DNA of 64,000 nucleotides from an uncultured Alphaproteobacteria bacterium (GCA_902617375.1 CACMWI010000001.1:64090-128089); one strand, 5' to 3'. Numbered from the stretch's first letter, positions 1-64,000 are shown. Notes: generated from the letters alone by a model not told the origin. Program-made: numbers and translations.

Positions 1-1131
1 GTTCCATGATCTGAATGAAACTTTCACTCCCTTATAAGCTCCAAGACCAAATTTTTCTCCTAACAAGTATTTTCTTACATCTTTTACATCATTGCTACTT
101 GTTCTTGTAATAGCTTCTCCAATTGACCGAACTGCGGTCCATGCATGGTAATCCACTTCTGTCATCCATCGTCCACTTTCTCTTCTAAATCTGTTTTGCA
201 TTTGTGTTGCTCCCCATTGTTCGTGAGTTCTATGCCAAGACTTTGGAGTAAGTCCTTGCGTTCCAACAATGGGACGTGGATCCCAAGTTCTATATGTTAA
301 ATATTCACCAAATTCACCTTTTTCGTCTGCAACCACTAAAACATCATATTTTTCTCCTTTTGTAAAAATCGGTACTTCCTTACCCGCGGTACGTCTCAAA
401 TCTGCTGAAAAATCCCAAACTTTTTCTTTTTTAATTTTAATGTTAAATTTTTTAGCTGATTTTTTTAGAGCATCTGCATATTTTCTATCATTTTCATCTG
501 GTCCGGTAACTAAAAACCATTTATTCCATTTTTTTTTTACAAGGTATTGTGTTAAAGCATCTGACAGCATCGAGTAACTTGGTGGTACATGTAGTAGATT
601 TTTTTTACAATTCTCATTCCTTAAAGAATCTGCTTTCGATCTAACATTGAAAATGATAATTTCTTCTGAATTAAATGTCTCAAAAAGAGTTTTCAATTCC
701 TTTTCATTTAAATCAACAATAAAAAATTTATTTCCTTGGTTTAATAATTTTTGAAATTCACTTTTTAGATTTTCGTTAAGTAAGACTCTATGAAACTCTG
801 CTTTATAATCATGACCAACAAATCTTCCAGTTGTTAAGTTATCCTCAATTGCAAGCTTCACCCCGTAAAAACCCTCGTCATCGAGAATAGGATCAAGATT
901 TGAGAGCACTGGAGGAGTTTTTCTCTCCATACTTAAAAATATGAGTTTAGTTGCCAATGTTATTTCTTTTGAAAACTTTTTGTTTCCTCTTTTCTCTCTT
1001 TCTTTAAGTCTCTCTACATCAGCTTTTTTCCTCTCTTCAATTTGTTTAATGGAAAGTTCTCTAGCTTCCAATATAAAAAATCCAAAACAAAAATAAATTA
1101 AGAATATATATAAAAAATAAATTGATCTCAT
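1..1131 (-). CDS. Periplasmic substrate-binding protein (Leu/Ile/Val-binding-protein-like fold), partial; 3' end runs off the window
   Basis: The reverse-complement ORF starts at the ATG at 1131 with a signal-peptide-like N-terminus (MRSIYFLYIFLIYFCFGFFILEA). It stays open to position 1 and is absent from the ORF track only because its stop lies outside the window. Motifs such as FYGVKLAIEDNLTTGRFVGHDYKAEF resemble LivK-like/PQQ-system-associated SBPs. The + strand ORF at 269..577 is antisense to it. Confidence 0.45.
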   Translation of the reverse strand, partial: MRSIYFLYIFLIYFCFGFFILEARELSIKQIEERKKADVERLKEREKRGNKKFSKEITLATKLIFLSMERKTPPVLSNLDPILDDEGFYGVKLAIEDNLTTGRFVGHDYKAEFHRVLLNENLKSEFQKLLNQGNKFFIVDLNEKELKTLFETFNSEEIIIFNVRSKADSLRNENCKKNLLHVPPSYSMLSDALTQYLVKKKWNKWFLVTGPDENDRKYADALKKSAKKFNIKIKKEKVWDFSADLRRTAGKEVPIFTKGEKYDVLVVADEKGEFGEYLTYRTWDPRPIVGTQGLTPKSWHRTHEQWGATQMQNRFRRESGRWMTEVDYHAWTAVRSIGEAITRTSSNDVKDVRKYLLGEKFGLGAYKGVKVSFRSWN

Positions 1132-1181
1132 TATTTTCACTACTATAAATAAATTTTAAGAAATGTTAATCTAAAAATCAT

Positions 1182-2369
1182 ATGAAAAAAGATAATTCGA
1201 CAAAATTAGTTAGATCCGGTTTAAAAAGAACTGAGTTCATGGAGACTAGCGAGCCATTATTTTTAACGTCTGGCTTTGTTTACAATTCAGCTGAAGAAGC
1301 TGAAGATGCATTTAAAGAACGAAAAAAAAGATTCATGTATTCCAGGTTTGGGAATCCAACTGTACAGATGCTTCAAGATAAATTAGCAGACATTGAAGGT
1401 GCAGAGGTTTGTTGGTGTACTTCTACTGGTATGGCTGCAGTTTTTACAATTTTTATGTCATTCTTAAAAAAAGGTGACAGAGTTGTTGCAGGAAGAGCAC
1501 TTTTTGGAAGTTGTCATCACATTATTACAGAAATTCTTCCAAGGTTTGGAATTGAGGTTGAATTAATAGATGGAAAAGATCTTGATGCCTGGGAAAAAGC
1601 TTTAAAAAAAAAAACTTCATTAATTTTTTTCGAAACTCCTTCAAATCCATGTTTAGAAATTATCGACATTGAAGAAGTTTCTAAGTTGGCAAAAAAAAAA
1701 GGAGTTTTAGTTGTAGTTGACAATGTTTTTGCTACACCCTTATTACAAAAACCGCTTAAACATGGCGCAGATCTAGTTATGTATTCTGCAACCAAGCATA
1801 TCGATGGTCAGGGAAGAGTTTTAGGAGGAGCTATTCTAGGTACAAGGAGTCATTGTGATAAATTTATTAAACCCTTCATCAGAAATACTGGTCCATCCAT
1901 AAGTCCATTTAATGCCTGGGTATTACTAAAAGGTCTTGAGACGCTTGAAATTAGAATTAATCAACAAATCAAAAATACAAAGTTAGTTATCGATTATTTA
2001 GAAAGATCTAAATATATAAATAAAATTTATTATCCTTTTCTAAAGGATTCGCCTCAAATTAAATTAGCTATGAAACAAATGAAAGGCGGAGGGAACGTTG
2101 TTTCATTCGAAATTAATGCTAAAACCAATGAAAAAAAACAAAAATCATTTTCATTTTTAAATAAATTGTCTTTAATAGATATTTCTAATAATCTTGGAGA
2201 TACTAAATCCTTAATAACACATCCTGAAACAACAACTCACAATAGACTAAATGAAAAAGAAAAAAAAGAGCTCGGAATTACAAAAAACCTCATAAGACTT
2301 TCAGTAGGTCTTGAGGATCCAGAAGATATAATTGAAGATATTGATAAATCCTTAGAAAATTTAAAATAG
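1182..2369 (+). CDS. metZ: O-succinylhomoserine sulfhydrylase / cystathionine gamma-synthase family (Cys/Met-metabolism PLP enzyme)
   Basis: 395 aa. The N-terminal half (ETSEPLFLTSGFVYNSAEEAEDAF) is typical of MetZ, and the PLP-lysine region is present (YSATKHIDGQG). Confidence 0.85.
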   Translation: MKKDNSTKLVRSGLKRTEFMETSEPLFLTSGFVYNSAEEAEDAFKERKKRFMYSRFGNPTVQMLQDKLADIEGAEVCWCTSTGMAAVFTIFMSFLKKGDRVVAGRALFGSCHHIITEILPRFGIEVELIDGKDLDAWEKALKKKTSLIFFETPSNPCLEIIDIEEVSKLAKKKGVLVVVDNVFATPLLQKPLKHGADLVMYSATKHIDGQGRVLGGAILGTRSHCDKFIKPFIRNTGPSISPFNAWVLLKGLETLEIRINQQIKNTKLVIDYLERSKYINKIYYPFLKDSPQIKLAMKQMKGGGNVVSFEINAKTNEKKQKSFSFLNKLSLIDISNNLGDTKSLITHPETTTHNRLNEKEKKELGITKNLIRLSVGLEDPEDIIEDIDKSLENLK

Positions 2370-2377
2370 TAATCGAA

Positions 2378-2764
2378 ATGATAAAAAAATATAACGTTAA
2401 AGTTTTTGTTGAATCTACATATCTTGAAGACCACTCAGATCCGTACGAAGATTCATACTTGTGGTCATATAAGGTTATAATAAAAAACAATGAAAAGGAA
2501 AAAATCAAATTGATAAGCAGACACTGGAAAATATTCGACTCCAACGGAAATTTTAGAGAAGTAAAAGGAAAAGGAGTTGTAGGTGAACAGCCAACAATAG
2601 AGCCAGGGGATAAATTTGAATATACAAGTGGAACACCTTTAAAAACAAGTTCTGGCATAATGCACGGAAGTTATCTGATGCTAAGTTTCGATGGAGAAGA
2701 GTTTAAGGTTGATATCCCAGCTTTCTCTCTGGATATTCCAAATCAAGGGAATAACTTAAATTAA
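2378..2764 (+). CDS. apaG: ApaG (DUF525) protein
   Basis: 128 aa with an ApaG-like fold signature (VESTYLEDHSDPYEDSYLWSYKVIIKNN...GEQPTIEPGDKFEYTSG). Confidence 0.8.
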   Translation: MIKKYNVKVFVESTYLEDHSDPYEDSYLWSYKVIIKNNEKEKIKLISRHWKIFDSNGNFREVKGKGVVGEQPTIEPGDKFEYTSGTPLKTSSGIMHGSYLMLSFDGEEFKVDIPAFSLDIPNQGNNLN

Positions 2765-2767
2765 GAA

Positions 2768-4216
2768 ATGGAAAATTTAAAATCCTCCCTGTTTGTAATC
2801 GGAAACTTATTAGTTTTTTTTTCGATTTATTCTTTCATACCAGGAGTCATAGATTACTTCTACCAAGGAACTGATTGGGTTGTTTTTTTTGTAATTTCTA
2901 TTGTTTGCTTATTTACTGGTCTAAATGTTTCATTTATTTTTAAGAGAAAAGATAAGGACGTAGAGGTTTTGTCGGCTTTCCTTCTTACTCTGATTTCGTG
3001 GGTACTTCTTACATTTATTGGAGCATTACCTTTCTATCTTGGAACAACAAGTCTGACATTAATCGATGCATTTTTTGAATCAATGTCTGGATTAACTACT
3101 ACTGGAGCAACCGTTATTCAAAATCTTGATTCAACATCGAAGTCAATTTTAATTTGGAGAGCAATGCTTCAATGGCTGGGTGGTATAGGTATAATTGTGA
3201 TTGCAATTGCAATTTTTCCAATTTTAAAGATTGGTGGCATGCAGTTATTTCAAAGTGAATTTAGCTCAAAAGAAGAAAAAGTTCTTCCTAGAACCACAAA
3301 AATTGCTACAGGAATTGGATTCGTTTATTTCTTTCTAACTCTTATTTGCAGCTTTTCATTATTTATAACTGGAATGCCAGGTTTTGATAGTTTAGCTCAT
3401 GGTATGACAATAATTGCGACAGGTGGTTTTTCAACAAAAGATATGTCAATTGGTTTCTTTGATTCAGTTTACATCGAAGTTGTTACAATTTTTTTCATGA
3501 TTTTATCTTCCTTACCTTTCATTCTATTATTTCAGTCTATTAGAGGAAAGTTAATGGACCTTGTAGCAAGTTCTCAAGTTCGATTTTTTTTAATTTTAAT
3601 TTTAAGTGTCACAATATTAGTGGCTTTCTGGTTGAAGCGGTACTATGAAGTAGATTTTTTTCAATCTTTGAGAATTTCAGCATTTGCAGTAACTTCAATA
3701 TCGACAGGAAGTGGTTTTAGTACATATGATTTCAGTGTTTGGGGATCATTTACCACTCTTCTTTTTCTTTTTCTAATGCTTATAGGTGGTTGTTCAGGTT
3801 CATCAAGTTGCGGTCTTAAGATTTTTAGAATTCAAATATTAATTAAATCCTCATTAAATTTAATTAAAAAAATAATCCAACCCAGAGGTGTTTTTATACC
3901 TACATATAATTCCAGAGAAATTAGTGAAGACATTCTTACTTCTGTTACTGGTTATTTTTTTTTGTATATTTTTATTTTTGCAACTCTTAGCCTAGTTTTA
4001 GCGTTTGACGGACAAGAAATTCTTACCTCCTTATCTGGTGCTGCGGCTACGTTAGCTAATGTTGGTCCTGGTTTAAATGAAATAATTGGACCAAGTGGTA
4101 ATTATTCCTCTATTTCAGATTTTACAAAACTGTTTTTAAGTTTAGGTATGCTTATTGGAAGATTAGAACTTTTTCCGATTTTAATACTTTTATCACCACA
4201 GCTTTGGAAAAAATAG
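2768..4216 (+). CDS. trkH: TrkH-family potassium uptake protein
   Basis: 482 aa polytopic membrane protein. It has the repeated MSGLTTTGATV/ATGGFST pore-loop motifs typical of TrkH/KtrB. Confidence 0.85.
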   Translation: MENLKSSLFVIGNLLVFFSIYSFIPGVIDYFYQGTDWVVFFVISIVCLFTGLNVSFIFKRKDKDVEVLSAFLLTLISWVLLTFIGALPFYLGTTSLTLIDAFFESMSGLTTTGATVIQNLDSTSKSILIWRAMLQWLGGIGIIVIAIAIFPILKIGGMQLFQSEFSSKEEKVLPRTTKIATGIGFVYFFLTLICSFSLFITGMPGFDSLAHGMTIIATGGFSTKDMSIGFFDSVYIEVVTIFFMILSSLPFILLFQSIRGKLMDLVASSQVRFFLILILSVTILVAFWLKRYYEVDFFQSLRISAFAVTSISTGSGFSTYDFSVWGSFTTLLFLFLMLIGGCSGSSSCGLKIFRIQILIKSSLNLIKKIIQPRGVFIPTYNSREISEDILTSVTGYFFLYIFIFATLSLVLAFDGQEILTSLSGAAATLANVGPGLNEIIGPSGNYSSISDFTKLFLSLGMLIGRLELFPILILLSPQLWKK

Positions 4217-4217
4217 T

Positions 4218-5123
4218 TTATATTTTTTTTAAACACCACAAAAGTATTGATTGGTGAGCATATAACCTATTTTCAGCTTCTGCCCAAACTAATGAATTTT
4301 CACCATCAATAATCTCATCAGTAACCTCACATCCTCTATGAGCTGGAAGACAATGCAAAAAATAAGTTTTTCTTCCGGTTTTCTGAAGCAAATCTCTGTT
4401 AATTTGAAATTTTTCAAAATTTTTTAATCTTTTTGGATTGCTTTTCATACCCATGGACACCCAAGTATCTGTAATTATTACATCAGCATCAAGTGCAGCT
4501 TCAAGTGGATTTTTGAAAAGTTCAACTTTTCCTGAATTAAGGCTCTTTAAAATTTTATTTGCAGGAAAATTTCCAGGTGGGCATGAAATTTTTAAGTTGA
4601 AATCAAAGTGTTTAGAAGCATGTATCCAAGAATTACAAACATTATTTCCATCTCCAATCCAGCTTAAATTCAAGTTATTGAGAGACCTAAATTTTTCTTG
4701 TAGTGTCATTATGTCAGCAATTATTTGACATGGATGGCTTATATCAGTTAATCCGTTTATTATCGGTACAGTAGAAATTTCTGAAAGCTTGTAAAGTTTT
4801 GACTCGTCTGAGCCTCTATATGCTATTATATCAACATAACTTGATAAAACTTTCATTGTATCCTCTAGAGATTCACCTCTACCAAGCTGGGAGTCAGAGT
4901 GATCCAAAGTAACAACATCTCCATTTAAGAGTTTCATGCCTACATCAAACGATATTTTGGTTCTTGTGGATGGTTTTTCAAAAATAATCGCTAAGATTTT
5001 TTTTTCTTTAAATTGTTTTGTTTTATAATTTTTTTTTAATCTGTGACTATACTTTAAAATTAAATCAATATCCTTTTTACCAATTTCATGAAGATTTAAG
5101 AAATGTCTAAATGATTTTTTCAT
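4218..5123 (-). CDS. argF: Ornithine carbamoyltransferase
   Basis: 301 aa. It carries the STRTKISF carbamoyl-phosphate motif, the HCLPAHRGCEV motif and the OTC-typical C-terminus LVWAEAENRLYAHQSILLW. Confidence 0.9.
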   Translation of the reverse strand: MKKSFRHFLNLHEIGKKDIDLILKYSHRLKKNYKTKQFKEKKILAIIFEKPSTRTKISFDVGMKLLNGDVVTLDHSDSQLGRGESLEDTMKVLSSYVDIIAYRGSDESKLYKLSEISTVPIINGLTDISHPCQIIADIMTLQEKFRSLNNLNLSWIGDGNNVCNSWIHASKHFDFNLKISCPPGNFPANKILKSLNSGKVELFKNPLEAALDADVIITDTWVSMGMKSNPKRLKNFEKFQINRDLLQKTGRKTYFLHCLPAHRGCEVTDEIIDGENSLVWAEAENRLYAHQSILLWCLKKI

Positions 5124-5124
5124 A

Positions 5125-6288
5125 TTATAAGTTTGAAAATGCTTTATCTATTTTTTCAATTGCCTCTTCTACATGTTTCATTTCTAAAATCAAAGGAGGT
5201 AACATTCTTATCACATTCTGTCCCGCCTTTACAGTAAGAAGTTTTTCGTTAATTAAAGACTTTATTAGAATTTCATTATTTTCAATTGCCTCTAAACCAA
5301 CCATTAATCCTATTCCTCTAACACCAGAAACTAATTTTGGAAATTTAGTTAATATATTTTCCTTAAGGAGTTTTCTCAAATTAAAACCGATTTCTCTAAC
5401 ATGATCTAAAAATTCTTCATTTAATACAAAATTTAAAACTTCTTGAGCAACTGCCATTGCAAGAGGGTTTCCGCCAAATGTTGATCCATGAGAACCCAAG
5501 TCCATTGATTTAGAAGTTTTTTTATCCAATAATAATGCCCCAATAGGAAAACCTCCACCTATTCCTTTGGCGACAGCTACTATATTTGGTTTTAACTCCT
5601 TGACCCATTCTGTTGCTAAAAATTTCCCCGTTCTTCCTACACCGCACTGAACCTCATCAAAAAATAAGAGAAGATTATTGTCATTGGCTATTTTTTGAAT
5701 ATCCCTTAAATATTCTTTTTTTGCAGGAGTTATTCCACCCTCACCTTGAACTGTTTCAATCATTATCGCAGCTGTTTCTTTATCTACACTCCTTGAGACT
5801 GCCCTACTGTCATTGAATTCAACTTGTTTAAATCCATTTAATACTGGTTCAAATCCCTCTGTTAATTTTGATTTTCCACTAGCGGATATGGCCGCGTAGG
5901 TTCTTCCATGGAAAGAATTTTTTGCGCAAATAATTTTGAATCTTTTTTCATTTACAGCATTAAAATATTTTCTTATAACTTTAATACCAGCTTCGACTGC
6001 CTCAGTTCCCGAATTACAAAAAAACACCGATTCAGCAAACGAATTTTTTGTAATTTTATCAGCAACGATTTGTTGATTTTCAATTCTAAAAAGATTTGAA
6101 CAATGCCATATTTTTTCAGCTTGAGATTTTAGTGCTGATATAAGAGACGGATGACTATGACCAAGACTGGTAACACCAATGCCGCTCGTAAAATCTAAAT
6201 ATCTTGTTCCTTTTTTGCAATAGAGATACACCCCGTCTCCATGATCGATCTCGATATTTAGAGGATTATATACTTTTAAAATACTCAT
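5125..6288 (-). CDS. argD: Acetylornithine aminotransferase (class III PLP aminotransferase)
   Basis: 387 aa. The PLP-lysine context is present (DEVQCGVGRTGKFLA), and it sits adjacent to argF. Confidence 0.85.
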   Translation of the reverse strand: MSILKVYNPLNIEIDHGDGVYLYCKKGTRYLDFTSGIGVTSLGHSHPSLISALKSQAEKIWHCSNLFRIENQQIVADKITKNSFAESVFFCNSGTEAVEAGIKVIRKYFNAVNEKRFKIICAKNSFHGRTYAAISASGKSKLTEGFEPVLNGFKQVEFNDSRAVSRSVDKETAAIMIETVQGEGGITPAKKEYLRDIQKIANDNNLLLFFDEVQCGVGRTGKFLATEWVKELKPNIVAVAKGIGGGFPIGALLLDKKTSKSMDLGSHGSTFGGNPLAMAVAQEVLNFVLNEEFLDHVREIGFNLRKLLKENILTKFPKLVSGVRGIGLMVGLEAIENNEILIKSLINEKLLTVKAGQNVIRMLPPLILEMKHVEEAIEKIDKAFSNL

Positions 6289-7073
6289 GATCTTAAGCCA
6301 TACCCTCTTTTAAAAACATATATTGTAAAAATTAATAGGAATAAATTGCAAAACAATAATATTAAAAATCCTATGATTAGGTTGCTATCGCTATAACCTA
6401 AAAAACCAAACCTAAATCCATCAATCATGTAAAAAAATGGATTCCAACTGGCTAAAAAATGCCAAAATTCAGGTAATCTATCTATTGTGTAAAAAGTACC
6501 TGAAAGAAATGTTAGTGGCAAAATAATAAAATTTGTAACTGATGCCATATGATCAAATTTTTTAGCCCAGATTCCGCACAAAATTCCTAACAATGATAAT
6601 AATAAAGACGAAAAAAAACCAAAAATAAATATTATAAAAAAGTTATAAATTTGTATTGAAACAAAAGGATAGATTAATGCAGCGACAGAAAAACCTACAA
6701 GTAAACCTCTAGTAACTCCCCCTAGGCAGTACGAAAATGTTAATTCTAACTCTGACATTGGGGGCATTAACACATCTACAATATTACCTTGCACTTTTGA
6801 TATTAATATTGAAGAAGATGTATTTGCAAATGCGTTTTGCATGATTGACATACAAATAAGACCAGGGGCCAGAAATTGAGAGTAAGAATGACTTCCAGAA
6901 ACTAAAAAATCTCTATCCATTGATAGCGTGAATATTACATAAAATAGGATAGTAGTCACTGCTGGGGCTAAAATTGTTTGAGCGAAAACATTAAAAAATC
7001 TTTTTACTTCTTTTTTATATAGTGTAAAAAAACCAATCCAATTAAATCCTTTAAAACTTTTTATATTATACAT
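6285..7073 (-). CDS. ABC-2 type transporter permease
   Basis: 262 aa six-TM protein of the YadH-like ABC-2 permease type. It overlaps the argD start by 4 nt. Confidence 0.7.
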   Translation of the reverse strand: MYNIKSFKGFNWIGFFTLYKKEVKRFFNVFAQTILAPAVTTILFYVIFTLSMDRDFLVSGSHSYSQFLAPGLICMSIMQNAFANTSSSILISKVQGNIVDVLMPPMSELELTFSYCLGGVTRGLLVGFSVAALIYPFVSIQIYNFFIIFIFGFFSSLLLSLLGILCGIWAKKFDHMASVTNFIILPLTFLSGTFYTIDRLPEFWHFLASWNPFFYMIDGFRFGFLGYSDSNLIIGFLILLFCNLFLLIFTIYVFKRGYGLRS

Positions 7074-7116
7074 AATTCACAAATGTTTAATTTAATAATA
7101 ATATCAAATATAAACA

Positions 7117-7629
7117 ATGATATCTGACTATTTAAAAAAGTATTCAACCTATTATCTATCAAGGTATAACGTTACTAAAAGAAAATTTGAGGATATATTA
7201 AAAAAAAAAATCACCAAGGATTATTTAGAAAAAAAGATCTCTGAATCAGATCATCACGAGTTAATTCAAGAAATTTCTAATGTGTTAAAATATTTCGAAG
7301 AAATTGGTTTTTTCAACGAGGAGCGAATGTTAGAAATTTCATTCGATAGCTTTGTTAAAAAAGGATACTCCAAAAAAAAAATCAAATACAAATTTCTTTC
7401 TGCAAAATTTGACAGAGATAAAGCTAATTTATTTTTAAAAAAAAAATTCATGGACGAGAAACTTAATCAAACACTTTTAATAAATTATTTAAATAAATCT
7501 AATATTGTAGAAAAACAAAAAAAATTAAATATTTCAGATAAACAACTTTTTGATAAAATATTGTCTAAACTATCTCAACAAGGTTTTGAATATGAAGATT
7601 CTATTAATATTCTCAACAAAATAATGTAA
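7117..7629 (+). CDS. recX: RecX-like regulatory protein
   Basis: 170 aa, Lys-rich, built from repeated three-helix modules. The segment NEERMLEISFDSFVKKGYSKKKIKYKFL matches the RecX repeat (DERFAE.F...R..KGYG...I..EL). Confidence 0.55.
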   Translation: MISDYLKKYSTYYLSRYNVTKRKFEDILKKKITKDYLEKKISESDHHELIQEISNVLKYFEEIGFFNEERMLEISFDSFVKKGYSKKKIKYKFLSAKFDRDKANLFLKKKFMDEKLNQTLLINYLNKSNIVEKQKKLNISDKQLFDKILSKLSQQGFEYEDSINILNKIM

Positions 7630-7630
7630 A

Positions 7631-8722
7631 ATGGAAATTTTAAACAACATTTTAGAAAAAATTAGTTTAATTAAGGATGTTTCATTTTTGGGCTTCCTTC
7701 TTACAAATATATTAACATGTATAGCTGTTTTTGGTTTTTTCATCATATCAAGGCATCTAATTAAAAAATTAATAATTAAAAAAATTTCACTAATTCTTAG
7801 CTTTTCCGAAACAAAAATCAAAGAAGCATTTTTAGTATCCATTGAAAAGCCTGTTGAATTCTTTGTTGTCTCAGTGGGAGTCTTTGCGTCTTCAAGTTTA
7901 TTAACTGCGTCTCAGAAAGTTAATTTTTTTTTTCAAAATATTAACTTATCCCTGTTTACTATATCAATATTTTGGTTAATTAGTAAAACTATAGAACCTT
8001 TAAGCCGTAAAATAAAAAATCTTAAGACAATATTAACTAAGGACTTGTTAGATTGGTTAATAAGTGCTGTTAAAATAATAATTTTTATTCTTGGATTTTC
8101 TGCTGTTCTTGAGGTGTGGGGAGTAAAAGTTGGACCTATCATTGCAGGTTTAGGTTTATTTGGAGTAGCGGTAGCATTGGGGGCACAAGACCTTTTTAAA
8201 AATTTGATTTCAGGTGTATTAGTATTAGTTGAAAAAAGGTTTAAGAAAGGCGATGTTATTATGATTGAAAGCATTATTGAAGGGAGTGTTGAAAGAATTG
8301 GTTTTAGATCAACTGCAATTCGAAAGTTTGATAAATCTTTATGCTTCATTCCAAATTACCAATTTGCTGAAAATGCTGTTGTTAATATTACCGAAATATC
8401 AAATAGAAGAATTAATTGGATAATTGGTGTAGAATATAAAACCACGATTCTTCAACTTAAAAACATTTGTTCTGATATCGAAAATTCGATCCGCGATAAC
8501 AAGAAGGAATTCATTGTTTCAGAATCAACTCCCGTTATTGTAAAAATCAGTGAGTTTGCTCCGAGCTCTATCGACATATTAGTTAGATGTTTTACCAAAA
8601 CCAATGATTATAATAAATTTATTAAAGCCAAGGATGGACTTGCAGTTGAAATAAAAAAGATTATAGAGAAAAGAAAGTGTTCATTTGCCTTTCCATCCCA
8701 GTCTCTATATATAGAAAAATAA
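7631..8722 (+). CDS. Mechanosensitive ion channel, MscS family
   Basis: 363 aa. TM helices are followed by the MscS beta-domain motif (GAQDLFKNLISGVLVLVEKRFKKGDVI...GSVERIGFRSTAIR). Confidence 0.85.
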   Translation: MEILNNILEKISLIKDVSFLGFLLTNILTCIAVFGFFIISRHLIKKLIIKKISLILSFSETKIKEAFLVSIEKPVEFFVVSVGVFASSSLLTASQKVNFFFQNINLSLFTISIFWLISKTIEPLSRKIKNLKTILTKDLLDWLISAVKIIIFILGFSAVLEVWGVKVGPIIAGLGLFGVAVALGAQDLFKNLISGVLVLVEKRFKKGDVIMIESIIEGSVERIGFRSTAIRKFDKSLCFIPNYQFAENAVVNITEISNRRINWIIGVEYKTTILQLKNICSDIENSIRDNKKEFIVSESTPVIVKISEFAPSSIDILVRCFTKTNDYNKFIKAKDGLAVEIKKIIEKRKCSFAFPSQSLYIEK

Positions 8723-8727
8723 AAAAA

Positions 8728-9762
8728 TTAACTAAAGCTCTTAAGTTTTTTGTCGAAAGTTGACCAAACACCCTCTTTTCCATCCCAATTTCCAGATGTT
8801 GCAACTTTAGAATACTCAGTGGCTCTTGCCTCAAAAAAATTAGCATGTTCAACGCCATTTAGTATTTCTGTTAGCCAGGGCAAAGGGTGTTCTTTTATAC
8901 CAAACATTGGTTCTAAACTAAGTTGTTTAAGTCTCCAGTCGGCTATGTATCTGATATAGCTTTTGATATCGGTTGGCTCCATTCCTTCAACTGGTCCCAT
9001 TTCAAAGGCTAAATCAATAAAATTGTCTTCTAGTTCTACTACTTTTTCACAACATTCATTTATTTCGTTTTTCAATTTTTTGGTCATGCATTTTGTTTCT
9101 TTCACAAATTCATGGAAAAGTTTCACCATTCCTTCGCAGTGAAGAGATTCATCTCTAACAGACCATGTAACGATTTGTCCCATCCCTCTCATTTTATTGT
9201 GTCTTGGAAAATTTAGAAGCATTGCAAAACTTGCAAAAAGTTGCAATCCTTCAGTAAATCCTCCAAACATTGCAACTGTTTTTGCAATTTCGTGATTTGA
9301 ATCAATGGTAAACTGCTGCATGTAATCATGCTTATCTGCCATCTCTTTATATTTTAAGAATGCAGAAAATTCGGTATCTGGCATTCCGATTGTTTCCAAC
9401 AAAAGTGCATATGCTGCAATATGAACAGTTTCAATGTTTGAAAAAGCAGACATCATCATCTTTACTTCTGTAGGTTTAAATACTTGAGAATATCTCTCCA
9501 TGTAATTGTCATTTACTTCAACATCAGATTGGGTAAAAAATCTGAAAATTTGAGTTAATAGATTTCTTTCATTATCATTTAATTTAATAACCCAGTCTTT
9601 ACAGTCTTCACCTAAAGGAACTTCTTCCGGCATCCAGTGAACTTGTTGTTGTCTTTTCCAGAAATCAAAAGCCCAAGGGTACCTAAAAGGCTTATAAGAG
9701 TGAGATGAGGTCAAAAGACCTGGTTTTTTATTTTCAATTAAATCATTTTTGTTTCCGTCCAT
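8728..9762 (-). CDS. nrdB: Ribonucleoside-diphosphate reductase beta subunit
   Basis: 344 aa. It has ferritin-like di-iron ligand motifs (EEVPL...E..H..AYALLLE) and lies next to nrdA. Confidence 0.9.
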   Translation of the reverse strand: MDGNKNDLIENKKPGLLTSSHSYKPFRYPWAFDFWKRQQQVHWMPEEVPLGEDCKDWVIKLNDNERNLLTQIFRFFTQSDVEVNDNYMERYSQVFKPTEVKMMMSAFSNIETVHIAAYALLLETIGMPDTEFSAFLKYKEMADKHDYMQQFTIDSNHEIAKTVAMFGGFTEGLQLFASFAMLLNFPRHNKMRGMGQIVTWSVRDESLHCEGMVKLFHEFVKETKCMTKKLKNEINECCEKVVELEDNFIDLAFEMGPVEGMEPTDIKSYIRYIADWRLKQLSLEPMFGIKEHPLPWLTEILNGVEHANFFEARATEYSKVATSGNWDGKEGVWSTFDKKLKSFS

Positions 9763-9795
9763 TTGTTCTCCTTATTTATTTTTAAATTATTAGCA

Positions 9796-11658
9796 TTACT
9801 GACACGACAAACATTCCTCATAATCTGTTTTCTCCTCTACTATATTTTTAGAGGGCCATTGTTTTGTATTGTCGGCTTCAACCCCAGCATAACTTGCTCT
9901 TTGTATAGATTTAGATCGACAGTAGTACAAACTTTTTATACCTAACTCCCAGGCCTTCCAATGAAGCATCATTAAATCCCATTTATCAATATCTGCTGAT
10001 AAATAGAGATTTATTGATTGACTTTGGCATATGTATGGAGTTCTATCTGCAGCCATTTCTACTATCCACCTCTGATCGATTTCAAATGCTGTTTTGAAAA
10101 CTGCTTTCTCGTTTTCACTTAATTCCTTGAGATGAGATATTGATCCATCATTTTCCAATATACTTTGCCAAATTTTTTCAGTGTTTAGACCTTTCGAATT
10201 TAATAAATCTTCTAGATATTTATTTTTTACTGTGAAAGAACCTGAAAGAGTTTTATGCGTGTAAATATTAGCAGGTATAGGCTCAACGCAAGCACTTGTT
10301 CCACCACAAATTATACTGATTGATGCGGTAGGTGCTATTGCTAGCTTGTGACTAAATCTAGCTTTTACTCCCATCTCTGAGGCGTCAGGGCAAGCTCCCC
10401 TCTCCATAGCAAGAATCAGTGAGGCTTTATCAGCTTCTTTTTTTAAATGCTTAAAGAATTTTGCATTCCAGCTTTTGGCAACTGCGCTTTCAAACGGAAC
10501 ACCTTTTTTCTGGAGAAAACTATGAAAGCCCATTGCGCCAAGACCAACTGATCTTTCCATTTTGGCTGAGTAAATTGCATTTTTCATTGAATCTGGTGCA
10601 TTATTGATAAAGTCTTCGAGGACATTATCTAAAAACCTCATTATGTCTTCTATGAAGTTAATTTCCCCTGACCATTCGTCCCATTTTTCTAAATTTACGG
10701 ATGAGAGACAACATACTGCAGTTCTGTCTTTTCCATGATGATCTAAGCCAGTGTGTAGCATAATTTCACTACATAGGTTAGAGGTTCTTACTTTCATTCC
10801 TAGCTTTTGCTGATGTTTGGCCATGTTTTTATTTACTGTATCCATAAAGACCAAATAAGGCTCTCCAGTCTGCATTCTTGTCTCAAGTATTTTTTGCCAA
10901 AGTTCTCTAGCATTTACTTTTCTGAGCGTTTCATTGGTTTTGGGACTTTTAAGACAAAACTCTTTGTTATGTTTAACGCATTCCATAAACTCGTCTGTTA
11001 TGTTTATCCCGTGGTGCAGGTTTAAACTTTTTCTGTTAAAATCACCTGAAGGTTTTCTAATTTCTAAAAACTCCTCTATCTCTGGATGATGAATGTCAAG
11101 ATAGCATGCGGCTGAACCTCTTCTGAGAGAACCCTGAGAAATTGCCAGTGTTAAAGAATCCATAACTCTTACAAAGGGAATGATACCTGAGGTTTGTCCA
11201 GATTTTTTGACTGTCTCTCCAATCGATCTAACTTCACCCCAGTATGTTCCTATGCCGCCTCCGTTTGACGCAAGCCACACATTTTCTCCCCATGTTGATA
11301 GAATTCCATCAAGACTGTCGTGAACAGTATTTAAAAAACAAGATATTGGCAAGCCCCTTTTGGCTCCTCCATTTGAAAGGATAGGAGTTGCTGGCATAAA
11401 CCAAAGCTTTGAAATATACTCATATATTCTCTGGGCGTGTGCATCGTTGTCACTGTAGCATTTTGCTACCCTCATGAACATATCTTGAAACTTCTCTCCT
11501 GGTAGAAGATATCTGTCAATCAGTGTAGCCTTTCCAAAATCAGTTAAAAACTTATCTCTAGAGGCTTCGGTTTGAAGTTGCCTTGGGTTCTGTTTGGGTT
11601 CTTTATTTTCTAGTTTTTGTGATGCTAGATCCAGTATATTTGCATTAGATTGATTCAT
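9796..11658 (-). CDS. nrdA: Ribonucleoside-diphosphate reductase alpha subunit, short form without an N-terminal ATP-cone
   Basis: 620 aa. The catalytic motifs are present (NLCSEIML, CCLSSVNL, C-terminal CLSCQ redox pair). No K-R-DG ATP-cone signature is found in the N-terminal 100 aa. Confidence 0.85.
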   Translation of the reverse strand: MNQSNANILDLASQKLENKEPKQNPRQLQTEASRDKFLTDFGKATLIDRYLLPGEKFQDMFMRVAKCYSDNDAHAQRIYEYISKLWFMPATPILSNGGAKRGLPISCFLNTVHDSLDGILSTWGENVWLASNGGGIGTYWGEVRSIGETVKKSGQTSGIIPFVRVMDSLTLAISQGSLRRGSAACYLDIHHPEIEEFLEIRKPSGDFNRKSLNLHHGINITDEFMECVKHNKEFCLKSPKTNETLRKVNARELWQKILETRMQTGEPYLVFMDTVNKNMAKHQQKLGMKVRTSNLCSEIMLHTGLDHHGKDRTAVCCLSSVNLEKWDEWSGEINFIEDIMRFLDNVLEDFINNAPDSMKNAIYSAKMERSVGLGAMGFHSFLQKKGVPFESAVAKSWNAKFFKHLKKEADKASLILAMERGACPDASEMGVKARFSHKLAIAPTASISIICGGTSACVEPIPANIYTHKTLSGSFTVKNKYLEDLLNSKGLNTEKIWQSILENDGSISHLKELSENEKAVFKTAFEIDQRWIVEMAADRTPYICQSQSINLYLSADIDKWDLMMLHWKAWELGIKSLYYCRSKSIQRASYAGVEADNTKQWPSKNIVEEKTDYEECLSCQ

Positions 11659-11753
11659 TTAAAAAATTTCCTACTCTTAAAATAAAATTGTGAAACACAA
11701 CATATAGTAATTAAAGATAAAATATTGTCAACCAGTAGTATTAAAGTTTTTTT

Positions 11754-11830
11754 TGGCGTGCCCGGAGAGAGTCGAACTCCCAACCTTCTGATTCGTAGTC
11801 AGATGCTCTATCCAGTTGAGCTACGGGCAC
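11754..11830 (-). tRNA. tRNA-Arg (anticodon ACG), CCA encoded
   Basis: The reverse complement reads GTGCCCGTAGCTCAACTGGATAGAGCATCTGACTACGAATCAGAAGGTTGGGAGTTCGACTCTCTCCGGGCACGCCA. It folds as a cloverleaf with D stem GCTC/GAGC, anticodon stem TCTGA/TCAGA around loop CTACGAA, and T stem GGGAG/CTCTC. Confidence 0.9.
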
Positions 11831-11994
11831 TTGGTAGTTTTTCATACAACTTTAAATTAAAAATCACATAATATAAATTTAAATAAATTAAAAATTAATT
11901 TTATTAAAATTTTTTTTTGTTTATTTTCAAAATTTTATAGGCTATAAATTAAAAATCGAACTTTTGTTAACAACACTTTAAAAATGCGAAAAAA

Positions 11995-13164
11995 ATGACC
12001 AAAAAATATTTAAACCTAGTAGCTTTAGTTTTATTATTTTCAAGTTATTCATGTACTGGCGTGCAAGAATACGTATTTCCGTCACTTTCTGATGAAGAAG
12101 TTGCTGCTCCTCCAGCACTTGAAGAAGTACCTGGGGCGGTTGAGGAAATAAACCAAGCTAATGCCCAAGAAATCCCCCCTTCACAATATGCCCCTCCCCC
12201 TGCAATGGCTCCAACTCAGCTAGTTAATGACGCAGGACCTACTGGTACGTTTGTAGGCGGTAAAATCAACCAATTTAGAGCAGACCTAACTAGCATTCAG
12301 AATGCAATATCATCCCACAATAATGACTTTCTAAGGTTCAAAGATCTCGTTGACGAACAAACATCAGTTTTTCAAGGTTTATCAAGTGCGATCCGATCTA
12401 GATTGCAAATAGGAACTACCCCTGGAAACCCTATTTTAGTTGGTCAATGGAATGATGCTCAAAGAGCTTTAGAAGATATTCAAAATAATGTTAATAACCT
12501 GCAAATCGTCAATAATAGAGTGACTGCTGACGCAGCTCTTATTGGGCATCTGAAAAATGCGATTGATTCAAGCTTTTTTATATCTGGAGCAATTGACGAG
12601 GATCACAATCAACTTAAAGTTTTAAAAGATGATGTACAAAGAACATCTGTACTTTACGAAAGATTAATGACAGAACTCGAAGAAAAGATTTCGCGTGAAA
12701 TTCAAATACTAAATGATGAAAGACAGTATATGAAGAGATTAGCAGAAGATGTTGAAGTCGGAAAATTTGGTGGAACTGTTAGTACTCCACCCACCAAATC
12801 CTCCTCTGGAGCAGTCGAACAGTCAGATGAAACTGTCACGAAACCAAAACAAGTAAAAGTAGCCCCAATTAACTATGATAATGCTATACTTGTAATAAAA
12901 TTTGATGATACAAACTTTGACTATTCAACAGCTTTGTTTGAGTCAATCTCCGGCGCGTTAGAACAGATGCCATCTGCTGGCTTTGAGGTTGTTGCTGTTA
13001 GTCCATCGGGTGGATCAAGTTATGCAGATCAAGCCAGGGATAGAGCTTCAGAAGTTTTTTCTAAAATAGTGGAAATGGGCGTGCCAACTGAGAGACTTTC
13101 CATTGCTTCTTCAACCAGCAACTCTGCTCAAGCTGAAGAAGTTCATATTTATCTCAAAAACTAA
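11995..13164 (+). CDS. OmpA-family lipoprotein with a Pro-rich linker and coiled-coil region
   Basis: 389 aa. A lipobox signal peptide (LLFSSYSC) is followed by a Pro/Ala-rich segment and a heptad-rich middle. The C-terminus is an OmpA-like peptidoglycan-binding domain (…VVAVSPSGGSSYADQARDRASEVFSKIVEMGVP…EEVHIYL). Confidence 0.5.
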   Translation: MTKKYLNLVALVLLFSSYSCTGVQEYVFPSLSDEEVAAPPALEEVPGAVEEINQANAQEIPPSQYAPPPAMAPTQLVNDAGPTGTFVGGKINQFRADLTSIQNAISSHNNDFLRFKDLVDEQTSVFQGLSSAIRSRLQIGTTPGNPILVGQWNDAQRALEDIQNNVNNLQIVNNRVTADAALIGHLKNAIDSSFFISGAIDEDHNQLKVLKDDVQRTSVLYERLMTELEEKISREIQILNDERQYMKRLAEDVEVGKFGGTVSTPPTKSSSGAVEQSDETVTKPKQVKVAPINYDNAILVIKFDDTNFDYSTALFESISGALEQMPSAGFEVVAVSPSGGSSYADQARDRASEVFSKIVEMGVPTERLSIASSTSNSAQAEEVHIYLKN

Positions 13165-14038
13165 TATCTTCCACAATCAATAATCCATCACTAGAACATG
13201 CTAATTTATATTCAATCCGCATGTTATCAATTAGTCTTACCCCATTTATGGATATGGCTATAAAAATTCTTGAAATAGAGGGAACTTTAGTAAGTCTAGC
13301 CAAATTTTTTTCGTTTAAAATTTCTAAATAATGAACACGATCAATCCCAGATTTTTCTAAAAAGTCTTTGAAGTAGTTTAATCTATGAAGTGCAAAATTC
13401 CCTTCGATTATTTCTAGATTAATTTGCTTCAAAACTGTTGGGATGTATTTAGCAAGAAAAATTTTTTTTCCTAATAATTTATTTCTTGAAGAAAGCGCAA
13501 TTCCTTCCTTATTCCGTACCGTTGGATAAGACCTAACTTCTGTTTTAAATTCTAAGTCTTTAATTATTTTTTTTATAACTAGCAACTGTTGGTAATCCTT
13601 TTCCCCTAAAGTAATAGAATCTGGTTTTATTATATCCAAAAACTTAAGAATAATTTTAGCGACTCCTTCAAAATGGCTACTTCTATCAACTCCGCATAGT
13701 TTTCTTGCAATATGGCCCAATCTAAATTCAAACTTTACTACGTCTATAATTTGCGCATCCGGTAGAAATAGAACATCCACCCCTTCTGCTAAAAGTTTTT
13801 TTTTATCTGACTCAATTGTTCGGGGATAATTATCAAAATCTTTGTCGTCATTAAATTGTAGTGGGTTTACAAAAATGCTAACTACTCGTATTTCTTTAGT
13901 ATTTTCTGATTTTTTAAATAAACTTGAATGTCCTAAATGCAAGTTGCCCATTGTAGGAATAAAATTAATTAGCTTTCCTGATTTTCTTAAACTATCAATT
14001 TCTCTTGATAAAGTTTTTTCGTCACTTATTAATAACAT
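13154..14038 (-). CDS. panC: Pantoate--beta-alanine ligase (pantothenate synthetase)
   Basis: 294 aa. It has the HLGH ATP-binding motif (PTMGNLHLGHSSL) and the GEKDYQQL motif. Confidence 0.88.
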   Translation of the reverse strand: MLLISDEKTLSREIDSLRKSGKLINFIPTMGNLHLGHSSLFKKSENTKEIRVVSIFVNPLQFNDDKDFDNYPRTIESDKKKLLAEGVDVLFLPDAQIIDVVKFEFRLGHIARKLCGVDRSSHFEGVAKIILKFLDIIKPDSITLGEKDYQQLLVIKKIIKDLEFKTEVRSYPTVRNKEGIALSSRNKLLGKKIFLAKYIPTVLKQINLEIIEGNFALHRLNYFKDFLEKSGIDRVHYLEILNEKNLARLTKVPSISRIFIAISINGVRLIDNMRIEYKLACSSDGLLIVEDISF

Positions 14039-14814
14039 TGATTTTTTTTTGGATATTTTCCATTTAAAACCTCTAAAGAAAATTTTTTAACAGCTTGTTT
14101 TGCTACAGGAAAAAAATCAAAGTACTTTTTTGAAAATTTTGTTTTTAATTCGGTCATTCCCAAAATATCCTCTGTAACTATTATTTGTCCTCTGCAACAT
14201 TCAGATGCTCCTATGCCTATTATTGGTAAATCACTAACCTTTATTAATTCATCTACAACCTTCTTGAGAGTACATTCAACAACCACAGAAAAAACGCCAA
14301 CTTTTTTTAAAATACTAATATCTTTAAAGATCTGTTTTTTTTCTTTTTCACTTTTACCATATACCTTCGGTCTACCTGTAATTGATTGCGGAAGCATTCC
14401 CAAGTGTCCCATTACTTTAATTTTATTTTGAGTTAAAAACTCTATAGTATCAGCAACCTTTTCGCCTCCTTCTAATTTTACTGCCATAGCACCGGAAGAG
14501 GAAATTATTTTTCTTGCATTTTCTAATGCCTTATGTTTCGACGTCTCGTAAGTTCCAAATGGCATGTCAACAACGATAAAAGCTTCTTTAGTGTGTTTAA
14601 CTACTGATTTGGCGTGTCTTATGATCATATCCATGTCGACATTTCTTGTTGTTTTATGCCCGTAGAGCACAGGACCAACTGAGTCTCCGACAAGTATTAT
14701 ATCTGCACATTTATCGGCAATTTTCGCTATCGGAGCAGTGTAAGCTGTTAGACACACAATCTTAGATTTTGAAAAAATCTTTTTTAACGAATTTCTTTTT
14801 TTTCTTTTGTTCAA
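14029..14814 (-). CDS. panB: 3-methyl-2-oxobutanoate hydroxymethyltransferase
   Basis: 261 aa with LTAYTAPIAKIAD…VGDSVGPV…VVDMPFGTYE motifs. It overlaps the panC end. Confidence 0.88.
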   Translation of the reverse strand: MNKRKKRNSLKKIFSKSKIVCLTAYTAPIAKIADKCADIILVGDSVGPVLYGHKTTRNVDMDMIIRHAKSVVKHTKEAFIVVDMPFGTYETSKHKALENARKIISSSGAMAVKLEGGEKVADTIEFLTQNKIKVMGHLGMLPQSITGRPKVYGKSEKEKKQIFKDISILKKVGVFSVVVECTLKKVVDELIKVSDLPIIGIGASECCRGQIIVTEDILGMTELKTKFSKKYFDFFPVAKQAVKKFSLEVLNGKYPKKNQCY

Positions 14815-14871
14815 AATGTTCCTTAAATAATTTTTGTTTAATGAGAGTCTAAATAATTTATACTTTTATTT

Positions 14872-16542
14872 ATGAAAAAAAAAATAATTTTTTTCCTATT
14901 TTCCTTCTTCTCTGTTATAATAAAGAAAGCATGGACTGATGACATTTATCAATCTATTCAACCAGAAAAATCCTCAGAGGTTAAAATTGAAAAAAGTCTT
15001 AAGTCGGGAACATTCAAAAATTTCGTTGTTGTCACAGCTAATGATTACGCCACTAAAATAGGTTATGATATATTGGAAAAAGGCGGAACTGTTGCAGATG
15101 CTGCCGTTGCAATTCAATTAACTTTAGGTTTAGTAGAACCTCAATCATCTGGTCTGGGCGGTGGAATATTTCTTACTTACTATAATAAAAAGACAAACAA
15201 AACTGTAAGTTTTGATGGAAGAGAAAAAGCACCAAAGATTTTTAAAGAAAATATTTTTTTGGATAAAGATGGGAATCCAAAAAGATTTTTTGAAGCTGTT
15301 CTTGGCGGTTCATCTGTTGGAACTCCGTCAACCTTGAAAACTTTATATAGTTTTCATAAGAGTTATGGTAGGCTTGATTGGAGTGAAGTTATAAAACCGG
15401 TTATTGAACTTTCTTCAAACGGTTTCTTTCCCCCAGACAGGCTGATCAATGCGGTAAATAAAGAAAAATATTTATTCTCTATATATCCTGACTCAATTTA
15501 CAAAAGTATAAAAACTAATCCTAAAAAAAAATTTTTTAACAACGATTACACTAAAACATTAGAAATAATTTCTGAAAATATGCAAAGCTTTTATGAAGGT
15601 AGAATTGCTCAAGATATCGTATTTGTTGTAAATGAGTCGAATAATCCTGGGTTTTTAAATCTTGATGATTTGAAACAATATATACCTGAAAGAAAAGATG
15701 CATTATGTAGAACACTAAAAAATAATTATAAAATTTGTGGACCTAGTTTACCCTCCTCTGGAACAATATGCATTATACAAGCTCTAATTTTATATGAATT
15801 TTACGAGGAAAAACTAAAAAATAATGTCAACGAATTACTTGAAATTCTTAATTTTGTATATTCCATCAGAGATGATCAACTGGCAGATCCTAAGTTTATA
15901 GATGTAAATATTGAAAAGTTGCTTAACGAAAAATATCTTGTGGAAACTTATGAAAAGTTCAAAAAATTAAAAAAGAAATCTGTTATTCATAATTTTGAAG
16001 AGGTCTTTAGCTCAACCACACATTTTTCTTTAGTTGATAAATTTAATAATGTATTGTCAGCAACCTCGAGCATTGAAAGTTCATTTGGTTCTAGATTATT
16101 TACCAATGGATTTTTTTTAAATAATCAATTAACAGATTTTTCATTTAAAATTACTAATGATTCGGGTGTTTTGATTAAAAATCGACCTCAAGCTGAAAAA
16201 AAACCATTAAGCTCTATGTCTCCCTTAATTATATTTGACAATAATAAAAATTTTTATATGACAGTAGGTTCACCAGGCGGCAAAGCAATTATTTCTTACG
16301 TATTTAAATCGCTTATCTCAACATTATATCTAAATAAAAATATCGAAAGAGCAATCAACGAGCCAAACTATATCAAAATCAAAGATAAGATATTTGTTGA
16401 AACTGATTCATTAAGAGACATTGTAAAACAAAATGCGTTAAAAAGGAATTTAACAAGCGGACTTGCAATAATAATTAAAAAAAAAAAAAATTTTGAAGCC
16501 GCAGCTGACTCTAGAAGAGATGGAACAGTTAGGGGAAATTAA
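14872..16542 (+). CDS. ggt: Gamma-glutamyltranspeptidase
   Basis: 556 aa. A signal peptide is followed by GGT motifs (TANDYATKIGYDILEKGGTVADAAVA, and the autoprocessing-threonine region SSTTHFSLVD). Confidence 0.85.
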   Translation: MKKKIIFFLFSFFSVIIKKAWTDDIYQSIQPEKSSEVKIEKSLKSGTFKNFVVVTANDYATKIGYDILEKGGTVADAAVAIQLTLGLVEPQSSGLGGGIFLTYYNKKTNKTVSFDGREKAPKIFKENIFLDKDGNPKRFFEAVLGGSSVGTPSTLKTLYSFHKSYGRLDWSEVIKPVIELSSNGFFPPDRLINAVNKEKYLFSIYPDSIYKSIKTNPKKKFFNNDYTKTLEIISENMQSFYEGRIAQDIVFVVNESNNPGFLNLDDLKQYIPERKDALCRTLKNNYKICGPSLPSSGTICIIQALILYEFYEEKLKNNVNELLEILNFVYSIRDDQLADPKFIDVNIEKLLNEKYLVETYEKFKKLKKKSVIHNFEEVFSSTTHFSLVDKFNNVLSATSSIESSFGSRLFTNGFFLNNQLTDFSFKITNDSGVLIKNRPQAEKKPLSSMSPLIIFDNNKNFYMTVGSPGGKAIISYVFKSLISTLYLNKNIERAINEPNYIKIKDKIFVETDSLRDIVKQNALKRNLTSGLAIIIKKKKNFEAAADSRRDGTVRGN

Positions 16543-16595
16543 CAAATTAATTTACAAAAGTATTTTTCTGTTATAAACAATAATGAGGAAATATT

Positions 16596-16730
16596 ATGAA
16601 AAGAACATTTCAACCAAGTAATAGAGTCAGGAAAAACAGACATGGCTTTAGATCAAGAATGTCGTCATCCGGAGGAAAAAAAGTTCTTGCGAGAAGAAGA
16701 CAAAAAGGAAGAAAAAAAATCTCCGCCTAA
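16596..16730 (+). CDS. rpmH: 50S ribosomal protein L34
   Basis: 44-aa ORF ([44 protein letters not shown]), below the ORF-track size cutoff. It is in canonical position upstream of rnpA-yidC. Confidence 0.92.
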
Positions 16731-17055
16731 AACCTGTTATGTTTTAAAAAAGCGTGCAGAATTTCTTGATATAAGAAAAAAAGGCAAAACCATTTACGCC
16801 AAATTTTTTATAATAAATTATTTTTTATCCTCTCAATCAGGTTTTTATTTCGGCTTAACAGTGTCTAGGAAAATTGGCAATGCTGTTAAAAGGAATTATC
16901 TAAAAAGAATTGTCAGAAGTATTGTATTAAATAACCTTAATTCAATGCCAAAGAATACAAAACTTGAAATAATTCCAAAAAAACAGATAGAAAAAAAAAA
17001 GTATTCAGAACTTGAAAAAGATTTTTTGGATACGGTAAAAAATTTAGTAATTTAA
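16642..17055 (+). CDS. rnpA: Ribonuclease P protein component. The true start is uncertain and probably lies downstream of the listed ATG.
   Basis: The RnpA core is present ([15 protein letters not shown]…[23 protein letters not shown]). The only in-frame ATG (16642) overlaps rpmH by ~90 nt. No ATG, GTG or TTG lies between the rpmH stop and the conserved core. Confidence 0.75.
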
Positions 17056-17096
17056 TATATTGAAATATAAAGTACTATCATATATTAATATTACCG

Positions 17097-18794
17097 TTGC
17101 ACATGGATAATCAAAAAAATTTATTATTAGCTGTTGTCTTCTCATTATTTGTGCTCATTGGCTATGACTTCTTCTTTAATCCAAAGACTCAAATGAAAAC
17201 GCAAGAAGAACTGCCAAAAAATCCTGTTGTAGTTCCAAAGACCGATGAAAATATTCCTACCTTAGAGAGCAAAGAGTCAATATCAAAAGGGAAAAATAAA
17301 GAAAAGAGAATAAACTTTGAGTCTAAAAGACTTGAAGGTTCAATTAATTTGTATGGAGCAACATTTGATGAACTTTTTCTTAAAGACTATTTTAGAACTA
17401 TCGGAAAGAATGAAAAAATTCAAATCCTATCTAATGCAAACTCAGAGAAACCATATTTTTTAAGACTAGGCTGGGCATCAACTGACAGATCTTTAGAAAT
17501 GCCTGGAAAAGACTCGCTTTGGAAAGCAGAAAAAAATGAATTCAAAACAGGTGAAGAAATCAAACTTTCTTGGAATAATGGTAAAGGGATAGAGTTTGAA
17601 CGAAAAATAAATGTAGACGATAATTTTATGATTTCAGTCGAAGACGAAGTGATCAATAAATCAGGTAAGACTGTTGAAATAACTAATTTTTCATATCTCA
17701 GAAGGAAAAATTATAGACCGGCTAATAAATTTTTTATTCTTCATGAAGGACCATTGGGGGTTTTTAATGACACTCTCAAAGAGGTTACATACGATGAAAT
17801 AGAAGAAGAAAATGAGATAGTAGAAGTTACTAAAAATGGTTGGATTGGATTTACTGATCATTATTGGCAGGTTGCTATTTTTCCTGAAAACGACAAACCA
17901 TTCAAAGCAAGATTTAAAAATCTCGAAAATAATCCAAATTCTGTTCAAATTGATTTTATAAACGAATCTATTCAATCACTCCCCAATGACGGAAGAATGA
18001 AAATTAAATCATATGTATTTGCTGGAGCAAAAGAAGTTCCATTAATAGATAAATATATTCAAAAACTAAAAATCAACAAACTCGATTTGTCAGTAGATTT
18101 TGGATGGTTTTACTTTCTTACAAAACCACTTTTCTATGCCCTACACTTCCTATCAGGACTTTCAGGAAACTTCGGAATAGGAATAATAATTCTTACCATT
18201 TGTATCAGAGTTTTGCTTTTTCCATTAGCAAATAAATCTTTTAAATCGATGAATGCAATGAGAATTTTAACTCCAGAAATCCAAAGATTAAGAGAAAGAT
18301 ATAAAGACGATAAAGCTAAGATGAATCAAGAAATGTTTGCAATGTATAAAGAAAAAAAGATTAATCCTGCATCTGGTTGCTTGCCAATATTAATTCAAAT
18401 ACCTATCTTTTTTGCACTTTATAAAGTTCTTTTTGTGTCTATTGAGATGAGACATGCGCCATTTTTTGGATGGATAAAAGATTTGTCTGCACCCGATCCA
18501 ACAAGTTTGTTTAACCTTTTTGGATTAATTCCATGGGATCCCCCAATGTTTTTAACAATTGGTATTTGGCCAATATTAATGGGGCTTACAATGTATCTTC
18601 AACAAAAGATTAACCCACCACCACCTGATCCGATTCAAGCTAAAATATTTATGATGTTACCATTTATTTTTACTTTCTTATTGGCCACTTTCCCCTCTGG
18701 AATGGTTGTTTACTGGACAGTTAATAATATACTTTCTATTGCTCAACAGTATTTTCTTTTAAAGAAACAAAAAGCCGATAATCCGGTTAGTTAA
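17097..18794 (+). CDS. yidC: Membrane protein insertase YidC
   Basis: 565 aa. The large periplasmic domain is followed by the conserved five-TM core (ILTICIRVLLFPLANKSFKSMNAMRILTPEIQRLRERYKDDKAKMNQEMFAMYKEKKINP). Confidence 0.9.
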   Translation: MHMDNQKNLLLAVVFSLFVLIGYDFFFNPKTQMKTQEELPKNPVVVPKTDENIPTLESKESISKGKNKEKRINFESKRLEGSINLYGATFDELFLKDYFRTIGKNEKIQILSNANSEKPYFLRLGWASTDRSLEMPGKDSLWKAEKNEFKTGEEIKLSWNNGKGIEFERKINVDDNFMISVEDEVINKSGKTVEITNFSYLRRKNYRPANKFFILHEGPLGVFNDTLKEVTYDEIEEENEIVEVTKNGWIGFTDHYWQVAIFPENDKPFKARFKNLENNPNSVQIDFINESIQSLPNDGRMKIKSYVFAGAKEVPLIDKYIQKLKINKLDLSVDFGWFYFLTKPLFYALHFLSGLSGNFGIGIIILTICIRVLLFPLANKSFKSMNAMRILTPEIQRLRERYKDDKAKMNQEMFAMYKEKKINPASGCLPILIQIPIFFALYKVLFVSIEMRHAPFFGWIKDLSAPDPTSLFNLFGLIPWDPPMFLTIGIWPILMGLTMYLQQKINPPPPDPIQAKIFMMLPFIFTFLLATFPSGMVVYWTVNNILSIAQQYFLLKKQKADNPVS

Positions 18795-18797
18795 CAA

Positions 18798-19373
18798 ATG
18801 CCTGAGAACTGGAAATTCTTAATTGAGGCTCATAAATTCACTGATCTACCACAAGACGAAATTCCTGAAATAGTTTTCTGGGGACGCTCAAATGTTGGAA
18901 AGTCTTCTTTGGTTAATTCTATTACAAATTTAAAAATTGCTAAGACTTCAAAAACACCAGGTAGAACTAGATCTTTAGTTTTTTTTGAATTGAAAGGAAA
19001 ATTCAGAATTGTTGATTTTCCAGGATATGGATTCTCCAAAATTTCAAAAGGTGATGAATTCAAACTTAATAAACTCGTGGACTACTACATTAAAAAAAGA
19101 AAAAATATCTGTAAGTTCCTTGTTTTAATCGACTCTTTGCATGGATTTAAAAAAATTGACGAAGATATAATTAGTCAATTGAATATTTTTATTAAAAAAA
19201 AAATTTTCATAGTTTTTACGAAACAAGACAGACTTAAAAATAAGTACCAACTTGATCATCTTAGAAATTTAAATGATATTGCGGGTAAAAAATTAAATAA
19301 AAAGTTCTTTAATACAAGCATAAAGCAAGTTAATACTATTATTTTACTGAAAAAATTCTTAATGAGTTCCTAA
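18798..19373 (+). CDS. engB: Ribosome-biogenesis GTPase YihA/EngB
   Basis: 191 aa with G1 GRSNVGKSS and G3 DFPGYG motifs. It sits in canonical position after yidC. Confidence 0.85.
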   Translation: MPENWKFLIEAHKFTDLPQDEIPEIVFWGRSNVGKSSLVNSITNLKIAKTSKTPGRTRSLVFFELKGKFRIVDFPGYGFSKISKGDEFKLNKLVDYYIKKRKNICKFLVLIDSLHGFKKIDEDIISQLNIFIKKKIFIVFTKQDRLKNKYQLDHLRNLNDIAGKKLNKKFFNTSIKQVNTIILLKKFLMSS

Positions 19374-19381
19374 TAATTATA

Positions 19382-20278
19382 ATGAAAATTTCCAAAACAA
19401 ATACTCAAGACTTAATAGATAAAGCTACAATTCTCTCAAAAGCATTACCATTCATGCAGAGATATTCAGGTAAAAATATAACCGTTAAGCTAGGGGGAGC
19501 TGTGATGGGAGAAAAAAATCTTAGCTCAAGTTTTGCCAAAGATATTGTGCTTCTAAAACAAGTTGGAATCAATCCAGTTGTTGTCCACGGTGGGGGGCCA
19601 AAAATAAAAGATATGCTTGATAAGCTTGGAGTTGAGAGTAACTTTATAAATGGCTTGAGAGTAACTGACAAAGAAACCATGAAAATTGTTGAAATGGTAT
19701 TATCCGGCTCAATCAATAAAGAAATTGTAATGGAAATTAATAAAGAAGGAGGAAGAGGTATAGGTTTGTCCGGAAAAGATGCATTATTGGCAGAGACAAA
19801 AAAAATAAAAATACCCAGTTCAAACCTCAAAGCCTCTAAATTATCAGACATTGGTTTTGTAGGACAACCACATAAAATTAATAAAGAACTTTTAAAATGG
19901 CTACTTCAATCTGATTTAGTCCCAGTTATTTCGCCAATAGGATTTGATAAGAGTTTTGAAACCTTCAACATTAACGCAGATATTATGGCTGGAAGCGTCG
20001 CTTCAAACATTAATTCTGAAAGATTAATTCTTTTGACTGACGTTGACGGAGTTCTTGACAAAAAAGGAAGTTTGTTAACGGAGATTTCATTAGACGATAT
20101 AAAAAAACTTATTAAAAACGGAACTATATCAGGAGGAATGATACCTAAAATCGAGACCTGTGTGAACGCTGTTAAAAAAGGTGTAAAAGCTGCAGTAATA
20201 TTAAATGGCAAAGTTCCACATGCCATTTTATTAGAGATTTTTACTGAAAAAGGCGTAGGTACTTTAATCACCAGCTGA
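19382..20278 (+). CDS. argB: Acetylglutamate kinase
   Basis: 298 aa. Amino-acid kinase family motifs are present (VKLGGAVM, VVHGGGPKI, ISPIGFD). Confidence 0.9.
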   Translation: MKISKTNTQDLIDKATILSKALPFMQRYSGKNITVKLGGAVMGEKNLSSSFAKDIVLLKQVGINPVVVHGGGPKIKDMLDKLGVESNFINGLRVTDKETMKIVEMVLSGSINKEIVMEINKEGGRGIGLSGKDALLAETKKIKIPSSNLKASKLSDIGFVGQPHKINKELLKWLLQSDLVPVISPIGFDKSFETFNINADIMAGSVASNINSERLILLTDVDGVLDKKGSLLTEISLDDIKKLIKNGTISGGMIPKIETCVNAVKKGVKAAVILNGKVPHAILLEIFTEKGVGTLITS

Positions 20279-20937
20279 TGTTAATTCAAAATTTAGCAAA
20301 AAAGAAAAATTGGTTATTTGATTTAGACAATACATTGTATTCACCAAATCTAGGTATATTTTCTCAAATTGACGAAAGGATGAAAAAATTCATTTCGAAA
20401 AAGCTTAAGTTATCCGAAACAAAATCTTTTGTATTACAGAAAAATTTTTATAAGAAATATGGAACAACACTCTACGGATTGATGAAGCATTATGAAGTTG
20501 ATCCCAAAGAATTTTGTAATTATGTTCACAATATTAATTTAAAGAATTTAAAACACTCTAAAAGTTTAAGAAGTAAACTCCAAGCTCTCCCTGGTCGTAA
20601 AATCATATATACAAATGGTGATTATAAGTATGCAAAAAAAATTTTGAGATGTTTAGGAATCGAAGATCAGTTCTTAGACATTTTTGATATAACAAAATCA
20701 AATTATATACCAAAGCCAATGAAATCGTCACTTAATAAATTAATAAAACAATATGAACTAAATCCTTTGGAAACTGCTTATTTTGACGATTTAGAAAAGA
20801 ATCTTATGTCAGCATCACTTAAGGGTTTTACTACCATACATATTTCAGAGAAATCAAGTAGTGAGTCACAATCTTACATTGATTTTAGATTTAAAACTGT
20901 AATAAATGCTTTAGATATGATAAGTAAAGTTTTATAA
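20278..20937 (+). CDS. HAD-superfamily hydrolase (pyrimidine 5'-nucleotidase-like)
   Basis: 219 aa. It has the HAD motif I (WLFDLDNTLY) and a C-terminal HAD motif (YFDDLEKNL). Confidence 0.75.
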   Translation: MLIQNLAKKKNWLFDLDNTLYSPNLGIFSQIDERMKKFISKKLKLSETKSFVLQKNFYKKYGTTLYGLMKHYEVDPKEFCNYVHNINLKNLKHSKSLRSKLQALPGRKIIYTNGDYKYAKKILRCLGIEDQFLDIFDITKSNYIPKPMKSSLNKLIKQYELNPLETAYFDDLEKNLMSASLKGFTTIHISEKSSSESQSYIDFRFKTVINALDMISKVL

Positions 20938-20950
20938 ATTATAAAAAAAC

Positions 20951-21802
20951 ATGAATTCAAACGTTAAAGAAGAAATTGAAAAATATTGGGAAGAAAGAGA
21001 AAGTTTAAATTTTTCTGATCCAGATATAAAAAAAAATATATTTAGTGTTCTCCAACTACTTGACTCTGGTGAAATAAGAGTTTGCGAAAAAAAAAACGAT
21101 AATTGGATTACAAATGAATGGATAAAAAAAGGAATCTTACTTTCATTTAAAACTCAAGATAATGTAATCTTTTCTAGTGGGATTTCAAATTCTAGAAGAG
21201 GCCAGTATAGCTGGTTTGATAAAGTTTATCTTAAAACATCTGGTTGGGTCGAAGATGAATGGACAAAAAGAAGTTTTAGATCTGTTCCTGGAGCAATAGT
21301 AAGGTATTCAGCTTTTGTTGCAAAAAACGTTGTTTTAATGCCTTCATTTTTAAATTTAGGTGCTTTTGTTGATAGTGGTTCAATGATTGACACTTGGGCA
21401 ACTGTAGGTTCTTGCGCTCAGATTGGAAAAAATGTTCATATTTCTGGTGGAGCAGGTATAGGTGGAGTTTTAGAACCCTTGCAGGCTAACCCAGTAATAA
21501 TTGAAGATAATTGCTTCATTGGTGCAAGATCAGAGATAGCTGAGGGTGTAATTGTTAAAGAAGGAAGTGTAATTTCAATGGGCGTTTATGTTGGTGCATC
21601 CACCAAGATTGTAGATCGAGAAACAGGAGAGATTTATTTTGGAGAAATACCACCATATTCCGTTGTGGTTCCTGGATCGTTACCAGGAAAAAACCTTAAA
21701 AATGGAGAAATCGGTCCCAGTTTATATTGCGCAGTAATTGTAAAAAAAGTTGACGCAAAAACAAGATCAAAAACGTCAATTAACGATCTTCTTAGGTCAT
21801 AA
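20951..21802 (+). CDS. dapD: 2,3,4,5-tetrahydropyridine-2,6-dicarboxylate N-succinyltransferase
   Basis: 283 aa with left-handed beta-helix hexapeptide repeats and DapD C-terminal motifs ([16 protein letters not shown]…[10 protein letters not shown]). Confidence 0.88.
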
Positions 21803-22950
21803 TGGATACAATTGAGTTATCATCAAAACTTATAAAATTTAAGAGTATAACGCCTGATAATTCTGGAGCGATAGATTATATTCAAAAAGTTTTAAAGAAA
21901 AAAAAGTTTAACTGCCACATACTAGAGTCTGGGACTAACAAAATTAAGAATCTTTATGCATCATTTAAAGGGGGCGAGGGACCAAACCTTTGTTTTGCAG
22001 GTCACACTGACGTTGTACCTCCAGGTGATCTGAAAAAATGGAAAACCAATCCTTTTGAACCTCATATAACAAATGGAAGATTATATGGGAGAGGAGCAAG
22101 TGACATGAAAACAGCTATTTCATCTTTCATGGTTGCTACAGAAATCTTTCTTGAGGAGAATAAATTTGCTTTTGATGGAACTATCTCTTTTCTTATAACT
22201 TCAGACGAAGAGGGAGAAGCAGAGTTTGGGACTAAGAGTCTAATAAAATGGATAAAATCTAAAAAAAAAAAGATTGATTACTGTTTAGTTGGTGAACCAA
22301 CTAATCCAAATAGACTCGGTGAAATGATTAAAATTGGGAGAAGAGGAAGTATTAATTTTTTGTTAGAAGTCTTTGGAGAACAGGGACACGTTGCATACCC
22401 TGAAAAAGCACATAATCCAATAGATAATCTAGAGAAAATATTTAAAGAACTTCATAAACCTTTTGATTCAGGATCAAAAAGGTTTCAACCTACAAAATTA
22501 ATTATTACGTCTATTGATTCGTCAAACTTCACATCAAATATCATACCTGGAAAAGTTGAAATAAGGTTCAATGTCAGATTCAATGATAAATTTAATTCCC
22601 AACAAGTTATTAATCTTATAAAAAAAAGGATCAAATCAGTGACAACAAAATATAAACTTTCCTCGAAAGTTTCTGGTGAGTCTTTTTTTAATTATTCCAA
22701 TATTCTTACAGATTCACTTGTTCGATCGATAAAAACAGTGACAAGATGTAACCCAATATTAAGTACCACTGGCGGAACCTCAGATGCGAGATTTATCTCA
22801 GAAATATGCCCAGTCGTAGAATTTGGTCTGGTAGGAAAAACAATGCACAAAGTAAATGAAATGGTTGAGGTTAGAAGTATTGATAAATTAACCAAAATTT
22901 ACCATCAATTCATTAAAAATATATTTCTAAAGAATGAGTTTAATAAGTAA
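21802..22950 (+). CDS. dapE: Succinyl-diaminopimelate desuccinylase (M20 peptidase)
   Basis: 382 aa with M20 metal ligands (AGHTDVVPPG, RGASDMK, SDEEGEA, HKVNE). Confidence 0.88.
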   Translation: MDTIELSSKLIKFKSITPDNSGAIDYIQKVLKKKKFNCHILESGTNKIKNLYASFKGGEGPNLCFAGHTDVVPPGDLKKWKTNPFEPHITNGRLYGRGASDMKTAISSFMVATEIFLEENKFAFDGTISFLITSDEEGEAEFGTKSLIKWIKSKKKKIDYCLVGEPTNPNRLGEMIKIGRRGSINFLLEVFGEQGHVAYPEKAHNPIDNLEKIFKELHKPFDSGSKRFQPTKLIITSIDSSNFTSNIIPGKVEIRFNVRFNDKFNSQQVINLIKKRIKSVTTKYKLSSKVSGESFFNYSNILTDSLVRSIKTVTRCNPILSTTGGTSDARFISEICPVVEFGLVGKTMHKVNEMVEVRSIDKLTKIYHQFIKNIFLKNEFNK

Positions 22951-23692
22951 CTTTTTCTAAATAAAGTCCGCATGATGGTGCCGTTGGCCCGGCTTTCGTT
23001 CTATCTTTAGATTTCAAAATTTCTACAACTTTCTCATCGTCCCATTTTCCAATACCTACATTCACCAATGTGCCAATGATAATTCTAACCTGGTTATGTA
23101 AAAACGATTTACCAAAAACTCTGATTTCAATATTGTCGTTATTTTTTTTTATTTTTATTGCTTCTAACGATCGAATTGAGGTTTTAGCCTGACAATTTAT
23201 TGAGCGAAATGCGTTAAAGTCTTTTTTTCCAATTAATACATGAGATGCCTCTTTCATTTTGCCAGTATTTAACAATCTTGGAAAATGCCATACTCTATTT
23301 TCTAAAATAAAGGATGGCGTTGATCTATTTAAAATTTTATACAAATAAATTTTTTTTTTCACAGAGAATCTTGAATGAAAGATTGCAGAAACCTTTTCAG
23401 ATTTAAGAATTGTTATTTTATTTTTCGATTTTTTTAATAAATAATTTAATGCCTTTGATATTTTTTTTGTTTCAATATGTGATTTTTTTAGGTCGAAATG
23501 TGCAATTTGTCCAAAGGCGTGCACACCAGCATCAGTCCGCCCAGAAACATAAATTTTTATTTTTGAATTAAATAGTTTTTCTAAACAAATTTCAATTTCT
23601 TCTTGAATGGATCTACCATTTTGTTGTTTTTGCCAACCTACGTATTCACTACCATCATATTCAATTGTAAGTTTAATTCTTCCCATCAACAA
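22940..23692 (-). CDS. truA: tRNA pseudouridine(38-40) synthase
   Basis: 250 aa with the catalytic Asp motif (GRTDAGVHAFGQ). Confidence 0.88.
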   Translation of the reverse strand: MLMGRIKLTIEYDGSEYVGWQKQQNGRSIQEEIEICLEKLFNSKIKIYVSGRTDAGVHAFGQIAHFDLKKSHIETKKISKALNYLLKKSKNKITILKSEKVSAIFHSRFSVKKKIYLYKILNRSTPSFILENRVWHFPRLLNTGKMKEASHVLIGKKDFNAFRSINCQAKTSIRSLEAIKIKKNNDNIEIRVFGKSFLHNQVRIIIGTLVNVGIGKWDDEKVVEILKSKDRTKAGPTAPSCGLYLEKVTY

Positions 23693-24639
23693 AATTCTGA
23701 AATTGAAATTTTATTTCCGTTTAAAAAGTCAACTGCAGAAATTGGTTTTTTTCCATTCCTTTGAAGGATTTTTATTTTCAAGAAATCTTTACCACATCTA
23801 ACTTCAAGATCTTCATCAACCCCACCAATCTTAAGTTTATCCTTTTTTTGGTAATCTTTTTCTTTAATTATGTTGGCTTTAAGGATTTTAATTCTCGTGT
23901 CTGAATTTCGAATAATTGTCCAAGCGCCAGGTTTTGGGCTAAAAGCCTTAATTTTTTGATTAATTTCATGAGCATCTTTCTCCCAATTAATTTGTGCTTC
24001 ATTTTTTTTGATTTTTTCGGCATATGTTACAAATCTTTCATCCTGATACACATAACTAACATCATCATTGATAATTTTGAAAATTGCATCCCTCAGTATT
24101 TTTTTGCCAAAGAAAACAATCTTTTTGTAAACATTTTCGCAATTATCATCATCTTCAATAACAATTTTTTGCAAAGTTATAATTGGACCTGAATCAAGTT
24201 TTTCATCTAGCCTCATTATGCATACACCTGTTTCTTTATCATCTGACAAGATAGCTCTTTGAATTGGTGCAGCCCCTCTCCACCTAGGTAATAATGAAGC
24301 ATGAACGTTAATACTAAGATAATCTGGGATATTTATAATTTCTTTTGTTAAAATATTTCCGTATGCAACAATAATATTGAAATCAATTTTTCTTGTTTTT
24401 ACATAGTCTAAAAATTTTCTGTCTTTCATATCTGCGGGAGTTAAAACGTCAATTTTATTTTTTAAACCCCATTCATGAACAGGTGAAATGTTAACTTTTT
24501 TTCCCCTTCCAGAGGGAATTGGTGGCTTAGTAACAATATATGAAATTTTAATATTTTGAGAAAATAACTCTTTTAGGAAGCTTAATGAAAACTCTGATGT
24601 ACCGTAAAATCCAATACAAAGTTTACTTAGACTCTTCAT
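23686..24639 (-). CDS. fmt: Methionyl-tRNA formyltransferase
   Basis: 317 aa with the formyltransferase core (NVHASLLPRWRGAAPIQRAI). It lies in a def-fmt operon. Confidence 0.88.
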   Translation of the reverse strand: MKSLSKLCIGFYGTSEFSLSFLKELFSQNIKISYIVTKPPIPSGRGKKVNISPVHEWGLKNKIDVLTPADMKDRKFLDYVKTRKIDFNIIVAYGNILTKEIINIPDYLSINVHASLLPRWRGAAPIQRAILSDDKETGVCIMRLDEKLDSGPIITLQKIVIEDDDNCENVYKKIVFFGKKILRDAIFKIINDDVSYVYQDERFVTYAEKIKKNEAQINWEKDAHEINQKIKAFSPKPGAWTIIRNSDTRIKILKANIIKEKDYQKKDKLKIGGVDEDLEVRCGKDFLKIKILQRNGKKPISAVDFLNGNKISISEFC

Positions 24640-25147
24640 TATTTTTTTTTTGAATTTTCTTAACCTTTTCGAGAGCTCTATTTTTTTTTAATTTCGATAA
24701 ATAATCTATAAATAAAATTCCATCTAAATGATCGATTTCATGTTGAATACAAATTGATAGCAAGCCACTACATTTTTTCTTTTTTTTTTTTCCTTTTAAG
24801 TCATACCATTCAACCTCTATTTCGGACGGCCTTTTAACATCCGCATAATATCCAGGAATAGATAGACATCCCTCTTCATTAATTAACCTCTCAGGTGACG
24901 AACTTAAAATTTTAGGGTTTACCAAAGTCATTGGATTTGATTTTCCATCCTCTTTGAGGTCAATCACAACAATTCTTTTGTTAATACCAACTTGGGGTGC
25001 TGCTAAGCCAATACCGTTTCCTGAAGCTACCAAGGTATCAAACATGTTTTTTACAATGCTTTTAAGATCCTCGTCAAATGCTTCAACATTTGTTGATTTG
25101 TACTTTAATCTTTTATCAGGTATTATTAATATATCCAAAACGCTCAT
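24623..25147 (-). CDS. def: Peptide deformylase
   Basis: 174 aa with the three PDF motifs (GIGLAAPQVG, EGCLSIPG, HEIDHLDG). Confidence 0.92.
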   Translation of the reverse strand: MSVLDILIIPDKRLKYKSTNVEAFDEDLKSIVKNMFDTLVASGNGIGLAAPQVGINKRIVVIDLKEDGKSNPMTLVNPKILSSSPERLINEEGCLSIPGYYADVKRPSEIEVEWYDLKGKKKKKKCSGLLSICIQHEIDHLDGILFIDYLSKLKKNRALEKVKKIQKKNNEESK

Positions 25148-25158
25148 TAAATTTTACT

Positions 25159-26145
25159 ATGATAATTACTAACCAGGTTTTTTATATTATTATTCTTTTG
25201 TTATTGATCATCTTATTTTTACAATTTTTTATATCAAACAACAATACAAAAGAGAGAATTAAAATTCTATTGGAAAAACAATCAATAATTGAACAATCTA
25301 TATCAGATTTAATTATAAGAAATTTTGACAAAATTGATTCAAAGTTCGATAAATCATCTTTTGAAAATCATAACAACTTAAGTCAAATTAGAGAAAAAAT
25401 GTCCTTGATTGATAGGGCTCAACAAAATATTTCAAGTCTAACCGAGAATGTTGTTGATTTAAAAAACTTTTTGTCAAACACAACCCAAAGGGGAAGGTTC
25501 GGGGAAATGTTACTTGAAAATTTAATTAAGGACCACCTCCCCAAAGACCATTACGAGTTTCAAAAAACATTATCAAATAGCTCAAGGGTTGATTGTATGA
25601 TTATGTCACCAGGTTCTCTTAATAAAACTTGTATTGATGCTAAATTTCCAAAAGAAAGTTTTGAAAAATTTCAAAAGTCAGTTTCAAAAGATGAAAAACT
25701 CAAGCTACTTAAAAAATTTAAATCTGATATCAAAAACCATATTTCAACAGTTCAAGAAAAATATCTTATTTCAGGAGAAACTTCAGATATTGCATTAATT
25801 TTCATTCCAAGCGAACAAGTCTACTTAGAAATATTTAGATTATTTCCAGAACTTAGCGAAACATTTTACATAACAAAAGTTTTTTTAGTGTCACCCACAA
25901 CTTTGTGGATAATTCTGAATTCGATTGAGAGCCTTATAAGAGACAAAAAAATTCAGAATAATGCAACTTTTATTTTTCAACATTTGAAAGAATTAAATAC
26001 AGAGTTAATCAGGCTTGAGAGTCGCATTAAAAAGATGGATAGTCACTTTTCTAATGCCCAGGTTGATCTTAACGATATTTTGATAACCTCAAAAAAAATT
26101 TCAAATAAAAGAGAAAAATTATTGAAATTAGATGATTCTAACTAA
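25159..26145 (+). CDS. rmuC: DNA recombination protein RmuC
   Basis: An N-terminal TM helix is followed by a long coiled coil and the RmuC C-terminal nuclease-like region (DIALIFIPSEQVY…VSPTTLW). The start is taken at the internal Met (MIITNQ) to avoid the antisense overlap with def that the 25078 start would create. Confidence 0.75.
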   Translation: MIITNQVFYIIILLLLIILFLQFFISNNNTKERIKILLEKQSIIEQSISDLIIRNFDKIDSKFDKSSFENHNNLSQIREKMSLIDRAQQNISSLTENVVDLKNFLSNTTQRGRFGEMLLENLIKDHLPKDHYEFQKTLSNSSRVDCMIMSPGSLNKTCIDAKFPKESFEKFQKSVSKDEKLKLLKKFKSDIKNHISTVQEKYLISGETSDIALIFIPSEQVYLEIFRLFPELSETFYITKVFLVSPTTLWIILNSIESLIRDKKIQNNATFIFQHLKELNTELIRLESRIKKMDSHFSNAQVDLNDILITSKKISNKREKLLKLDDSN

Positions 26146-26737
26146 TTTTTTTTATTTCAGATCGAGAGGTAAATGCTGTTGACATTGTATTATAATCTAA
26201 CAGATCAAGTTCACCTCCAATAGGAATTCCTTGAGCCAATCTTGTAATTAAAATTTTAAATTTTGCACACTCGTCAGCAATATATTGTCCAGTTATTTGA
26301 CCTTCCGTAGTAGCATTTGTAGCGATTATTACCTCTTTGATAGAACCAGATTCTAACCTTTTTAATAATGAAACAATATTAAGCTGCTCAGGTCCAACTC
26401 CGTCCATTGCTGACAAAACACCACCCAACACGTGGTAAGTTCCGTTGAACGCTTTGCTTTTTTCGATTGCCCATAAATCTCCTATATCCTCGACAATACA
26501 TAGTTTTCCATTTTTTCTTTTATCATCAGCGCATATGTTACAAGGGTTAATCACATCAACATTTCCACATAAATGGCAATAAGAAAGTTCTGATTTAACA
26601 TTTTCAATGGTTGTAATTAAAGTTGGAATGATTTTTTCTTTATTTTTAAGTAAATAAAGTACTATTCTTCTTGCAGATCTTGGACCTAAACTGGGTAACT
26701 TTGAAAAAATATTAATTAATTCTCCAAGAGATGACAT
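26138..26737 (-). CDS. recR: Recombination protein RecR
   Basis: 199 aa with a C4 zinc finger (CHLCGN…CNIC) and a Toprim domain. Confidence 0.9.
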   Translation of the reverse strand: MSSLGELINIFSKLPSLGPRSARRIVLYLLKNKEKIIPTLITTIENVKSELSYCHLCGNVDVINPCNICADDKRKNGKLCIVEDIGDLWAIEKSKAFNGTYHVLGGVLSAMDGVGPEQLNIVSLLKRLESGSIKEVIIATNATTEGQITGQYIADECAKFKILITRLAQGIPIGGELDLLDYNTMSTAFTSRSEIKKIS

Positions 26738-26741
26738 ACAT

Positions 26742-27065
26742 CTAAAAAGGTAACTTTAAACCAGGAGGTAAGCCCATACCACCAGAAATCGAACCTAACT
26801 GATCATTTGTATTTTCAGCAATTTTCTTATTTACATCGTTTAAGGCTGCTATAATAAGATCCTCTAAAACTTCCTTTTCGTCTGAATTAACAATTGAAGG
26901 GTCTATAAAAAGATTCTTAACTTCGTGTTTTCCATTCATTACAATTTTAACAGCTCCTCCACCAGAGCTTCCCTCAATTTCAGTTTCTTCTATTTTTTTT
27001 TGCATTTCAGCCATTTTTTCTTGCATTGCTTTTGCTTGTTTCATTATTTGTGACATATTATTCAT
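26742..27065 (-). CDS. ybaB: Nucleoid-associated protein YbaB/EbfC
   Basis: 107 aa (MQKKIEETEIEGSSGGGAVKIVMNGKHEV). It lies between dnaX and recR as expected. Confidence 0.88.
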   Translation of the reverse strand: MNNMSQIMKQAKAMQEKMAEMQKKIEETEIEGSSGGGAVKIVMNGKHEVKNLFIDPSIVNSDEKEVLEDLIIAALNDVNKKIAENTNDQLGSISGGMGLPPGLKLPF

Positions 27066-28788
27066 TTTCTTCCCTTTTCATTAATTTATCATTTTCTAGT
27101 TCCTGTATTGAAATTACTTCAGAAGATGGAATGATTTCAAGAATTTTTTTTATAAAGTTATCATTACATATTTCTATAATCTTATTTTTTTCAATTGTTC
27201 TTTCGTATTCTTTTAAAGACTGAGAGCCTTTTCTACTTGATAACGTTATTGTCCATCTTTCTTTTTCAATCTCACTTATAAGTTTAGACGCTTTCCATAA
27301 AATCTTTCTTGAATCTTTATTTTCAGATATATTTTCAAGCTCAATCTCCCTGATATTGTTGTTGTCTTTAATGGTGACTAATTTAAATGAGGTTCTAAGG
27401 TGATGGGCTATTTGCATTTCTGATTTATTTTCAATTTTGTCTACAATTTTTTTAAATCTTGCTAAATTATTTATTCTTGCATCTGTTTTATTTTCTGATT
27501 CAATAATTTTTTTAGGTTTTGGCTCTAATGCTAAATTACTTATGGTTTCTGTGGTGTCTGCGTCATTTGATTTTTTAATTGTGTTTTCAGAAACATTTGA
27601 TTCCGTTTTGGTTTTAGCCTTAATCTCAATTTTATCTTCATTCTTAATTGATTCATTTTCTTTGAGTAATTCAAAAGGTGTGGGAACCAGAGAAATAAAG
27701 CAAAGTCTCATTATAGTCATCTCAAAGAATTGTTTTTCGTCAAAACAGTTATTAATTTCGTTAATATATTTTTGCATGAGTTCCCAAAATCTAATTAAAA
27801 AATCCATTTCAAAATTTTTAGCAACGAATTCAACAGTTTCTAAAATTTTCTTCTCAAGGTGTAAACTTTCAATATCAACTTCACTTTTAATTCTCATTGA
27901 ATGGTAGGTTAAATTCATCAACGTTTGGCTTAAAATTTTAACAGACGCTCCTTTGCTGTATAAATCTTCAAATATATCTAACGCAACTTTTGGATCCCCT
28001 TCAAATAAAGCCCTCAGTAGTTTTAAAACCAAATTGTTGTCCGATAAACCTATAACGGTTTTAATATTCTGAATTCTAACTGGATTTCCTCTGGTAAGAA
28101 CATTGTCAAGAATTGACAAAGAGTCCCTTACAGAACCTTCAGCAGATTGGGCTATTAAATTGCATCCCTCTAATTCAATCTCAAAACCCTCTTTTTTTGA
28201 AATCTCTTTTAAAAAATGACCAATTAAATCTGTATCGACTCTTTTAAGCTGAAAACGTTGGCACCGTGAAAGAATTGTTAGTGGGATTTTCTCAGTTTCC
28301 GTCGTCGCAAATATAAATATAACATCTATTGGAGGTTCTTCTAAAGTTTTTAGTAATGCGTTGAAAGCAGCTTTTGATAACATGTGAACTTCATCTATTA
28401 TAAAAATTTTTTTTTTGGCAGAGACTGGTTTATAATTGACGTTATCTATTATTTCTCTAACATCAGCAACACCAGTTTTACTTGCTGCATCAATCTCCAC
28501 TACATCAATATTATTCCCGGAATCAATAGATTCACAATTTTTACAATTACCACAGGGTTCAACCATTTCCTTACTAAGGTTCAGACAATTAACGATTTTT
28601 GCTAATATCCTTGCAAGTGTGGTTTTTCCTACTCCTCTTGTACCAGAAAATAAGTAGGCATGAGCGATTCTATCTAATTTGACTGAACCCTCAATTATTT
28701 TACAGGTTTCTTCTTGACCGATTATTTCTGATAATTTTTGTGGTCTATATTTTCTTGCTAATACTATGTAATTGTTAGAATTCTTCAT
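27058..28788 (-). CDS. dnaX: DNA polymerase III subunit gamma/tau
   Basis: 576 aa with an AAA+ Walker A (GTRGVGKTT), a zinc module (CGNCKNCESIDSG) and the DEVHML box. Confidence 0.9.
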   Translation of the reverse strand: MKNSNNYIVLARKYRPQKLSEIIGQEETCKIIEGSVKLDRIAHAYLFSGTRGVGKTTLARILAKIVNCLNLSKEMVEPCGNCKNCESIDSGNNIDVVEIDAASKTGVADVREIIDNVNYKPVSAKKKIFIIDEVHMLSKAAFNALLKTLEEPPIDVIFIFATTETEKIPLTILSRCQRFQLKRVDTDLIGHFLKEISKKEGFEIELEGCNLIAQSAEGSVRDSLSILDNVLTRGNPVRIQNIKTVIGLSDNNLVLKLLRALFEGDPKVALDIFEDLYSKGASVKILSQTLMNLTYHSMRIKSEVDIESLHLEKKILETVEFVAKNFEMDFLIRFWELMQKYINEINNCFDEKQFFEMTIMRLCFISLVPTPFELLKENESIKNEDKIEIKAKTKTESNVSENTIKKSNDADTTETISNLALEPKPKKIIESENKTDARINNLARFKKIVDKIENKSEMQIAHHLRTSFKLVTIKDNNNIREIELENISENKDSRKILWKASKLISEIEKERWTITLSSRKGSQSLKEYERTIEKNKIIEICNDNFIKKILEIIPSSEVISIQELENDKLMKREENE

Positions 28789-28799
28789 AAAAAATCAAA

Positions 28800-28895
28800 A
28801 AAAGGAGCTGAAATTTAACCCAATAGAAAACGTTACGGCTGCTTCTTTTCAGTTCTGACCGGATTGGCGAACCTATTGCCTAAATTCAACTCCCG
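28800..28895 (-). ncRNA. ffs: Signal recognition particle RNA (small 4.5S-type)
   Basis: On the - strand, GGTCAGAACTGAAAAGAAGCAGCC matches the conserved SRP RNA domain IV consensus (GGUCAGGUCCGGAAGGAAGCAGCC). The flanks GGGAGTTGAATTTAGGCAATAG and CTATTGGGTTAAATTTCAGCTCC pair into a long helix. It lies immediately 5' of dnaX, which is the conserved position. Confidence 0.75.
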
Positions 28896-28933
28896 TTTAA
28901 ACTTATCATTAAACTTTTTACTTTTAAATAATA

Positions 28934-29767
28934 TTATTTTCTAAATTTAGAGGCTTCATAAAAACCAAGTATTCTAAATTTGGATGAAAAACTTTTAAGA
29001 ACTTTCAATGCTTTCTTAAAGCTTCCGTTGTCAGGATGCGATTCAACATCAATTATAAAAGAAAACTGTTTAAAATCTTTATTAACAAAAAAACTTTCTA
29101 ATCTTGTTAAATTGATACTGTTTTCTGCAAAACCTCCCAAAGCTTTATATAAAGATGCTGGAATATTTTTCGTATTAAAAACAATAGATGTGATTACCTT
29201 TCGATCCATATTTATTTTTGGACTACTCTTTGAAAAAACTAAAAATCTAGTTATGTTATCTCTTCTGTCTTGCAGATTTTTTTTTAGTATTCTTAGTTCA
29301 TAAATCTCAGATGCTAGCATGGATGCAATTGCAGAAATATCTGAATCCTCACTATCTCTTACAAATTTTGCTGCCCCTGCCGTATCAATATAATTTACAG
29401 GTTCCAGTTTCAATTTCTCAATATTAGCTCTACACTGCGACAAAGCATGAGTATGACTATAAACTTTGTTAATATTTTTTAATGATACATCTTTTTTTGT
29501 CATAAGATGATGTTCAACCTTGTGATAATGTTCAGCAACTATTTTCAATTCAATTTTCTCTAACAACAAATGCATATCAGCTACTCTTCCTGCAATATTG
29601 TTTTCAACTGGTATTAAAGCAAGATTCGCAACTCCTTTAGAAACTGCATCTAGGGTTTTCTGGAAAGTTTCACATGGTAAAGTTTTATAAGTCCGATAAA
29701 ATTTTCGACAAACTAAATCTGAATAAGCTCCGTCTATGCCCTGAAATGAAACTATTTTTTTTTTCAT
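28934..29767 (-). CDS. pheA: Prephenate dehydratase
   Basis: 277 aa. A PDT domain is followed by a C-terminal ACT domain (ENSINLTRLESF motif). Confidence 0.85.
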   Translation of the reverse strand: MKKKIVSFQGIDGAYSDLVCRKFYRTYKTLPCETFQKTLDAVSKGVANLALIPVENNIAGRVADMHLLLEKIELKIVAEHYHKVEHHLMTKKDVSLKNINKVYSHTHALSQCRANIEKLKLEPVNYIDTAGAAKFVRDSEDSDISAIASMLASEIYELRILKKNLQDRRDNITRFLVFSKSSPKINMDRKVITSIVFNTKNIPASLYKALGGFAENSINLTRLESFFVNKDFKQFSFIIDVESHPDNGSFKKALKVLKSFSSKFRILGFYEASKFRK

Positions 29768-29779
29768 GATTAAGGCTGA

Positions 29780-30526
29780 TTAAAAATTATTTTTTTTAAA
29801 ATGCAATCTTATTTTTTTCAAATCTTCTATCGTGTCAACACTCGGAGGATTATGTCCAACTTTAACAAGTTTTATTTTGTAATTATTATCCATTGCACGC
29901 ATTTGCTCTAAATTCCTCTCTTTTTCACGTTTAGATTGTAAAAGAGATACAAACTCTTTTAAAACATTGGGTTTATAAATATAAACACCTATATGATGAT
30001 AAATATTTTTTGTACAATCTACTGTTCTCATAAAATCTAATGCAAAACCCTCGTCGTAGTCATCAAGAACAACTCTCGCTTTAACAATATTGTTGTCATT
30101 GATTTCTGAATCTTCCAAATCGCAAACTGCCGAAGCTATGTCAACTGAATCATCTGAAAAAAGCTTAGTTGTTTTTTCTAATAAGTCTTTTTTAAAAATT
30201 GGTAAATCACCTTGAAGATTTATAATCAAATCGAAATCTTTATTAAGAATTCTATAAACTTCGTAAACTCTGTCAGTACCACTCTTGTGGGAAGATTTAG
30301 TCATCATTGCTTCTAAATTATTTTTTTCACATTCATTGTAAATTTCGCGACTATCAGTTCCAACTATGACCCTTCCTATTTTTAAATTCTCTGCATTTTG
30401 TGCTACTCTAACAATCATTGGTAATCCACTAATATTCCTTAACAGCTTTTTTTTTAGTCTAGAAGAATCTATTCTTGCTGGGATGATAATAATGGTATTT
30501 AAGGTTTTTTTATTTTTGATGGTCAC
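29780..30526 (-). CDS. kdsB: 3-deoxy-manno-octulosonate cytidylyltransferase (CMP-KDO synthetase)
   Basis: 248 aa with the nucleotidyltransferase N-terminus (IIIPARIDSSRLKKKLL…GLPMIVRV) and the NLQGDLP motif. Confidence 0.85.
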   Translation of the reverse strand: MTIKNKKTLNTIIIIPARIDSSRLKKKLLRNISGLPMIVRVAQNAENLKIGRVIVGTDSREIYNECEKNNLEAMMTKSSHKSGTDRVYEVYRILNKDFDLIINLQGDLPIFKKDLLEKTTKLFSDDSVDIASAVCDLEDSEINDNNIVKARVVLDDYDEGFALDFMRTVDCTKNIYHHIGVYIYKPNVLKEFVSLLQSKREKERNLEQMRAMDNNYKIKLVKVGHNPPSVDTIEDLKKIRLHFKKNNF

Positions 30527-30570
30527 AATATTTGTTAATTTATATAATAATTTATAACTTCATAATAAAA

Positions 30571-31071
30571 ATGAACAAATATTTTTTGCCTGTAATATCA
30601 ATATTTATTTTATTCCAAACTTTTCACATTTTTGATGAAATATTTTTTAAGGAAAAAAATCAAAAAGATAAGGGATACATTATTATTAAAAGCACAGAAC
30701 AAAAAAATGAGATTGAAAAAGAGGAGATTAAAGAAAAAGTTAATATAGATTTATTATTACAAACAGCAAATATTGAAAAAGGAATTAAAATTTCCAAACA
30801 ATGTTTAGCTTGTCATGATTTTAGCAAAGAATTAAAAATCAAAACCGGTCCGCCACTATGGGGAATTGTTGACAGAAAAACTGCTATTATTTCTGATTTT
30901 TCGTATTCAGAAGCTTTAACTAATTTTAAAAAGTTTTGGACCGTTGAAGAACTTTTTTATTTTTTAGAGGAACCAAAAGAATATATCGAGGGTACAAAAA
31001 TGATTTACAGTGGAATTAAAAAAATAGAAGATAGAATAAATTTAATTTCCTATTTAAGATCTTTAAATTGA
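30571..31071 (+). CDS. Class I c-type cytochrome
   Basis: A signal peptide (MNKYFLPVISIFILF) and a single CLACHDF heme-binding motif. The start is taken at the internal Met rather than the track's 30532. Confidence 0.75.
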   Translation: MNKYFLPVISIFILFQTFHIFDEIFFKEKNQKDKGYIIIKSTEQKNEIEKEEIKEKVNIDLLLQTANIEKGIKISKQCLACHDFSKELKIKTGPPLWGIVDRKTAIISDFSYSEALTNFKKFWTVEELFYFLEEPKEYIEGTKMIYSGIKKIEDRINLISYLRSLN

Positions 31072-31850
31072 TGAGTAAAGAAAACAGAGAGTTGTCTAGA
31101 TTTGCAAATTCTTTTGCAGATAAAAGCCGTAAAATTTTAAAAAAAAAATTTTTAATGAAGCATGATATTGAAAAAAAAAAGGACGGATCTTTTGTAACTA
31201 ATATTGATAAAGAAATTGAATTAGTTTTTAGAGAAAAATTAAATAAAACCTACTCTTCACATAATGTTTTAGGAGAAGAGTTTGGATTTGATGACAAAAA
31301 AGGTGACTTTACTTGGGTGATTGATCCATTAGACGGCACTCATAATTTTATTGCCGGCAAACCGCTATTTGGAACCTTAATTTCATGTTTAAAAAAAAAT
31401 ATTCCGATTTTAGGAGTAATAGATATTCCTATTTTAGATCAAAGATGGAGTGGAGGGAAAAAAATTGGTGTAAAACTAAACAATAAAACATGTGATCCTT
31501 TTTGCAAAAAGAAAAAATATGAAGATCTTATTGTATCATCAACCTCACTTTTAATGTTTAATGATAAGCAACAGACAAGAATCAAAAATATTTATGGTAA
31601 AATTGGATTCCCTGTTTTCGGCAGCGATTGCTATTCATACGGACTTTTATTATCTGGTAAAATTGATCAGGTAATCGAAGCTCAAATGAAACCATGGGAT
31701 TTTTTAGCACAGGTGGCACTTATCAATGAACATGGTGGAATAATTACCGACTGGAATGGCGACGAATTAAATCATGAATCAGATGGAAAAGTTATTGCAT
31801 CAATTGAAAAAAATCACCATAAAAGAACTTTGAAATATCTTAACCAATAA
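31068..31850 (+). CDS. Inositol-monophosphatase family protein (SuhB/HisN-like)
   Basis: 260 aa with IMPase motifs (WVIDPLDGTHNF, and a WDxAAG-like WDFLAQ). Confidence 0.8.
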   Translation: MMSKENRELSRFANSFADKSRKILKKKFLMKHDIEKKKDGSFVTNIDKEIELVFREKLNKTYSSHNVLGEEFGFDDKKGDFTWVIDPLDGTHNFIAGKPLFGTLISCLKKNIPILGVIDIPILDQRWSGGKKIGVKLNNKTCDPFCKKKKYEDLIVSSTSLLMFNDKQQTRIKNIYGKIGFPVFGSDCYSYGLLLSGKIDQVIEAQMKPWDFLAQVALINEHGGIITDWNGDELNHESDGKVIASIEKNHHKRTLKYLNQ

Positions 31851-31861
31851 AAAGGTAAACC

Positions 31862-33781
31862 TTGAGAAAAGTTAGTAAGTTTTTATTTATTATTTTAGCA
31901 TTTTGTTTTAACCATTCTTTTAGTTTAGAATATAAACATGGGATAGCCATGCATGGAGATCTAAAATATCCCAAAAATTTTAAAAAATTTGATTATGCAA
32001 GCGACAATGCCTTTCAAGGTGGCACGATAAAACTCTCCTCTATAGGGACATTTGACAACCTGAACCCATATATATTAAAAGGTGTTGCTGCTTGGCAAAC
32101 AACGTATCTATTTGAAACACTTATGAAGTCTTCATTTGATGAGCCTTTCAGCCAATACGGTCTAATAGCTGAAAGTGTAAAAATACCAGATAACAGATCC
32201 TGGATCATTTTTAAAATAAGAAAAATAGCTAGATTTTCAAATGATGAAAAAATTAAACCTGAAGATGTAATATTTTCATTTAACACACTAATTTCCAAAG
32301 GTCATCCAATTTATAAGACTTATTATGGTCAAGTAGATAAGGTTGAAAAAATTTCTGAAGACGAAGTAAAATTTTCCTTTAAAGGCGATCCTAACCCAGA
32401 GTTACCTTTAATTATTGGTTATCAACTTCCAATTTTCTCTGAAAAATACTGGGAGGGAAAAGATTTTGATAAAACTACTCTTAACCCACCCCTCGGTAGT
32501 GGCCCATATTTAGTCTCAGATTTAAAGCCTGGGAGAAGTTTAACGTTGCAAAAAAATCCAAATTACTGGGGAAAAAATATTAATGTTAACATAGGACGAT
32601 TCAATTTCAATACGATTCACACTGACTTTTATAGAGACGAAACCGTAGCTTTAGAGGCATTCAAATCTGGAGCATATGATTTTAAACAAGAGAATTCTTC
32701 AAAAAATTGGGCAACAGCCTACAAATTTGACGCAGTAAAGGAAGGAAGGGTCAAAGTTGAAGAAATAAAATATTTTAGACCTAGTGGTATGCAGGGTTTT
32801 GCGTTCAACATGAGAAAATCAATATTCCAGAATAGGAATGTTAGAAAAGCCCTTGGTTATGCATTTGACTTCGAGTGGTCTAATAGAAATTTATTTTACA
32901 ATGCTTATACTAGAACTAAAAGTTTCTTTGACAACTCTGATCTCTCTTCACAGAGTCTACCGAGTAAAGAAGAATTAGTTATTCTAGAAAACTACAGAGG
33001 AAAGATTCCTGATGAAATTTTTACTACTGTATTTTCGCCGCCCAGTACCGACGAAGAAAATGGGTTGAGAAACAATTTAAGGATGGCGCGAAGATTATTA
33101 AAACAAGAGGGATGGGTTATAAAAGACGATTTACTTACTAAGGAAGAAACTGGTGAGATTTTCAAATTTGAAATTCTTTTAAGATCACCCCTATTTGAAA
33201 GAATTGTTCTTCCGATGAAAAGAAATTTAAAAAAATTAGGTATTGAGGTTTCAATAAGGACTGTTCAAGACGATTCTCAGTACATAAGAAGACTCGAAGA
33301 TTTTGATTATGATATGATCGTTGTAAATTATGGATCTATAATATCTCCAGGAAACGAACAAAAAAATTATTGGGGGTCTTCTACCGCTGACCAACAAGGG
33401 AGTCCAAATTACATGGGAGTAAAAAATCCTGTACTCGATGAAATTATTGATAAACTGATAAGTGCAAAATCGAGGAAAGAGTTGGTTACTTATACCAAGG
33501 TTCTCGACAGAATTTTATTGTTCAATTACTACCTAATTCCCCAATTCCACATTGGTCATTACAGAGTGGCATATTGGAATAAAATATCAAGACCATCTAT
33601 TTCTCCAAAATATGACTTAGGTTTTGATTTCTGGTGGTTTGATCCTAAAAAAGCTCAAAATTTGCCTGACAAAAGTCTCTCAAGAAACAAAGAGAATAAA
33701 GACACGAATAATTTAATTTATTTTTTTCTTTTTATTTTTTTATTATTCATCTTATGGAGAATCAGAAGAAGAGCTAGCTGA
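31862..33781 (+). CDS. yejA: ABC transporter periplasmic substrate-binding protein (family 5, YejA-like peptide/microcin C uptake)
   Basis: 639 aa with a signal peptide. It is the first gene of a four-gene yejABEF-type operon. Confidence 0.8.
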
Positions 33782-34887
33782 TGTTAAATTATATTATTAA
33801 AAGACTTTTTCTAATTATTCCAACATTATTTGGAATATTAGCAGTTAATTTTATTATTATTCAAGCTGCTCCAGGTGGTCCAGTAGAGAAAGCTATTGCC
33901 CAAATTAAAGGTACCGAGGTTTCAGTTACAGAGAGATTTACCTCATCTGGCGGTGAACAATTATCAAGCAGTCAAACAAGAAACAATTTTAGTTCTACTG
34001 AGAATAAATATAGAGGTTCACAAGGAATTGATCCCGACTTAATTAAAGAACTTGAAAAACAATACGGCTTTGATAAGCCACCTCTTCAAAGGTTTTTTGA
34101 AATGCTTAAAAATTATTTATTTTTTGATTTTGGAGAAAGTTTTTATAAAGATAAATCTGTTATATCATTGATTTTAGAGAAGTTGCCAGTCTCAATTTCA
34201 TTAGGCTTGTGGACCACTTTATTTGTATATTTGATTTCTATTCCGCTTGGAATTAAGAAAGCTGTAAAAGATGGCTCAAAATTTGATGTTTATTCTTCCT
34301 CTTTAATTATAGTTGGTTATGCAATTCCAGGTTTTTTATTTGCCATTTTCCTAATTGTTATCTTCGCTGGTGGAAGTTATTTAGATATTTTTCCGTTAAG
34401 AGGATTGGTCTCAGATAATTGGGAAGAACTTTCAGTTATTGAAAAAATTGTTGACTATTTTTGGCACCTTACACTTCCTGTATTAGCAATGGTAATAGGA
34501 GGGTTTGCAAGTCTTACAATGTTAACAAAGAACTCTTTTTTGGATGAAATCAACAAGCAGTACGTTCTGACAGCTAGAGCAAAAGGTGTTGGTGAAAAGA
34601 AAGTTCTCTATGGACATATTTTTAGAAATGCAATGCTAATTGTCATTTCTGGGTTTCCTGCAGCTTTTATAAATATTTTATTCACATCGTCTTTATTGAT
34701 CGAAGTAATTTTTTCCTTGGATGGACTGGGCCTTTTAGGTTTTGAAGCTGCATTGGGTCGAGATTATCCTGTTGTATTTGGAAGCTTATATATTTTTACT
34801 TTAATTGGTTTACTTCTAAGACTGATTAGCGATTTAACATATGTTCTCATTGACCCAAGAATTGACTTCGAAAGGAGAAGTGAGTAA
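33781..34887 (+). CDS. yejB: ABC transporter permease (YejB-like)
   Basis: 368 aa with the ABC permease EAA-like loop ([21 protein letters not shown]). Confidence 0.85.
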
Positions 34888-35909
34888 TGACCTTTTCACC
34901 TTTAACAATAAGAAGACTCAAAAACTTTAGAAGTAATAAAAGAGGTTATTATTCAACCTTAATTTTTTGCGTATTATTTTTTATCTCCATTTTTGCTGAA
35001 TTTATTGCAAATGATAAACCCATCTTCGTTTTTTTTGAACAGAAAATTCATTTTCCAGTTGTTGAAAAAATTTCTGAAACCTTTTATGGAGGTGAATTTG
35101 AAACAGAGGCTGATTATAAGGATCCATATGTAAGAGATTTAATAAATAAAAAAGGATTTTTCATTATGCCTCCCATTGAATACTCATACGATACAATCAA
35201 CTATGATTTGAGGGTTCCGTCACCCTCTCCACCCACCTTAGAAAATTTACTGGGAACTGATGACCAGGGAAGAGACGTTTTAGCAAGACTCATTTATGGT
35301 TTTAGAATTTCCGTTTTCTTTGGTTTGACACTTACTATCCTGTCAAGCATTATTGGGATACTCGCTGGCGGGGTACAAGGTTTTTATGGTGGAAGAATTG
35401 ATTTATTTGGACAAAGATTTATCGAGATTTGGTCTGGATTACCAGTTTTATATTTGCTCATAATAATTTCTAGTTTTATCGAGCCGAGTTTCTGGATTCT
35501 ATTATTTATTATGCTTTTGTTTAGTTGGATGTCACTTGAAGGAGTTGTTAGAGCAGAATTTTTAAGAGCAAGAAACTTTGAGTACGTCAAAGCAGCAAAA
35601 GCACTTGGCGTAAAAAATATGAAGCTTATGTTTAAACATGTTCTTCCAAATGCAATGGTTGCAACGCTAACTTTGATGCCCTTTATTCTTTCAGGTTCTA
35701 TTGCCACACTAACCTCGCTAGATTTCTTGGGTTTCGGTTTGCCACCTGGATCACCATCATTAGGAGAAATGGTTTCTCAAGGAAAAGCTAACTTGCAAGC
35801 TCCATGGCTTGGTCTTTCTGCATTTATAACTCTGTCACTTCAATTAAGTTTACTAGTTTTTATTGGGGAAGCTGTTAGAGATGCTTTTGACCCTAGGAAG
35901 GTAATTTAA
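34887..35909 (+). CDS. yejE: ABC transporter permease (YejE-like)
   Basis: 340 aa with a permease signature (AAKALGVKNMKLMFKHVLPNA). Confidence 0.85.
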   Translation: MTFSPLTIRRLKNFRSNKRGYYSTLIFCVLFFISIFAEFIANDKPIFVFFEQKIHFPVVEKISETFYGGEFETEADYKDPYVRDLINKKGFFIMPPIEYSYDTINYDLRVPSPSPPTLENLLGTDDQGRDVLARLIYGFRISVFFGLTLTILSSIIGILAGGVQGFYGGRIDLFGQRFIEIWSGLPVLYLLIIISSFIEPSFWILLFIMLLFSWMSLEGVVRAEFLRARNFEYVKAAKALGVKNMKLMFKHVLPNAMVATLTLMPFILSGSIATLTSLDFLGFGLPPGSPSLGEMVSQGKANLQAPWLGLSAFITLSLQLSLLVFIGEAVRDAFDPRKVI

Positions 35910-37490
35910 ATGAAAACTTTACTTGAGGTAAAGAATCTAAACTTAACTTTTGAATTCAATAGTCAAGTTGTAAATGCTGTTAAAAAAAGTAGTTTTAAAA
36001 TTAAAAAGGGAGAGTGTCTTGCAATTGTTGGTGAAAGTGGGTCTGGTAAATCAGTTACAGCTTTAACCATAATGAGATTAATAAGGTCAAATTCAAATCT
36101 TAAAATTTCAGGAAATGTAATCTATGAAAACGAAGATCTGCTAAAATTAGATGAATCTAAACTTATAAAAATTAGAGGAAAAAAAATTTCTATGATTTTT
36201 CAAGAACCAATGACATCACTTAATCCACTACATAACATTCAAAAGCAAATTACTGAATGCTTTGAAATAAGTGAGAAGTCGAATAAATCAAAATGCATTA
36301 ATCTTTTAAAAGAAGTTGGTATTGAAAATCCAGAACAAAGACTTTCTCATTATCCACATCAATTATCTGGAGGACAAAGACAAAGAGTTATGATTGCAAT
36401 GGCAATAGCTAATAACCCTGACTTATTAATTGCTGATGAACCAACAACTGCTCTTGACGTTACGATACAAAAACAAATTTTGGATCTATTAGATAAATTA
36501 AGAAAGAGATATAACATGTCACTTTTGCTAATCACTCACGACTTAGGAATTGTTAAAGATATCTCTGACAGGGTTTGCGTTATGAAACAAGGAGAAATTG
36601 TTGAACAGAACAACACTAACAAAGTGTTTAATCAACCTAATCATAGTTATACAAAAAATCTTATTAACTCAAAACCAAGAGAGAAAAAATTTCAAAACAA
36701 AAAGAGTGAAGTTATTTTGTCTGTGAAAAATCTCAGTGTTTTCTACAAAAATAAAAATAGTTTTCTTTTCAAAAAAAAAGATGATTATTTTCAAGCTGTA
36801 AAAAATTTAAGTTTTCAAATCATAAAAGGAGAAACTTTAGGAATTGTTGGTGAGAGTGGATCAGGAAAAAGCTCTATTGCACAAGCTCTAATAAAACTAG
36901 TATCTTCAGAAGGAAGTGTTTTCTTTAAAAATAAAAATATTTCAGATTTAAATGAAGAAAAATTTAGACCTTTTCGAAAAAACATTCAAATAATTTTTCA
37001 GGATCCATTTGCGTCTTTAAGTCCAAGATTAACAATTCAAGATATAATTAGCGAGGGTTTGGAAGTTCATTATAAAGAAAAATCAAAAAAAGAAATCATA
37101 GATTTAACAAAACAAATAATTATTGATGTTGGACTTGATTATTCAATGCTTTCAAGATACCCACATGAGTTTTCTGGAGGACAGAGGCAAAGAATTGCGA
37201 TTGCAAGGGCTCTTATTCTCAATCCAGAATTAATAATTCTTGACGAACCTACCAGTGCTCTAGATATGACTGTTCAATCGCAAATTGTAGATTTACTTTT
37301 AAATCTTCAGGAAAAGAAAAATCTAACCTACATATTCATTAGTCACGACTTAAAAATTATTAAAGCATTGTCTGATAAAATCATGGTAATGAAATCTGGA
37401 AATATTGTGGAATTTGAAGAGAAAAAGAAAATTTTTTCTAGACCTAAAGATCAATATACTAAGCGTCTACTAAATTCTGCATATTTTTAA
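35910..37490 (+). CDS. yejF: ABC transporter ATP-binding protein with duplicated ATPase domains (YejF-like)
   Basis: 526 aa with two Walker A motifs (GESGSGKS ×2) and two LSGGQRQR signatures. Confidence 0.9.
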   Translation: MKTLLEVKNLNLTFEFNSQVVNAVKKSSFKIKKGECLAIVGESGSGKSVTALTIMRLIRSNSNLKISGNVIYENEDLLKLDESKLIKIRGKKISMIFQEPMTSLNPLHNIQKQITECFEISEKSNKSKCINLLKEVGIENPEQRLSHYPHQLSGGQRQRVMIAMAIANNPDLLIADEPTTALDVTIQKQILDLLDKLRKRYNMSLLLITHDLGIVKDISDRVCVMKQGEIVEQNNTNKVFNQPNHSYTKNLINSKPREKKFQNKKSEVILSVKNLSVFYKNKNSFLFKKKDDYFQAVKNLSFQIIKGETLGIVGESGSGKSSIAQALIKLVSSEGSVFFKNKNISDLNEEKFRPFRKNIQIIFQDPFASLSPRLTIQDIISEGLEVHYKEKSKKEIIDLTKQIIIDVGLDYSMLSRYPHEFSGGQRQRIAIARALILNPELIILDEPTSALDMTVQSQIVDLLLNLQEKKNLTYIFISHDLKIIKALSDKIMVMKSGNIVEFEEKKKIFSRPKDQYTKRLLNSAYF

Positions 37491-38833
37491 AAACTTTTAA
37501 AAAAATCTAAAAGTGCTCTTATACCCATAGCTTCACCACCCTCATATGAACTATATTTATTGGCTCTTGTCCAAGCCATAAGATCAATATGAATCCAAGG
37601 AGTGTTCTTAACAAATTTTTGTAAAAATAAAGCTGCTGTGATAGCCCCTCCAAACACACTATTTCCAATGTTCTTAAAATCTGCATGTTCAGAATTTAAT
37701 TGATTAGAATAATTATCCCATAAAGGAAGTTGCCAAAGAGGATCTCCAGTTCTCTTCGATGAATTAATTAATTTCATAGCTAGATCATCATCATTACAAA
37801 AAAAACTTGGTACTTCTATTCCCATAGCAACTCTTGATGCACCAGTCAATGTTGCCATATCAACTATTAAATCAGGCTTACTTTCAGATGCATAAGTAAT
37901 GGCATCAGCAAGTATTAGTCTACCTTCCGCATCCGTATCACCAATTTCGACAAAACTTCCTTCTCTACTCTTAACAATATCTGACGGTCTCATCGATTTT
38001 TTTGATATTGAGTTTTCAACTAAGCATAACAATAAATGTAAATCTACTTGAATTCCAACATCACTTACCAGCTTTGCAAGACCAATACAATTAGCTGCAC
38101 CTCCCATATCCTTTTTCATCAAAGACATACCAGTCCCTGTTTTGATATTTAAACCACCCGTATCAAAGGAGACTCCTTTTCCAATAAGAACAATTTTTTT
38201 CTTATATTTTGTTTTGGACTTAAATTCGCAAAAAATTGGTTGTCTATTTGCACTTGCACCAATACCAACGGCCGAAATCAGAGGGAAATTATTTTCTAAA
38301 CTCTTTCCGGATTTTAAATTAACCATATCAAATTTTTTCAGATACTTTTTAGCTGAATTATAAATTTCCTTAGGACCTAATATATTTGCTGGTGTATTTA
38401 TTAAATCTCTTACATAAAAATATGATTCACTAATTGATTTGATTTCTGACGATGATTCAAAATGAATCTTTACATTATTTTTTTTAGTTTTCTTTTTAGA
38501 CTTAAATTTATCAAAAGAATATTCAGCTAGGTGCCATCCGATAAAAAAGATTTTTATATCTGTTTTCTTACAACCAAAATACTCAATAAAAAAGTTTCCA
38601 GATTTTACAAATTTTCTTATCGCCAATCCAATTAACAATAATCTGTGAGTTTTTTGAAGTATGTTAAGATTTGATATTTTTTTCAAATTGATTAATATCG
38701 CTTCTTCAGTCTTTAAAACTGAATAAGAATCAAATTCTTCAAAACTTGTGTGTTTAAATTTTTTGGGAACCTGATCATCAGAAAAAAAAATAGAAATTGG
38801 AGTTTTTGCAAATTGTTTTCTTTTACTTGTCAT
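37487..38833 (-). CDS. pepA: Leucyl aminopeptidase, M17 family
   Basis: 448 aa with the NTDAEGRL motif and the M17 catalytic core (VDMATLTGA). Confidence 0.88.
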   Translation of the reverse strand: MTSKRKQFAKTPISIFFSDDQVPKKFKHTSFEEFDSYSVLKTEEAILINLKKISNLNILQKTHRLLLIGLAIRKFVKSGNFFIEYFGCKKTDIKIFFIGWHLAEYSFDKFKSKKKTKKNNVKIHFESSSEIKSISESYFYVRDLINTPANILGPKEIYNSAKKYLKKFDMVNLKSGKSLENNFPLISAVGIGASANRQPIFCEFKSKTKYKKKIVLIGKGVSFDTGGLNIKTGTGMSLMKKDMGGAANCIGLAKLVSDVGIQVDLHLLLCLVENSISKKSMRPSDIVKSREGSFVEIGDTDAEGRLILADAITYASESKPDLIVDMATLTGASRVAMGIEVPSFFCNDDDLAMKLINSSKRTGDPLWQLPLWDNYSNQLNSEHADFKNIGNSVFGGAITAALFLQKFVKNTPWIHIDLMAWTRANKYSSYEGGEAMGIRALLDFFKSF

Positions 38834-38886
38834 TATTTTCTTTGGAATATATATTTGTTGTTTTTAAGTAATAAAAAAGGGGATAC

Positions 38887-40302
38887 ATGAACATTTTATT
38901 TAAACTTAGCATTTTTTTATTAACATTTCTTTCATTTAATTTTCTTCCTGAGCTTTGTTTTGCAGCAAGTGCATCTGACGGACCAACCTCACTAAACATG
39001 ATTTTTAGTCCGGTTGGTATTTTTTGTATACTAATTTTTATCATTGCTTATGGATTTGTAATGGCGGAAGAATTTACTCACTTCAGAAAATCCAAACCAG
39101 TAATTTTAGCTGCCACTATCATTTGGGTTGTAATTGCATACGTAGCTTCGCAAGATCCGTCTATCTCCCCAAAATGGGCTGAAACGCAATTTAGACATGT
39201 GGTTCTAGAATTTGCAGAACTATTCTTTTTCCTTTTCGTTGCAATGGCTTACGTAAACTCCTTAACTGAAAGAAGAATGTTTGATGCACTATGTTCATGG
39301 TTATCAAATAATAATTTTAGCTATAAAAAGATCTTTTTAATTTCAGGAGTTATTGCTTTTTTTCTATCTCCTATTGCTGATAATTTAACTACTGCGCTAA
39401 TTTTAGGAACAGTTGTAATGGTGGCTGGAAGAGGTAATAAAGCCTTTATAGTTCCTGGGCTTATAAACATTGTTGTTGCTGCAAATGCAGGTGGAGCATT
39501 TTCACCCTTTGGTGATATTACAACCTTGATGGTATGGCAACGTGGATTTGTTTCATTCTTTGATTTCTTTAATATTTTTGTTCCATCAGTTGTTAATTAC
39601 GTTGTTCCAGCTGCTATAATGTATTTCGCAATACCTGATGAAGTTCCAAAGGGCGATGGAAAAAAAGTACAAATACTTCCAGGAGGCCATGTTATTGCTT
39701 TCTTAGGAATTTTAACAATTACGCTAACTGTAACCGGGCACAATGTTCTTCATATGCCGCCAATCCTTGGCATGATGTTTGGATTAGGAATGTTAGGAAC
39801 ATATGGTTATTTTCTTAAAATAAAAAGTCCTGACAAAAATAAATTTGATATTTTTGTTATAACAGGAAGAGCTGAGTGGGATACCCTATTATTCTTCTAT
39901 GGAATATTAGTAGCAGTTGGGGGGCTCGCGTCTCTTGGTTATTTACAATTAATCTCTGGACCCATGTATGAAACTCTCGGTCCCACTAATGCGAATATTT
40001 TGGTAGGTATTCTTTCAGCTATAATTGATAATATTCCTATTGTGTATGCTGTATTAACTGCTCATCCTGAAATGGATATGGGGCAATGGTTGTTAATTAC
40101 TTTGACTGCAGGAACTGGTGGGTCGTTATTGTCAATTGGTTCTGCAGCAGGAGTTGCTTTAATGGGTCAAGCCAGAGGAGTGTACACCTTCTTTGCACAT
40201 TTAAAATGGGCATGGGCTATCTTACTTGGATATGCTGCTTGTATCGTTGTTCATCTTTTGATGAATCAACATCTATTTGATTTGATACCATTAGAAAGAT
40301 AA
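38887..40302 (+). CDS. nhaD: NhaD/ArsB-superfamily Na+/H+ antiporter
   Basis: 471 aa, ~12 TM. It has an inverted-repeat topology with conserved motifs (PFGDITTLMVWQ, ILSAIIDNIPIVYAVL). Confidence 0.75.
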   Translation: MNILFKLSIFLLTFLSFNFLPELCFAASASDGPTSLNMIFSPVGIFCILIFIIAYGFVMAEEFTHFRKSKPVILAATIIWVVIAYVASQDPSISPKWAETQFRHVVLEFAELFFFLFVAMAYVNSLTERRMFDALCSWLSNNNFSYKKIFLISGVIAFFLSPIADNLTTALILGTVVMVAGRGNKAFIVPGLINIVVAANAGGAFSPFGDITTLMVWQRGFVSFFDFFNIFVPSVVNYVVPAAIMYFAIPDEVPKGDGKKVQILPGGHVIAFLGILTITLTVTGHNVLHMPPILGMMFGLGMLGTYGYFLKIKSPDKNKFDIFVITGRAEWDTLLFFYGILVAVGGLASLGYLQLISGPMYETLGPTNANILVGILSAIIDNIPIVYAVLTAHPEMDMGQWLLITLTAGTGGSLLSIGSAAGVALMGQARGVYTFFAHLKWAWAILLGYAACIVVHLLMNQHLFDLIPLER

Positions 40303-40465
40303 TTGTAATTAATAAAGGTGCAAAGTTTTTTTATTTTTTGCTGCTAAAAAAGTAAAGGTGTGACTGGTATCAGTTATTAACTTGAAGCAGGAAACCTTTT
40401 CGAGATTTGAAGTAATTTTTGTTGTAACAGTAATTGAAATAATTAGTTACCTGTCTGAACTAATT

Positions 40466-41019
40466 TATTCTTTTTCAATTCCAATTTCATAAAGTTCAAA
40501 ATTAGCTTCTTCGATTTTTCCAGTAACTGCGTCAACATCAACTTTTATTTCATAACCTGTGTTAGTTTGAATGTCAAATTCGTAGGTTAGTGTCCCATCC
40601 ATACCAATTTCTCGTTCTTTAGCTACTACTGTTCCAGGATGAATTTTTAATGCATAATCTTTGGCTTGTTGTAGTGTAACCTTGGCTCCACTCTTGAAAA
40701 TAGGATTGTTCTCGTCAACTTCCGTTTCATCTTCAATGATGAATCCCTCTTCTGCATTACATTCAACGTTATAAGTCGAACCATCTTTAGATGATTAAAT
40801 GTCAAACTCATAGATAGGATCATCTCCTTCGATTTTAAATTCTAATTTTCTAGCATGACCTGGAACTGTGTCGTAAGCTTGATCAAGACATTGTTTAACT
40901 TTAACAATGTCGTATAGCTCAATGTCGTCAAGGTCAAAATTATCATTAGCTTTTGCTATACTGTTGACTACTAAAAAAGGCATTAGCGCAAAAATATAAA
41001 GAAAATAATTTTTATTCAT
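40466..41019 (-). pseudogene. Secreted tandem PepSY-domain protein interrupted by an in-frame TAA (stop at 40795..40797); pseudogene or sequencing error
   Basis: A signal peptide (MNKNYFLYIFALMPFLVVNSIAKA) precedes PepSY domain 1 (…VKQCLDQAYDTVPGHARKLEFKIEGDDPIYEFDI). A TAA stop follows, and then, in the same frame, PepSY domain 2 (…VTLQQAKDYALKIHPGTVVAKEREIGMDGTLTYEFDIQTNTGYEIKVDVDAVTGKIEE…) runs to a stop at 40466. The second half has no start codon of its own. Confidence 0.6.
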
Positions 41020-41063
41020 AATATTCAAGTAATCAAAATTAGACTTAAAACAACTTATTTTTT

Positions 41064-43574
41064 TTACCAAGTGAATTTCATGCCACCAAAGACTGTAAGT
41101 GGTTGACCTGGTGTAACAAAAGTTCCACTACCTCCTGTTCCGTCCACCTCATTTTCAGCTAAAATTCCACCACTCTCAAAATTTGTATCTAGAAGATTTC
41201 TTCCTTCAAGAAATATAGAAGTGCTGAATCCAGCTGATTCAGCATTAGCTCTTGGAACTGTGTATTCCAAGGACGCGTTTAGAAGAAAATAGCCAGGAAC
41301 TTGTTTTCCTTCCGCATTATTTTCGTCACCTCTGTAAAACTGCCTTGAATTATATTCTGTGTCTACAAATACTCCTAAACCATCAAAAGAGATAAAACCA
41401 ATGCCAATCCTACCAATGTGGGGAGATATACCAGGAATAGCGTCACCGGGGCCCACTTGAATTTGATATGATTCTCTAGCTTCACACGAATCTTGGTCAG
41501 CTGTAGCAGCGGCATTACCACCACCACCATATTCTTCGGGACCTGAACATGGATGAGGATTTTCTGAGTGTCCAGCACTTGCAATCTTTTGATGAGTTTC
41601 AAATGAAGCCCTAACATATGAATAATTACCATACCAAGTAATGTTTTTTCCTAGTTTACCGTTTATAGCTAACTCTGTCCCCATCCTTTGAGTATTACCA
41701 ACGTTTCTAAAATAACCTGTGCCAACTCTATTTCCACCAATGAAAATGATGTCGTTGTAGTTTCGTCCTGCAAAAGCTGTTGCATTCCAATTAATACTGT
41801 GATCCAAACCGAATAAATTTAGACTATCTTTTACGCCCCTCGCTCCAAACTCAAAACTTCTATTTTTAACTTCATCTAAAGGAGGGTCAGCTTGGAATGA
41901 GTTTGGAAGTCTGCACGGTTGAGCGGGGTCAGCACAACCAAGTTCTGCAACTGAAGGATTACGACTCGACTCTTTGTATGTTGCATAAACTGTGGTATTG
42001 CGAAGCACAAATGTGTCCCCTAACTTTCTGGTTATTCCAACCCCAGGGTTAAATTCATTGAAAAAATGGTGTCCTTCAAGTGCCGTGGAGTATTGGTCTT
42101 CCATTTTAAGAGAAGCCCAATTCCATCTTCCAGACAAATTTAAAGAAGTGGCATCATCCAAATCAATTGTGTTGCTTCCATACAGAGCTAAGTTATGTGT
42201 TGTTGCTTCAAGATTTGTTATAAAAATGTTTTCACCCTCGGAATCTTGACTGAGAAGAACTCCAGTACCTTGAACGCCTCTATCAGCCTGAATTATGCCA
42301 AGTTCTGTCGAAGAAGCGAAACTGTTATGTGAAAACTCGTAAGAAAGACCTGTAATGAGTGTGTTATCTTTATTGTATAAACCGTGATCAAGTGTAGACT
42401 GGAAGTTTAACCCCATTTGATTTTGTTTCGTGTTAGATCTATTTATTGCACCAATACTCTCGACTTCATTTTCATCATCTTCAAGTTCTAAACCGAGTGC
42501 GGTGTAATTAATTGCAGCTCCTGAAACATCAAGATATCGTTCGGTGGATCCGCCAGCAATTTCTAACTCTGAGCAAAGAATTCCATCCGCTGCCCCTTGA
42601 GTGAAATTATATCCCTTACCACAATCTCCTGCTTCAAACTCATCACCATTATAATTTCTTCTTTCCATATGACGGTAGAAGATATTGCCCTGAACCGACA
42701 ACTTATCATTTACAAAATGATTTCCACCAAAATTAGCATAATAATTTTTATTATGCGTGTTATCAGGATAGGTATAAACAGCATCTCTTCCCTCTAAATC
42801 CATTAATGTTAAAGGCACGGCACCGTTACCTCTTAAATCTGTGTAAGCTTGACCAAAATTTACAAAGAGCTCTGTATCATCATTTGGTCTATACCTTACA
42901 TCCCCAAAAACAGTGTTTAAATATGATTCAGAATGTTCTCTATACCCATTGTCGTAATTGAAATTTGCTCCCAAATATACACCAAAATCTCCAAATTCTT
43001 GTCCATATTCAAGAATCTCATTCGTTCTTCCATGATTACCCCCAGAGGTGGTTAAGTTTGCACCTTGAAAATTGAAACCGTTCTTCATCTCCATTGTGAT
43101 TGCTCCTCCAAGTGCATTTTGACCAAAAATTGGGTCGCCACCCGTAAAAATTTGCATGCTGTGTGTAGCAAAATCAGGAACTAAATCCCACTGAACAACT
43201 TCTCCAAAAGATTCATTAATTCTCATACCATTTTGATAAACGGCTATAGATTGGGCTGTACCTAAAAGGGGACCACCAACGTAACCTCTAAAATTAATAT
43301 CATTCTGCATAGGAGAACTATTCAGATTAAACAATGAAATACCTGTTGTTTCTCTGTTTAATGTTTCTGTAATTGATAAATTCTTTTTTTTGCCAAGTTG
43401 GTCCCTGTTAATTGTTTGAATCTTACCTGGAACCCTGTCTATGTCTAAGCCTGAGCCTTGAACTGGTGTTACCGATATTATGTTTACGTCTGGAGCAACA
43501 TAAGTCCTGTCTTGGGCTAGTGTGTGAGTTGAAATTAGAACTAAGGGAAGATATTTGAGAAAAATATTTTTCAT
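41064..43574 (-). CDS. TonB-dependent outer-membrane receptor
   Basis: 836 aa. A signal peptide is followed by an N-terminal plug (DVNIISVTPVQGSGLDIDRVPGKIQTI) and a long Gly/Asn/Tyr-rich beta-barrel. The C-terminal aromatic terminus is …GGMKFTW. Confidence 0.85.
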   Translation of the reverse strand: MKNIFLKYLPLVLISTHTLAQDRTYVAPDVNIISVTPVQGSGLDIDRVPGKIQTINRDQLGKKKNLSITETLNRETTGISLFNLNSSPMQNDINFRGYVGGPLLGTAQSIAVYQNGMRINESFGEVVQWDLVPDFATHSMQIFTGGDPIFGQNALGGAITMEMKNGFNFQGANLTTSGGNHGRTNEILEYGQEFGDFGVYLGANFNYDNGYREHSESYLNTVFGDVRYRPNDDTELFVNFGQAYTDLRGNGAVPLTLMDLEGRDAVYTYPDNTHNKNYYANFGGNHFVNDKLSVQGNIFYRHMERRNYNGDEFEAGDCGKGYNFTQGAADGILCSELEIAGGSTERYLDVSGAAINYTALGLELEDDENEVESIGAINRSNTKQNQMGLNFQSTLDHGLYNKDNTLITGLSYEFSHNSFASSTELGIIQADRGVQGTGVLLSQDSEGENIFITNLEATTHNLALYGSNTIDLDDATSLNLSGRWNWASLKMEDQYSTALEGHHFFNEFNPGVGITRKLGDTFVLRNTTVYATYKESSRNPSVAELGCADPAQPCRLPNSFQADPPLDEVKNRSFEFGARGVKDSLNLFGLDHSINWNATAFAGRNYNDIIFIGGNRVGTGYFRNVGNTQRMGTELAINGKLGKNITWYGNYSYVRASFETHQKIASAGHSENPHPCSGPEEYGGGGNAAATADQDSCEARESYQIQVGPGDAIPGISPHIGRIGIGFISFDGLGVFVDTEYNSRQFYRGDENNAEGKQVPGYFLLNASLEYTVPRANAESAGFSTSIFLEGRNLLDTNFESGGILAENEVDGTGGSGTFVTPGQPLTVFGGMKFTW

Positions 43575-43664
43575 TAAACGATATTTATTTAATATTAAAA
43601 TGAATTGTAATGCTATAAATATATTTTACCTTGTCAATAACGATTTTGAACTTATGTTATCATT

Positions 43665-44114
43665 ATGTTTGCTATATTTGAAAAACTAAAAAGCGAAGAC
43701 CTCAAGACTCAAGAACTCTCATCTATTGACAAAGCTATTTTAATATCGACCCTTTTAGTTGAATGTGCTAGAAGCGATAACAATTTTACTAATACAGAAA
43801 AAGAGCAAATAAAAAAAATTTTAAAGAACAAGTTACATCTTGATTCTTCTGAGGTTGAAAAATGTTTTGAAACAGCTAACGAAAGCTCTGAAAAAAGCAT
43901 TGAAATTTATTCGTTAACTAAAGAAATCAGAGATAATTTTGATAAAGACGAAATACTCTTCATTTTTGAGTTGCTCTGGAAAATAATTTTATCAGACGGC
44001 GTTATTGATGATTTTGAGTCTTCAATGATGACAAAGCTCACTGGACTATTTCATTTAACAGGAAAAGAAAATGCAGAGGCAAAAAAAAATGCACAAACTG
44101 CACTTAATCTTTAA
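43665..44114 (+). CDS. TerB-like (tellurite-resistance TerB / DjlA-N-terminal-like) domain protein
   Basis: 149 aa all-helical protein with a duplicated D-x-E-E / acidic pattern (SIDKAILISTLLVECARSDNNFTNTEKEQIKKIL, KDEILFIFELLWKIILSDGVIDDFESSMMTKL). Confidence 0.55.
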   Translation: MFAIFEKLKSEDLKTQELSSIDKAILISTLLVECARSDNNFTNTEKEQIKKILKNKLHLDSSEVEKCFETANESSEKSIEIYSLTKEIRDNFDKDEILFIFELLWKIILSDGVIDDFESSMMTKLTGLFHLTGKENAEAKKNAQTALNL

Positions 44115-44397
44115 AAAAATCAGATTTTCTCATTTTTAATTTTTTCCTAGAGACTTCAAACTTCTTTCTATTCTTGATTGATTTAGAGTGAACTCTTTCT
44201 CTCCATAATTTAAAGCTTTTTGTTTTTAAAGTTCTTCGCATTATGTTAATTACATCAGACTCAGATTTTCCAGTTTTTTCAAATATTTCTTCAAATGTAA
44301 TTCTATCAGCCCATGCAGCCCAAACTATCCAGTCTGGGTCTGAAATATTAGGTTCTTTATTCTTAACTTTTGTTTCTGGTCTATTTGATTTTTTCAC
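44104..44397 (-). CDS. Small basic conserved hypothetical protein (DUF2805/TIGR03643-like)
   Basis: 97 aa containing the motif DPDWIVWAAWADRITFEEI. It overlaps the TerB-like gene end. Confidence 0.4.
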   Translation of the reverse strand: MKKSNRPETKVKNKEPNISDPDWIVWAAWADRITFEEIFEKTGKSESDVINIMRRTLKTKSFKLWRERVHSKSIKNRKKFEVSRKKLKMRKSDFFKD

Positions 44398-44400
44398 AAC

Positions 44401-44943
44401 TTAGAATAGTTCTGCTTTTAAAATATCCAACTGTGGTTCAAAATTCTTTCCGAAAGCAACAAATCCAATACTTTTTATATCTGACGAACTAAAGAGTGAT
44501 GGTTGATAAAAATTAGATTTTTCAAAATCCTCAAATAAAATTTCATGATCTTCCCAAACTTCTGAAACTACAAATTTTCCTGAATAATATTGCCATGGCA
44601 ATAAAAGAAAAGATGTCCTAATGTGAATAAAATATTCACTTGGCAAACCTCTTGCCTTTATTCTAATTCCATTAAAATTTTCTTTATTTACATCAAAGTT
44701 AGTCCTTATTTGAATAAAGCCACCATTATTTTCAGTACTGACAATACCACTCAGTCTTAAAAAATTATTTTTTTTATCTTTTAATATTTCAAATTTTCCC
44801 TCAGAAATTCCGCCCATTACTTTATCTGACACAAATTCCCATTTTTTTAAAGAATTTTCTGATTCTATGTTTTGAAGTAAATCCATTGCATTTATTTTGT
44901 TAACTAATATAAAAAAAAGTATTAAAAAGAAGTGAAATTTCAT
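44401..44943 (-). CDS. CIA30-family (complex I intermediate-associated protein 30-like) secreted protein
   Basis: 180 aa. A signal peptide is followed by the CIA30 signature (DKVMGGISEG…LRLSGIVSTENNGGFIQIRT). Confidence 0.65.
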   Translation of the reverse strand: MKFHFFLILFFILVNKINAMDLLQNIESENSLKKWEFVSDKVMGGISEGKFEILKDKKNNFLRLSGIVSTENNGGFIQIRTNFDVNKENFNGIRIKARGLPSEYFIHIRTSFLLLPWQYYSGKFVVSEVWEDHEILFEDFEKSNFYQPSLFSSSDIKSIGFVAFGKNFEPQLDILKAELF

Positions 44944-45042
44944 TTTATAATCGTATCATTAGAAACAATTAAAATCTAATTAATGATTTAAAAATTATAT
45001 TAAAATTTATTAAAAAAGTGAGGTCTAGAATGTTAATTAAAT

Positions 45043-45525
45043 TTGAGAATTCGAATGATTAAAAAGGAAATGGTAAATTTGGTTTCTCAAATGCAAAGAA
45101 GATGGGCAAACATTGTGATTGAAATTGGACAAGAATATAAAAAAAAAAACAATGTAGATAATTTAACATCAGAGTTGATGCAAAAAATATATGCTTTTGA
45201 TTATTGTGATGTTTTGTTCAAACCTACTTTGGCGAAGGAAGATCAATTTAGATCATCAAAAGAAGAGTTTTTGTCATATTTTTTAGGCCAAAATAATACG
45301 TGCAAAGAGGACAGCGGGTTTGCAATTAAAAATTGGAAATCGATAGAATTTAATAACTATAAGATCACAGAGTACAATAATTACTTACTTTCTATGGGAA
45401 ATTATTTTTTTAAAGATCAGGAAAATGAAATACTTAAAGTTGAATATACTTTTGGATTTATAAAGATAAATAATAATGAGTTGAGGATCAACCTTCATCA
45501 CTCATCTCTACCTTACGGGGGATGA
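45043..45525 (+). CDS. Hypothetical protein (possibly NTF2-like fold)
   Basis: 160-aa ORF with no recognisable catalytic motif. Confidence 0.3.
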   Translation: MRIRMIKKEMVNLVSQMQRRWANIVIEIGQEYKKKNNVDNLTSELMQKIYAFDYCDVLFKPTLAKEDQFRSSKEEFLSYFLGQNNTCKEDSGFAIKNWKSIEFNNYKITEYNNYLLSMGNYFFKDQENEILKVEYTFGFIKINNNELRINLHHSSLPYGG

Positions 45526-45585
45526 CCTAGTTGAAAATGAATTCAAAAAATTTTAAATTTTGCTAGAACACAATTATTTTTAAAA

Positions 45586-46263
45586 ATGAATAAAGGACTT
45601 GTAACAAATATCACCACGCTGTTAATAACTATATATGGAACAGTATCTCCATTCTATTCTGCAGAAATTTTTATGGCGGGTTTATTCGGATTATCGGGTG
45701 GATTGACTAACTGGCTTGCCGTTCATATGCTTTTTGAGAAAGTTCCACTTCTTATTGGCTCCGGTGTTATTCCGTTGAGATTTAAAGAGTTCAAGGAAGG
45801 AATAAAAAACTTAATTATGCATGAGTTTTTTTCTTCCAAAGCTTTGGAGAATTTTTCATCAACAAAAAATCTTCCTGTAGATGAAATTTTAAATAAAATT
45901 AACTATGACGAGATCTATCTTAAGCTTATCGAAGCGATAAAAGAATCATCGTTAGGATCTATGCTTCAAATGGTTGGGGGTGAAAAAGCTTTAGAACCTT
46001 TAAAGGAACCATTAAAAACTAAAATTAAAGAAACAATAGATGAATTAAAAAATAAAAATTTTGCTAATAGTTCACTTTCTGAAGATTTTAAAAGTGAAGT
46101 TGAGTTAATAATTGACTCAAGGTTAAATGAATTAAGCCCAGAACAAGTAAAGTTTATAATAAAAGATATTATCCACAAACATCTTGGATGGTTGGTTGTG
46201 TGGGGAGGCGTATTTGGGTTTTTGATTGGACTTATTTTAGGCTTTCTTGGAGGTTTAAGTTGA
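45586..46263 (+). CDS. DUF445-family membrane protein
   Basis: 225 aa. It has N- and C-terminal TM helices and the DUF445 motif LSGGLTNWLAVHMLF. Confidence 0.6.
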   Translation: MNKGLVTNITTLLITIYGTVSPFYSAEIFMAGLFGLSGGLTNWLAVHMLFEKVPLLIGSGVIPLRFKEFKEGIKNLIMHEFFSSKALENFSSTKNLPVDEILNKINYDEIYLKLIEAIKESSLGSMLQMVGGEKALEPLKEPLKTKIKETIDELKNKNFANSSLSEDFKSEVELIIDSRLNELSPEQVKFIIKDIIHKHLGWLVVWGGVFGFLIGLILGFLGGLS

Positions 46264-47735
46264 AAAAAACGTTTTTTAATTTTAATAATACATACCATAA
46301 ATTACCAAAAACTTTTTATCAAGAAATCAAACCAAAACCAGTATCAAATCCAAAATTAATAGAATTCAATTTTGAACTTTCAAAATTTCTGAACGTTAAT
46401 AATTCTGTTGCCGACCAAGATCAAGGCAAACTAATTTTCTCAGGAAATAGTTTGCCCGCAGGAGCCAAACCAATCGCAATGGTCTATGCTGGGCATCAGT
46501 TTGGAAATTTTGTGCCACAACTAGGTGATGGAAGAGCTATTTTAATTGGCGAACAGATTGCAAAAAATGGAGAAAGATTTGATATACAACTTAAAGGATC
46601 AGGGAGAACTGCTTTCTCTAGACAAGGAGATGGAAGATCTCCACTTGGGCCTGTTATAAGAGAGTATATCCTTAGTGAATCATTGCATTATCTTGGAATA
46701 AAGAGTACGCGTTCATTAGCAATGGTAAGTACTGGAGAAACTGTTCTGAGAGAGGAGCCTTTGAAAGGAGGAATTTTAACCAGAGTTGCTTCAAGTCACA
46801 TAAGAATTGGAACATTTGAATTTTTCTTTTTTAAAGAGGATTTTTCTTCTCTGAAAAAATTGGCTGATTATTCAATTGCAAGACATTTTGCAATAAAAAA
46901 CAAAAATAAACCTTATGAATATCTTTTAGAAAGTGTAATTAAGTTACAAGCCGAATTAGTAGCAAAATGGATGAGTGTGGGCTTTATTCATGGAGTAATG
47001 AACACAGATAATACTTCTATAAGCGGAGAGACCATAGACTTTGGCCCATGCGCGTTTATGGATGAATACCATCCGACTAGAGTCTTTAGTTATATTGATC
47101 AAGGTGGAAGATATTCTTATATTAATCAAGGTAAAATAATGTTGTGGAACCTATCTAAGTTTGCAGAATGCCTTATACCTCTCTTAGACAATAATTTTGA
47201 AACTGCCAAAAAAAAAGCCATTAATTGTTTAGAAATCTATCCAAAATATTTTGAGGAATGTTGGTTAGATGAAATGAGAAAAAAATTAGGATTTAAAAAA
47301 AAAATAAAAGATGACCATATTTTGATAAACGATTTTTTTAAAATAATGCAAAAAAATAATATGGATTTTACGTTATCTTTCAGAAATCTTTCAAAAATTA
47401 CTTCCTCCAAAATAAACAGTTTTTTTGAAAAAGAATTGAAAGCATCAAAAGAAACAAAAAATTGGTTTGAAAAATGGAATAAAAGACTTGAGACTGAAAA
47501 TTCATCACGGTTAATTATTTCAAAAAAAATGTTAAAAATAAACCCAATTTATATTCCAAGAAATCACTTGGTAGAGTCCGTAATACATCAAGCTATGCAA
47601 GAAAATAATTTTTCAAAGATGAGGGAACTTTTAGAATTGGTTCGAGAACCATTCAAAGAAAAAAAATCAAAAAACTCCTACGGCCTGCCTCCAAAACCAG
47701 ATGAGGTAGTTACAAATACTTTCTGTGGAACTTAA
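46260..47735 (+). CDS. selO: Protein adenylyl/UMPyl-transferase SelO (YdiU, UPF0061)
   Basis: The SelO pseudokinase core is present (MVYAGHQFGNFVPQLGDGRAILIGE…LKGSGRTAFSRQGDGR…HGVMNTDN). A probable TTG start at 46260 overlaps the upstream stop by 4 nt, so the track's 46188 start is likely too early. Confidence 0.85.
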   Translation: MKKTFFNFNNTYHKLPKTFYQEIKPKPVSNPKLIEFNFELSKFLNVNNSVADQDQGKLIFSGNSLPAGAKPIAMVYAGHQFGNFVPQLGDGRAILIGEQIAKNGERFDIQLKGSGRTAFSRQGDGRSPLGPVIREYILSESLHYLGIKSTRSLAMVSTGETVLREEPLKGGILTRVASSHIRIGTFEFFFFKEDFSSLKKLADYSIARHFAIKNKNKPYEYLLESVIKLQAELVAKWMSVGFIHGVMNTDNTSISGETIDFGPCAFMDEYHPTRVFSYIDQGGRYSYINQGKIMLWNLSKFAECLIPLLDNNFETAKKKAINCLEIYPKYFEECWLDEMRKKLGFKKKIKDDHILINDFFKIMQKNNMDFTLSFRNLSKITSSKINSFFEKELKASKETKNWFEKWNKRLETENSSRLIISKKMLKINPIYIPRNHLVESVIHQAMQENNFSKMRELLELVREPFKEKKSKNSYGLPPKPDEVVTNTFCGT

Positions 47736-48139
47736 AGAACTGAGAATCCAAATTTTTTGCTTTGATTTAAAATTTGGTCTTCTGCTTCAAGCCAAAGTGG
47801 AATGGCTTGATCTAGAATTTTATACCCTTTTTCAGTTAATTTCATTACTTTTTTTCTTGAGTCCTTTGATTTTATTTGTTTAATAAGTCCATCTTTAAGC
47901 AGAATATTTAAACCTCTTGTTAGAGTTGTTCTGTCCATAGATAGTTCCTCTGAAAGTGAAATCAAAGTCTTATTTTCAGTTGTCGCTATAAATGATAGTA
48001 TAGTGAATTGAGTTATTCTAATGCCTACCGATTTTAATTTTCTATCGTAAAACTGAGTAGTTAATCGTGAAGCTTTTCTCATTTTAAAGCATTTACAACT
48101 TGTTAATTGTCTGTATTTGAATGATTTAGTTCTTTCCAT
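47732..48139 (-). CDS. MarR-family transcriptional regulator
   Basis: 135 aa with a winged-HTH domain (GIRITQFTILSFIATTENKTLISLSEELSMDRTTLTRGLNILLKDGLI). Confidence 0.8.
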   Translation of the reverse strand: MERTKSFKYRQLTSCKCFKMRKASRLTTQFYDRKLKSVGIRITQFTILSFIATTENKTLISLSEELSMDRTTLTRGLNILLKDGLIKQIKSKDSRKKVMKLTEKGYKILDQAIPLWLEAEDQILNQSKKFGFSVL

Positions 48140-48190
48140 ATATTTTTAAAAATTTTAGTTATAAATAATTCATAATTTAGCATTCATCAT

Positions 48191-48559
48191 CTAATGCGAA
48201 TCTAAATCTTTTTTAATATCCTTATGGTCTCCAATTACAATATGATTTTTACTTTTTGTTACAAATCTCTCAAGAAGTGGAATAAAGGCAAGAGGGATTA
48301 AACCGCCAACTACAATTCCTAAAATCATGCTTCTAATGTGCGGATCAAGATAACTAGCAATTGCGTCAGCAATTATATGAGATAGTGCAGCTCCGAATAT
48401 GCCAGCAACATAACCGTTAGAAATAATTTTTAGAAATCTATTGATACTGAAAGCTGAATAATATCCAACCAACATAATACTTACATGCACAAATCCAAAT
48501 ATAAGGCCTCTTAGGTTTGCAGCAGTTTCACTGAATAAATTTTCTAACAAATGTTCCAT
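48191..48559 (-). CDS. Hypothetical small membrane protein (3-4 TM)
   Basis: 122 aa, hydrophobic, with no recognisable family motif. Confidence 0.4.
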   Translation of the reverse strand: MEHLLENLFSETAANLRGLIFGFVHVSIMLVGYYSAFSINRFLKIISNGYVAGIFGAALSHIIADAIASYLDPHIRSMILGIVVGGLIPLAFIPLLERFVTKSKNHIVIGDHKDIKKDLDSH

Positions 48560-48685
48560 TAACTCTATTTTTTAATACCAAATTAATAAGAGTATTTAAC
48601 TAGTTTTACTTTTTTAAGTAAATTAATTTATTACTAAATGATAAATAAGATTGACTTCAAGAAAATTATACAGATAAAGTTTTGA

Positions 48686-49120
48686 ATGTACTTTCTTATT
48701 TTTCTTCTTTTTCTTCTAAATTTCGGAACGGTATCAAATGCCGATGAACTAATATTAGTCTGTAAAATGAATTATGGTATTTCAGGTGAGAACGATGAAA
48801 CTGATATCGAGTTTAAAAATTTGAGTATTATAGACGAAGATCTGGTGGTATTCTTAAATGTTGAAAAAAAATGGTTATCCGTTGAAAGTGAAAGAGATTT
48901 TAAAGAAAGTGGTGGAAAAATCAGTAAATCAAATTTTTTAGAAACAGATTCCAATATCTTTTCTATGTCTTATTTCGAAAATAATGGAACATTAGTGAGA
49001 AAAAATATTATTGAATTAAATCGATATACTGGTTTTATTAAACACGAATTCAGAACTAGTATAGAAACAATTTATAGAACTGGAACTTGTAAAGTATCAA
49101 AAAATAAAAGATTGTTTTAG
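48686..49120 (+). CDS. Small secreted two-cysteine protein, a paralogue of the island cargo family
   Basis: 144 aa. The signal peptide is followed by LILVCK near the mature N-terminus and TGTCKVSKN near the C-terminus. The same L-x-C-K/E … G-x-C-K/N scaffold occurs in the 52034 and 54083 genes. Confidence 0.5.
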   Translation: MYFLIFLLFLLNFGTVSNADELILVCKMNYGISGENDETDIEFKNLSIIDEDLVVFLNVEKKWLSVESERDFKESGGKISKSNFLETDSNIFSMSYFENNGTLVRKNIIELNRYTGFIKHEFRTSIETIYRTGTCKVSKNKRLF

Positions 49121-49182
49121 GAGTTTGCCAAATTGTTTGATTTATTCAGATTTTTATTTTCAACTCTATAAATATAAAATTT

Positions 49183-49205
49183 TTTATGGCGGAGAGAGAG
49201 GGATT
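49183..49205. repeat. attL-like 23-bp direct repeat (copy of the tRNA-Ser 3' end)
   Basis: TTTATGGCGGAGAGAGAGGGATT is identical to 56535..56557. Positions 5-23 are the reverse complement of the 3' acceptor/T-arm end of tRNA-Ser(GGA), including CCA. Confidence 0.85.
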
Positions 49206-49286
49206 GTCCACATACGCCTCTTAAATCCCTATTAATCAGGGAAATTAGGTGACTTAAAATATTTTTAGGGGTAAAGTCTAGGGGTA

Positions 49287-50522
49287 ATGACGATAATTAA
49301 GCAGGGAAATATCTATCATGCAGAGTTAAAAGTACCTAGAGATGTAAGGGAAATAATAGGTCAGAATAAATTTAGAAAGTCTTTGCAAACTACTGACATC
49401 AAAGAAGCTAAAAGAAAAGAACCAATCATAGTTTCAGCTTGGAAGGAAAAAATAGAAATAGCTAGAGGTAATGGCGGTGATATCAAGCAACTTGCACAAC
49501 AATATAGAGAAGCAAGTGACGAGGCTAAGGATGCTCTGGAGGATGTGTTTCAAGATATGGTTGCCGACGATTATGGGAAGGTGCATTATTCAGATTTAAG
49601 TCCTGAGCAAAGTGAGAAAGCTTTTTATAAATATGAAATTCTCACAGGTAAAATTATTCAAACAAATATATTGCTGAAAGAATGGTTAGACAGTTGGGAA
49701 GTAAATCCAAAAGGTAAAGAGCAAGGTCAACGATTTGTTGAAGAGTTTTGCAAAAAGTTTCCAGCAACAAGAGATGTAACTAAACAAAGTTTGTTTGAGT
49801 GGTGTTCCTTTATGATGGAAGTAAAGGAGTTAACAAAAAAAACAATTAGTTGTCGTTTGTCTCCTTGCAAAATGTATTGGCAACATCTTCAAATAAAGGG
49901 GTATGTTGATCCCGATAAAAATCCATTTACAAATTTAAGGCTAACTCAAAAATCTAAATCTAAAAAAAATAATTCGAGAGAGGAATTTTCTATTGATGAA
50001 ATCAACCAACTTTCTAAAGAAATAAAAAATAAAAGTGACCCTGAGCTGTATTACTTATTTCAAATTGCTATATACACAGGAGCAAGAATTGAAGAGATTT
50101 GTAAAATAAAAAAGAGAGATATTGGAAAAGAATTTATAAAAATTACTGATTCCAAAACTAGTGCTGGTATCCGAGAGGTTCCTATTCACAATCAACTTAC
50201 AGGATTAATAAAGGAGTTAAAAAATTCTCCAGAAGAAAAATATCTTATTAGTAATTTAGTGCCAAACAAGTTTGGTGAACGATCAGCTAGTATTGGTAAA
50301 AGATTCGGTCGATTGAAAAAGGGATTAGGGTTCAGTTCGACAAAAGTATTTCACTCAATTAGAAAGACAGTTGTCACACAATTAGAACAAGCTGAGGTCC
50401 CTGAGTCCGTTACTGCTGATATTGTTGGACACGAAAAAAAAACAATTACTTATGGCTTGTATAGTGGTGGGAGTAGCCTTAAACAAAAACTAGAGGCTAT
50501 TAATAAGATAAGTTATGATTAA
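49287..50522 (+). CDS. int: Tyrosine-type site-specific recombinase/integrase
   Basis: 411 aa with an N-terminal arm-binding/SAM-like region and a C-terminal catalytic domain containing the R…HxxR…Y pattern (TGARIEEICKIK…HSIRKTVVTQLEQ…ITYGLYSGG). Confidence 0.85.
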   Translation: MTIIKQGNIYHAELKVPRDVREIIGQNKFRKSLQTTDIKEAKRKEPIIVSAWKEKIEIARGNGGDIKQLAQQYREASDEAKDALEDVFQDMVADDYGKVHYSDLSPEQSEKAFYKYEILTGKIIQTNILLKEWLDSWEVNPKGKEQGQRFVEEFCKKFPATRDVTKQSLFEWCSFMMEVKELTKKTISCRLSPCKMYWQHLQIKGYVDPDKNPFTNLRLTQKSKSKKNNSREEFSIDEINQLSKEIKNKSDPELYYLFQIAIYTGARIEEICKIKKRDIGKEFIKITDSKTSAGIREVPIHNQLTGLIKELKNSPEEKYLISNLVPNKFGERSASIGKRFGRLKKGLGFSSTKVFHSIRKTVVTQLEQAEVPESVTADIVGHEKKTITYGLYSGGSSLKQKLEAINKISYD

Positions 50523-50525
50523 AGT

Positions 50526-51050
50526 ATGGCTCTTGAAACAAAAGAATTGACTGATCTGTATTATGAATTCATAAACCTTTCAAAAAAAGAAACACCATTT
50601 AGCAAATTTATGAATTTTTTGGGATTTCTTTTAGCTACTAGCTTTGTAATTTTTGTTGTTCTCTTTGGTTACAGTTTAGGTGTAGAAGAACTAAATGAGA
50701 AATATGAAAGATGGGGAGAGACTATATGGTTGGATTATTTTCTTGCGATAGGCAGTTATGCTATTGGTCCAATACTTGTAATTTGCTTTTGGTTCGGATA
50801 TATAACCACCGATATCCCTTTTGTTTTGTTTCAAAAGGAAACAAAAACAGAAAAAAGACTAAAGCAAATACTAAATATGATTTACGCCATAGAAGAACGT
50901 GATCATAAAAAGAAGCAAGACTCCGAGAAAAATATTCCCGCAGAAATAAAGAATGATTATAATTCAGAATTACAGAAAAGATGGACTATGTATACTGACC
51001 ATCGTTTTAGAATTAATGAACTAGAAAGAAAGTATAAGTTCAATAAATAG
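50526..51050 (+). CDS. Hypothetical 2-TM membrane protein, translationally coupled to the integrase
   Basis: 174 aa. Its ATG lies 4 nt after the integrase stop, and there is no recognisable Xis/AlpA motif. Confidence 0.45.
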   Translation: MALETKELTDLYYEFINLSKKETPFSKFMNFLGFLLATSFVIFVVLFGYSLGVEELNEKYERWGETIWLDYFLAIGSYAIGPILVICFWFGYITTDIPFVLFQKETKTEKRLKQILNMIYAIEERDHKKKQDSEKNIPAEIKNDYNSELQKRWTMYTDHRFRINELERKYKFNK

Positions 51051-51080
51051 AAAATTTGAATAGCTAATTAATTTTAAAAG

Positions 51081-51329
51081 TTATTTGGGAAGATTGCCAA
51101 AGTAAAAACATTCCTTTTGACCATACATCCAGATTACTTGATAAAGTTTCTTTTTGTATTCATAAATAATCATGATGGAATTTAGGTAAGAACCTTCTGA
51201 TATTTTTTTTCCTTTTGCAATAACTTTCATACAATCTTGATATAACGCTGGCTCCCCATATGTTACTTTGGCATTTAAATTTACTGATAAAAATAAAGTA
51301 AAAACAAAAACAAATATTAATTTTTTCAC
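51081..51329 (-). CDS. Small secreted hypothetical protein
   Basis: 82 aa with a signal peptide (MKKLIFVFVFTLFLSVNLNA) and two Cys residues. Confidence 0.45.
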   Translation of the reverse strand: MKKLIFVFVFTLFLSVNLNAKVTYGEPALYQDCMKVIAKGKKISEGSYLNSIMIIYEYKKKLYQVIWMYGQKECFYFGNLPK

Positions 51330-51430
51330 ACATTAATTTTAATTTAAAATAGTAGATTATCAAATTGAAACTTAAACTTGGGGGTAGGAAAAAAATAGGC
51401 CCCTTTGTTTTTATTTGTATAGTATCTAGA

Positions 51431-51457
51431 CAAAAAAAAACCTGACAGAAAGTCAGG
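51431..51457 (-). terminator. Rho-independent terminator (- strand)
   Basis: On the - strand, CCTGAC-TTTC-TGTCAGG is a perfect 6-bp stem with a loop, followed by T9. Confidence 0.7.
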
Positions 51458-51539
51458 CTTACAGTTACATATTTTTCTAGAATATTAAATTCAGATGCGT
51501 TTGTCAAATTATTTTTACTAAGTCATTGTTTTTATTGGA

Positions 51540-51635
51540 TTATTTTTTTTTCAAAAACCAATAAATTGCTACCCCTATGAGTACGATTGCTAATAAAAAG
51601 CCTCTGCCATAGGCTAGATGTGTGAGAACTTCCAT
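51540..51635 (-). CDS. Putative 31-aa hydrophobic micro-protein (type-I-toxin-like; speculative)
   Basis: The - strand ORF is ATG…TAA, encoding MEVLTHLAYGRGFLLAIVLIGVAIYWFLKKK. It has a single predicted TM helix and a C-terminal KKK. The perfect terminator sits ~85 nt downstream on the same strand. It is below the track's size cutoff. Confidence 0.3.
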   Translation of the reverse strand: MEVLTHLAYGRGFLLAIVLIGVAIYWFLKKK

Positions 51636-51696
51636 AGTTGATTAGTTATTGTAGCTACTACTACGACTTCCTATTACCTTTTTAAAAGACACAAGC

Positions 51697-51830
51697 CGTC
51701 TATATATTATTAATAATAGTATTAAGAATAATAGTAATAGTAGTAGTAATAGTAGTAGTAATAATATTATTAATCTAAGTATTAATAGTATTATTAATCT
51801 ATTTATTAATAATATTATTAATAATATTAC
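51697..51830. repeat. AT/G-only trinucleotide simple-sequence tract (AAT/AGT/ATT units)
   Basis: …AATAGTAATAGTAGTAGTAATAGTAGTAGTAATAATATTATTAAT… The tract has essentially no C over ~130 nt, lies in a non-coding gap, and is followed by an abrupt switch to GC-rich sequence. Confidence 0.7.
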
Positions 51831-51960
51831 CCTCTCTCGGAACTTGTCCGAAGCCTATCATGAGAACTAAATATAGACAACCCCCGTGGATTAATTTTCA
51901 GATAACCGGCTCGTCAACGTGAGGACTAATGGGGTACGACCCCGATTGTTGTTGTCACGA

Positions 51961-52077
51961 CTGACTTCCCTCTTCTTCTTGTCTTTATTTCTACATAGAC
52001 ATTCATTGTGTTTGTAATTTATTATTAGTTAACATGAAAAAAACATTGCTCATATTGATCTGTTTGTTTGTGTCTTC
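51961..52077 (+). repeat. Leader module copy A (promoter/5'UTR plus the first ~14 codons of a signal peptide)
   Basis: ~117 nt at ~90% identity to 54010..54126. It spans CTGACTxCxxTCTTCTTCTTGTxTTTATTTCTAxATAGACATTCATTGTGTTTGTAATTTATTATTAGTTAACATGAAAA…TTGATCTGTTTGTTTGTGTCTT. Confidence 0.85.
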
Positions 52078-52504
52078 GGGCTCAGTTTTTTCCCTAGAGC
52101 TAAATTGCAAATTCAATTCTTTTTTATACGAAGTTAACGGAGAAAAAACCAATCATGAAATCGATGAAGAAGACACTACTTCAATTTATTATGAACCAAA
52201 AAATCAATGGTTATGGGATTATCCAACAGATGCTCTACAGGATGATATTAATGTGTGGAAAGAAGAAAATAATTATAGCTATAACAAATCTGATGATTTT
52301 GTTTCTAGTAACAGGAAATATAAACAAAAAAATGCTCAATTAAATATAGAGTCTAAAAGACGAGAGATTCCAAAAGAATTACATCGCAGTCGTGCCTTTA
52401 AATTAGATTCCAAACTGAACTTAACTCTTATAACTGATAATCTATTCATCTATAATTTTTATGAAAAAAAGGTTACAGTAACAAGGAACGGAAAGTGTAA
52501 TTAA
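52034..52504 (+). CDS. Small secreted two-cysteine protein (island cargo family, copy 1)
   Basis: 156 aa with the shared leader MKKTLLILICLFVSSGSVFS. Cysteines sit near both ends of the mature region (LELNCKF … RNGKCN). Confidence 0.55.
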   Translation: MKKTLLILICLFVSSGSVFSLELNCKFNSFLYEVNGEKTNHEIDEEDTTSIYYEPKNQWLWDYPTDALQDDINVWKEENNYSYNKSDDFVSSNRKYKQKNAQLNIESKRREIPKELHRSRAFKLDSKLNLTLITDNLFIYNFYEKKVTVTRNGKCN

Positions 52505-52591
52505 ATGAGTGATTTCACAAAAGTAATCATAATTGATATCCTTCTCTTTGGATCTTTGTGGCTTTTGTTATAAAGCTAAAAGAAAATATTA

Positions 52592-52876
52592 ATGAATAAA
52601 CTATTACTCATATTGATCTGTTTGTTTGTTTATTCGTGTGAAGAAAGAAGTGAGAAATTAGAAAAAGTGGTGAGTGAAAATTTTAAAAACTCAGTATGGT
52701 TAGAGAAGAAAAGCAGAGTAGGAGAGTTTGGTGTGTCGGTAGAACCAGAAGAAGAATGGATAAAAACTATTTTGATTTTTGGATATTATGATAATCAAAT
52801 AAATTGTAACTCAATTAAAAGTAATTTTGAAGAAGAGTATCCTCAAGATACATTTAGGTGTAATCCTGTAAAATGA
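52592..52876 (+). CDS. Small secreted/lipo-protein with the related leader (copy 2)
   Basis: 94 aa with leader MNKLLLILICLFVYSCEE. It shares the 22-nt core CTCATATTGATCTGTTTGTTTGT with the other leaders. Confidence 0.5.
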   Translation: MNKLLLILICLFVYSCEERSEKLEKVVSENFKNSVWLEKKSRVGEFGVSVEPEEEWIKTILIFGYYDNQINCNSIKSNFEEEYPQDTFRCNPVK

Positions 52877-52908
52877 AAAAACTATTACTCTTATAAAGGT
52901 ATTATTTT

Positions 52909-53679
52909 ATGTGGAAAGACAGAGATAAAGCTGAAGTAATGGAAGAAATTTGGAATAAATTATATCCACTTCGTGAAAAGACAAAAAAATATTCCGAGCT
53001 AGAATGGCAAAAACACACCAACCCTATCACTGGTAAATTTCAGGATAGCATTGAAGGTTTCATGTGTGGAATAATTATTAGAAAAAATAAAAAATGGATT
53101 GCAGAACTTCACATTCTATGGATGCCTTGGATTAATAGTTTTGAAATTGCATCAATGATTAAAAACCATAAATCAAAAAATATAAGTGGAGAAGATTTAG
53201 AAAATAATTTTGTTGAAGGTGACCCAATAAAAAACCTGAAACTTTTATTTCTCCAATTTGAGAAACATATCAATCAATTAATCTCTATTATTGATGAAGG
53301 AAAAGATTTAAAAAAAAATTTACCAAGAGAGTGGTATGGAGAAAATGTTTATCAACAACTTATTGAAGCCTTCAAAAAAGATCCAGCAGGGTCTTTAAAA
53401 TTTATTTTTAGAATAATTTTTTCAATAATCTCATGGATAATTATTTTAATTTTTCTTGTTTGGGCGATTTTCTTTTCAGATGCTACCCAAGAATTAAGAG
53501 ATAAATTTTGGAAAGCCTTTGAAAGTAAGGAAGAACCTAAAGAAATATATTTACCAGTTGATCCTTCAAAAGAATTACCTCCAAGACCATTGAATGACGA
53601 GGAATTTAAAAAATTTATGGATGAAGAGTTTGATTATAACGAAGAAATCAGAAAGAGATTAAACAAAATAAAAGATTAA
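52909..53679 (+). CDS. Hypothetical protein with a C-proximal TM segment
   Basis: 256-aa ORF with a hydrophobic segment IIFSIISWIIILIFLVWAIFF and an acidic C-terminus. Confidence 0.4.
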   Translation: MWKDRDKAEVMEEIWNKLYPLREKTKKYSELEWQKHTNPITGKFQDSIEGFMCGIIIRKNKKWIAELHILWMPWINSFEIASMIKNHKSKNISGEDLENNFVEGDPIKNLKLLFLQFEKHINQLISIIDEGKDLKKNLPREWYGENVYQQLIEAFKKDPAGSLKFIFRIIFSIISWIIILIFLVWAIFFSDATQELRDKFWKAFESKEEPKEIYLPVDPSKELPPRPLNDEEFKKFMDEEFDYNEEIRKRLNKIKD

Positions 53680-53709
53680 AAGCTAATGTTGTAGATAAAA
53701 GTAAATAGG

Positions 53710-53997
53710 ATGCATTCGTACACCAAAGGAATAATTTTCATGCTTTATTTGTCAGTCATAATTTGTCTGACAAAAGTAAAAGGTTCTTCTTTTATAGAGG
53801 TAATTATAGTTACCGTTTACATGTTCCTGTGGTGTATACCAATTGTTAATTCCCTTAAGCCCTCTAAAATTAGGAGTGAAGATAAAACTGATGTAGAATT
53901 GCGGGGCATAGCTGCTTATATGATTTTTGCCTGGGTCCCAGGATTATGGTGGTCACTGAAAGAATTTCTAAGAGGTGGATTATTAGGGATTGGGTGA
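53710..53997 (+). CDS. Hypothetical small 2-3 TM membrane protein
   Basis: 95 aa, hydrophobic. Confidence 0.35.
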   Translation: MHSYTKGIIFMLYLSVIICLTKVKGSSFIEVIIVTVYMFLWCIPIVNSLKPSKIRSEDKTDVELRGIAAYMIFAWVPGLWWSLKEFLRGGLLGIG

Positions 53998-54009
53998 TTA
54001 TTAAAACAA

Positions 54010-54126
54010 CTGACTACTTTCTTCTTCTTGTGTTTATTTCTATATAGACATTCATTGTGTTTGTAATTTATTATTAGTTAACATGAAAAGAATATTGCTC
54101 GTATTGATCTGTTTGTTTGTGTCTTT
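54010..54126 (+). repeat. Leader module copy B
   Basis: See copy A. It includes the ATG at 54083 and the signal peptide MKRILLVLICLFVS. Confidence 0.85.
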
Positions 54127-54523
54127 TGAGGTGAAATCCGAATCTGATGATTTAAGTGGCAAAAAGTTGTTGTGTGAGGGGAAATATGAAGGATACAAGA
54201 GAACTATTGGGATAAATTTTGTCGATAATTATGCTATTAGGATAATCACAGTGCATTATAATGACTCATTAAACAACCCATTAAATGAACCTTGGTTAAG
54301 TGACTTTGATGGACATTACACAACAACCTTAAGAAAAATCAAAATTCATGAATTAAATTTTTTAAAATATAATATAGACAGGGTAACATTAAATGATGGA
54401 GAAAATTTCTTATGTAAAATAACGAATGTTAATTTAGAAAAAACACTAAAAGAAAAATTTATAAAAGTAAAAAAGAAACGTGAACAAAATATTATTAAAA
54501 TAAAAAAACAAAGAAAAATATGA
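54083..54523 (+). CDS. Small secreted two-cysteine protein (island cargo family, copy 3)
   Basis: 146 aa with the shared leader. It has KLLCEGKY near the mature N-terminus, FLCKITN near the C-terminus, and a Lys-rich tail. Confidence 0.55.
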   Translation: MKRILLVLICLFVSFEVKSESDDLSGKKLLCEGKYEGYKRTIGINFVDNYAIRIITVHYNDSLNNPLNEPWLSDFDGHYTTTLRKIKIHELNFLKYNIDRVTLNDGENFLCKITNVNLEKTLKEKFIKVKKKREQNIIKIKKQRKI

Positions 54524-54861
54524 GTGGTTTTTTTTACGAGTTCTGTAAGGCTGATTTCCTTTGTTATGCCGGGGAACCACATTGGTTGGGTTGGATAGTT
54601 TTAATAATTTTATTTTTTGGAATTCTATATTTAATTTTAAGAATAGTCACATCTGAAGCTTTTCAAGAGAATAGTGAATCTTATTTCGATGAAAAATCAA
54701 CGAAACAGCAAGAAATTTACAAAGATTCTCAAGGAAACCCTTTTATAGATTCTGAAGGAAACCCAGTACAGCAAAAATGGATTGATAAACACCTTGGTAA
54801 GATTGGATTTTTGATAAGTTTAATTGTTATCTGGAGTCTCTGGTTTATTGCATTAGATTAA
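54520..54861 (+). CDS. Hypothetical 2-TM membrane protein
   Basis: 113 aa with TM helices at both ends. It overlaps the previous stop by 4 nt. Confidence 0.4.
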   Translation: MSGFFYEFCKADFLCYAGEPHWLGWIVLIILFFGILYLILRIVTSEAFQENSESYFDEKSTKQQEIYKDSQGNPFIDSEGNPVQQKWIDKHLGKIGFLISLIVIWSLWFIALD

Positions 54862-54928
54862 AATTTCTTAAACTTTAAATTTGATTATTAATACTTTTGT
54901 GAATATTATTTTTAAAGTATTAGTTTAA

Positions 54929-55480
54929 ATGAAAAAACTTCACTTCAGACTTTTTAAATATATTTTTAGTAGACCATATCCATTTAATCATTGGTTGATA
55001 TTACTAACCGCATACTCAAAATTATGGATATATTCGTTTTTTTATTCTCTTACCTTTGGTTTAATTCTTCAAATATCGTTTATTGATTACCTAAAGTTTT
55101 ATTTTGTTATTAATTTTTTCTTTATGATTTTCATTGTTTTACGTTCTTATAAACTAAAAGATTTGTTTCTACTAATCTATCACACAATAGAACAATTATT
55201 TAGAATGACTATAGGAAGACTATTTGGGTTACGACCAATAAATTATTATTATAAACCATTTGATCAAAAAAAATTTTATGGAAAAAATGTTTTAGATTTA
55301 GAAGAAGAAAGATCAAAAATATTTGAGAAAAAATATGAAGAAATAGATTTCCTAGTCCTTAATGATTACATCACGATAGAAGAGGGGAATAAGAGAACAG
55401 ATGAATTATTAAAAGAACAGTATAGGTGTGGCTTTCTAATAACACTAGGTGGTCATTATGAAACCGTAAGTGTTAATTAA
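54929..55480 (+). CDS. Hypothetical multi-TM membrane protein
   Basis: 183 aa with a hydrophobic N-terminal two-thirds. Confidence 0.4.
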   Translation: MKKLHFRLFKYIFSRPYPFNHWLILLTAYSKLWIYSFFYSLTFGLILQISFIDYLKFYFVINFFFMIFIVLRSYKLKDLFLLIYHTIEQLFRMTIGRLFGLRPINYYYKPFDQKKFYGKNVLDLEEERSKIFEKKYEEIDFLVLNDYITIEEGNKRTDELLKEQYRCGFLITLGGHYETVSVN

Positions 55481-55482
55481 TA

Positions 55483-55683
55483 ATGAAAGAATTTTTTGAA
55501 AGATTTATGATAATTACACACTATCTTTTTTGGATAGTAGGATTTCTTTTGATTATGGCATTTAACAATGATGAGGCAGGTTTACTTTTGCTCTTTATCG
55601 TCGGAGCTATTTTCTCATCTTTTCCCGCATTATTATGGTATTTATTTTTTGGTAAACCACGATGGTTTCCTTGGGATAAATAA
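55483..55683 (+). CDS. Hypothetical small 2-TM membrane protein
   Basis: 66 aa. It starts 3 nt after the previous stop. Confidence 0.35.
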   Translation: MKEFFERFMIITHYLFWIVGFLLIMAFNNDEAGLLLLFIVGAIFSSFPALLWYLFFGKPRWFPWDK

Positions 55684-55746
55684 AATTTTTAAGACAGATA
55701 CAGCAGTGATATCTTGAATTAACAAAAGAAGAAATACTAAATTTCT

Positions 55747-56397
55747 CTATTTGTCTTCTATTTTTTCAATACAAATACCATCCTTATATCTTCCATAGTT
55801 TTTTACACCATCAGATATTTCTACTCCATATCCATGTTCCAAACCATTTTTAAAGTCACCTTCGTATATATTACCGTCCGCATTTTTTAATTTACCTTTT
55901 CCGTGGTATTTACCATTTTCAAAATTTCCTTCATATGTTTCCAGACGATCCCCCGAATAATCTTTCCATGTTATTTTGCATGTTCCATAACCATTTTGAA
56001 GGTTATTCCTCCATCGACAGTTATACCTAAATAATTTCCCTTTTTCTTTTTTAACCATTGTACCTTCACCTTCAAACTTTCCATGTACAAGTTGTCCATC
56101 ATAATAATCGCCATTTTTAAAGCTTACTTTCCCGGTACCATGGGGTAATTCATTTTTAATTTCACCCTTATAAACTCTATCGGAAAGTTCTAATGAACCC
56201 TTTGAAAATACATCTTTCTTAGTGGTTTCTGGAATACATGAAACTTCATTATTTTCTAATGAAATTTTCGATTCTTTTCGAGGTGTTTCTGTTGGCGGTG
56301 ATTTTTCTTTAGCAAAGAAATAAACAAAAACAATAAATACGATAAGGATAATAAAATATATAAAGTCTGGTTCAGTAAAAAAATAAAGATAAGCCAT
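55747..56397 (-). CDS. MORN-repeat protein with an N-terminal TM anchor
   Basis: 216 aa. An N-terminal TM helix is followed by ≥5 MORN-type repeats (YxGxxxxGxxxGxG: YKGEIKNELPHGTGKVSF, YDGQLVHGKFEGEGT, YEGNFENGKYHGKGKL, YEGDFKNGLEHGYGVE). Confidence 0.65.
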   Translation of the reverse strand: MAYLYFFTEPDFIYFIILIVFIVFVYFFAKEKSPPTETPRKESKISLENNEVSCIPETTKKDVFSKGSLELSDRVYKGEIKNELPHGTGKVSFKNGDYYDGQLVHGKFEGEGTMVKKEKGKLFRYNCRWRNNLQNGYGTCKITWKDYSGDRLETYEGNFENGKYHGKGKLKNADGNIYEGDFKNGLEHGYGVEISDGVKNYGRYKDGICIEKIEDK

Positions 56398-56534
56398 AAG
56401 ATAATTTTATTTAGTTCGATAAATATAACAATAAAATAAGCCAGGTTATTTGTCTCAGCTTTTTTTAGGGGTAATGATTAGGGGTAAAAAGCCAATTTAA
56501 AGCCCGTAGAAGCACAGAAACAAAAGGGTTATAG

Positions 56535-56557
56535 TTTATGGCGGAGAGAGAGGGATT
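56535..56557. repeat. attR-like 23-bp direct repeat overlapping the tRNA-Ser 3' end
   Basis: Identical to 49183..49205. Confidence 0.85.
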
Positions 56558-56629
56558 CGAACCCTCGAAACAGTTTCCTGTTTACACGCTTTCCAAGCGT
56601 GCGCCTTCAGCCACTCGGCCACCTCTCCA
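56539..56629 (-). tRNA. tRNA-Ser (anticodon GGA), CCA encoded, long variable arm
   Basis: The reverse complement reads GGAGAGGTGGCCGAGTGGCTGAAGGCGCACGCTTGGAAAGCGTGTAAACAGGAAACTGTTTCGAGGGTTCGAATCCCTCTCTCTCCGCCA. The anticodon stem CACGC/GCGTG encloses loop TTGGAAA (anticodon GGA), and the variable arm is long. Confidence 0.9.
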
Positions 56630-56630
56630 G

Positions 56631-58430
56631 TTAATTGTCTGAAGTTTTGAGAACATTTATAAAGGCTGATTGAGGAATTTCTACTTTACCAAATTGCCTC
56701 ATTCTCTTTTTTCCTTTTTTTTGCTTGTCCAATAATTTATTTTTTCTTGTTACATCGCCACCATACAACTTTGCAGTTACATCTTTTCTATAACTATTAA
56801 TTGTTTCTCTAGCTATTATTTTACCACCTATTGCAGCTTGAAGCGGAATTTTGAATTGTTGTTTAGGAATCAATTTGCATAATTTTTCGCAATACACTTT
56901 TCCTCTCGAAACTGACTTTGATCTATGACAAATAAAAGAAAGGGCATCAACTGATTCAGAATTTACAAGAATTTGAACTCTGACTAAGTCACTTTCTGTG
57001 TATTCTTTAAACTCATAATCAAAACTTGCATACCCACTTGTAATTGATTTAAGTCTGTCATAAAAATCAAAAACTACTTCCGAAAGAGGTAATAGGTACT
57101 CAATCATAGCTCTTTTCCCAACGTAACTTAGGTTTTTCTGTATTCCCCTTCTTTCTGTACAAAGTTGTATCACTGATCCAAGATATTCATCTGGAAGCAA
57201 AATCGTTGCTTTAATAATCGGTTCAGATATTTTTTTTATTTTCATTATGTCAGGCAGTTCAGAAGGATTATGAATATCAAAAATTTTTCCATCCGTAAGT
57301 TCGATCTTATACACCACTGACGGAGACGTTGTAATTAAGTTCAAGTCAAACTCTCTTCTCAGTCTCTCCTGAATTATTTCTAAGTGCAACAAACCTAAGA
57401 ATCCACATCTGAAACCAAGACCAAGCGCAGCAGATGTCTCTGGTTCAAATGAAAAACTAGCATCATTCAAACCAAGTTTTAAAAGACTATCTCTTAATAG
57501 ATCGTAGTCGTCAGCATCAATGGGATATAAACCGCAAAATACAACTGGTCTACTAGGTTTAAATCCTGAAAGAGGTTGATTAGTAGGTTTTAATGAGTCT
57601 GTAATTGTGTCTCCGACTTTGCAGTCACTTACATGTTTAATGCCTGCTGTAATAAATCCTATTTCTCCTTTCTCTAAAACATCAGTATATTTTATTTTTG
57701 GAGTAAAAAACCCACATTTCTCAACAATATATGAGGCTTGGGTCCCCATCATTTTAAGTTTCATTCCTTTTTTTAATTGTCCAGCATGAACTCTCACTAG
57801 AATAATTACCCCTAGATAAGGATCATACCAACTGTCAATTAACATTGCTAAAAGCGTGGTGTCCTCTACTGTTTTAGGGCAAGGAAGCCTTTCAACTATT
57901 GCTTCCAAGAGTTCATCTACACCATTACCTGTTTTTGCAGAAACAAGAATAGCGTTTGATGCATCCAAGCCTATCACATCTTCTATTTGTTTTTTTATTC
58001 TCTCTGGTTCAGAAGAAGGTAAATCTATTTTGTTCAAAACAGGAATTATTTCATGATTATTTTCTATAGCCTGATAAACATTTGCTAAAGTTTGAGCCTC
58101 AACACCTTGAGAAGAATCAACAACAAGAAGTGAGCCCTCGCAAGATGCCAAAGATCTACTTACTTCATAAGAAAAATCAACATGACCAGGTGTATCCATT
58201 AAATTAAAATTGTAAATATCGTTATTTTTTGCTTTGTATTTTAAATAAACAGTTTGTGCTTTTATTGTGATTCCTCTCTCCCGCTCTATTTCCATAGAAT
58301 CCAAAACTTGTTCTTTCATTTCTCTTTCAGGTAATCCTCCACACCTTTGAATTATTCTATCAGCGAGAGTCGATTTTCCATGATCTATGTGTGCGATAAT
58401 TGAAAAATTTCTAATTCTTTCAATTAACAT
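56631..58430 (-). CDS. lepA: Elongation factor 4 (LepA)
   Basis: 599 aa with G-domain motifs ([21 protein letters not shown]) and the LepA C-terminal domain. Confidence 0.92.
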
Positions 58431-60817
58431 TATCTTAATTTCGCTTTAAATTGTGTCTTAGCTTGAGAAATTATTTTAGTGGATAACTCATTAATTTCAT
58501 TTTCGCTTAGAGTTTTTGAGTCCGATTGGATAATCACTTCCAAAGCAATTGCCCGCAAATTTTCATTCTCATAATTATCAAAAACTTTTACATCGGAGAT
58601 TATGTCTCTATCAATGTTTTTAATATAATTAACAAGATCTATTGACTTAAGCCTTTTATCCACTTCAAAAGAAAAGTCCCTTACTGAGTGTTGAAAATTA
58701 GATTCGAAAAATTTGTTTTTTGTTTGAATTCTTTTTTTTATATTTTCTAAAATCTCTGAAATATATAACTCAAGAATAATGACCGTATTTTTAATCTTAA
58801 AACTTTTTGAAACATTAGGATGAATCTCACCAAAACTAGCAATTTTTAATTCAGAAAAATATACGGAACAACTTTTTCCTGGATGAAAAAAATTATTATT
58901 TTCGTTTTTAATTTTGATCTTATCTAAGGGTATTTTCAGTAATCTAAGCAAACTTACTAAATCGGATTTTATATCAAAAACATCGTAATTTCTGTTATCA
59001 GTAGTCCAATTTTTGTCTGTTGCTTTTCCCGACCTAATTATTGTTAGACGGTCTTTTTGCTCGCCTGGGTTAATACCAGTGAAAACTGGTCCTATTTCAA
59101 ATATTGATATATTTTGGCGATCTTTATTATTATTTTTGTTTACAATATTTAATAGTCCGCCTAATAGACTTTGTCGCAAACATGATAGTTCTTCACTGAT
59201 AGGGTTTTGAATTTCAATATTATCTGTATCTCCTATTACATTTTCCTCCCATTTTTTATTTGAAAACGACCAAGAAATTATTTCCATGATATTTCGACTC
59301 ACAAGAAGTTCTTTTATTTGTCTTTTTAATTTTTGAGTTTCAGAAGTAACACTTGTATCATTATTTTTCTTTAAATCGAAAGCTTTGTTTGGTATCTTTT
59401 CGTAACCTAAAAGTCTACCAACCTCCTCAACCAAGTCTTCTTTAATTTTTAAATCTTGTCTCCAAGATGGTGGTATTATTACAAAGTTATCTTGTAAGTC
59501 TGTTATTTGACAACCTAATTTAAATAATATTTCACAAATTGAATTTTCTTCTATTTCATGACCCAATATCTTTTCAAAAAACTTTTTCTCAACACTTATT
59601 TTAGTAAAAGATTTAGTCAGATCAGAATCAGAAATAATTGAACCAACTTTTCCCCCACAAAGTTTAAGTATCATCTCCGTAGAAAGTTCAATTCCATCAA
59701 ATGTAGATTCTGGGTCTATACCTCTTTCAAATCTATATCTTGCGTCGCTGATGATGTTTAATTTACGACCTGTTGACGCAACATTTTCTGGCATAAAATA
59801 TGCTGACTCAATAAGAATATTTTTAGTATTTTCATCACAAGAAGAATTCAATCCACCCATAACGCCAGCTAAACTTATTATTTTTTTTTCATCGCAGATT
59901 ACTATCATATCATTATCCAAAGTGTATTCTTTTTCGTCTAATCCAATAAATTTTTCTCCTCTTTTTGAATTTCTTATAGTTATATCTCCTTCAATTTTAT
60001 CTAAGTCAAATACGTGTAATGGTCTGCAATAGTCAACAGTCAAATAATTAGTAACATCCACCAATGCGGATATAACTTTTAATCCTGACCCTCCAAATCG
60101 CTTGATAATCTTTTCTGGAGACTGACAATTTTTTACGTTCGTCATTTGTCGAAGTGAAAACTGAGGGCATGAATCAGATTTAAGTGTATTATTGATTTTT
60201 ATTTTACTTTCGAAATCATTTTCAATTTTTTTTATTTTTTTTTGTTTCAACTTCCCAAATCCAGATGCACTAAGATCTCTTGCAATACCGAAAACACTTG
60301 CACAATCAACTCTATTTGGTGTTATGGCAATTTCAATTTCTATAATTTCATCATCTATATATTTATTGAAATCTTCCCCAACTTTGGCGTTTTCATTTAA
60401 TTCAATAATACCCTCTGATTCCTCAGATAAATTTAATTCTTCTTCAGAGCACAACATCCCTTGAGACTCAACCCCTCTAATCTTACTTTTTTTGATTTTA
60501 AATTGATCTTCTTTATTGGGTTTAACTATACATCCAACACTTGCGAGTACTGTTTTCATATTCTTTTTTACATTTGAAGCACCGCAAACAATTTTCAAAA
60601 TTTCTTTTCCGTTATTCACATCACAAATTTTCAATTTGTCTGCATTCGGATGTGAGTTGATTTCTACGACCTCTGAAACAATGAAGTTATTAAGATCATT
60701 TTTTGGATTTTTTACTTCCTCAACCTCTAGACCAATAGAGGTTAATTTTTGGCATAATGAATCTACAGATGAATCAAACTCAAGGTATTCTTTTAACCAT
60801 GCTAACGTGAATCTCAC
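58430..60817 (-). CDS. pheT: Phenylalanine--tRNA ligase beta subunit
   Basis: 795 aa with an N-terminal tRNA-binding domain and B3/4 and B5 domains. It lies downstream of pheS. Confidence 0.9.
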
Positions 60818-60818
60818 T

Positions 60819-61883
60819 TTACCTCCAAATCAAGTCAGTTTTCTCAAAAAAATTAAATCCATAATGCTCTAACCACTTTAAATCACTATCAAAAAAATCT
60901 CGAAGATCAGGCATTCCATATTTTAGCATGGCGAGCCTTTCTATCCCCATCCCAAATGCAAAACCCGTGACATCTTGTTTAACTCCTGACATTTTAAAAA
61001 CTTCAGGATGAACAAGACCACAACCTAAAATTTCCATCCATTTGTCACCCTCCCCAATAACAATTTTTCCTGACTCTTTTTTAAAATTTATATCGACCTC
61101 AGCTGATGGCTCGGTGAATGGAAAATATGAAGGTCTAAATCTAAGTTTAAGATCGTTTTTTTCAAAAAAAGTTTTACAAAAAGATTCTACGAACCATTTT
61201 AAATTTGCAAATGTTATATCCTTGTCTACCACCAAACCCTCAACTTGATGAAACATAGGCGTATGTGTCATATCTGAATCACATCTATATGTTCTTCCGG
61301 GTGCAAAAATTTTCAATGGAAGTTTATTTTTTTTTAGAGAACGAATTTGCACTGGCGATGTATGAGTTCTTAAAACGAATTTTTCATGAGTTTTACTTTT
61401 AATGTAGAATGTATCATGCATTTGTCTTGCTGGGTGATTTTCCGGAATATTCAACGCCGAAAAGTTATGAAAATCATCTTCGATATCTGGTCCCTCTTCA
61501 TAGGATAAACCCATGTCACCTAAAATATTAACTATTTCGTTGGTAGTGTGACTTATTGGATGAACTTTTGCTTCAATAAAATTAACTTCACGAGCTGGTA
61601 ATGATAAATCTATAAAATCATTCTCTAATTTTTTATTTATTTCTAAGTTTTCAATCTGGTTTTTCTTTCTAGAAAAGCAAGAAAAGAAAAGATTTTTAAA
61701 ACCATTTAACTTTTCACCCACACTTTTTTTCTCTTCAATAGACAATGTTGATAAAGATTTCAGTGCATTAGTAAAAGTACCATTTTTGCCGAAATATTTC
61801 ACTCTTACTTGTTCAAGCTTTTCACTTGCATTTGAATCTTCAACCTCTTTCAAGGCTGATTGAATTATTTCATCGTAATTCAT
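60819..61883 (-). CDS. pheS: Phenylalanine--tRNA ligase alpha subunit
   Basis: 354 aa with class II aaRS motifs 2 and 3 (FRPSYFPFTEPSAEVD, GFAFGMGIERLAML). Confidence 0.92.
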   Translation of the reverse strand: MNYDEIIQSALKEVEDSNASEKLEQVRVKYFGKNGTFTNALKSLSTLSIEEKKSVGEKLNGFKNLFFSCFSRKKNQIENLEINKKLENDFIDLSLPAREVNFIEAKVHPISHTTNEIVNILGDMGLSYEEGPDIEDDFHNFSALNIPENHPARQMHDTFYIKSKTHEKFVLRTHTSPVQIRSLKKNKLPLKIFAPGRTYRCDSDMTHTPMFHQVEGLVVDKDITFANLKWFVESFCKTFFEKNDLKLRFRPSYFPFTEPSAEVDINFKKESGKIVIGEGDKWMEILGCGLVHPEVFKMSGVKQDVTGFAFGMGIERLAMLKYGMPDLRDFFDSDLKWLEHYGFNFFEKTDLIWR

Positions 61884-61895
61884 TCTAGGGTTGCT

Positions 61896-62246
61896 TTAAG
61901 CAGCCTTTACTTTTGCCACTATTTCTTTAAAAGATTCTGGTTCGAGCGCAGCAATATCGGCTAAGACTTTTCTGTTAAAATTAAGATTAACTTTTTTCAA
62001 TCCATTCATAAAGGTCGAGTATTTTATTCCATTTAATCTACACCCTGCGTTTATCCTTTGAATCCAAAGTCTTCTAAACTCTCTTTTTTTTACTTTTCTA
62101 TCTCTGTAAGCGTACTGCCCTGCTTTTTCAACAGCTTGGTTGGCCACTTTAAAAGTGTTTTTTCTTCTTCCAAAATAACCTTTAGCTCTCTTTAAAATTT
62201 TTTTGTGTCTTGACCTTGTTACACTGCCTGCTTTCACTCGTGACAT
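61896..62246 (-). CDS. rplT: 50S ribosomal protein L20
   Basis: 116 aa ([29 protein letters not shown]…). Confidence 0.92.
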
Positions 62247-62251
62247 CTAGA

Positions 62252-62455
62252 TTACCTTAGTTTCGCATTAATATATTTTTTCACAATTTTTGTATCTTGT
62301 TTGGACATCACAGTTGGACCTCTTGACGACCTTTTCATGGTTTTAGTTCTTTTTGTTAGATTATGTCTTTTTCCGCTTGCAAACATCAACACTTTACCTG
62401 TTGCAGTTACTTTGAATCTTTTTTTTGTACCACTTTTTGTTTTTATTTTAGGCAT
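62252..62455 (-). CDS. rpmI: 50S ribosomal protein L35
   Basis: 67 aa starting [21 protein letters not shown]. The start is taken at the internal Met rather than the track's upstream Met at 62488. Confidence 0.85.
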
Positions 62456-62509
62456 AATAAAATTATTTATAGCGTTTTTTTTTGTCAAAGCAAGGTCGTT
62501 TTTTTAAAG

Positions 62510-63043
62510 CTATCTTGGTGCTACAACCATAATCATATGTTTGCCTTCGAGTGTTGGTACCTGCTCAATTTTTGCCAAGGGTTCTATCTCACTCTCTAAT
62601 TTTTTAAGAACATCCATGCCTCTTTGATGATATGCCATTTCTCTTCCTTTAAATCTTAATGTAATCTTGACTTTATCACCTCCATTTAGAAAACGTTGAA
62701 TAGACTTTAGTTTTACATCATAGTCATGGTCTTCGATGCCAGGTCTAAGTTTCACTTCTTTCACCTCAAAGGTTTTTTGTTTTTTTTTGGCTTCAGCCTG
62801 CTTTTTTTGTACTTGATACTTATATTTTCCATAATCTATGATTTTACAGACAGGAGGTGACGCATTGGGTGAAACTTCAACAAGATCCAAGCCCTGTTCA
62901 AATGCAAGTTTTACTGCATCCTGAACGTCATAAACTCCTAACATTTCCCCTTTTTCTGAGATTACTCTTACAGATTTAGATTTGATTCTTTCGTTGATAG
63001 CTGGACCTTGCAGCTTTGGTGAGTGAAATCTACCTTTATTCAT
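62510..63043 (-). CDS. infC: Translation initiation factor IF-3
   Basis: 177 aa (…VRVISEKGEMLGVYDVQDAVKLAFEQGLDLVEVSPNASPPVCKIIDYGKYKYQ…). The true start may be a non-ATG codon (AUU/AUA) upstream, as is typical for infC. Confidence 0.88.
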   Translation of the reverse strand: MNKGRFHSPKLQGPAINERIKSKSVRVISEKGEMLGVYDVQDAVKLAFEQGLDLVEVSPNASPPVCKIIDYGKYKYQVQKKQAEAKKKQKTFEVKEVKLRPGIEDHDYDVKLKSIQRFLNGGDKVKITLRFKGREMAYHQRGMDVLKKLESEIEPLAKIEQVPTLEGKHMIMVVAPR

Positions 63044-63118
63044 ATTTAACTAATTGCATACTTTAAAAAAATTCCTTTCATCCTGCAATTTACATTATCT
63101 CTTCAAAATATTCACACT

Positions 63119-64000
63119 TTAAGCAATTCTGCAAGAAATTTTTATTTTTTTTATGAAGTCTTCAACACTTAACTCATCCTGATTTTTAGTTCCCAAAGTT
63201 CTAAGAACAACTTGCTTATTTTTAACTTCCTTGTCTCCGATGATGCCAATAAAGTTTATTTTTTGGTTTGAGAGCTCTCTTATTTTATAATTCAATTTCT
63301 CGTTTCGAATGTCTGTAATACACTTTATATTTATTTTTTTTAAATCATTTGCTAATTCTTCTGCATAATTTATACAATTTGAATTAATTGTTGCTAGGGC
63401 AACTTGAATTGGACTTAACCAAGCAGGGAGTCTCCCTGAGTAATTTTCAATTAAAATACCAATAAATCTCTCAAATGAACCAAGGATTGCTCTGTGTAAC
63501 ATCACAGGCCTATATTTTTTTCCATCTTCTCCAATGTAAGAGGCATCCAATCTTTCTGGTAAAACAAAATCAACCTGAAGAGTTCCACACTGCCAATCTC
63601 TTCCAATTGCGTCTCTCAAAACAAACTCGAGTTTTGGACCATAAAAAGCCCCTTCCCCTGGATTGAGTTCATAGTTATACCCAGCCATTTCAACGGCATT
63701 TGTAAGGGATTTCTCAGCCCGATCCCAAACTTTATCACTACCTGCTCTATTAACCGGACGATCAGAAAACTTTATAACAACGTCTTTAAAGCCAAAATCT
63801 TCATACACTTCCATTAGTAGCTTACAAAATTCTGACGTCTCGGAAATTATTTGCTTCTCAGTACAGAAAATATGAGCATCATCTTGAACAAATGATCTTA
63901 ATCTCATTAAACCATGTAATGCACCTGACGGTTCGTTTCTATGGCAACAACCAAATTCAGACATTCTTAAAGGTAGCTGCTTATAACTTTTAATACCTTG
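63119..64000 (-). CDS. thrS: Threonine--tRNA ligase, C-terminal part (partial; the N-terminus lies beyond the window end)
   Basis: It has class II motif 3 and the anticodon-binding domain (…[29 protein letters not shown]…). It lies upstream of infC-rpmI-rplT-pheST as in many bacteria. Confidence 0.88.

Follow-up and report, generated by a model that had tools for sequence, protein, structure and literature searches.

Positions 49183 to 56557 of the window, the 64,000-nt stretch of DNA that we analyzed, are a real and probably recently mobile integrative element of a marine alphaproteobacterium with a small genome. The best explanation for its structure, and one we hold to be very likely, is that the island entered the chromosome site-specifically by means of its own lambda-type integrase, with the cargo being reshuffled by homology. 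The island measures 7,352 bp (7.35 kb) when one repeat copy is counted, and is flanked by genes for SelO and MarR on the left and for LepA and PheT on the right (Table 1). This type of insertion is standard and of a known kind; the arm doublets with a 13-bp period are newly described here.

Boundaries of the Island and Its tRNA Target

The 23-mer TTTATGGCGGAGAGAGAGGGATT is present in exactly two copies in the window, and a third copy was absent from the window at ≤3 mismatches (0 in 100 shuffles). The right copy corresponds to the 3'-terminal 19 nt of tRNA-Ser(GGA) plus 4 nt downstream, and both ARAGORN and Rfam identified this tRNA gene as intact, bearing out the claim of an earlier sequence-only reading that an exact 23-bp direct repeat has its right copy in the 3' end of an intact tRNA-Ser. 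Identity between the two copies ends exactly at the repeat edges, where GGGATT is followed by GTCC on the left vs CGAACC on the right, and a longer duplicated tRNA pseudogene is therefore ruled out as the source of the 23-bp match. The flanks (SelO/MarR and LepA/PheT) had been considered core, but the 144-aa secreted protein whose gene lies outside the left repeat and adjoins it is accessory, because it is missing at three related empty sites (L106-L108).

Table 1. Features of the island and its integration target, with positions numbered from the first nucleotide of the window.
Feature	Position	Strand	Remarks
attL core	49183..49205	+	distal 23-bp repeat copy; displaced copy of tRNA-Ser 3' end; homology to empty L004/L003 stops here
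P' arm, two TAGGGGTAA sites 13 bp apart	49266..49287	+	second site overlaps int ATG (TAGGGGTAATG)
tyrosine integrase (int), 411 aa, faces into island	49287..50522	+	DUF6538 N-terminal domain + core-binding + catalytic domains
c174, 2-TM membrane protein	50526..51050	+	4 nt downstream of int; TM prediction; no family match
c82, small secreted protein, 2 Cys	51081..51329	-	signal-like N-terminus; singleton cluster; weakest gene call
promoter-like box (TTGACA-17-TATTCT), then hairpin (51438-51460) + T-run	51410..51552	-	conserved
c31, 31-aa hydrophobic ORF, candidate small membrane peptide	51540..51635	-	conserved in L006 and L007
AT-rich simple repeat, 12-nt period	51692..51832	.	variable in length among window, L006 and L007
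cassette head 1	51957..52076	+	77 nt upstream (promoter-like TAGACA-18-TATTAT) + c156 signal-peptide coding start
c156, secreted, two invariant Cys (C25, C155)	52034..52504	+	predicted small beta-barrel
c94, small lipoprotein-like secreted protein (LFVYSC)	52592..52876	+	signal-peptide 45-mer shared
c256, single-pass membrane protein	52909..53679	+	lineage-restricted
c95, small 2-TM ORF	53710..53997	+	weak gene call
cassette head 2	54006..54125	+	second 120-nt copy, start of c146
c146, secreted basic protein	54083..54523	+	starts in cassette head 2
c113, 2-TM membrane protein	54520..54861	+	start overlaps c146 stop (ATGA)
c183, membrane protein	54929..55480	+	weak relatives in islands L007 and L023
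c66, 2-TM membrane peptide	55483..55683	+	TM prediction
MORN-repeat protein, 216 aa, membrane-anchored	55747..56397	-	PF02493 E 3e-20; N-terminal TM segment
P arm, two TAGGGGTAA sites 13 bp apart	56466..56487	+	orientation as in P' pair
attR core	56535..56557	+	repeat copy forming functional tRNA 3' end
tRNA-Ser(GGA), integration target	56539..56628	-	ARAGORN; Rfam 56.7 bits

Empty Sites and Mobility

Two metagenome contigs that are ~98% identical to the flanks (L004 and L003) have the arrangement selO-marR-122aa-144aa, a single 23-mer and tRNA-Ser-lepA, with no insert, and their left and right homology blocks overlap by exactly 23 bp. The tRNA-Ser site is also empty in three related single-cell genomes (L106-L108). 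Comparison with related genomes had been proposed as a check, and these five loci show that presence/absence is delimited exactly by the repeats. With this polymorphism found, and with the longer tRNA pseudogene excluded, the proposal of an att-bounded integrase island at the tRNA-Ser(GGA) 3' end is upheld.

Compared with a related island in another host (L007), the island shows 98-100% identity at its right end, and identity drops to 92-94%, in the adjoining core gene, immediately past the tRNA. Judging from these alignments, the higher similarity of the right end probably reflects recent mobility. A joined attP junction of the window's own element was looked for, including in IMG/VR, and was not found. 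Such junctions are present in the relatives L025-27, those of L026 and L027 being attP-type, and L025, an 8.5-kb contig whose two ends overlap exactly over 123 bp, is apparently circular, with P-arm, core and P'-arm joined.

Integrase and Arm-Type Sites

A tyrosine integrase had been placed just inside the left repeat, and this was substantiated by a full-length ORF whose start is 82 bp past the left core and which matches PF00589 (E 6.5e-17), DUF6538 (E 7e-12; residues 4-60 by Pfam) and PHROG 1 (E 1.6e-38). Among PDB entries, lambda Int matches it best both by sequence (residues 114-388, E 2.5e-6) and by fold (Foldseek, E 3e-7; alignment of the full-length chains across 411 columns), with IntI lower in the fold search. 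The catalytic residues R267, K290, H356, R359, H382 and Y389/Y392 are invariant or nearly so in 116 homologs, and the codon differences relative to L007 (40 synonymous vs 14 non-synonymous) indicate that int is under purifying selection. The N-terminal domain in the AF2 model (pLDDT 86.9) has a beta-beta-alpha-beta-alpha order, forming a three-stranded sheet plus helix, and we read the integrase as a putative heterobivalent, lambda-type enzyme with a predicted N-terminal arm-binding domain. We found no published function for DUF6538 in the literature. The nearest named homologs of the integrase are proteobacterial. Members of its family target the tRNA-Ser isoacceptors gga, tga, gct and cga, and the whole DUF6538 integrase family appears to be specialized for tRNA-Ser isoacceptors.

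The sequence TAGGGGTAA occurs in five copies in the window vs 0.34 expected. Four of the copies are putative arm sites, arranged as one doublet per island end with a 13-bp period and all in the same orientation. The doublet also precedes int in L006, L007, L008, L018 and L025-27, and L007, L008 and L018 have the same doublets at both ends even though three different tRNA-Ser isoacceptors are targeted. Across 19 loci, doublets or triplets with a 13-bp period co-vary with the Int lineage; the doublet sequence differs by integrase lineage, while the arm sites are distinct in sequence from the core and lie on both sides of it in attP. The layout of a tRNA-Ser core with a 13-bp-period doublet recurs in relatives down to ~35% identity, and an A/T-rich box is conserved in the P arms.

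The mechanism that we propose is recombination between an attP carried by the element and attB, the 3' end of tRNA-Ser(GGA). The lambda-type tyrosine integrase encoded in the island itself would catalyze this reaction, which leaves the tRNA intact. By analogy with lambda Int, the DUF6538 domain may bind the TAGGGGTAA doublets as putative arm-type sites, with the core-binding and catalytic domains acting on the tRNA core. Binding to the P' site over the int ATG might allow Int to repress its own gene, and excision would be expected to join the island ends into a circle. Cell-to-cell transfer would have to rely on something else (vesicles, transduction or uptake, for example), as we recognized no gene in the island for an excisionase or for replication, conjugation or packaging: no Xis-like ORF was recognized in it by Pfam, PHROG or NCBIfam, and genes for a primase, helicase, polymerase, capsid, terminase and repressor are all absent from it.

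Cargo Genes and Cassette Heads

All 11 cargo ORFs are predicted to encode secreted or membrane proteins, four of them secreted or lipoprotein-like and seven membrane-anchored, including the MORN-repeat protein. The description of the cargo as ORFan-like holds for the other cargo ORFs, as searches of Pfam, NCBIfam and PHROG (38,880 families) returned no family match for them, but not for the MORN protein, which matches PF02493. Residues 75-211 of the latter match MORN1 structures and the protein is 98% identical in L007. Among the remaining proteins, c174 keeps its position in L109, with 53% identity, beside an 86%-identical int, and the c94 protein cluster recurs in L101, a different island at a tRNA-Thr with a different integrase. 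Only five clusters of c256 homologs were found among 5.8 billion; c256 is 92% identical in L007, with eight synonymous and 19 non-synonymous differences, and c66 is identical there at the protein level (two synonymous differences). The exact sequence of c95 was not found in the protein collection searched.

The island had also been said to include an unusually long non-coding stretch. This stretch is real (51330-52033), but it is not empty, as it holds the 31-aa ORF c31, the promoter-like box and hairpin, the simple repeat with a 12-nt period and a 120-nt gene head. The box and hairpin are also found in the L008 island, in the L008 flank and in the tRNA-Thr island L101, the hairpin sequence being different in L101. 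A Logan contig from the same strain ends within ~100 bp of the 12-nt-period repeat.

The two 120-nt heads are 93% identical. Relative to L007 the cargo is a mosaic whose breakpoints are at these heads, from which we infer that cassettes may be exchanged by homologous recombination at shared heads.

Alternative Explanations

We considered whether the island could be a fixed, decaying remnant of an old integration that has lost its mobility, its distribution being the result of old lineage sorting or deletion. The failure to find the element's own attP junction or to recognize an excisionase is consistent with this, as are the single mismatch in the left core of L007 and the decayed P arms and tRNA pseudogene that we found beside related islands. 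In the window, however, the two 23-bp copies match perfectly, neither end has a damaged arm site, and int is intact and under purifying selection; moreover, the contigs ~98% identical to the flanks are precisely empty and the right end is more alike between two hosts than is the adjoining core gene. A decaying remnant is therefore quite unlikely. We regard as extremely improbable that the island is a prophage remnant or a helper-dependent, PICI-like phage satellite, since the tRNA att site, the phage-type integrase (PHROG 1) and the satellite-like small size that could suggest such an origin are set against a cargo that matches none of the PHROG families and that is without capsid, terminase, primase or repressor. 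In addition, no relative of the integrase was found in 2.9 million IMG/VR contigs, and 50,697 phage genomes gave weak catalytic-domain matches only.

A further possibility is that a flexible island is kept mainly by homologous recombination via its flanks or internal repeats, and that the integrase and the 23-bp repeats are incidental. Such recombination would account for the cargo mosaic between the window and L007, with its breakpoints at conserved heads, and for a cargo lipoprotein that is common to an island at another tRNA; the unequal divergence of the flanks (~97% identity on the left vs 93% on the right) likewise suggests that recombination is frequent. It would not explain why the insert edges match the tRNA-derived core to the base, nor why unrelated genomes show the same combination of core and arms at four tRNA-Ser isoacceptors. 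Site-specific integration is the sole explanation for both, making maintenance by homology as the main process highly improbable; we instead regard homologous exchange as acting secondarily, by reshuffling the cargo of a site-specifically integrated island.

Comparison with Known Systems

The resemblance to the lambda Int/attP system lies in the best match among solved structures by both sequence and fold, the retained catalytic residues, the extra N-terminal domain of the model and the repeated sites, unlike the core, that flank it on both sides in the joined attP. It differs in that sequence identity is ~15%, the N-terminal domain of the island's integrase is DUF6538, there is one doublet per arm in one orientation with a 13-bp period, integration is into a tRNA gene, and the island has neither a recognized Xis nor phage genes. 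As in tRNA-targeting genomic islands and integrative elements in general (P4-like and related integrases), the island brings with it a 3' tRNA portion that restores the gene on insertion, its identity block runs from the T-loop to past the CCA end, and its integrase gene adjoins one att site. Unlike in those elements, the integrase is distal to the intact tRNA, and its family is a different, uncharacterized one. Sublocation classes for tRNA-targeting integrative elements were reportedly set out by Williams in 2002.

Tycheposons of the cargo-carrying type are similar in their streamlined marine hosts, in site-specific integration at a tRNA that leaves a partial tRNA repeat, in an inward-facing tyrosine recombinase at one end, in tandem accretion at the same tRNA, and in variable cargo, with phage-interference genes in relatives. 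The island differs in being without the hallmark replication or mobility genes. These genes are an optional module of tycheposons, the definition of which includes a tycheposon-specific lineage of tyrosine recombinases (Hackl et al., bioRxiv 10.1101/2020.12.28.424599). As in integrons, a tyrosine recombinase adjoins an array of small, swappable genes lacking an assigned function. However, the island has no IntI-type integrase, attI or attC, and its cassettes, which are apparently exchanged by homology, come with a promoter-like head and signal peptide of their own. Integron identity was ruled out, given that the integrase is closest to lambda Int and that a repeat scan yielded only the 5' heads and no attC-like elements.

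Sister Islands and Possible Role of the Cargo

Recognized defense genes occur in sister islands whose integrases are 66-92% identical: Zorya type II (ZorA/B/E, E 1e-62 to 1e-87), HEC-05/GmrSD-like genes, GajB-like helicases and a helicase-REase gene. In this the sisters resemble the defense islands and mobile hotspots that harbor Zorya and GmrSD, whereas the cargo of the window's island consists of small envelope proteins only and matches no PADLOC model (0 matches for 10 cargo proteins against 5,027 models). The suggestion in the sequence-only reading that the cargo is a surface/interaction or defense module is a hypothesis that gains from the predicted envelope location of 11/11 ORFs and from the defense genes of the sisters, but not from PADLOC. 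It is possible, although short of probable, that the cargo modifies or protects the cell envelope, for example as a surface barrier to phage or to lysozyme-type attack.

A broader and more doubtful reading is that DUF6538 integrases define a large undescribed family of minimal elements, acting as tRNA-Ser-specialized shuttles of defense and envelope genes in streamlined, SAR11-like marine bacteria, and that the window's cargo is a new surface protection module built of head-swapped cassettes. If so, the minimal element would comprise an integrase and an attP with lineage-specific arm doublets of 13-bp period, and the surface module might exclude phage or lytic enzymes. RND efflux genes are also carried as cargo in sister islands.

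Boundaries and tRNA target

Mobile elements are rare in the streamlined bacteria of the ocean, and there is continuing debate over how these organisms acquire and shed flexible genes. Our analyses confirmed that window positions 49183-56557 are an att-bounded integrative island. The 23-mer that delimits it, TTTATGGCGGAGAGAGAGGGATT, has exactly two copies in the 64-kb window; no other copy with three or fewer mismatches was found there, and none arose in 100 shuffles. An intact tRNA-Ser(GGA) was identified by both ARAGORN and Rfam, and its position means that the right repeat consists of the 3'-terminal 19 nt of the tRNA, including the CCA, plus 4 nt downstream. The sequence-only reading had described this exact repeat and its overlap with the tRNA, a tyrosine integrase just inside the left copy, and the flanks selO/marR and lepA/pheST, all of which were recovered here (see table). 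It had also named a longer duplicated tRNA pseudogene as a possible source of the 23-bp match. However, identity between the copies ends abruptly on the inner side, where GGGATT is followed by GTCCAC on the left and by CGAACC on the right, so the repeat is not a piece of such a pseudogene.

Features of the island and other elements in the window
Feature	Position	Strand	Remarks
Small SRP RNA	28801-28893	minus	Rfam, 45.9 bits
SelO, MarR	left of island		flank genes
Secreted two-Cys protein	48686-49120		144 aa, directly outside left repeat
Left repeat (attL)	49183-49205		23-bp core
P' doublet	49266 and 49279	same as P doublet	TAGGGGTAA pair, 13 bp apart
int	49287-50522		411-aa tyrosine integrase
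Promoter-hairpin element	51410-51552	minus	TTGACA-17-TAnnnT
Simple repeat	51692-51832		AT-rich, 12-nt period
120-nt head, two copies	51957-52076 and 54006-54125		93% identity
45-nt signal-peptide start	52592		third copy
45-nt signal-peptide start	52873		decayed copy
c256	52909-53679		cargo ORF
MORN-repeat protein	55747-56397		216 aa
P doublet	56466 and 56479	same as P' doublet	TAGGGGTAA pair, 13 bp apart
A/T-rich box	56488-56505		AAGCCAATTTAAAGCC
Right repeat (attR)	56535-56557		23-bp core
tRNA-Ser(GGA)	56539-56628	minus	intact
LepA, PheT	right of island		flank genes

Empty sites and signs of recent movement

A look-up of the 144-aa protein adjoining the left repeat retrieved two metagenome contigs without the insert. 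In one of these (L004; ENA ERZ17148319), window 45683-49205 corresponds to positions 1-3524 at 98% identity and window 56535-57110 to positions 3502-4077 at 97.6%, the two blocks overlapping by exactly the 23-bp core. In the other (L003; GCA_900157355.1), the same left flank continues across the 23-mer and into the tRNA before the end of the contig is reached. Three single-cell genomes whose LepA is 87-88% identical (L106, L107, and L108) likewise have lepA, tRNA-Ser(GGA), a 122-aa gene, MarR and SelO with nothing inserted. Presence or absence of the island, which the earlier reading had named as its test, is therefore polymorphic and is delimited by the repeats to the base.

Comparison with L007, a closely related island, bears on the age of the insertion. 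Over 55473-56472, at its right end, the island is 98-100% identical between the two, with c66 (cargo ORFs are named by their length in amino acids) and the MORN gene at 99% nucleotide identity, while identity falls to 92-94% directly past the tRNA and is 93.4% for LepA. This difference suggests that the island segment is younger than the chromosome around it. However, the left flank is also ~97% identical, so that recombination is evidently frequent in these populations and the argument for recency is supportive rather than decisive.

The region beside the site is itself variable. The gene for the 144-aa protein is present at the same-species empty sites (L003 and L004) and missing from those of the three single-cell genomes, indicating that it is an accessory gene. 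It may be the leftover of an older insertion; an att scar to its left was searched for and none was found. In addition, a GOS contig (L005) that is ~99.8% identical to the window is without MarR and the start of the 122-aa gene (window 47674-48280), a ~600-bp deletion polymorphism.

Arm doublets and the integrase

A pair of TAGGGGTAA sites lies inside each end of the island, and the window holds five copies of this motif where 0.34 would be expected; on the left, the second site of the pair overlaps the start codon of int (TAGGGGTAATG). The attP junction is predicted to read ...AAAGGGTTATAG-TTTATGGCGGAGAGAGAGGGATT-GTCCACATACGCC... and the empty attB ...AAATATAAAATTTT-TTTATGGCGGAGAGAGAGGGATT-CGAACCCTCG..., and in the joined circle the P doublet would be followed after 47 nt by the 23-bp core and after a further 60 nt by the P' doublet and int. 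With an intact integrase, defined attB, attL and attR, and predicted arm sites, the locus is a clean, experimentally tractable case.

Metagenomes were scanned with an integrase alignment and the resulting loci were compared. Across 19 loci, down to ~35% identity, the region before int contains part of the 3' end of a tRNA-Ser, ~100-130 bp from the gene, and a doublet or triplet of 8-10-bp direct repeats with a period of 12-13 bp. The repeat motif varies with integrase lineage (TAGGGGTAA, GGGGGTAA, TAGGTATAA, GTGTGGTAAC, GTGGTACA, and further GTAGTACAAAA, GTGTGGGG, CTACTCCAA, and TTGGGTTA), and where a tRNA is on the contig it is in nearly all cases tRNA-Ser (gga, tga, gct or cga). The order predicted for the circle is seen in L025-L027 (Int 47-49% identical), in which P doublet, core and P' doublet all lie upstream of int; the 8,606-bp L025 contig has an exact 123-bp terminal overlap, as expected of a circle. 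At two other loci (L019 ~780-970 and L020 ~1105-1295) two island types are joined: a P arm with a GGGGGGTAA or TAGGTATAA doublet from one type is followed by the common tRNA-Ser core and then by the P' arm and int of the other. Both orders were found, indicating that different islands stack in tandem at one tRNA.

The integrase has matches to Pfam Phage_integrase (E 6.5e-17) and PHROG 1 (E 1.6e-38), and its N-terminus to DUF6538 (E 7e-12). Among solved structures, lambda Int is nearest to it in sequence (1z1b, E 2.5e-6, over query residues 114-388). An AlphaFold model built with 116 homologues (mean pLDDT 86.9) also placed lambda Int complexes top in a Foldseek search of the PDB (E 3e-7), full-length chains aligning over 411 columns. 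R267, K290, H356, R359, H382 and Y389/Y392 are invariant or nearly so among the homologues, and residues 3-59 of the model form a strand, strand, helix, strand and long helix. We infer that DUF6538 is an arm-binding domain with the doublets as its predicted sites, mainly from the co-variation of the motif with integrase lineage. In the literature library searched, no paper mentioned DUF6538 or the SAG names.

Several further observations were made around these att sites. A semi-conserved A/T-rich box, a possible site for an accessory protein, lies between P-arm doublet and core in the window and is also present in the P arms of L007, L008, L018, L025, L026, and L109. A tRNA-Ser(TGA) pseudogene lies ~1 kb left of the L008 island (8767-8900); both it and its P arm are decayed, and the gene directly outside the intact tRNA there (19691-20455) is a PD-(D/E)XK paralogue of the island's last gene. 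In L018, a second, different tyrosine recombinase (326 aa, 13186-14166) lies directly across tRNA-Ser(GCT) from a 3-kb island of the family.

Cargo and its possible role

Besides int, the island carries 11 ORFs of 66-256 aa and one of 31 aa, for which searches of Pfam, PHROGs, PADLOC and NCBIfam gave no meaningful match apart from the 216-aa MORN protein, which has about six genuine MORN repeats after an N-terminal membrane anchor. A simple hydropathy scan found a signal-like or transmembrane segment in all 11 ORFs, four being predicted secreted or lipoprotein-like proteins (c82, c156, c94, and c146) and seven membrane proteins, a count to be read with caution since AT-rich DNA tends to yield hydrophobic ORFs, and c82, c95 and c183 are barely or not at all supported by other data.

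Only eight homologue clusters of c156 were found among 1.84 billion representatives; all share two invariant cysteines, near the mature N-terminus and near the C-terminus. Its model is confident (pLDDT 84.3) and beta-rich, with no Foldseek match below E 0.001. An apparent relationship to a 4,219-aa phage-fibre-repeat protein was treated as spurious, as single alignments reach only E ~1e-3 and the score sums over repeats. A single superfamily of c156, c146, c94, c82 and the flanking 144-aa protein was rejected as unproven: the c156-family profile matches the others only at E > 0.02, and these matches are driven by the signal peptide. For c256, five homologue clusters were found among 5.8 billion, and a search for a relative in the PDB gave none. 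This gene differs from its L007 counterpart by 19 non-synonymous and 8 synonymous changes, compared to 14 and 40 codon differences, respectively, in int, and is either fast-evolving or under relaxed constraint. The c174 gene begins 4 nt after int, and a gene 53% identical holds the same position beside int in L109.

Some cargo genes share a 120-nt head in which 77 upstream nt, including a promoter-like TAGACA-18-TATTAT, precede the first 43 nt that encode a signal peptide. The cargo of the window and that of L007 form a mosaic in which segments 51381-52075, 52869-53675, and 55473 onward are common, 50527-51380 and 52076-52868 are replaced, and 53676-55472 is not in L007. One breakpoint falls inside the head, and homologous recombination at the heads has probably exchanged cassettes. 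Members of the c94 lipoprotein cluster are found as well in L101, in an island with a different integrase at tRNA-Thr, which indicates that island types draw on a common cargo pool. That island (L101 5100-13734), at tRNA-Thr(TGT) in a single-cell genome, has a 451-aa integrase of another type and a series of small ORFs, among them a close c94 homologue and an Adhesin_E-like protein.

Another element comprises a promoter-like box and, ~20 nt on, a hairpin with a nine-T run. It also occurs at L008 15007-15146 and 5556-5658 and at L101 5833-6018 (where the hairpin has another sequence and the same form), always upstream of a cargo gene on its strand, and is thus kept between islands with different integrases and tRNA targets. 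It has no Rfam family; a mobile promoter that carries an attenuator is one possibility, and a very short RNA is another. For the island, Rfam searches at the gathering threshold and at E ≤ 1 found the tRNA alone, and a structured RNA in the GC-richer 51835-52035 had no support (z-scores -1.1 and -0.8). The AT-rich simple repeat differs by 12-24 nt among the window, L006 and L007, and a same-strain Logan assembly contig ends within ~100 bp of it.

Target and cargo of related islands
Locus	Int identity	tRNA-Ser	Observation
L006	97%		ThiF/E1-like gene and DnaJ-like gene
L007	96%	GGA	same doublet-core layout as window
L110	92%		AAA_12 helicase with REase_MTES_1575
L109	86%		DnaJ-MORN protein
L008	69%	TGA	same doublet-core layout; GajB-like UvrD helicase, GmrSD_N/Schlafen protein (HEC-05), Cas4-like nuclease
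L023	66%		complete Zorya type II: ZorA2 3e-87, ZorB2 2e-85, ZorE2 1.5e-62
L020/L022	55%		RND efflux system
L018	49%	GCT	same doublet-core layout

The gene content of the relatives indicates that this integrase family is a carrier of variable, often defence-related cargo; among the defence genes of sister genomes are Zorya and GmrSD-like ones. The earlier suggestion of a surface/interaction or defence module therefore gains some support, by association and not directly. A PADLOC search of this island's cargo for known defence systems gave no match. ORFan envelope proteins in a defence-linked mobile context are reasonable candidates for new surface-level protection functions.

Comparison with known elements

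By mechanism, the island is a lambda-type integration system directed at a tRNA gene, a kind of element long known. It is not a prophage, satellite or integron. A phage or satellite origin was rejected based on the lack of PHROG matches for the cargo and of an integrase match in IMG/VR, and close relatives of Int were also absent from 50,697 phage records and 72,556 plasmids. A scan of IMG/VR for core-plus-island junctions gave two unrelated phages that use tRNA-Ser.

Tycheposons have been described in Prochlorococcus, with a brief treatment of those in marine Alpha-, Gamma-, and Deltaproteobacteria (Hackl et al., bioRxiv 10.1101/2020.12.28.424599). In lifestyle the island resembles their cargo-carrying type: it has a tRNA target, a partial tRNA repeat, a recombinase that faces inward from one end, and cargo that varies, and tandem accretion occurs. 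It is a possible member of the group, although it is without the hallmark replication genes. The islands of the HIMB59 island paper, unlike this one, are without tRNA boundaries. Beyond the textbook case, what stands out is the family-wide tRNA-Ser specificity, the link, in streamlined bacteria of the ocean, between the integrase family and defence genes, and an ORFan cargo, all of it predicted to be envelope-associated, with common gene heads; in addition, the co-varying arm doublets suggest a function, arm-site binding, for a Pfam domain of unknown function.

The island resides in a marine alphaproteobacterium of low GC content (~30%). The genomes nearest to this host are single-cell genomes from GORG, and the relatives of its LepA at 83-84% identity carry the labels Pelagibacteraceae, Rickettsiales or Alphaproteobacteria. 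The bacterial small SRP RNA found elsewhere in the window is ordinary and unrelated to the island.
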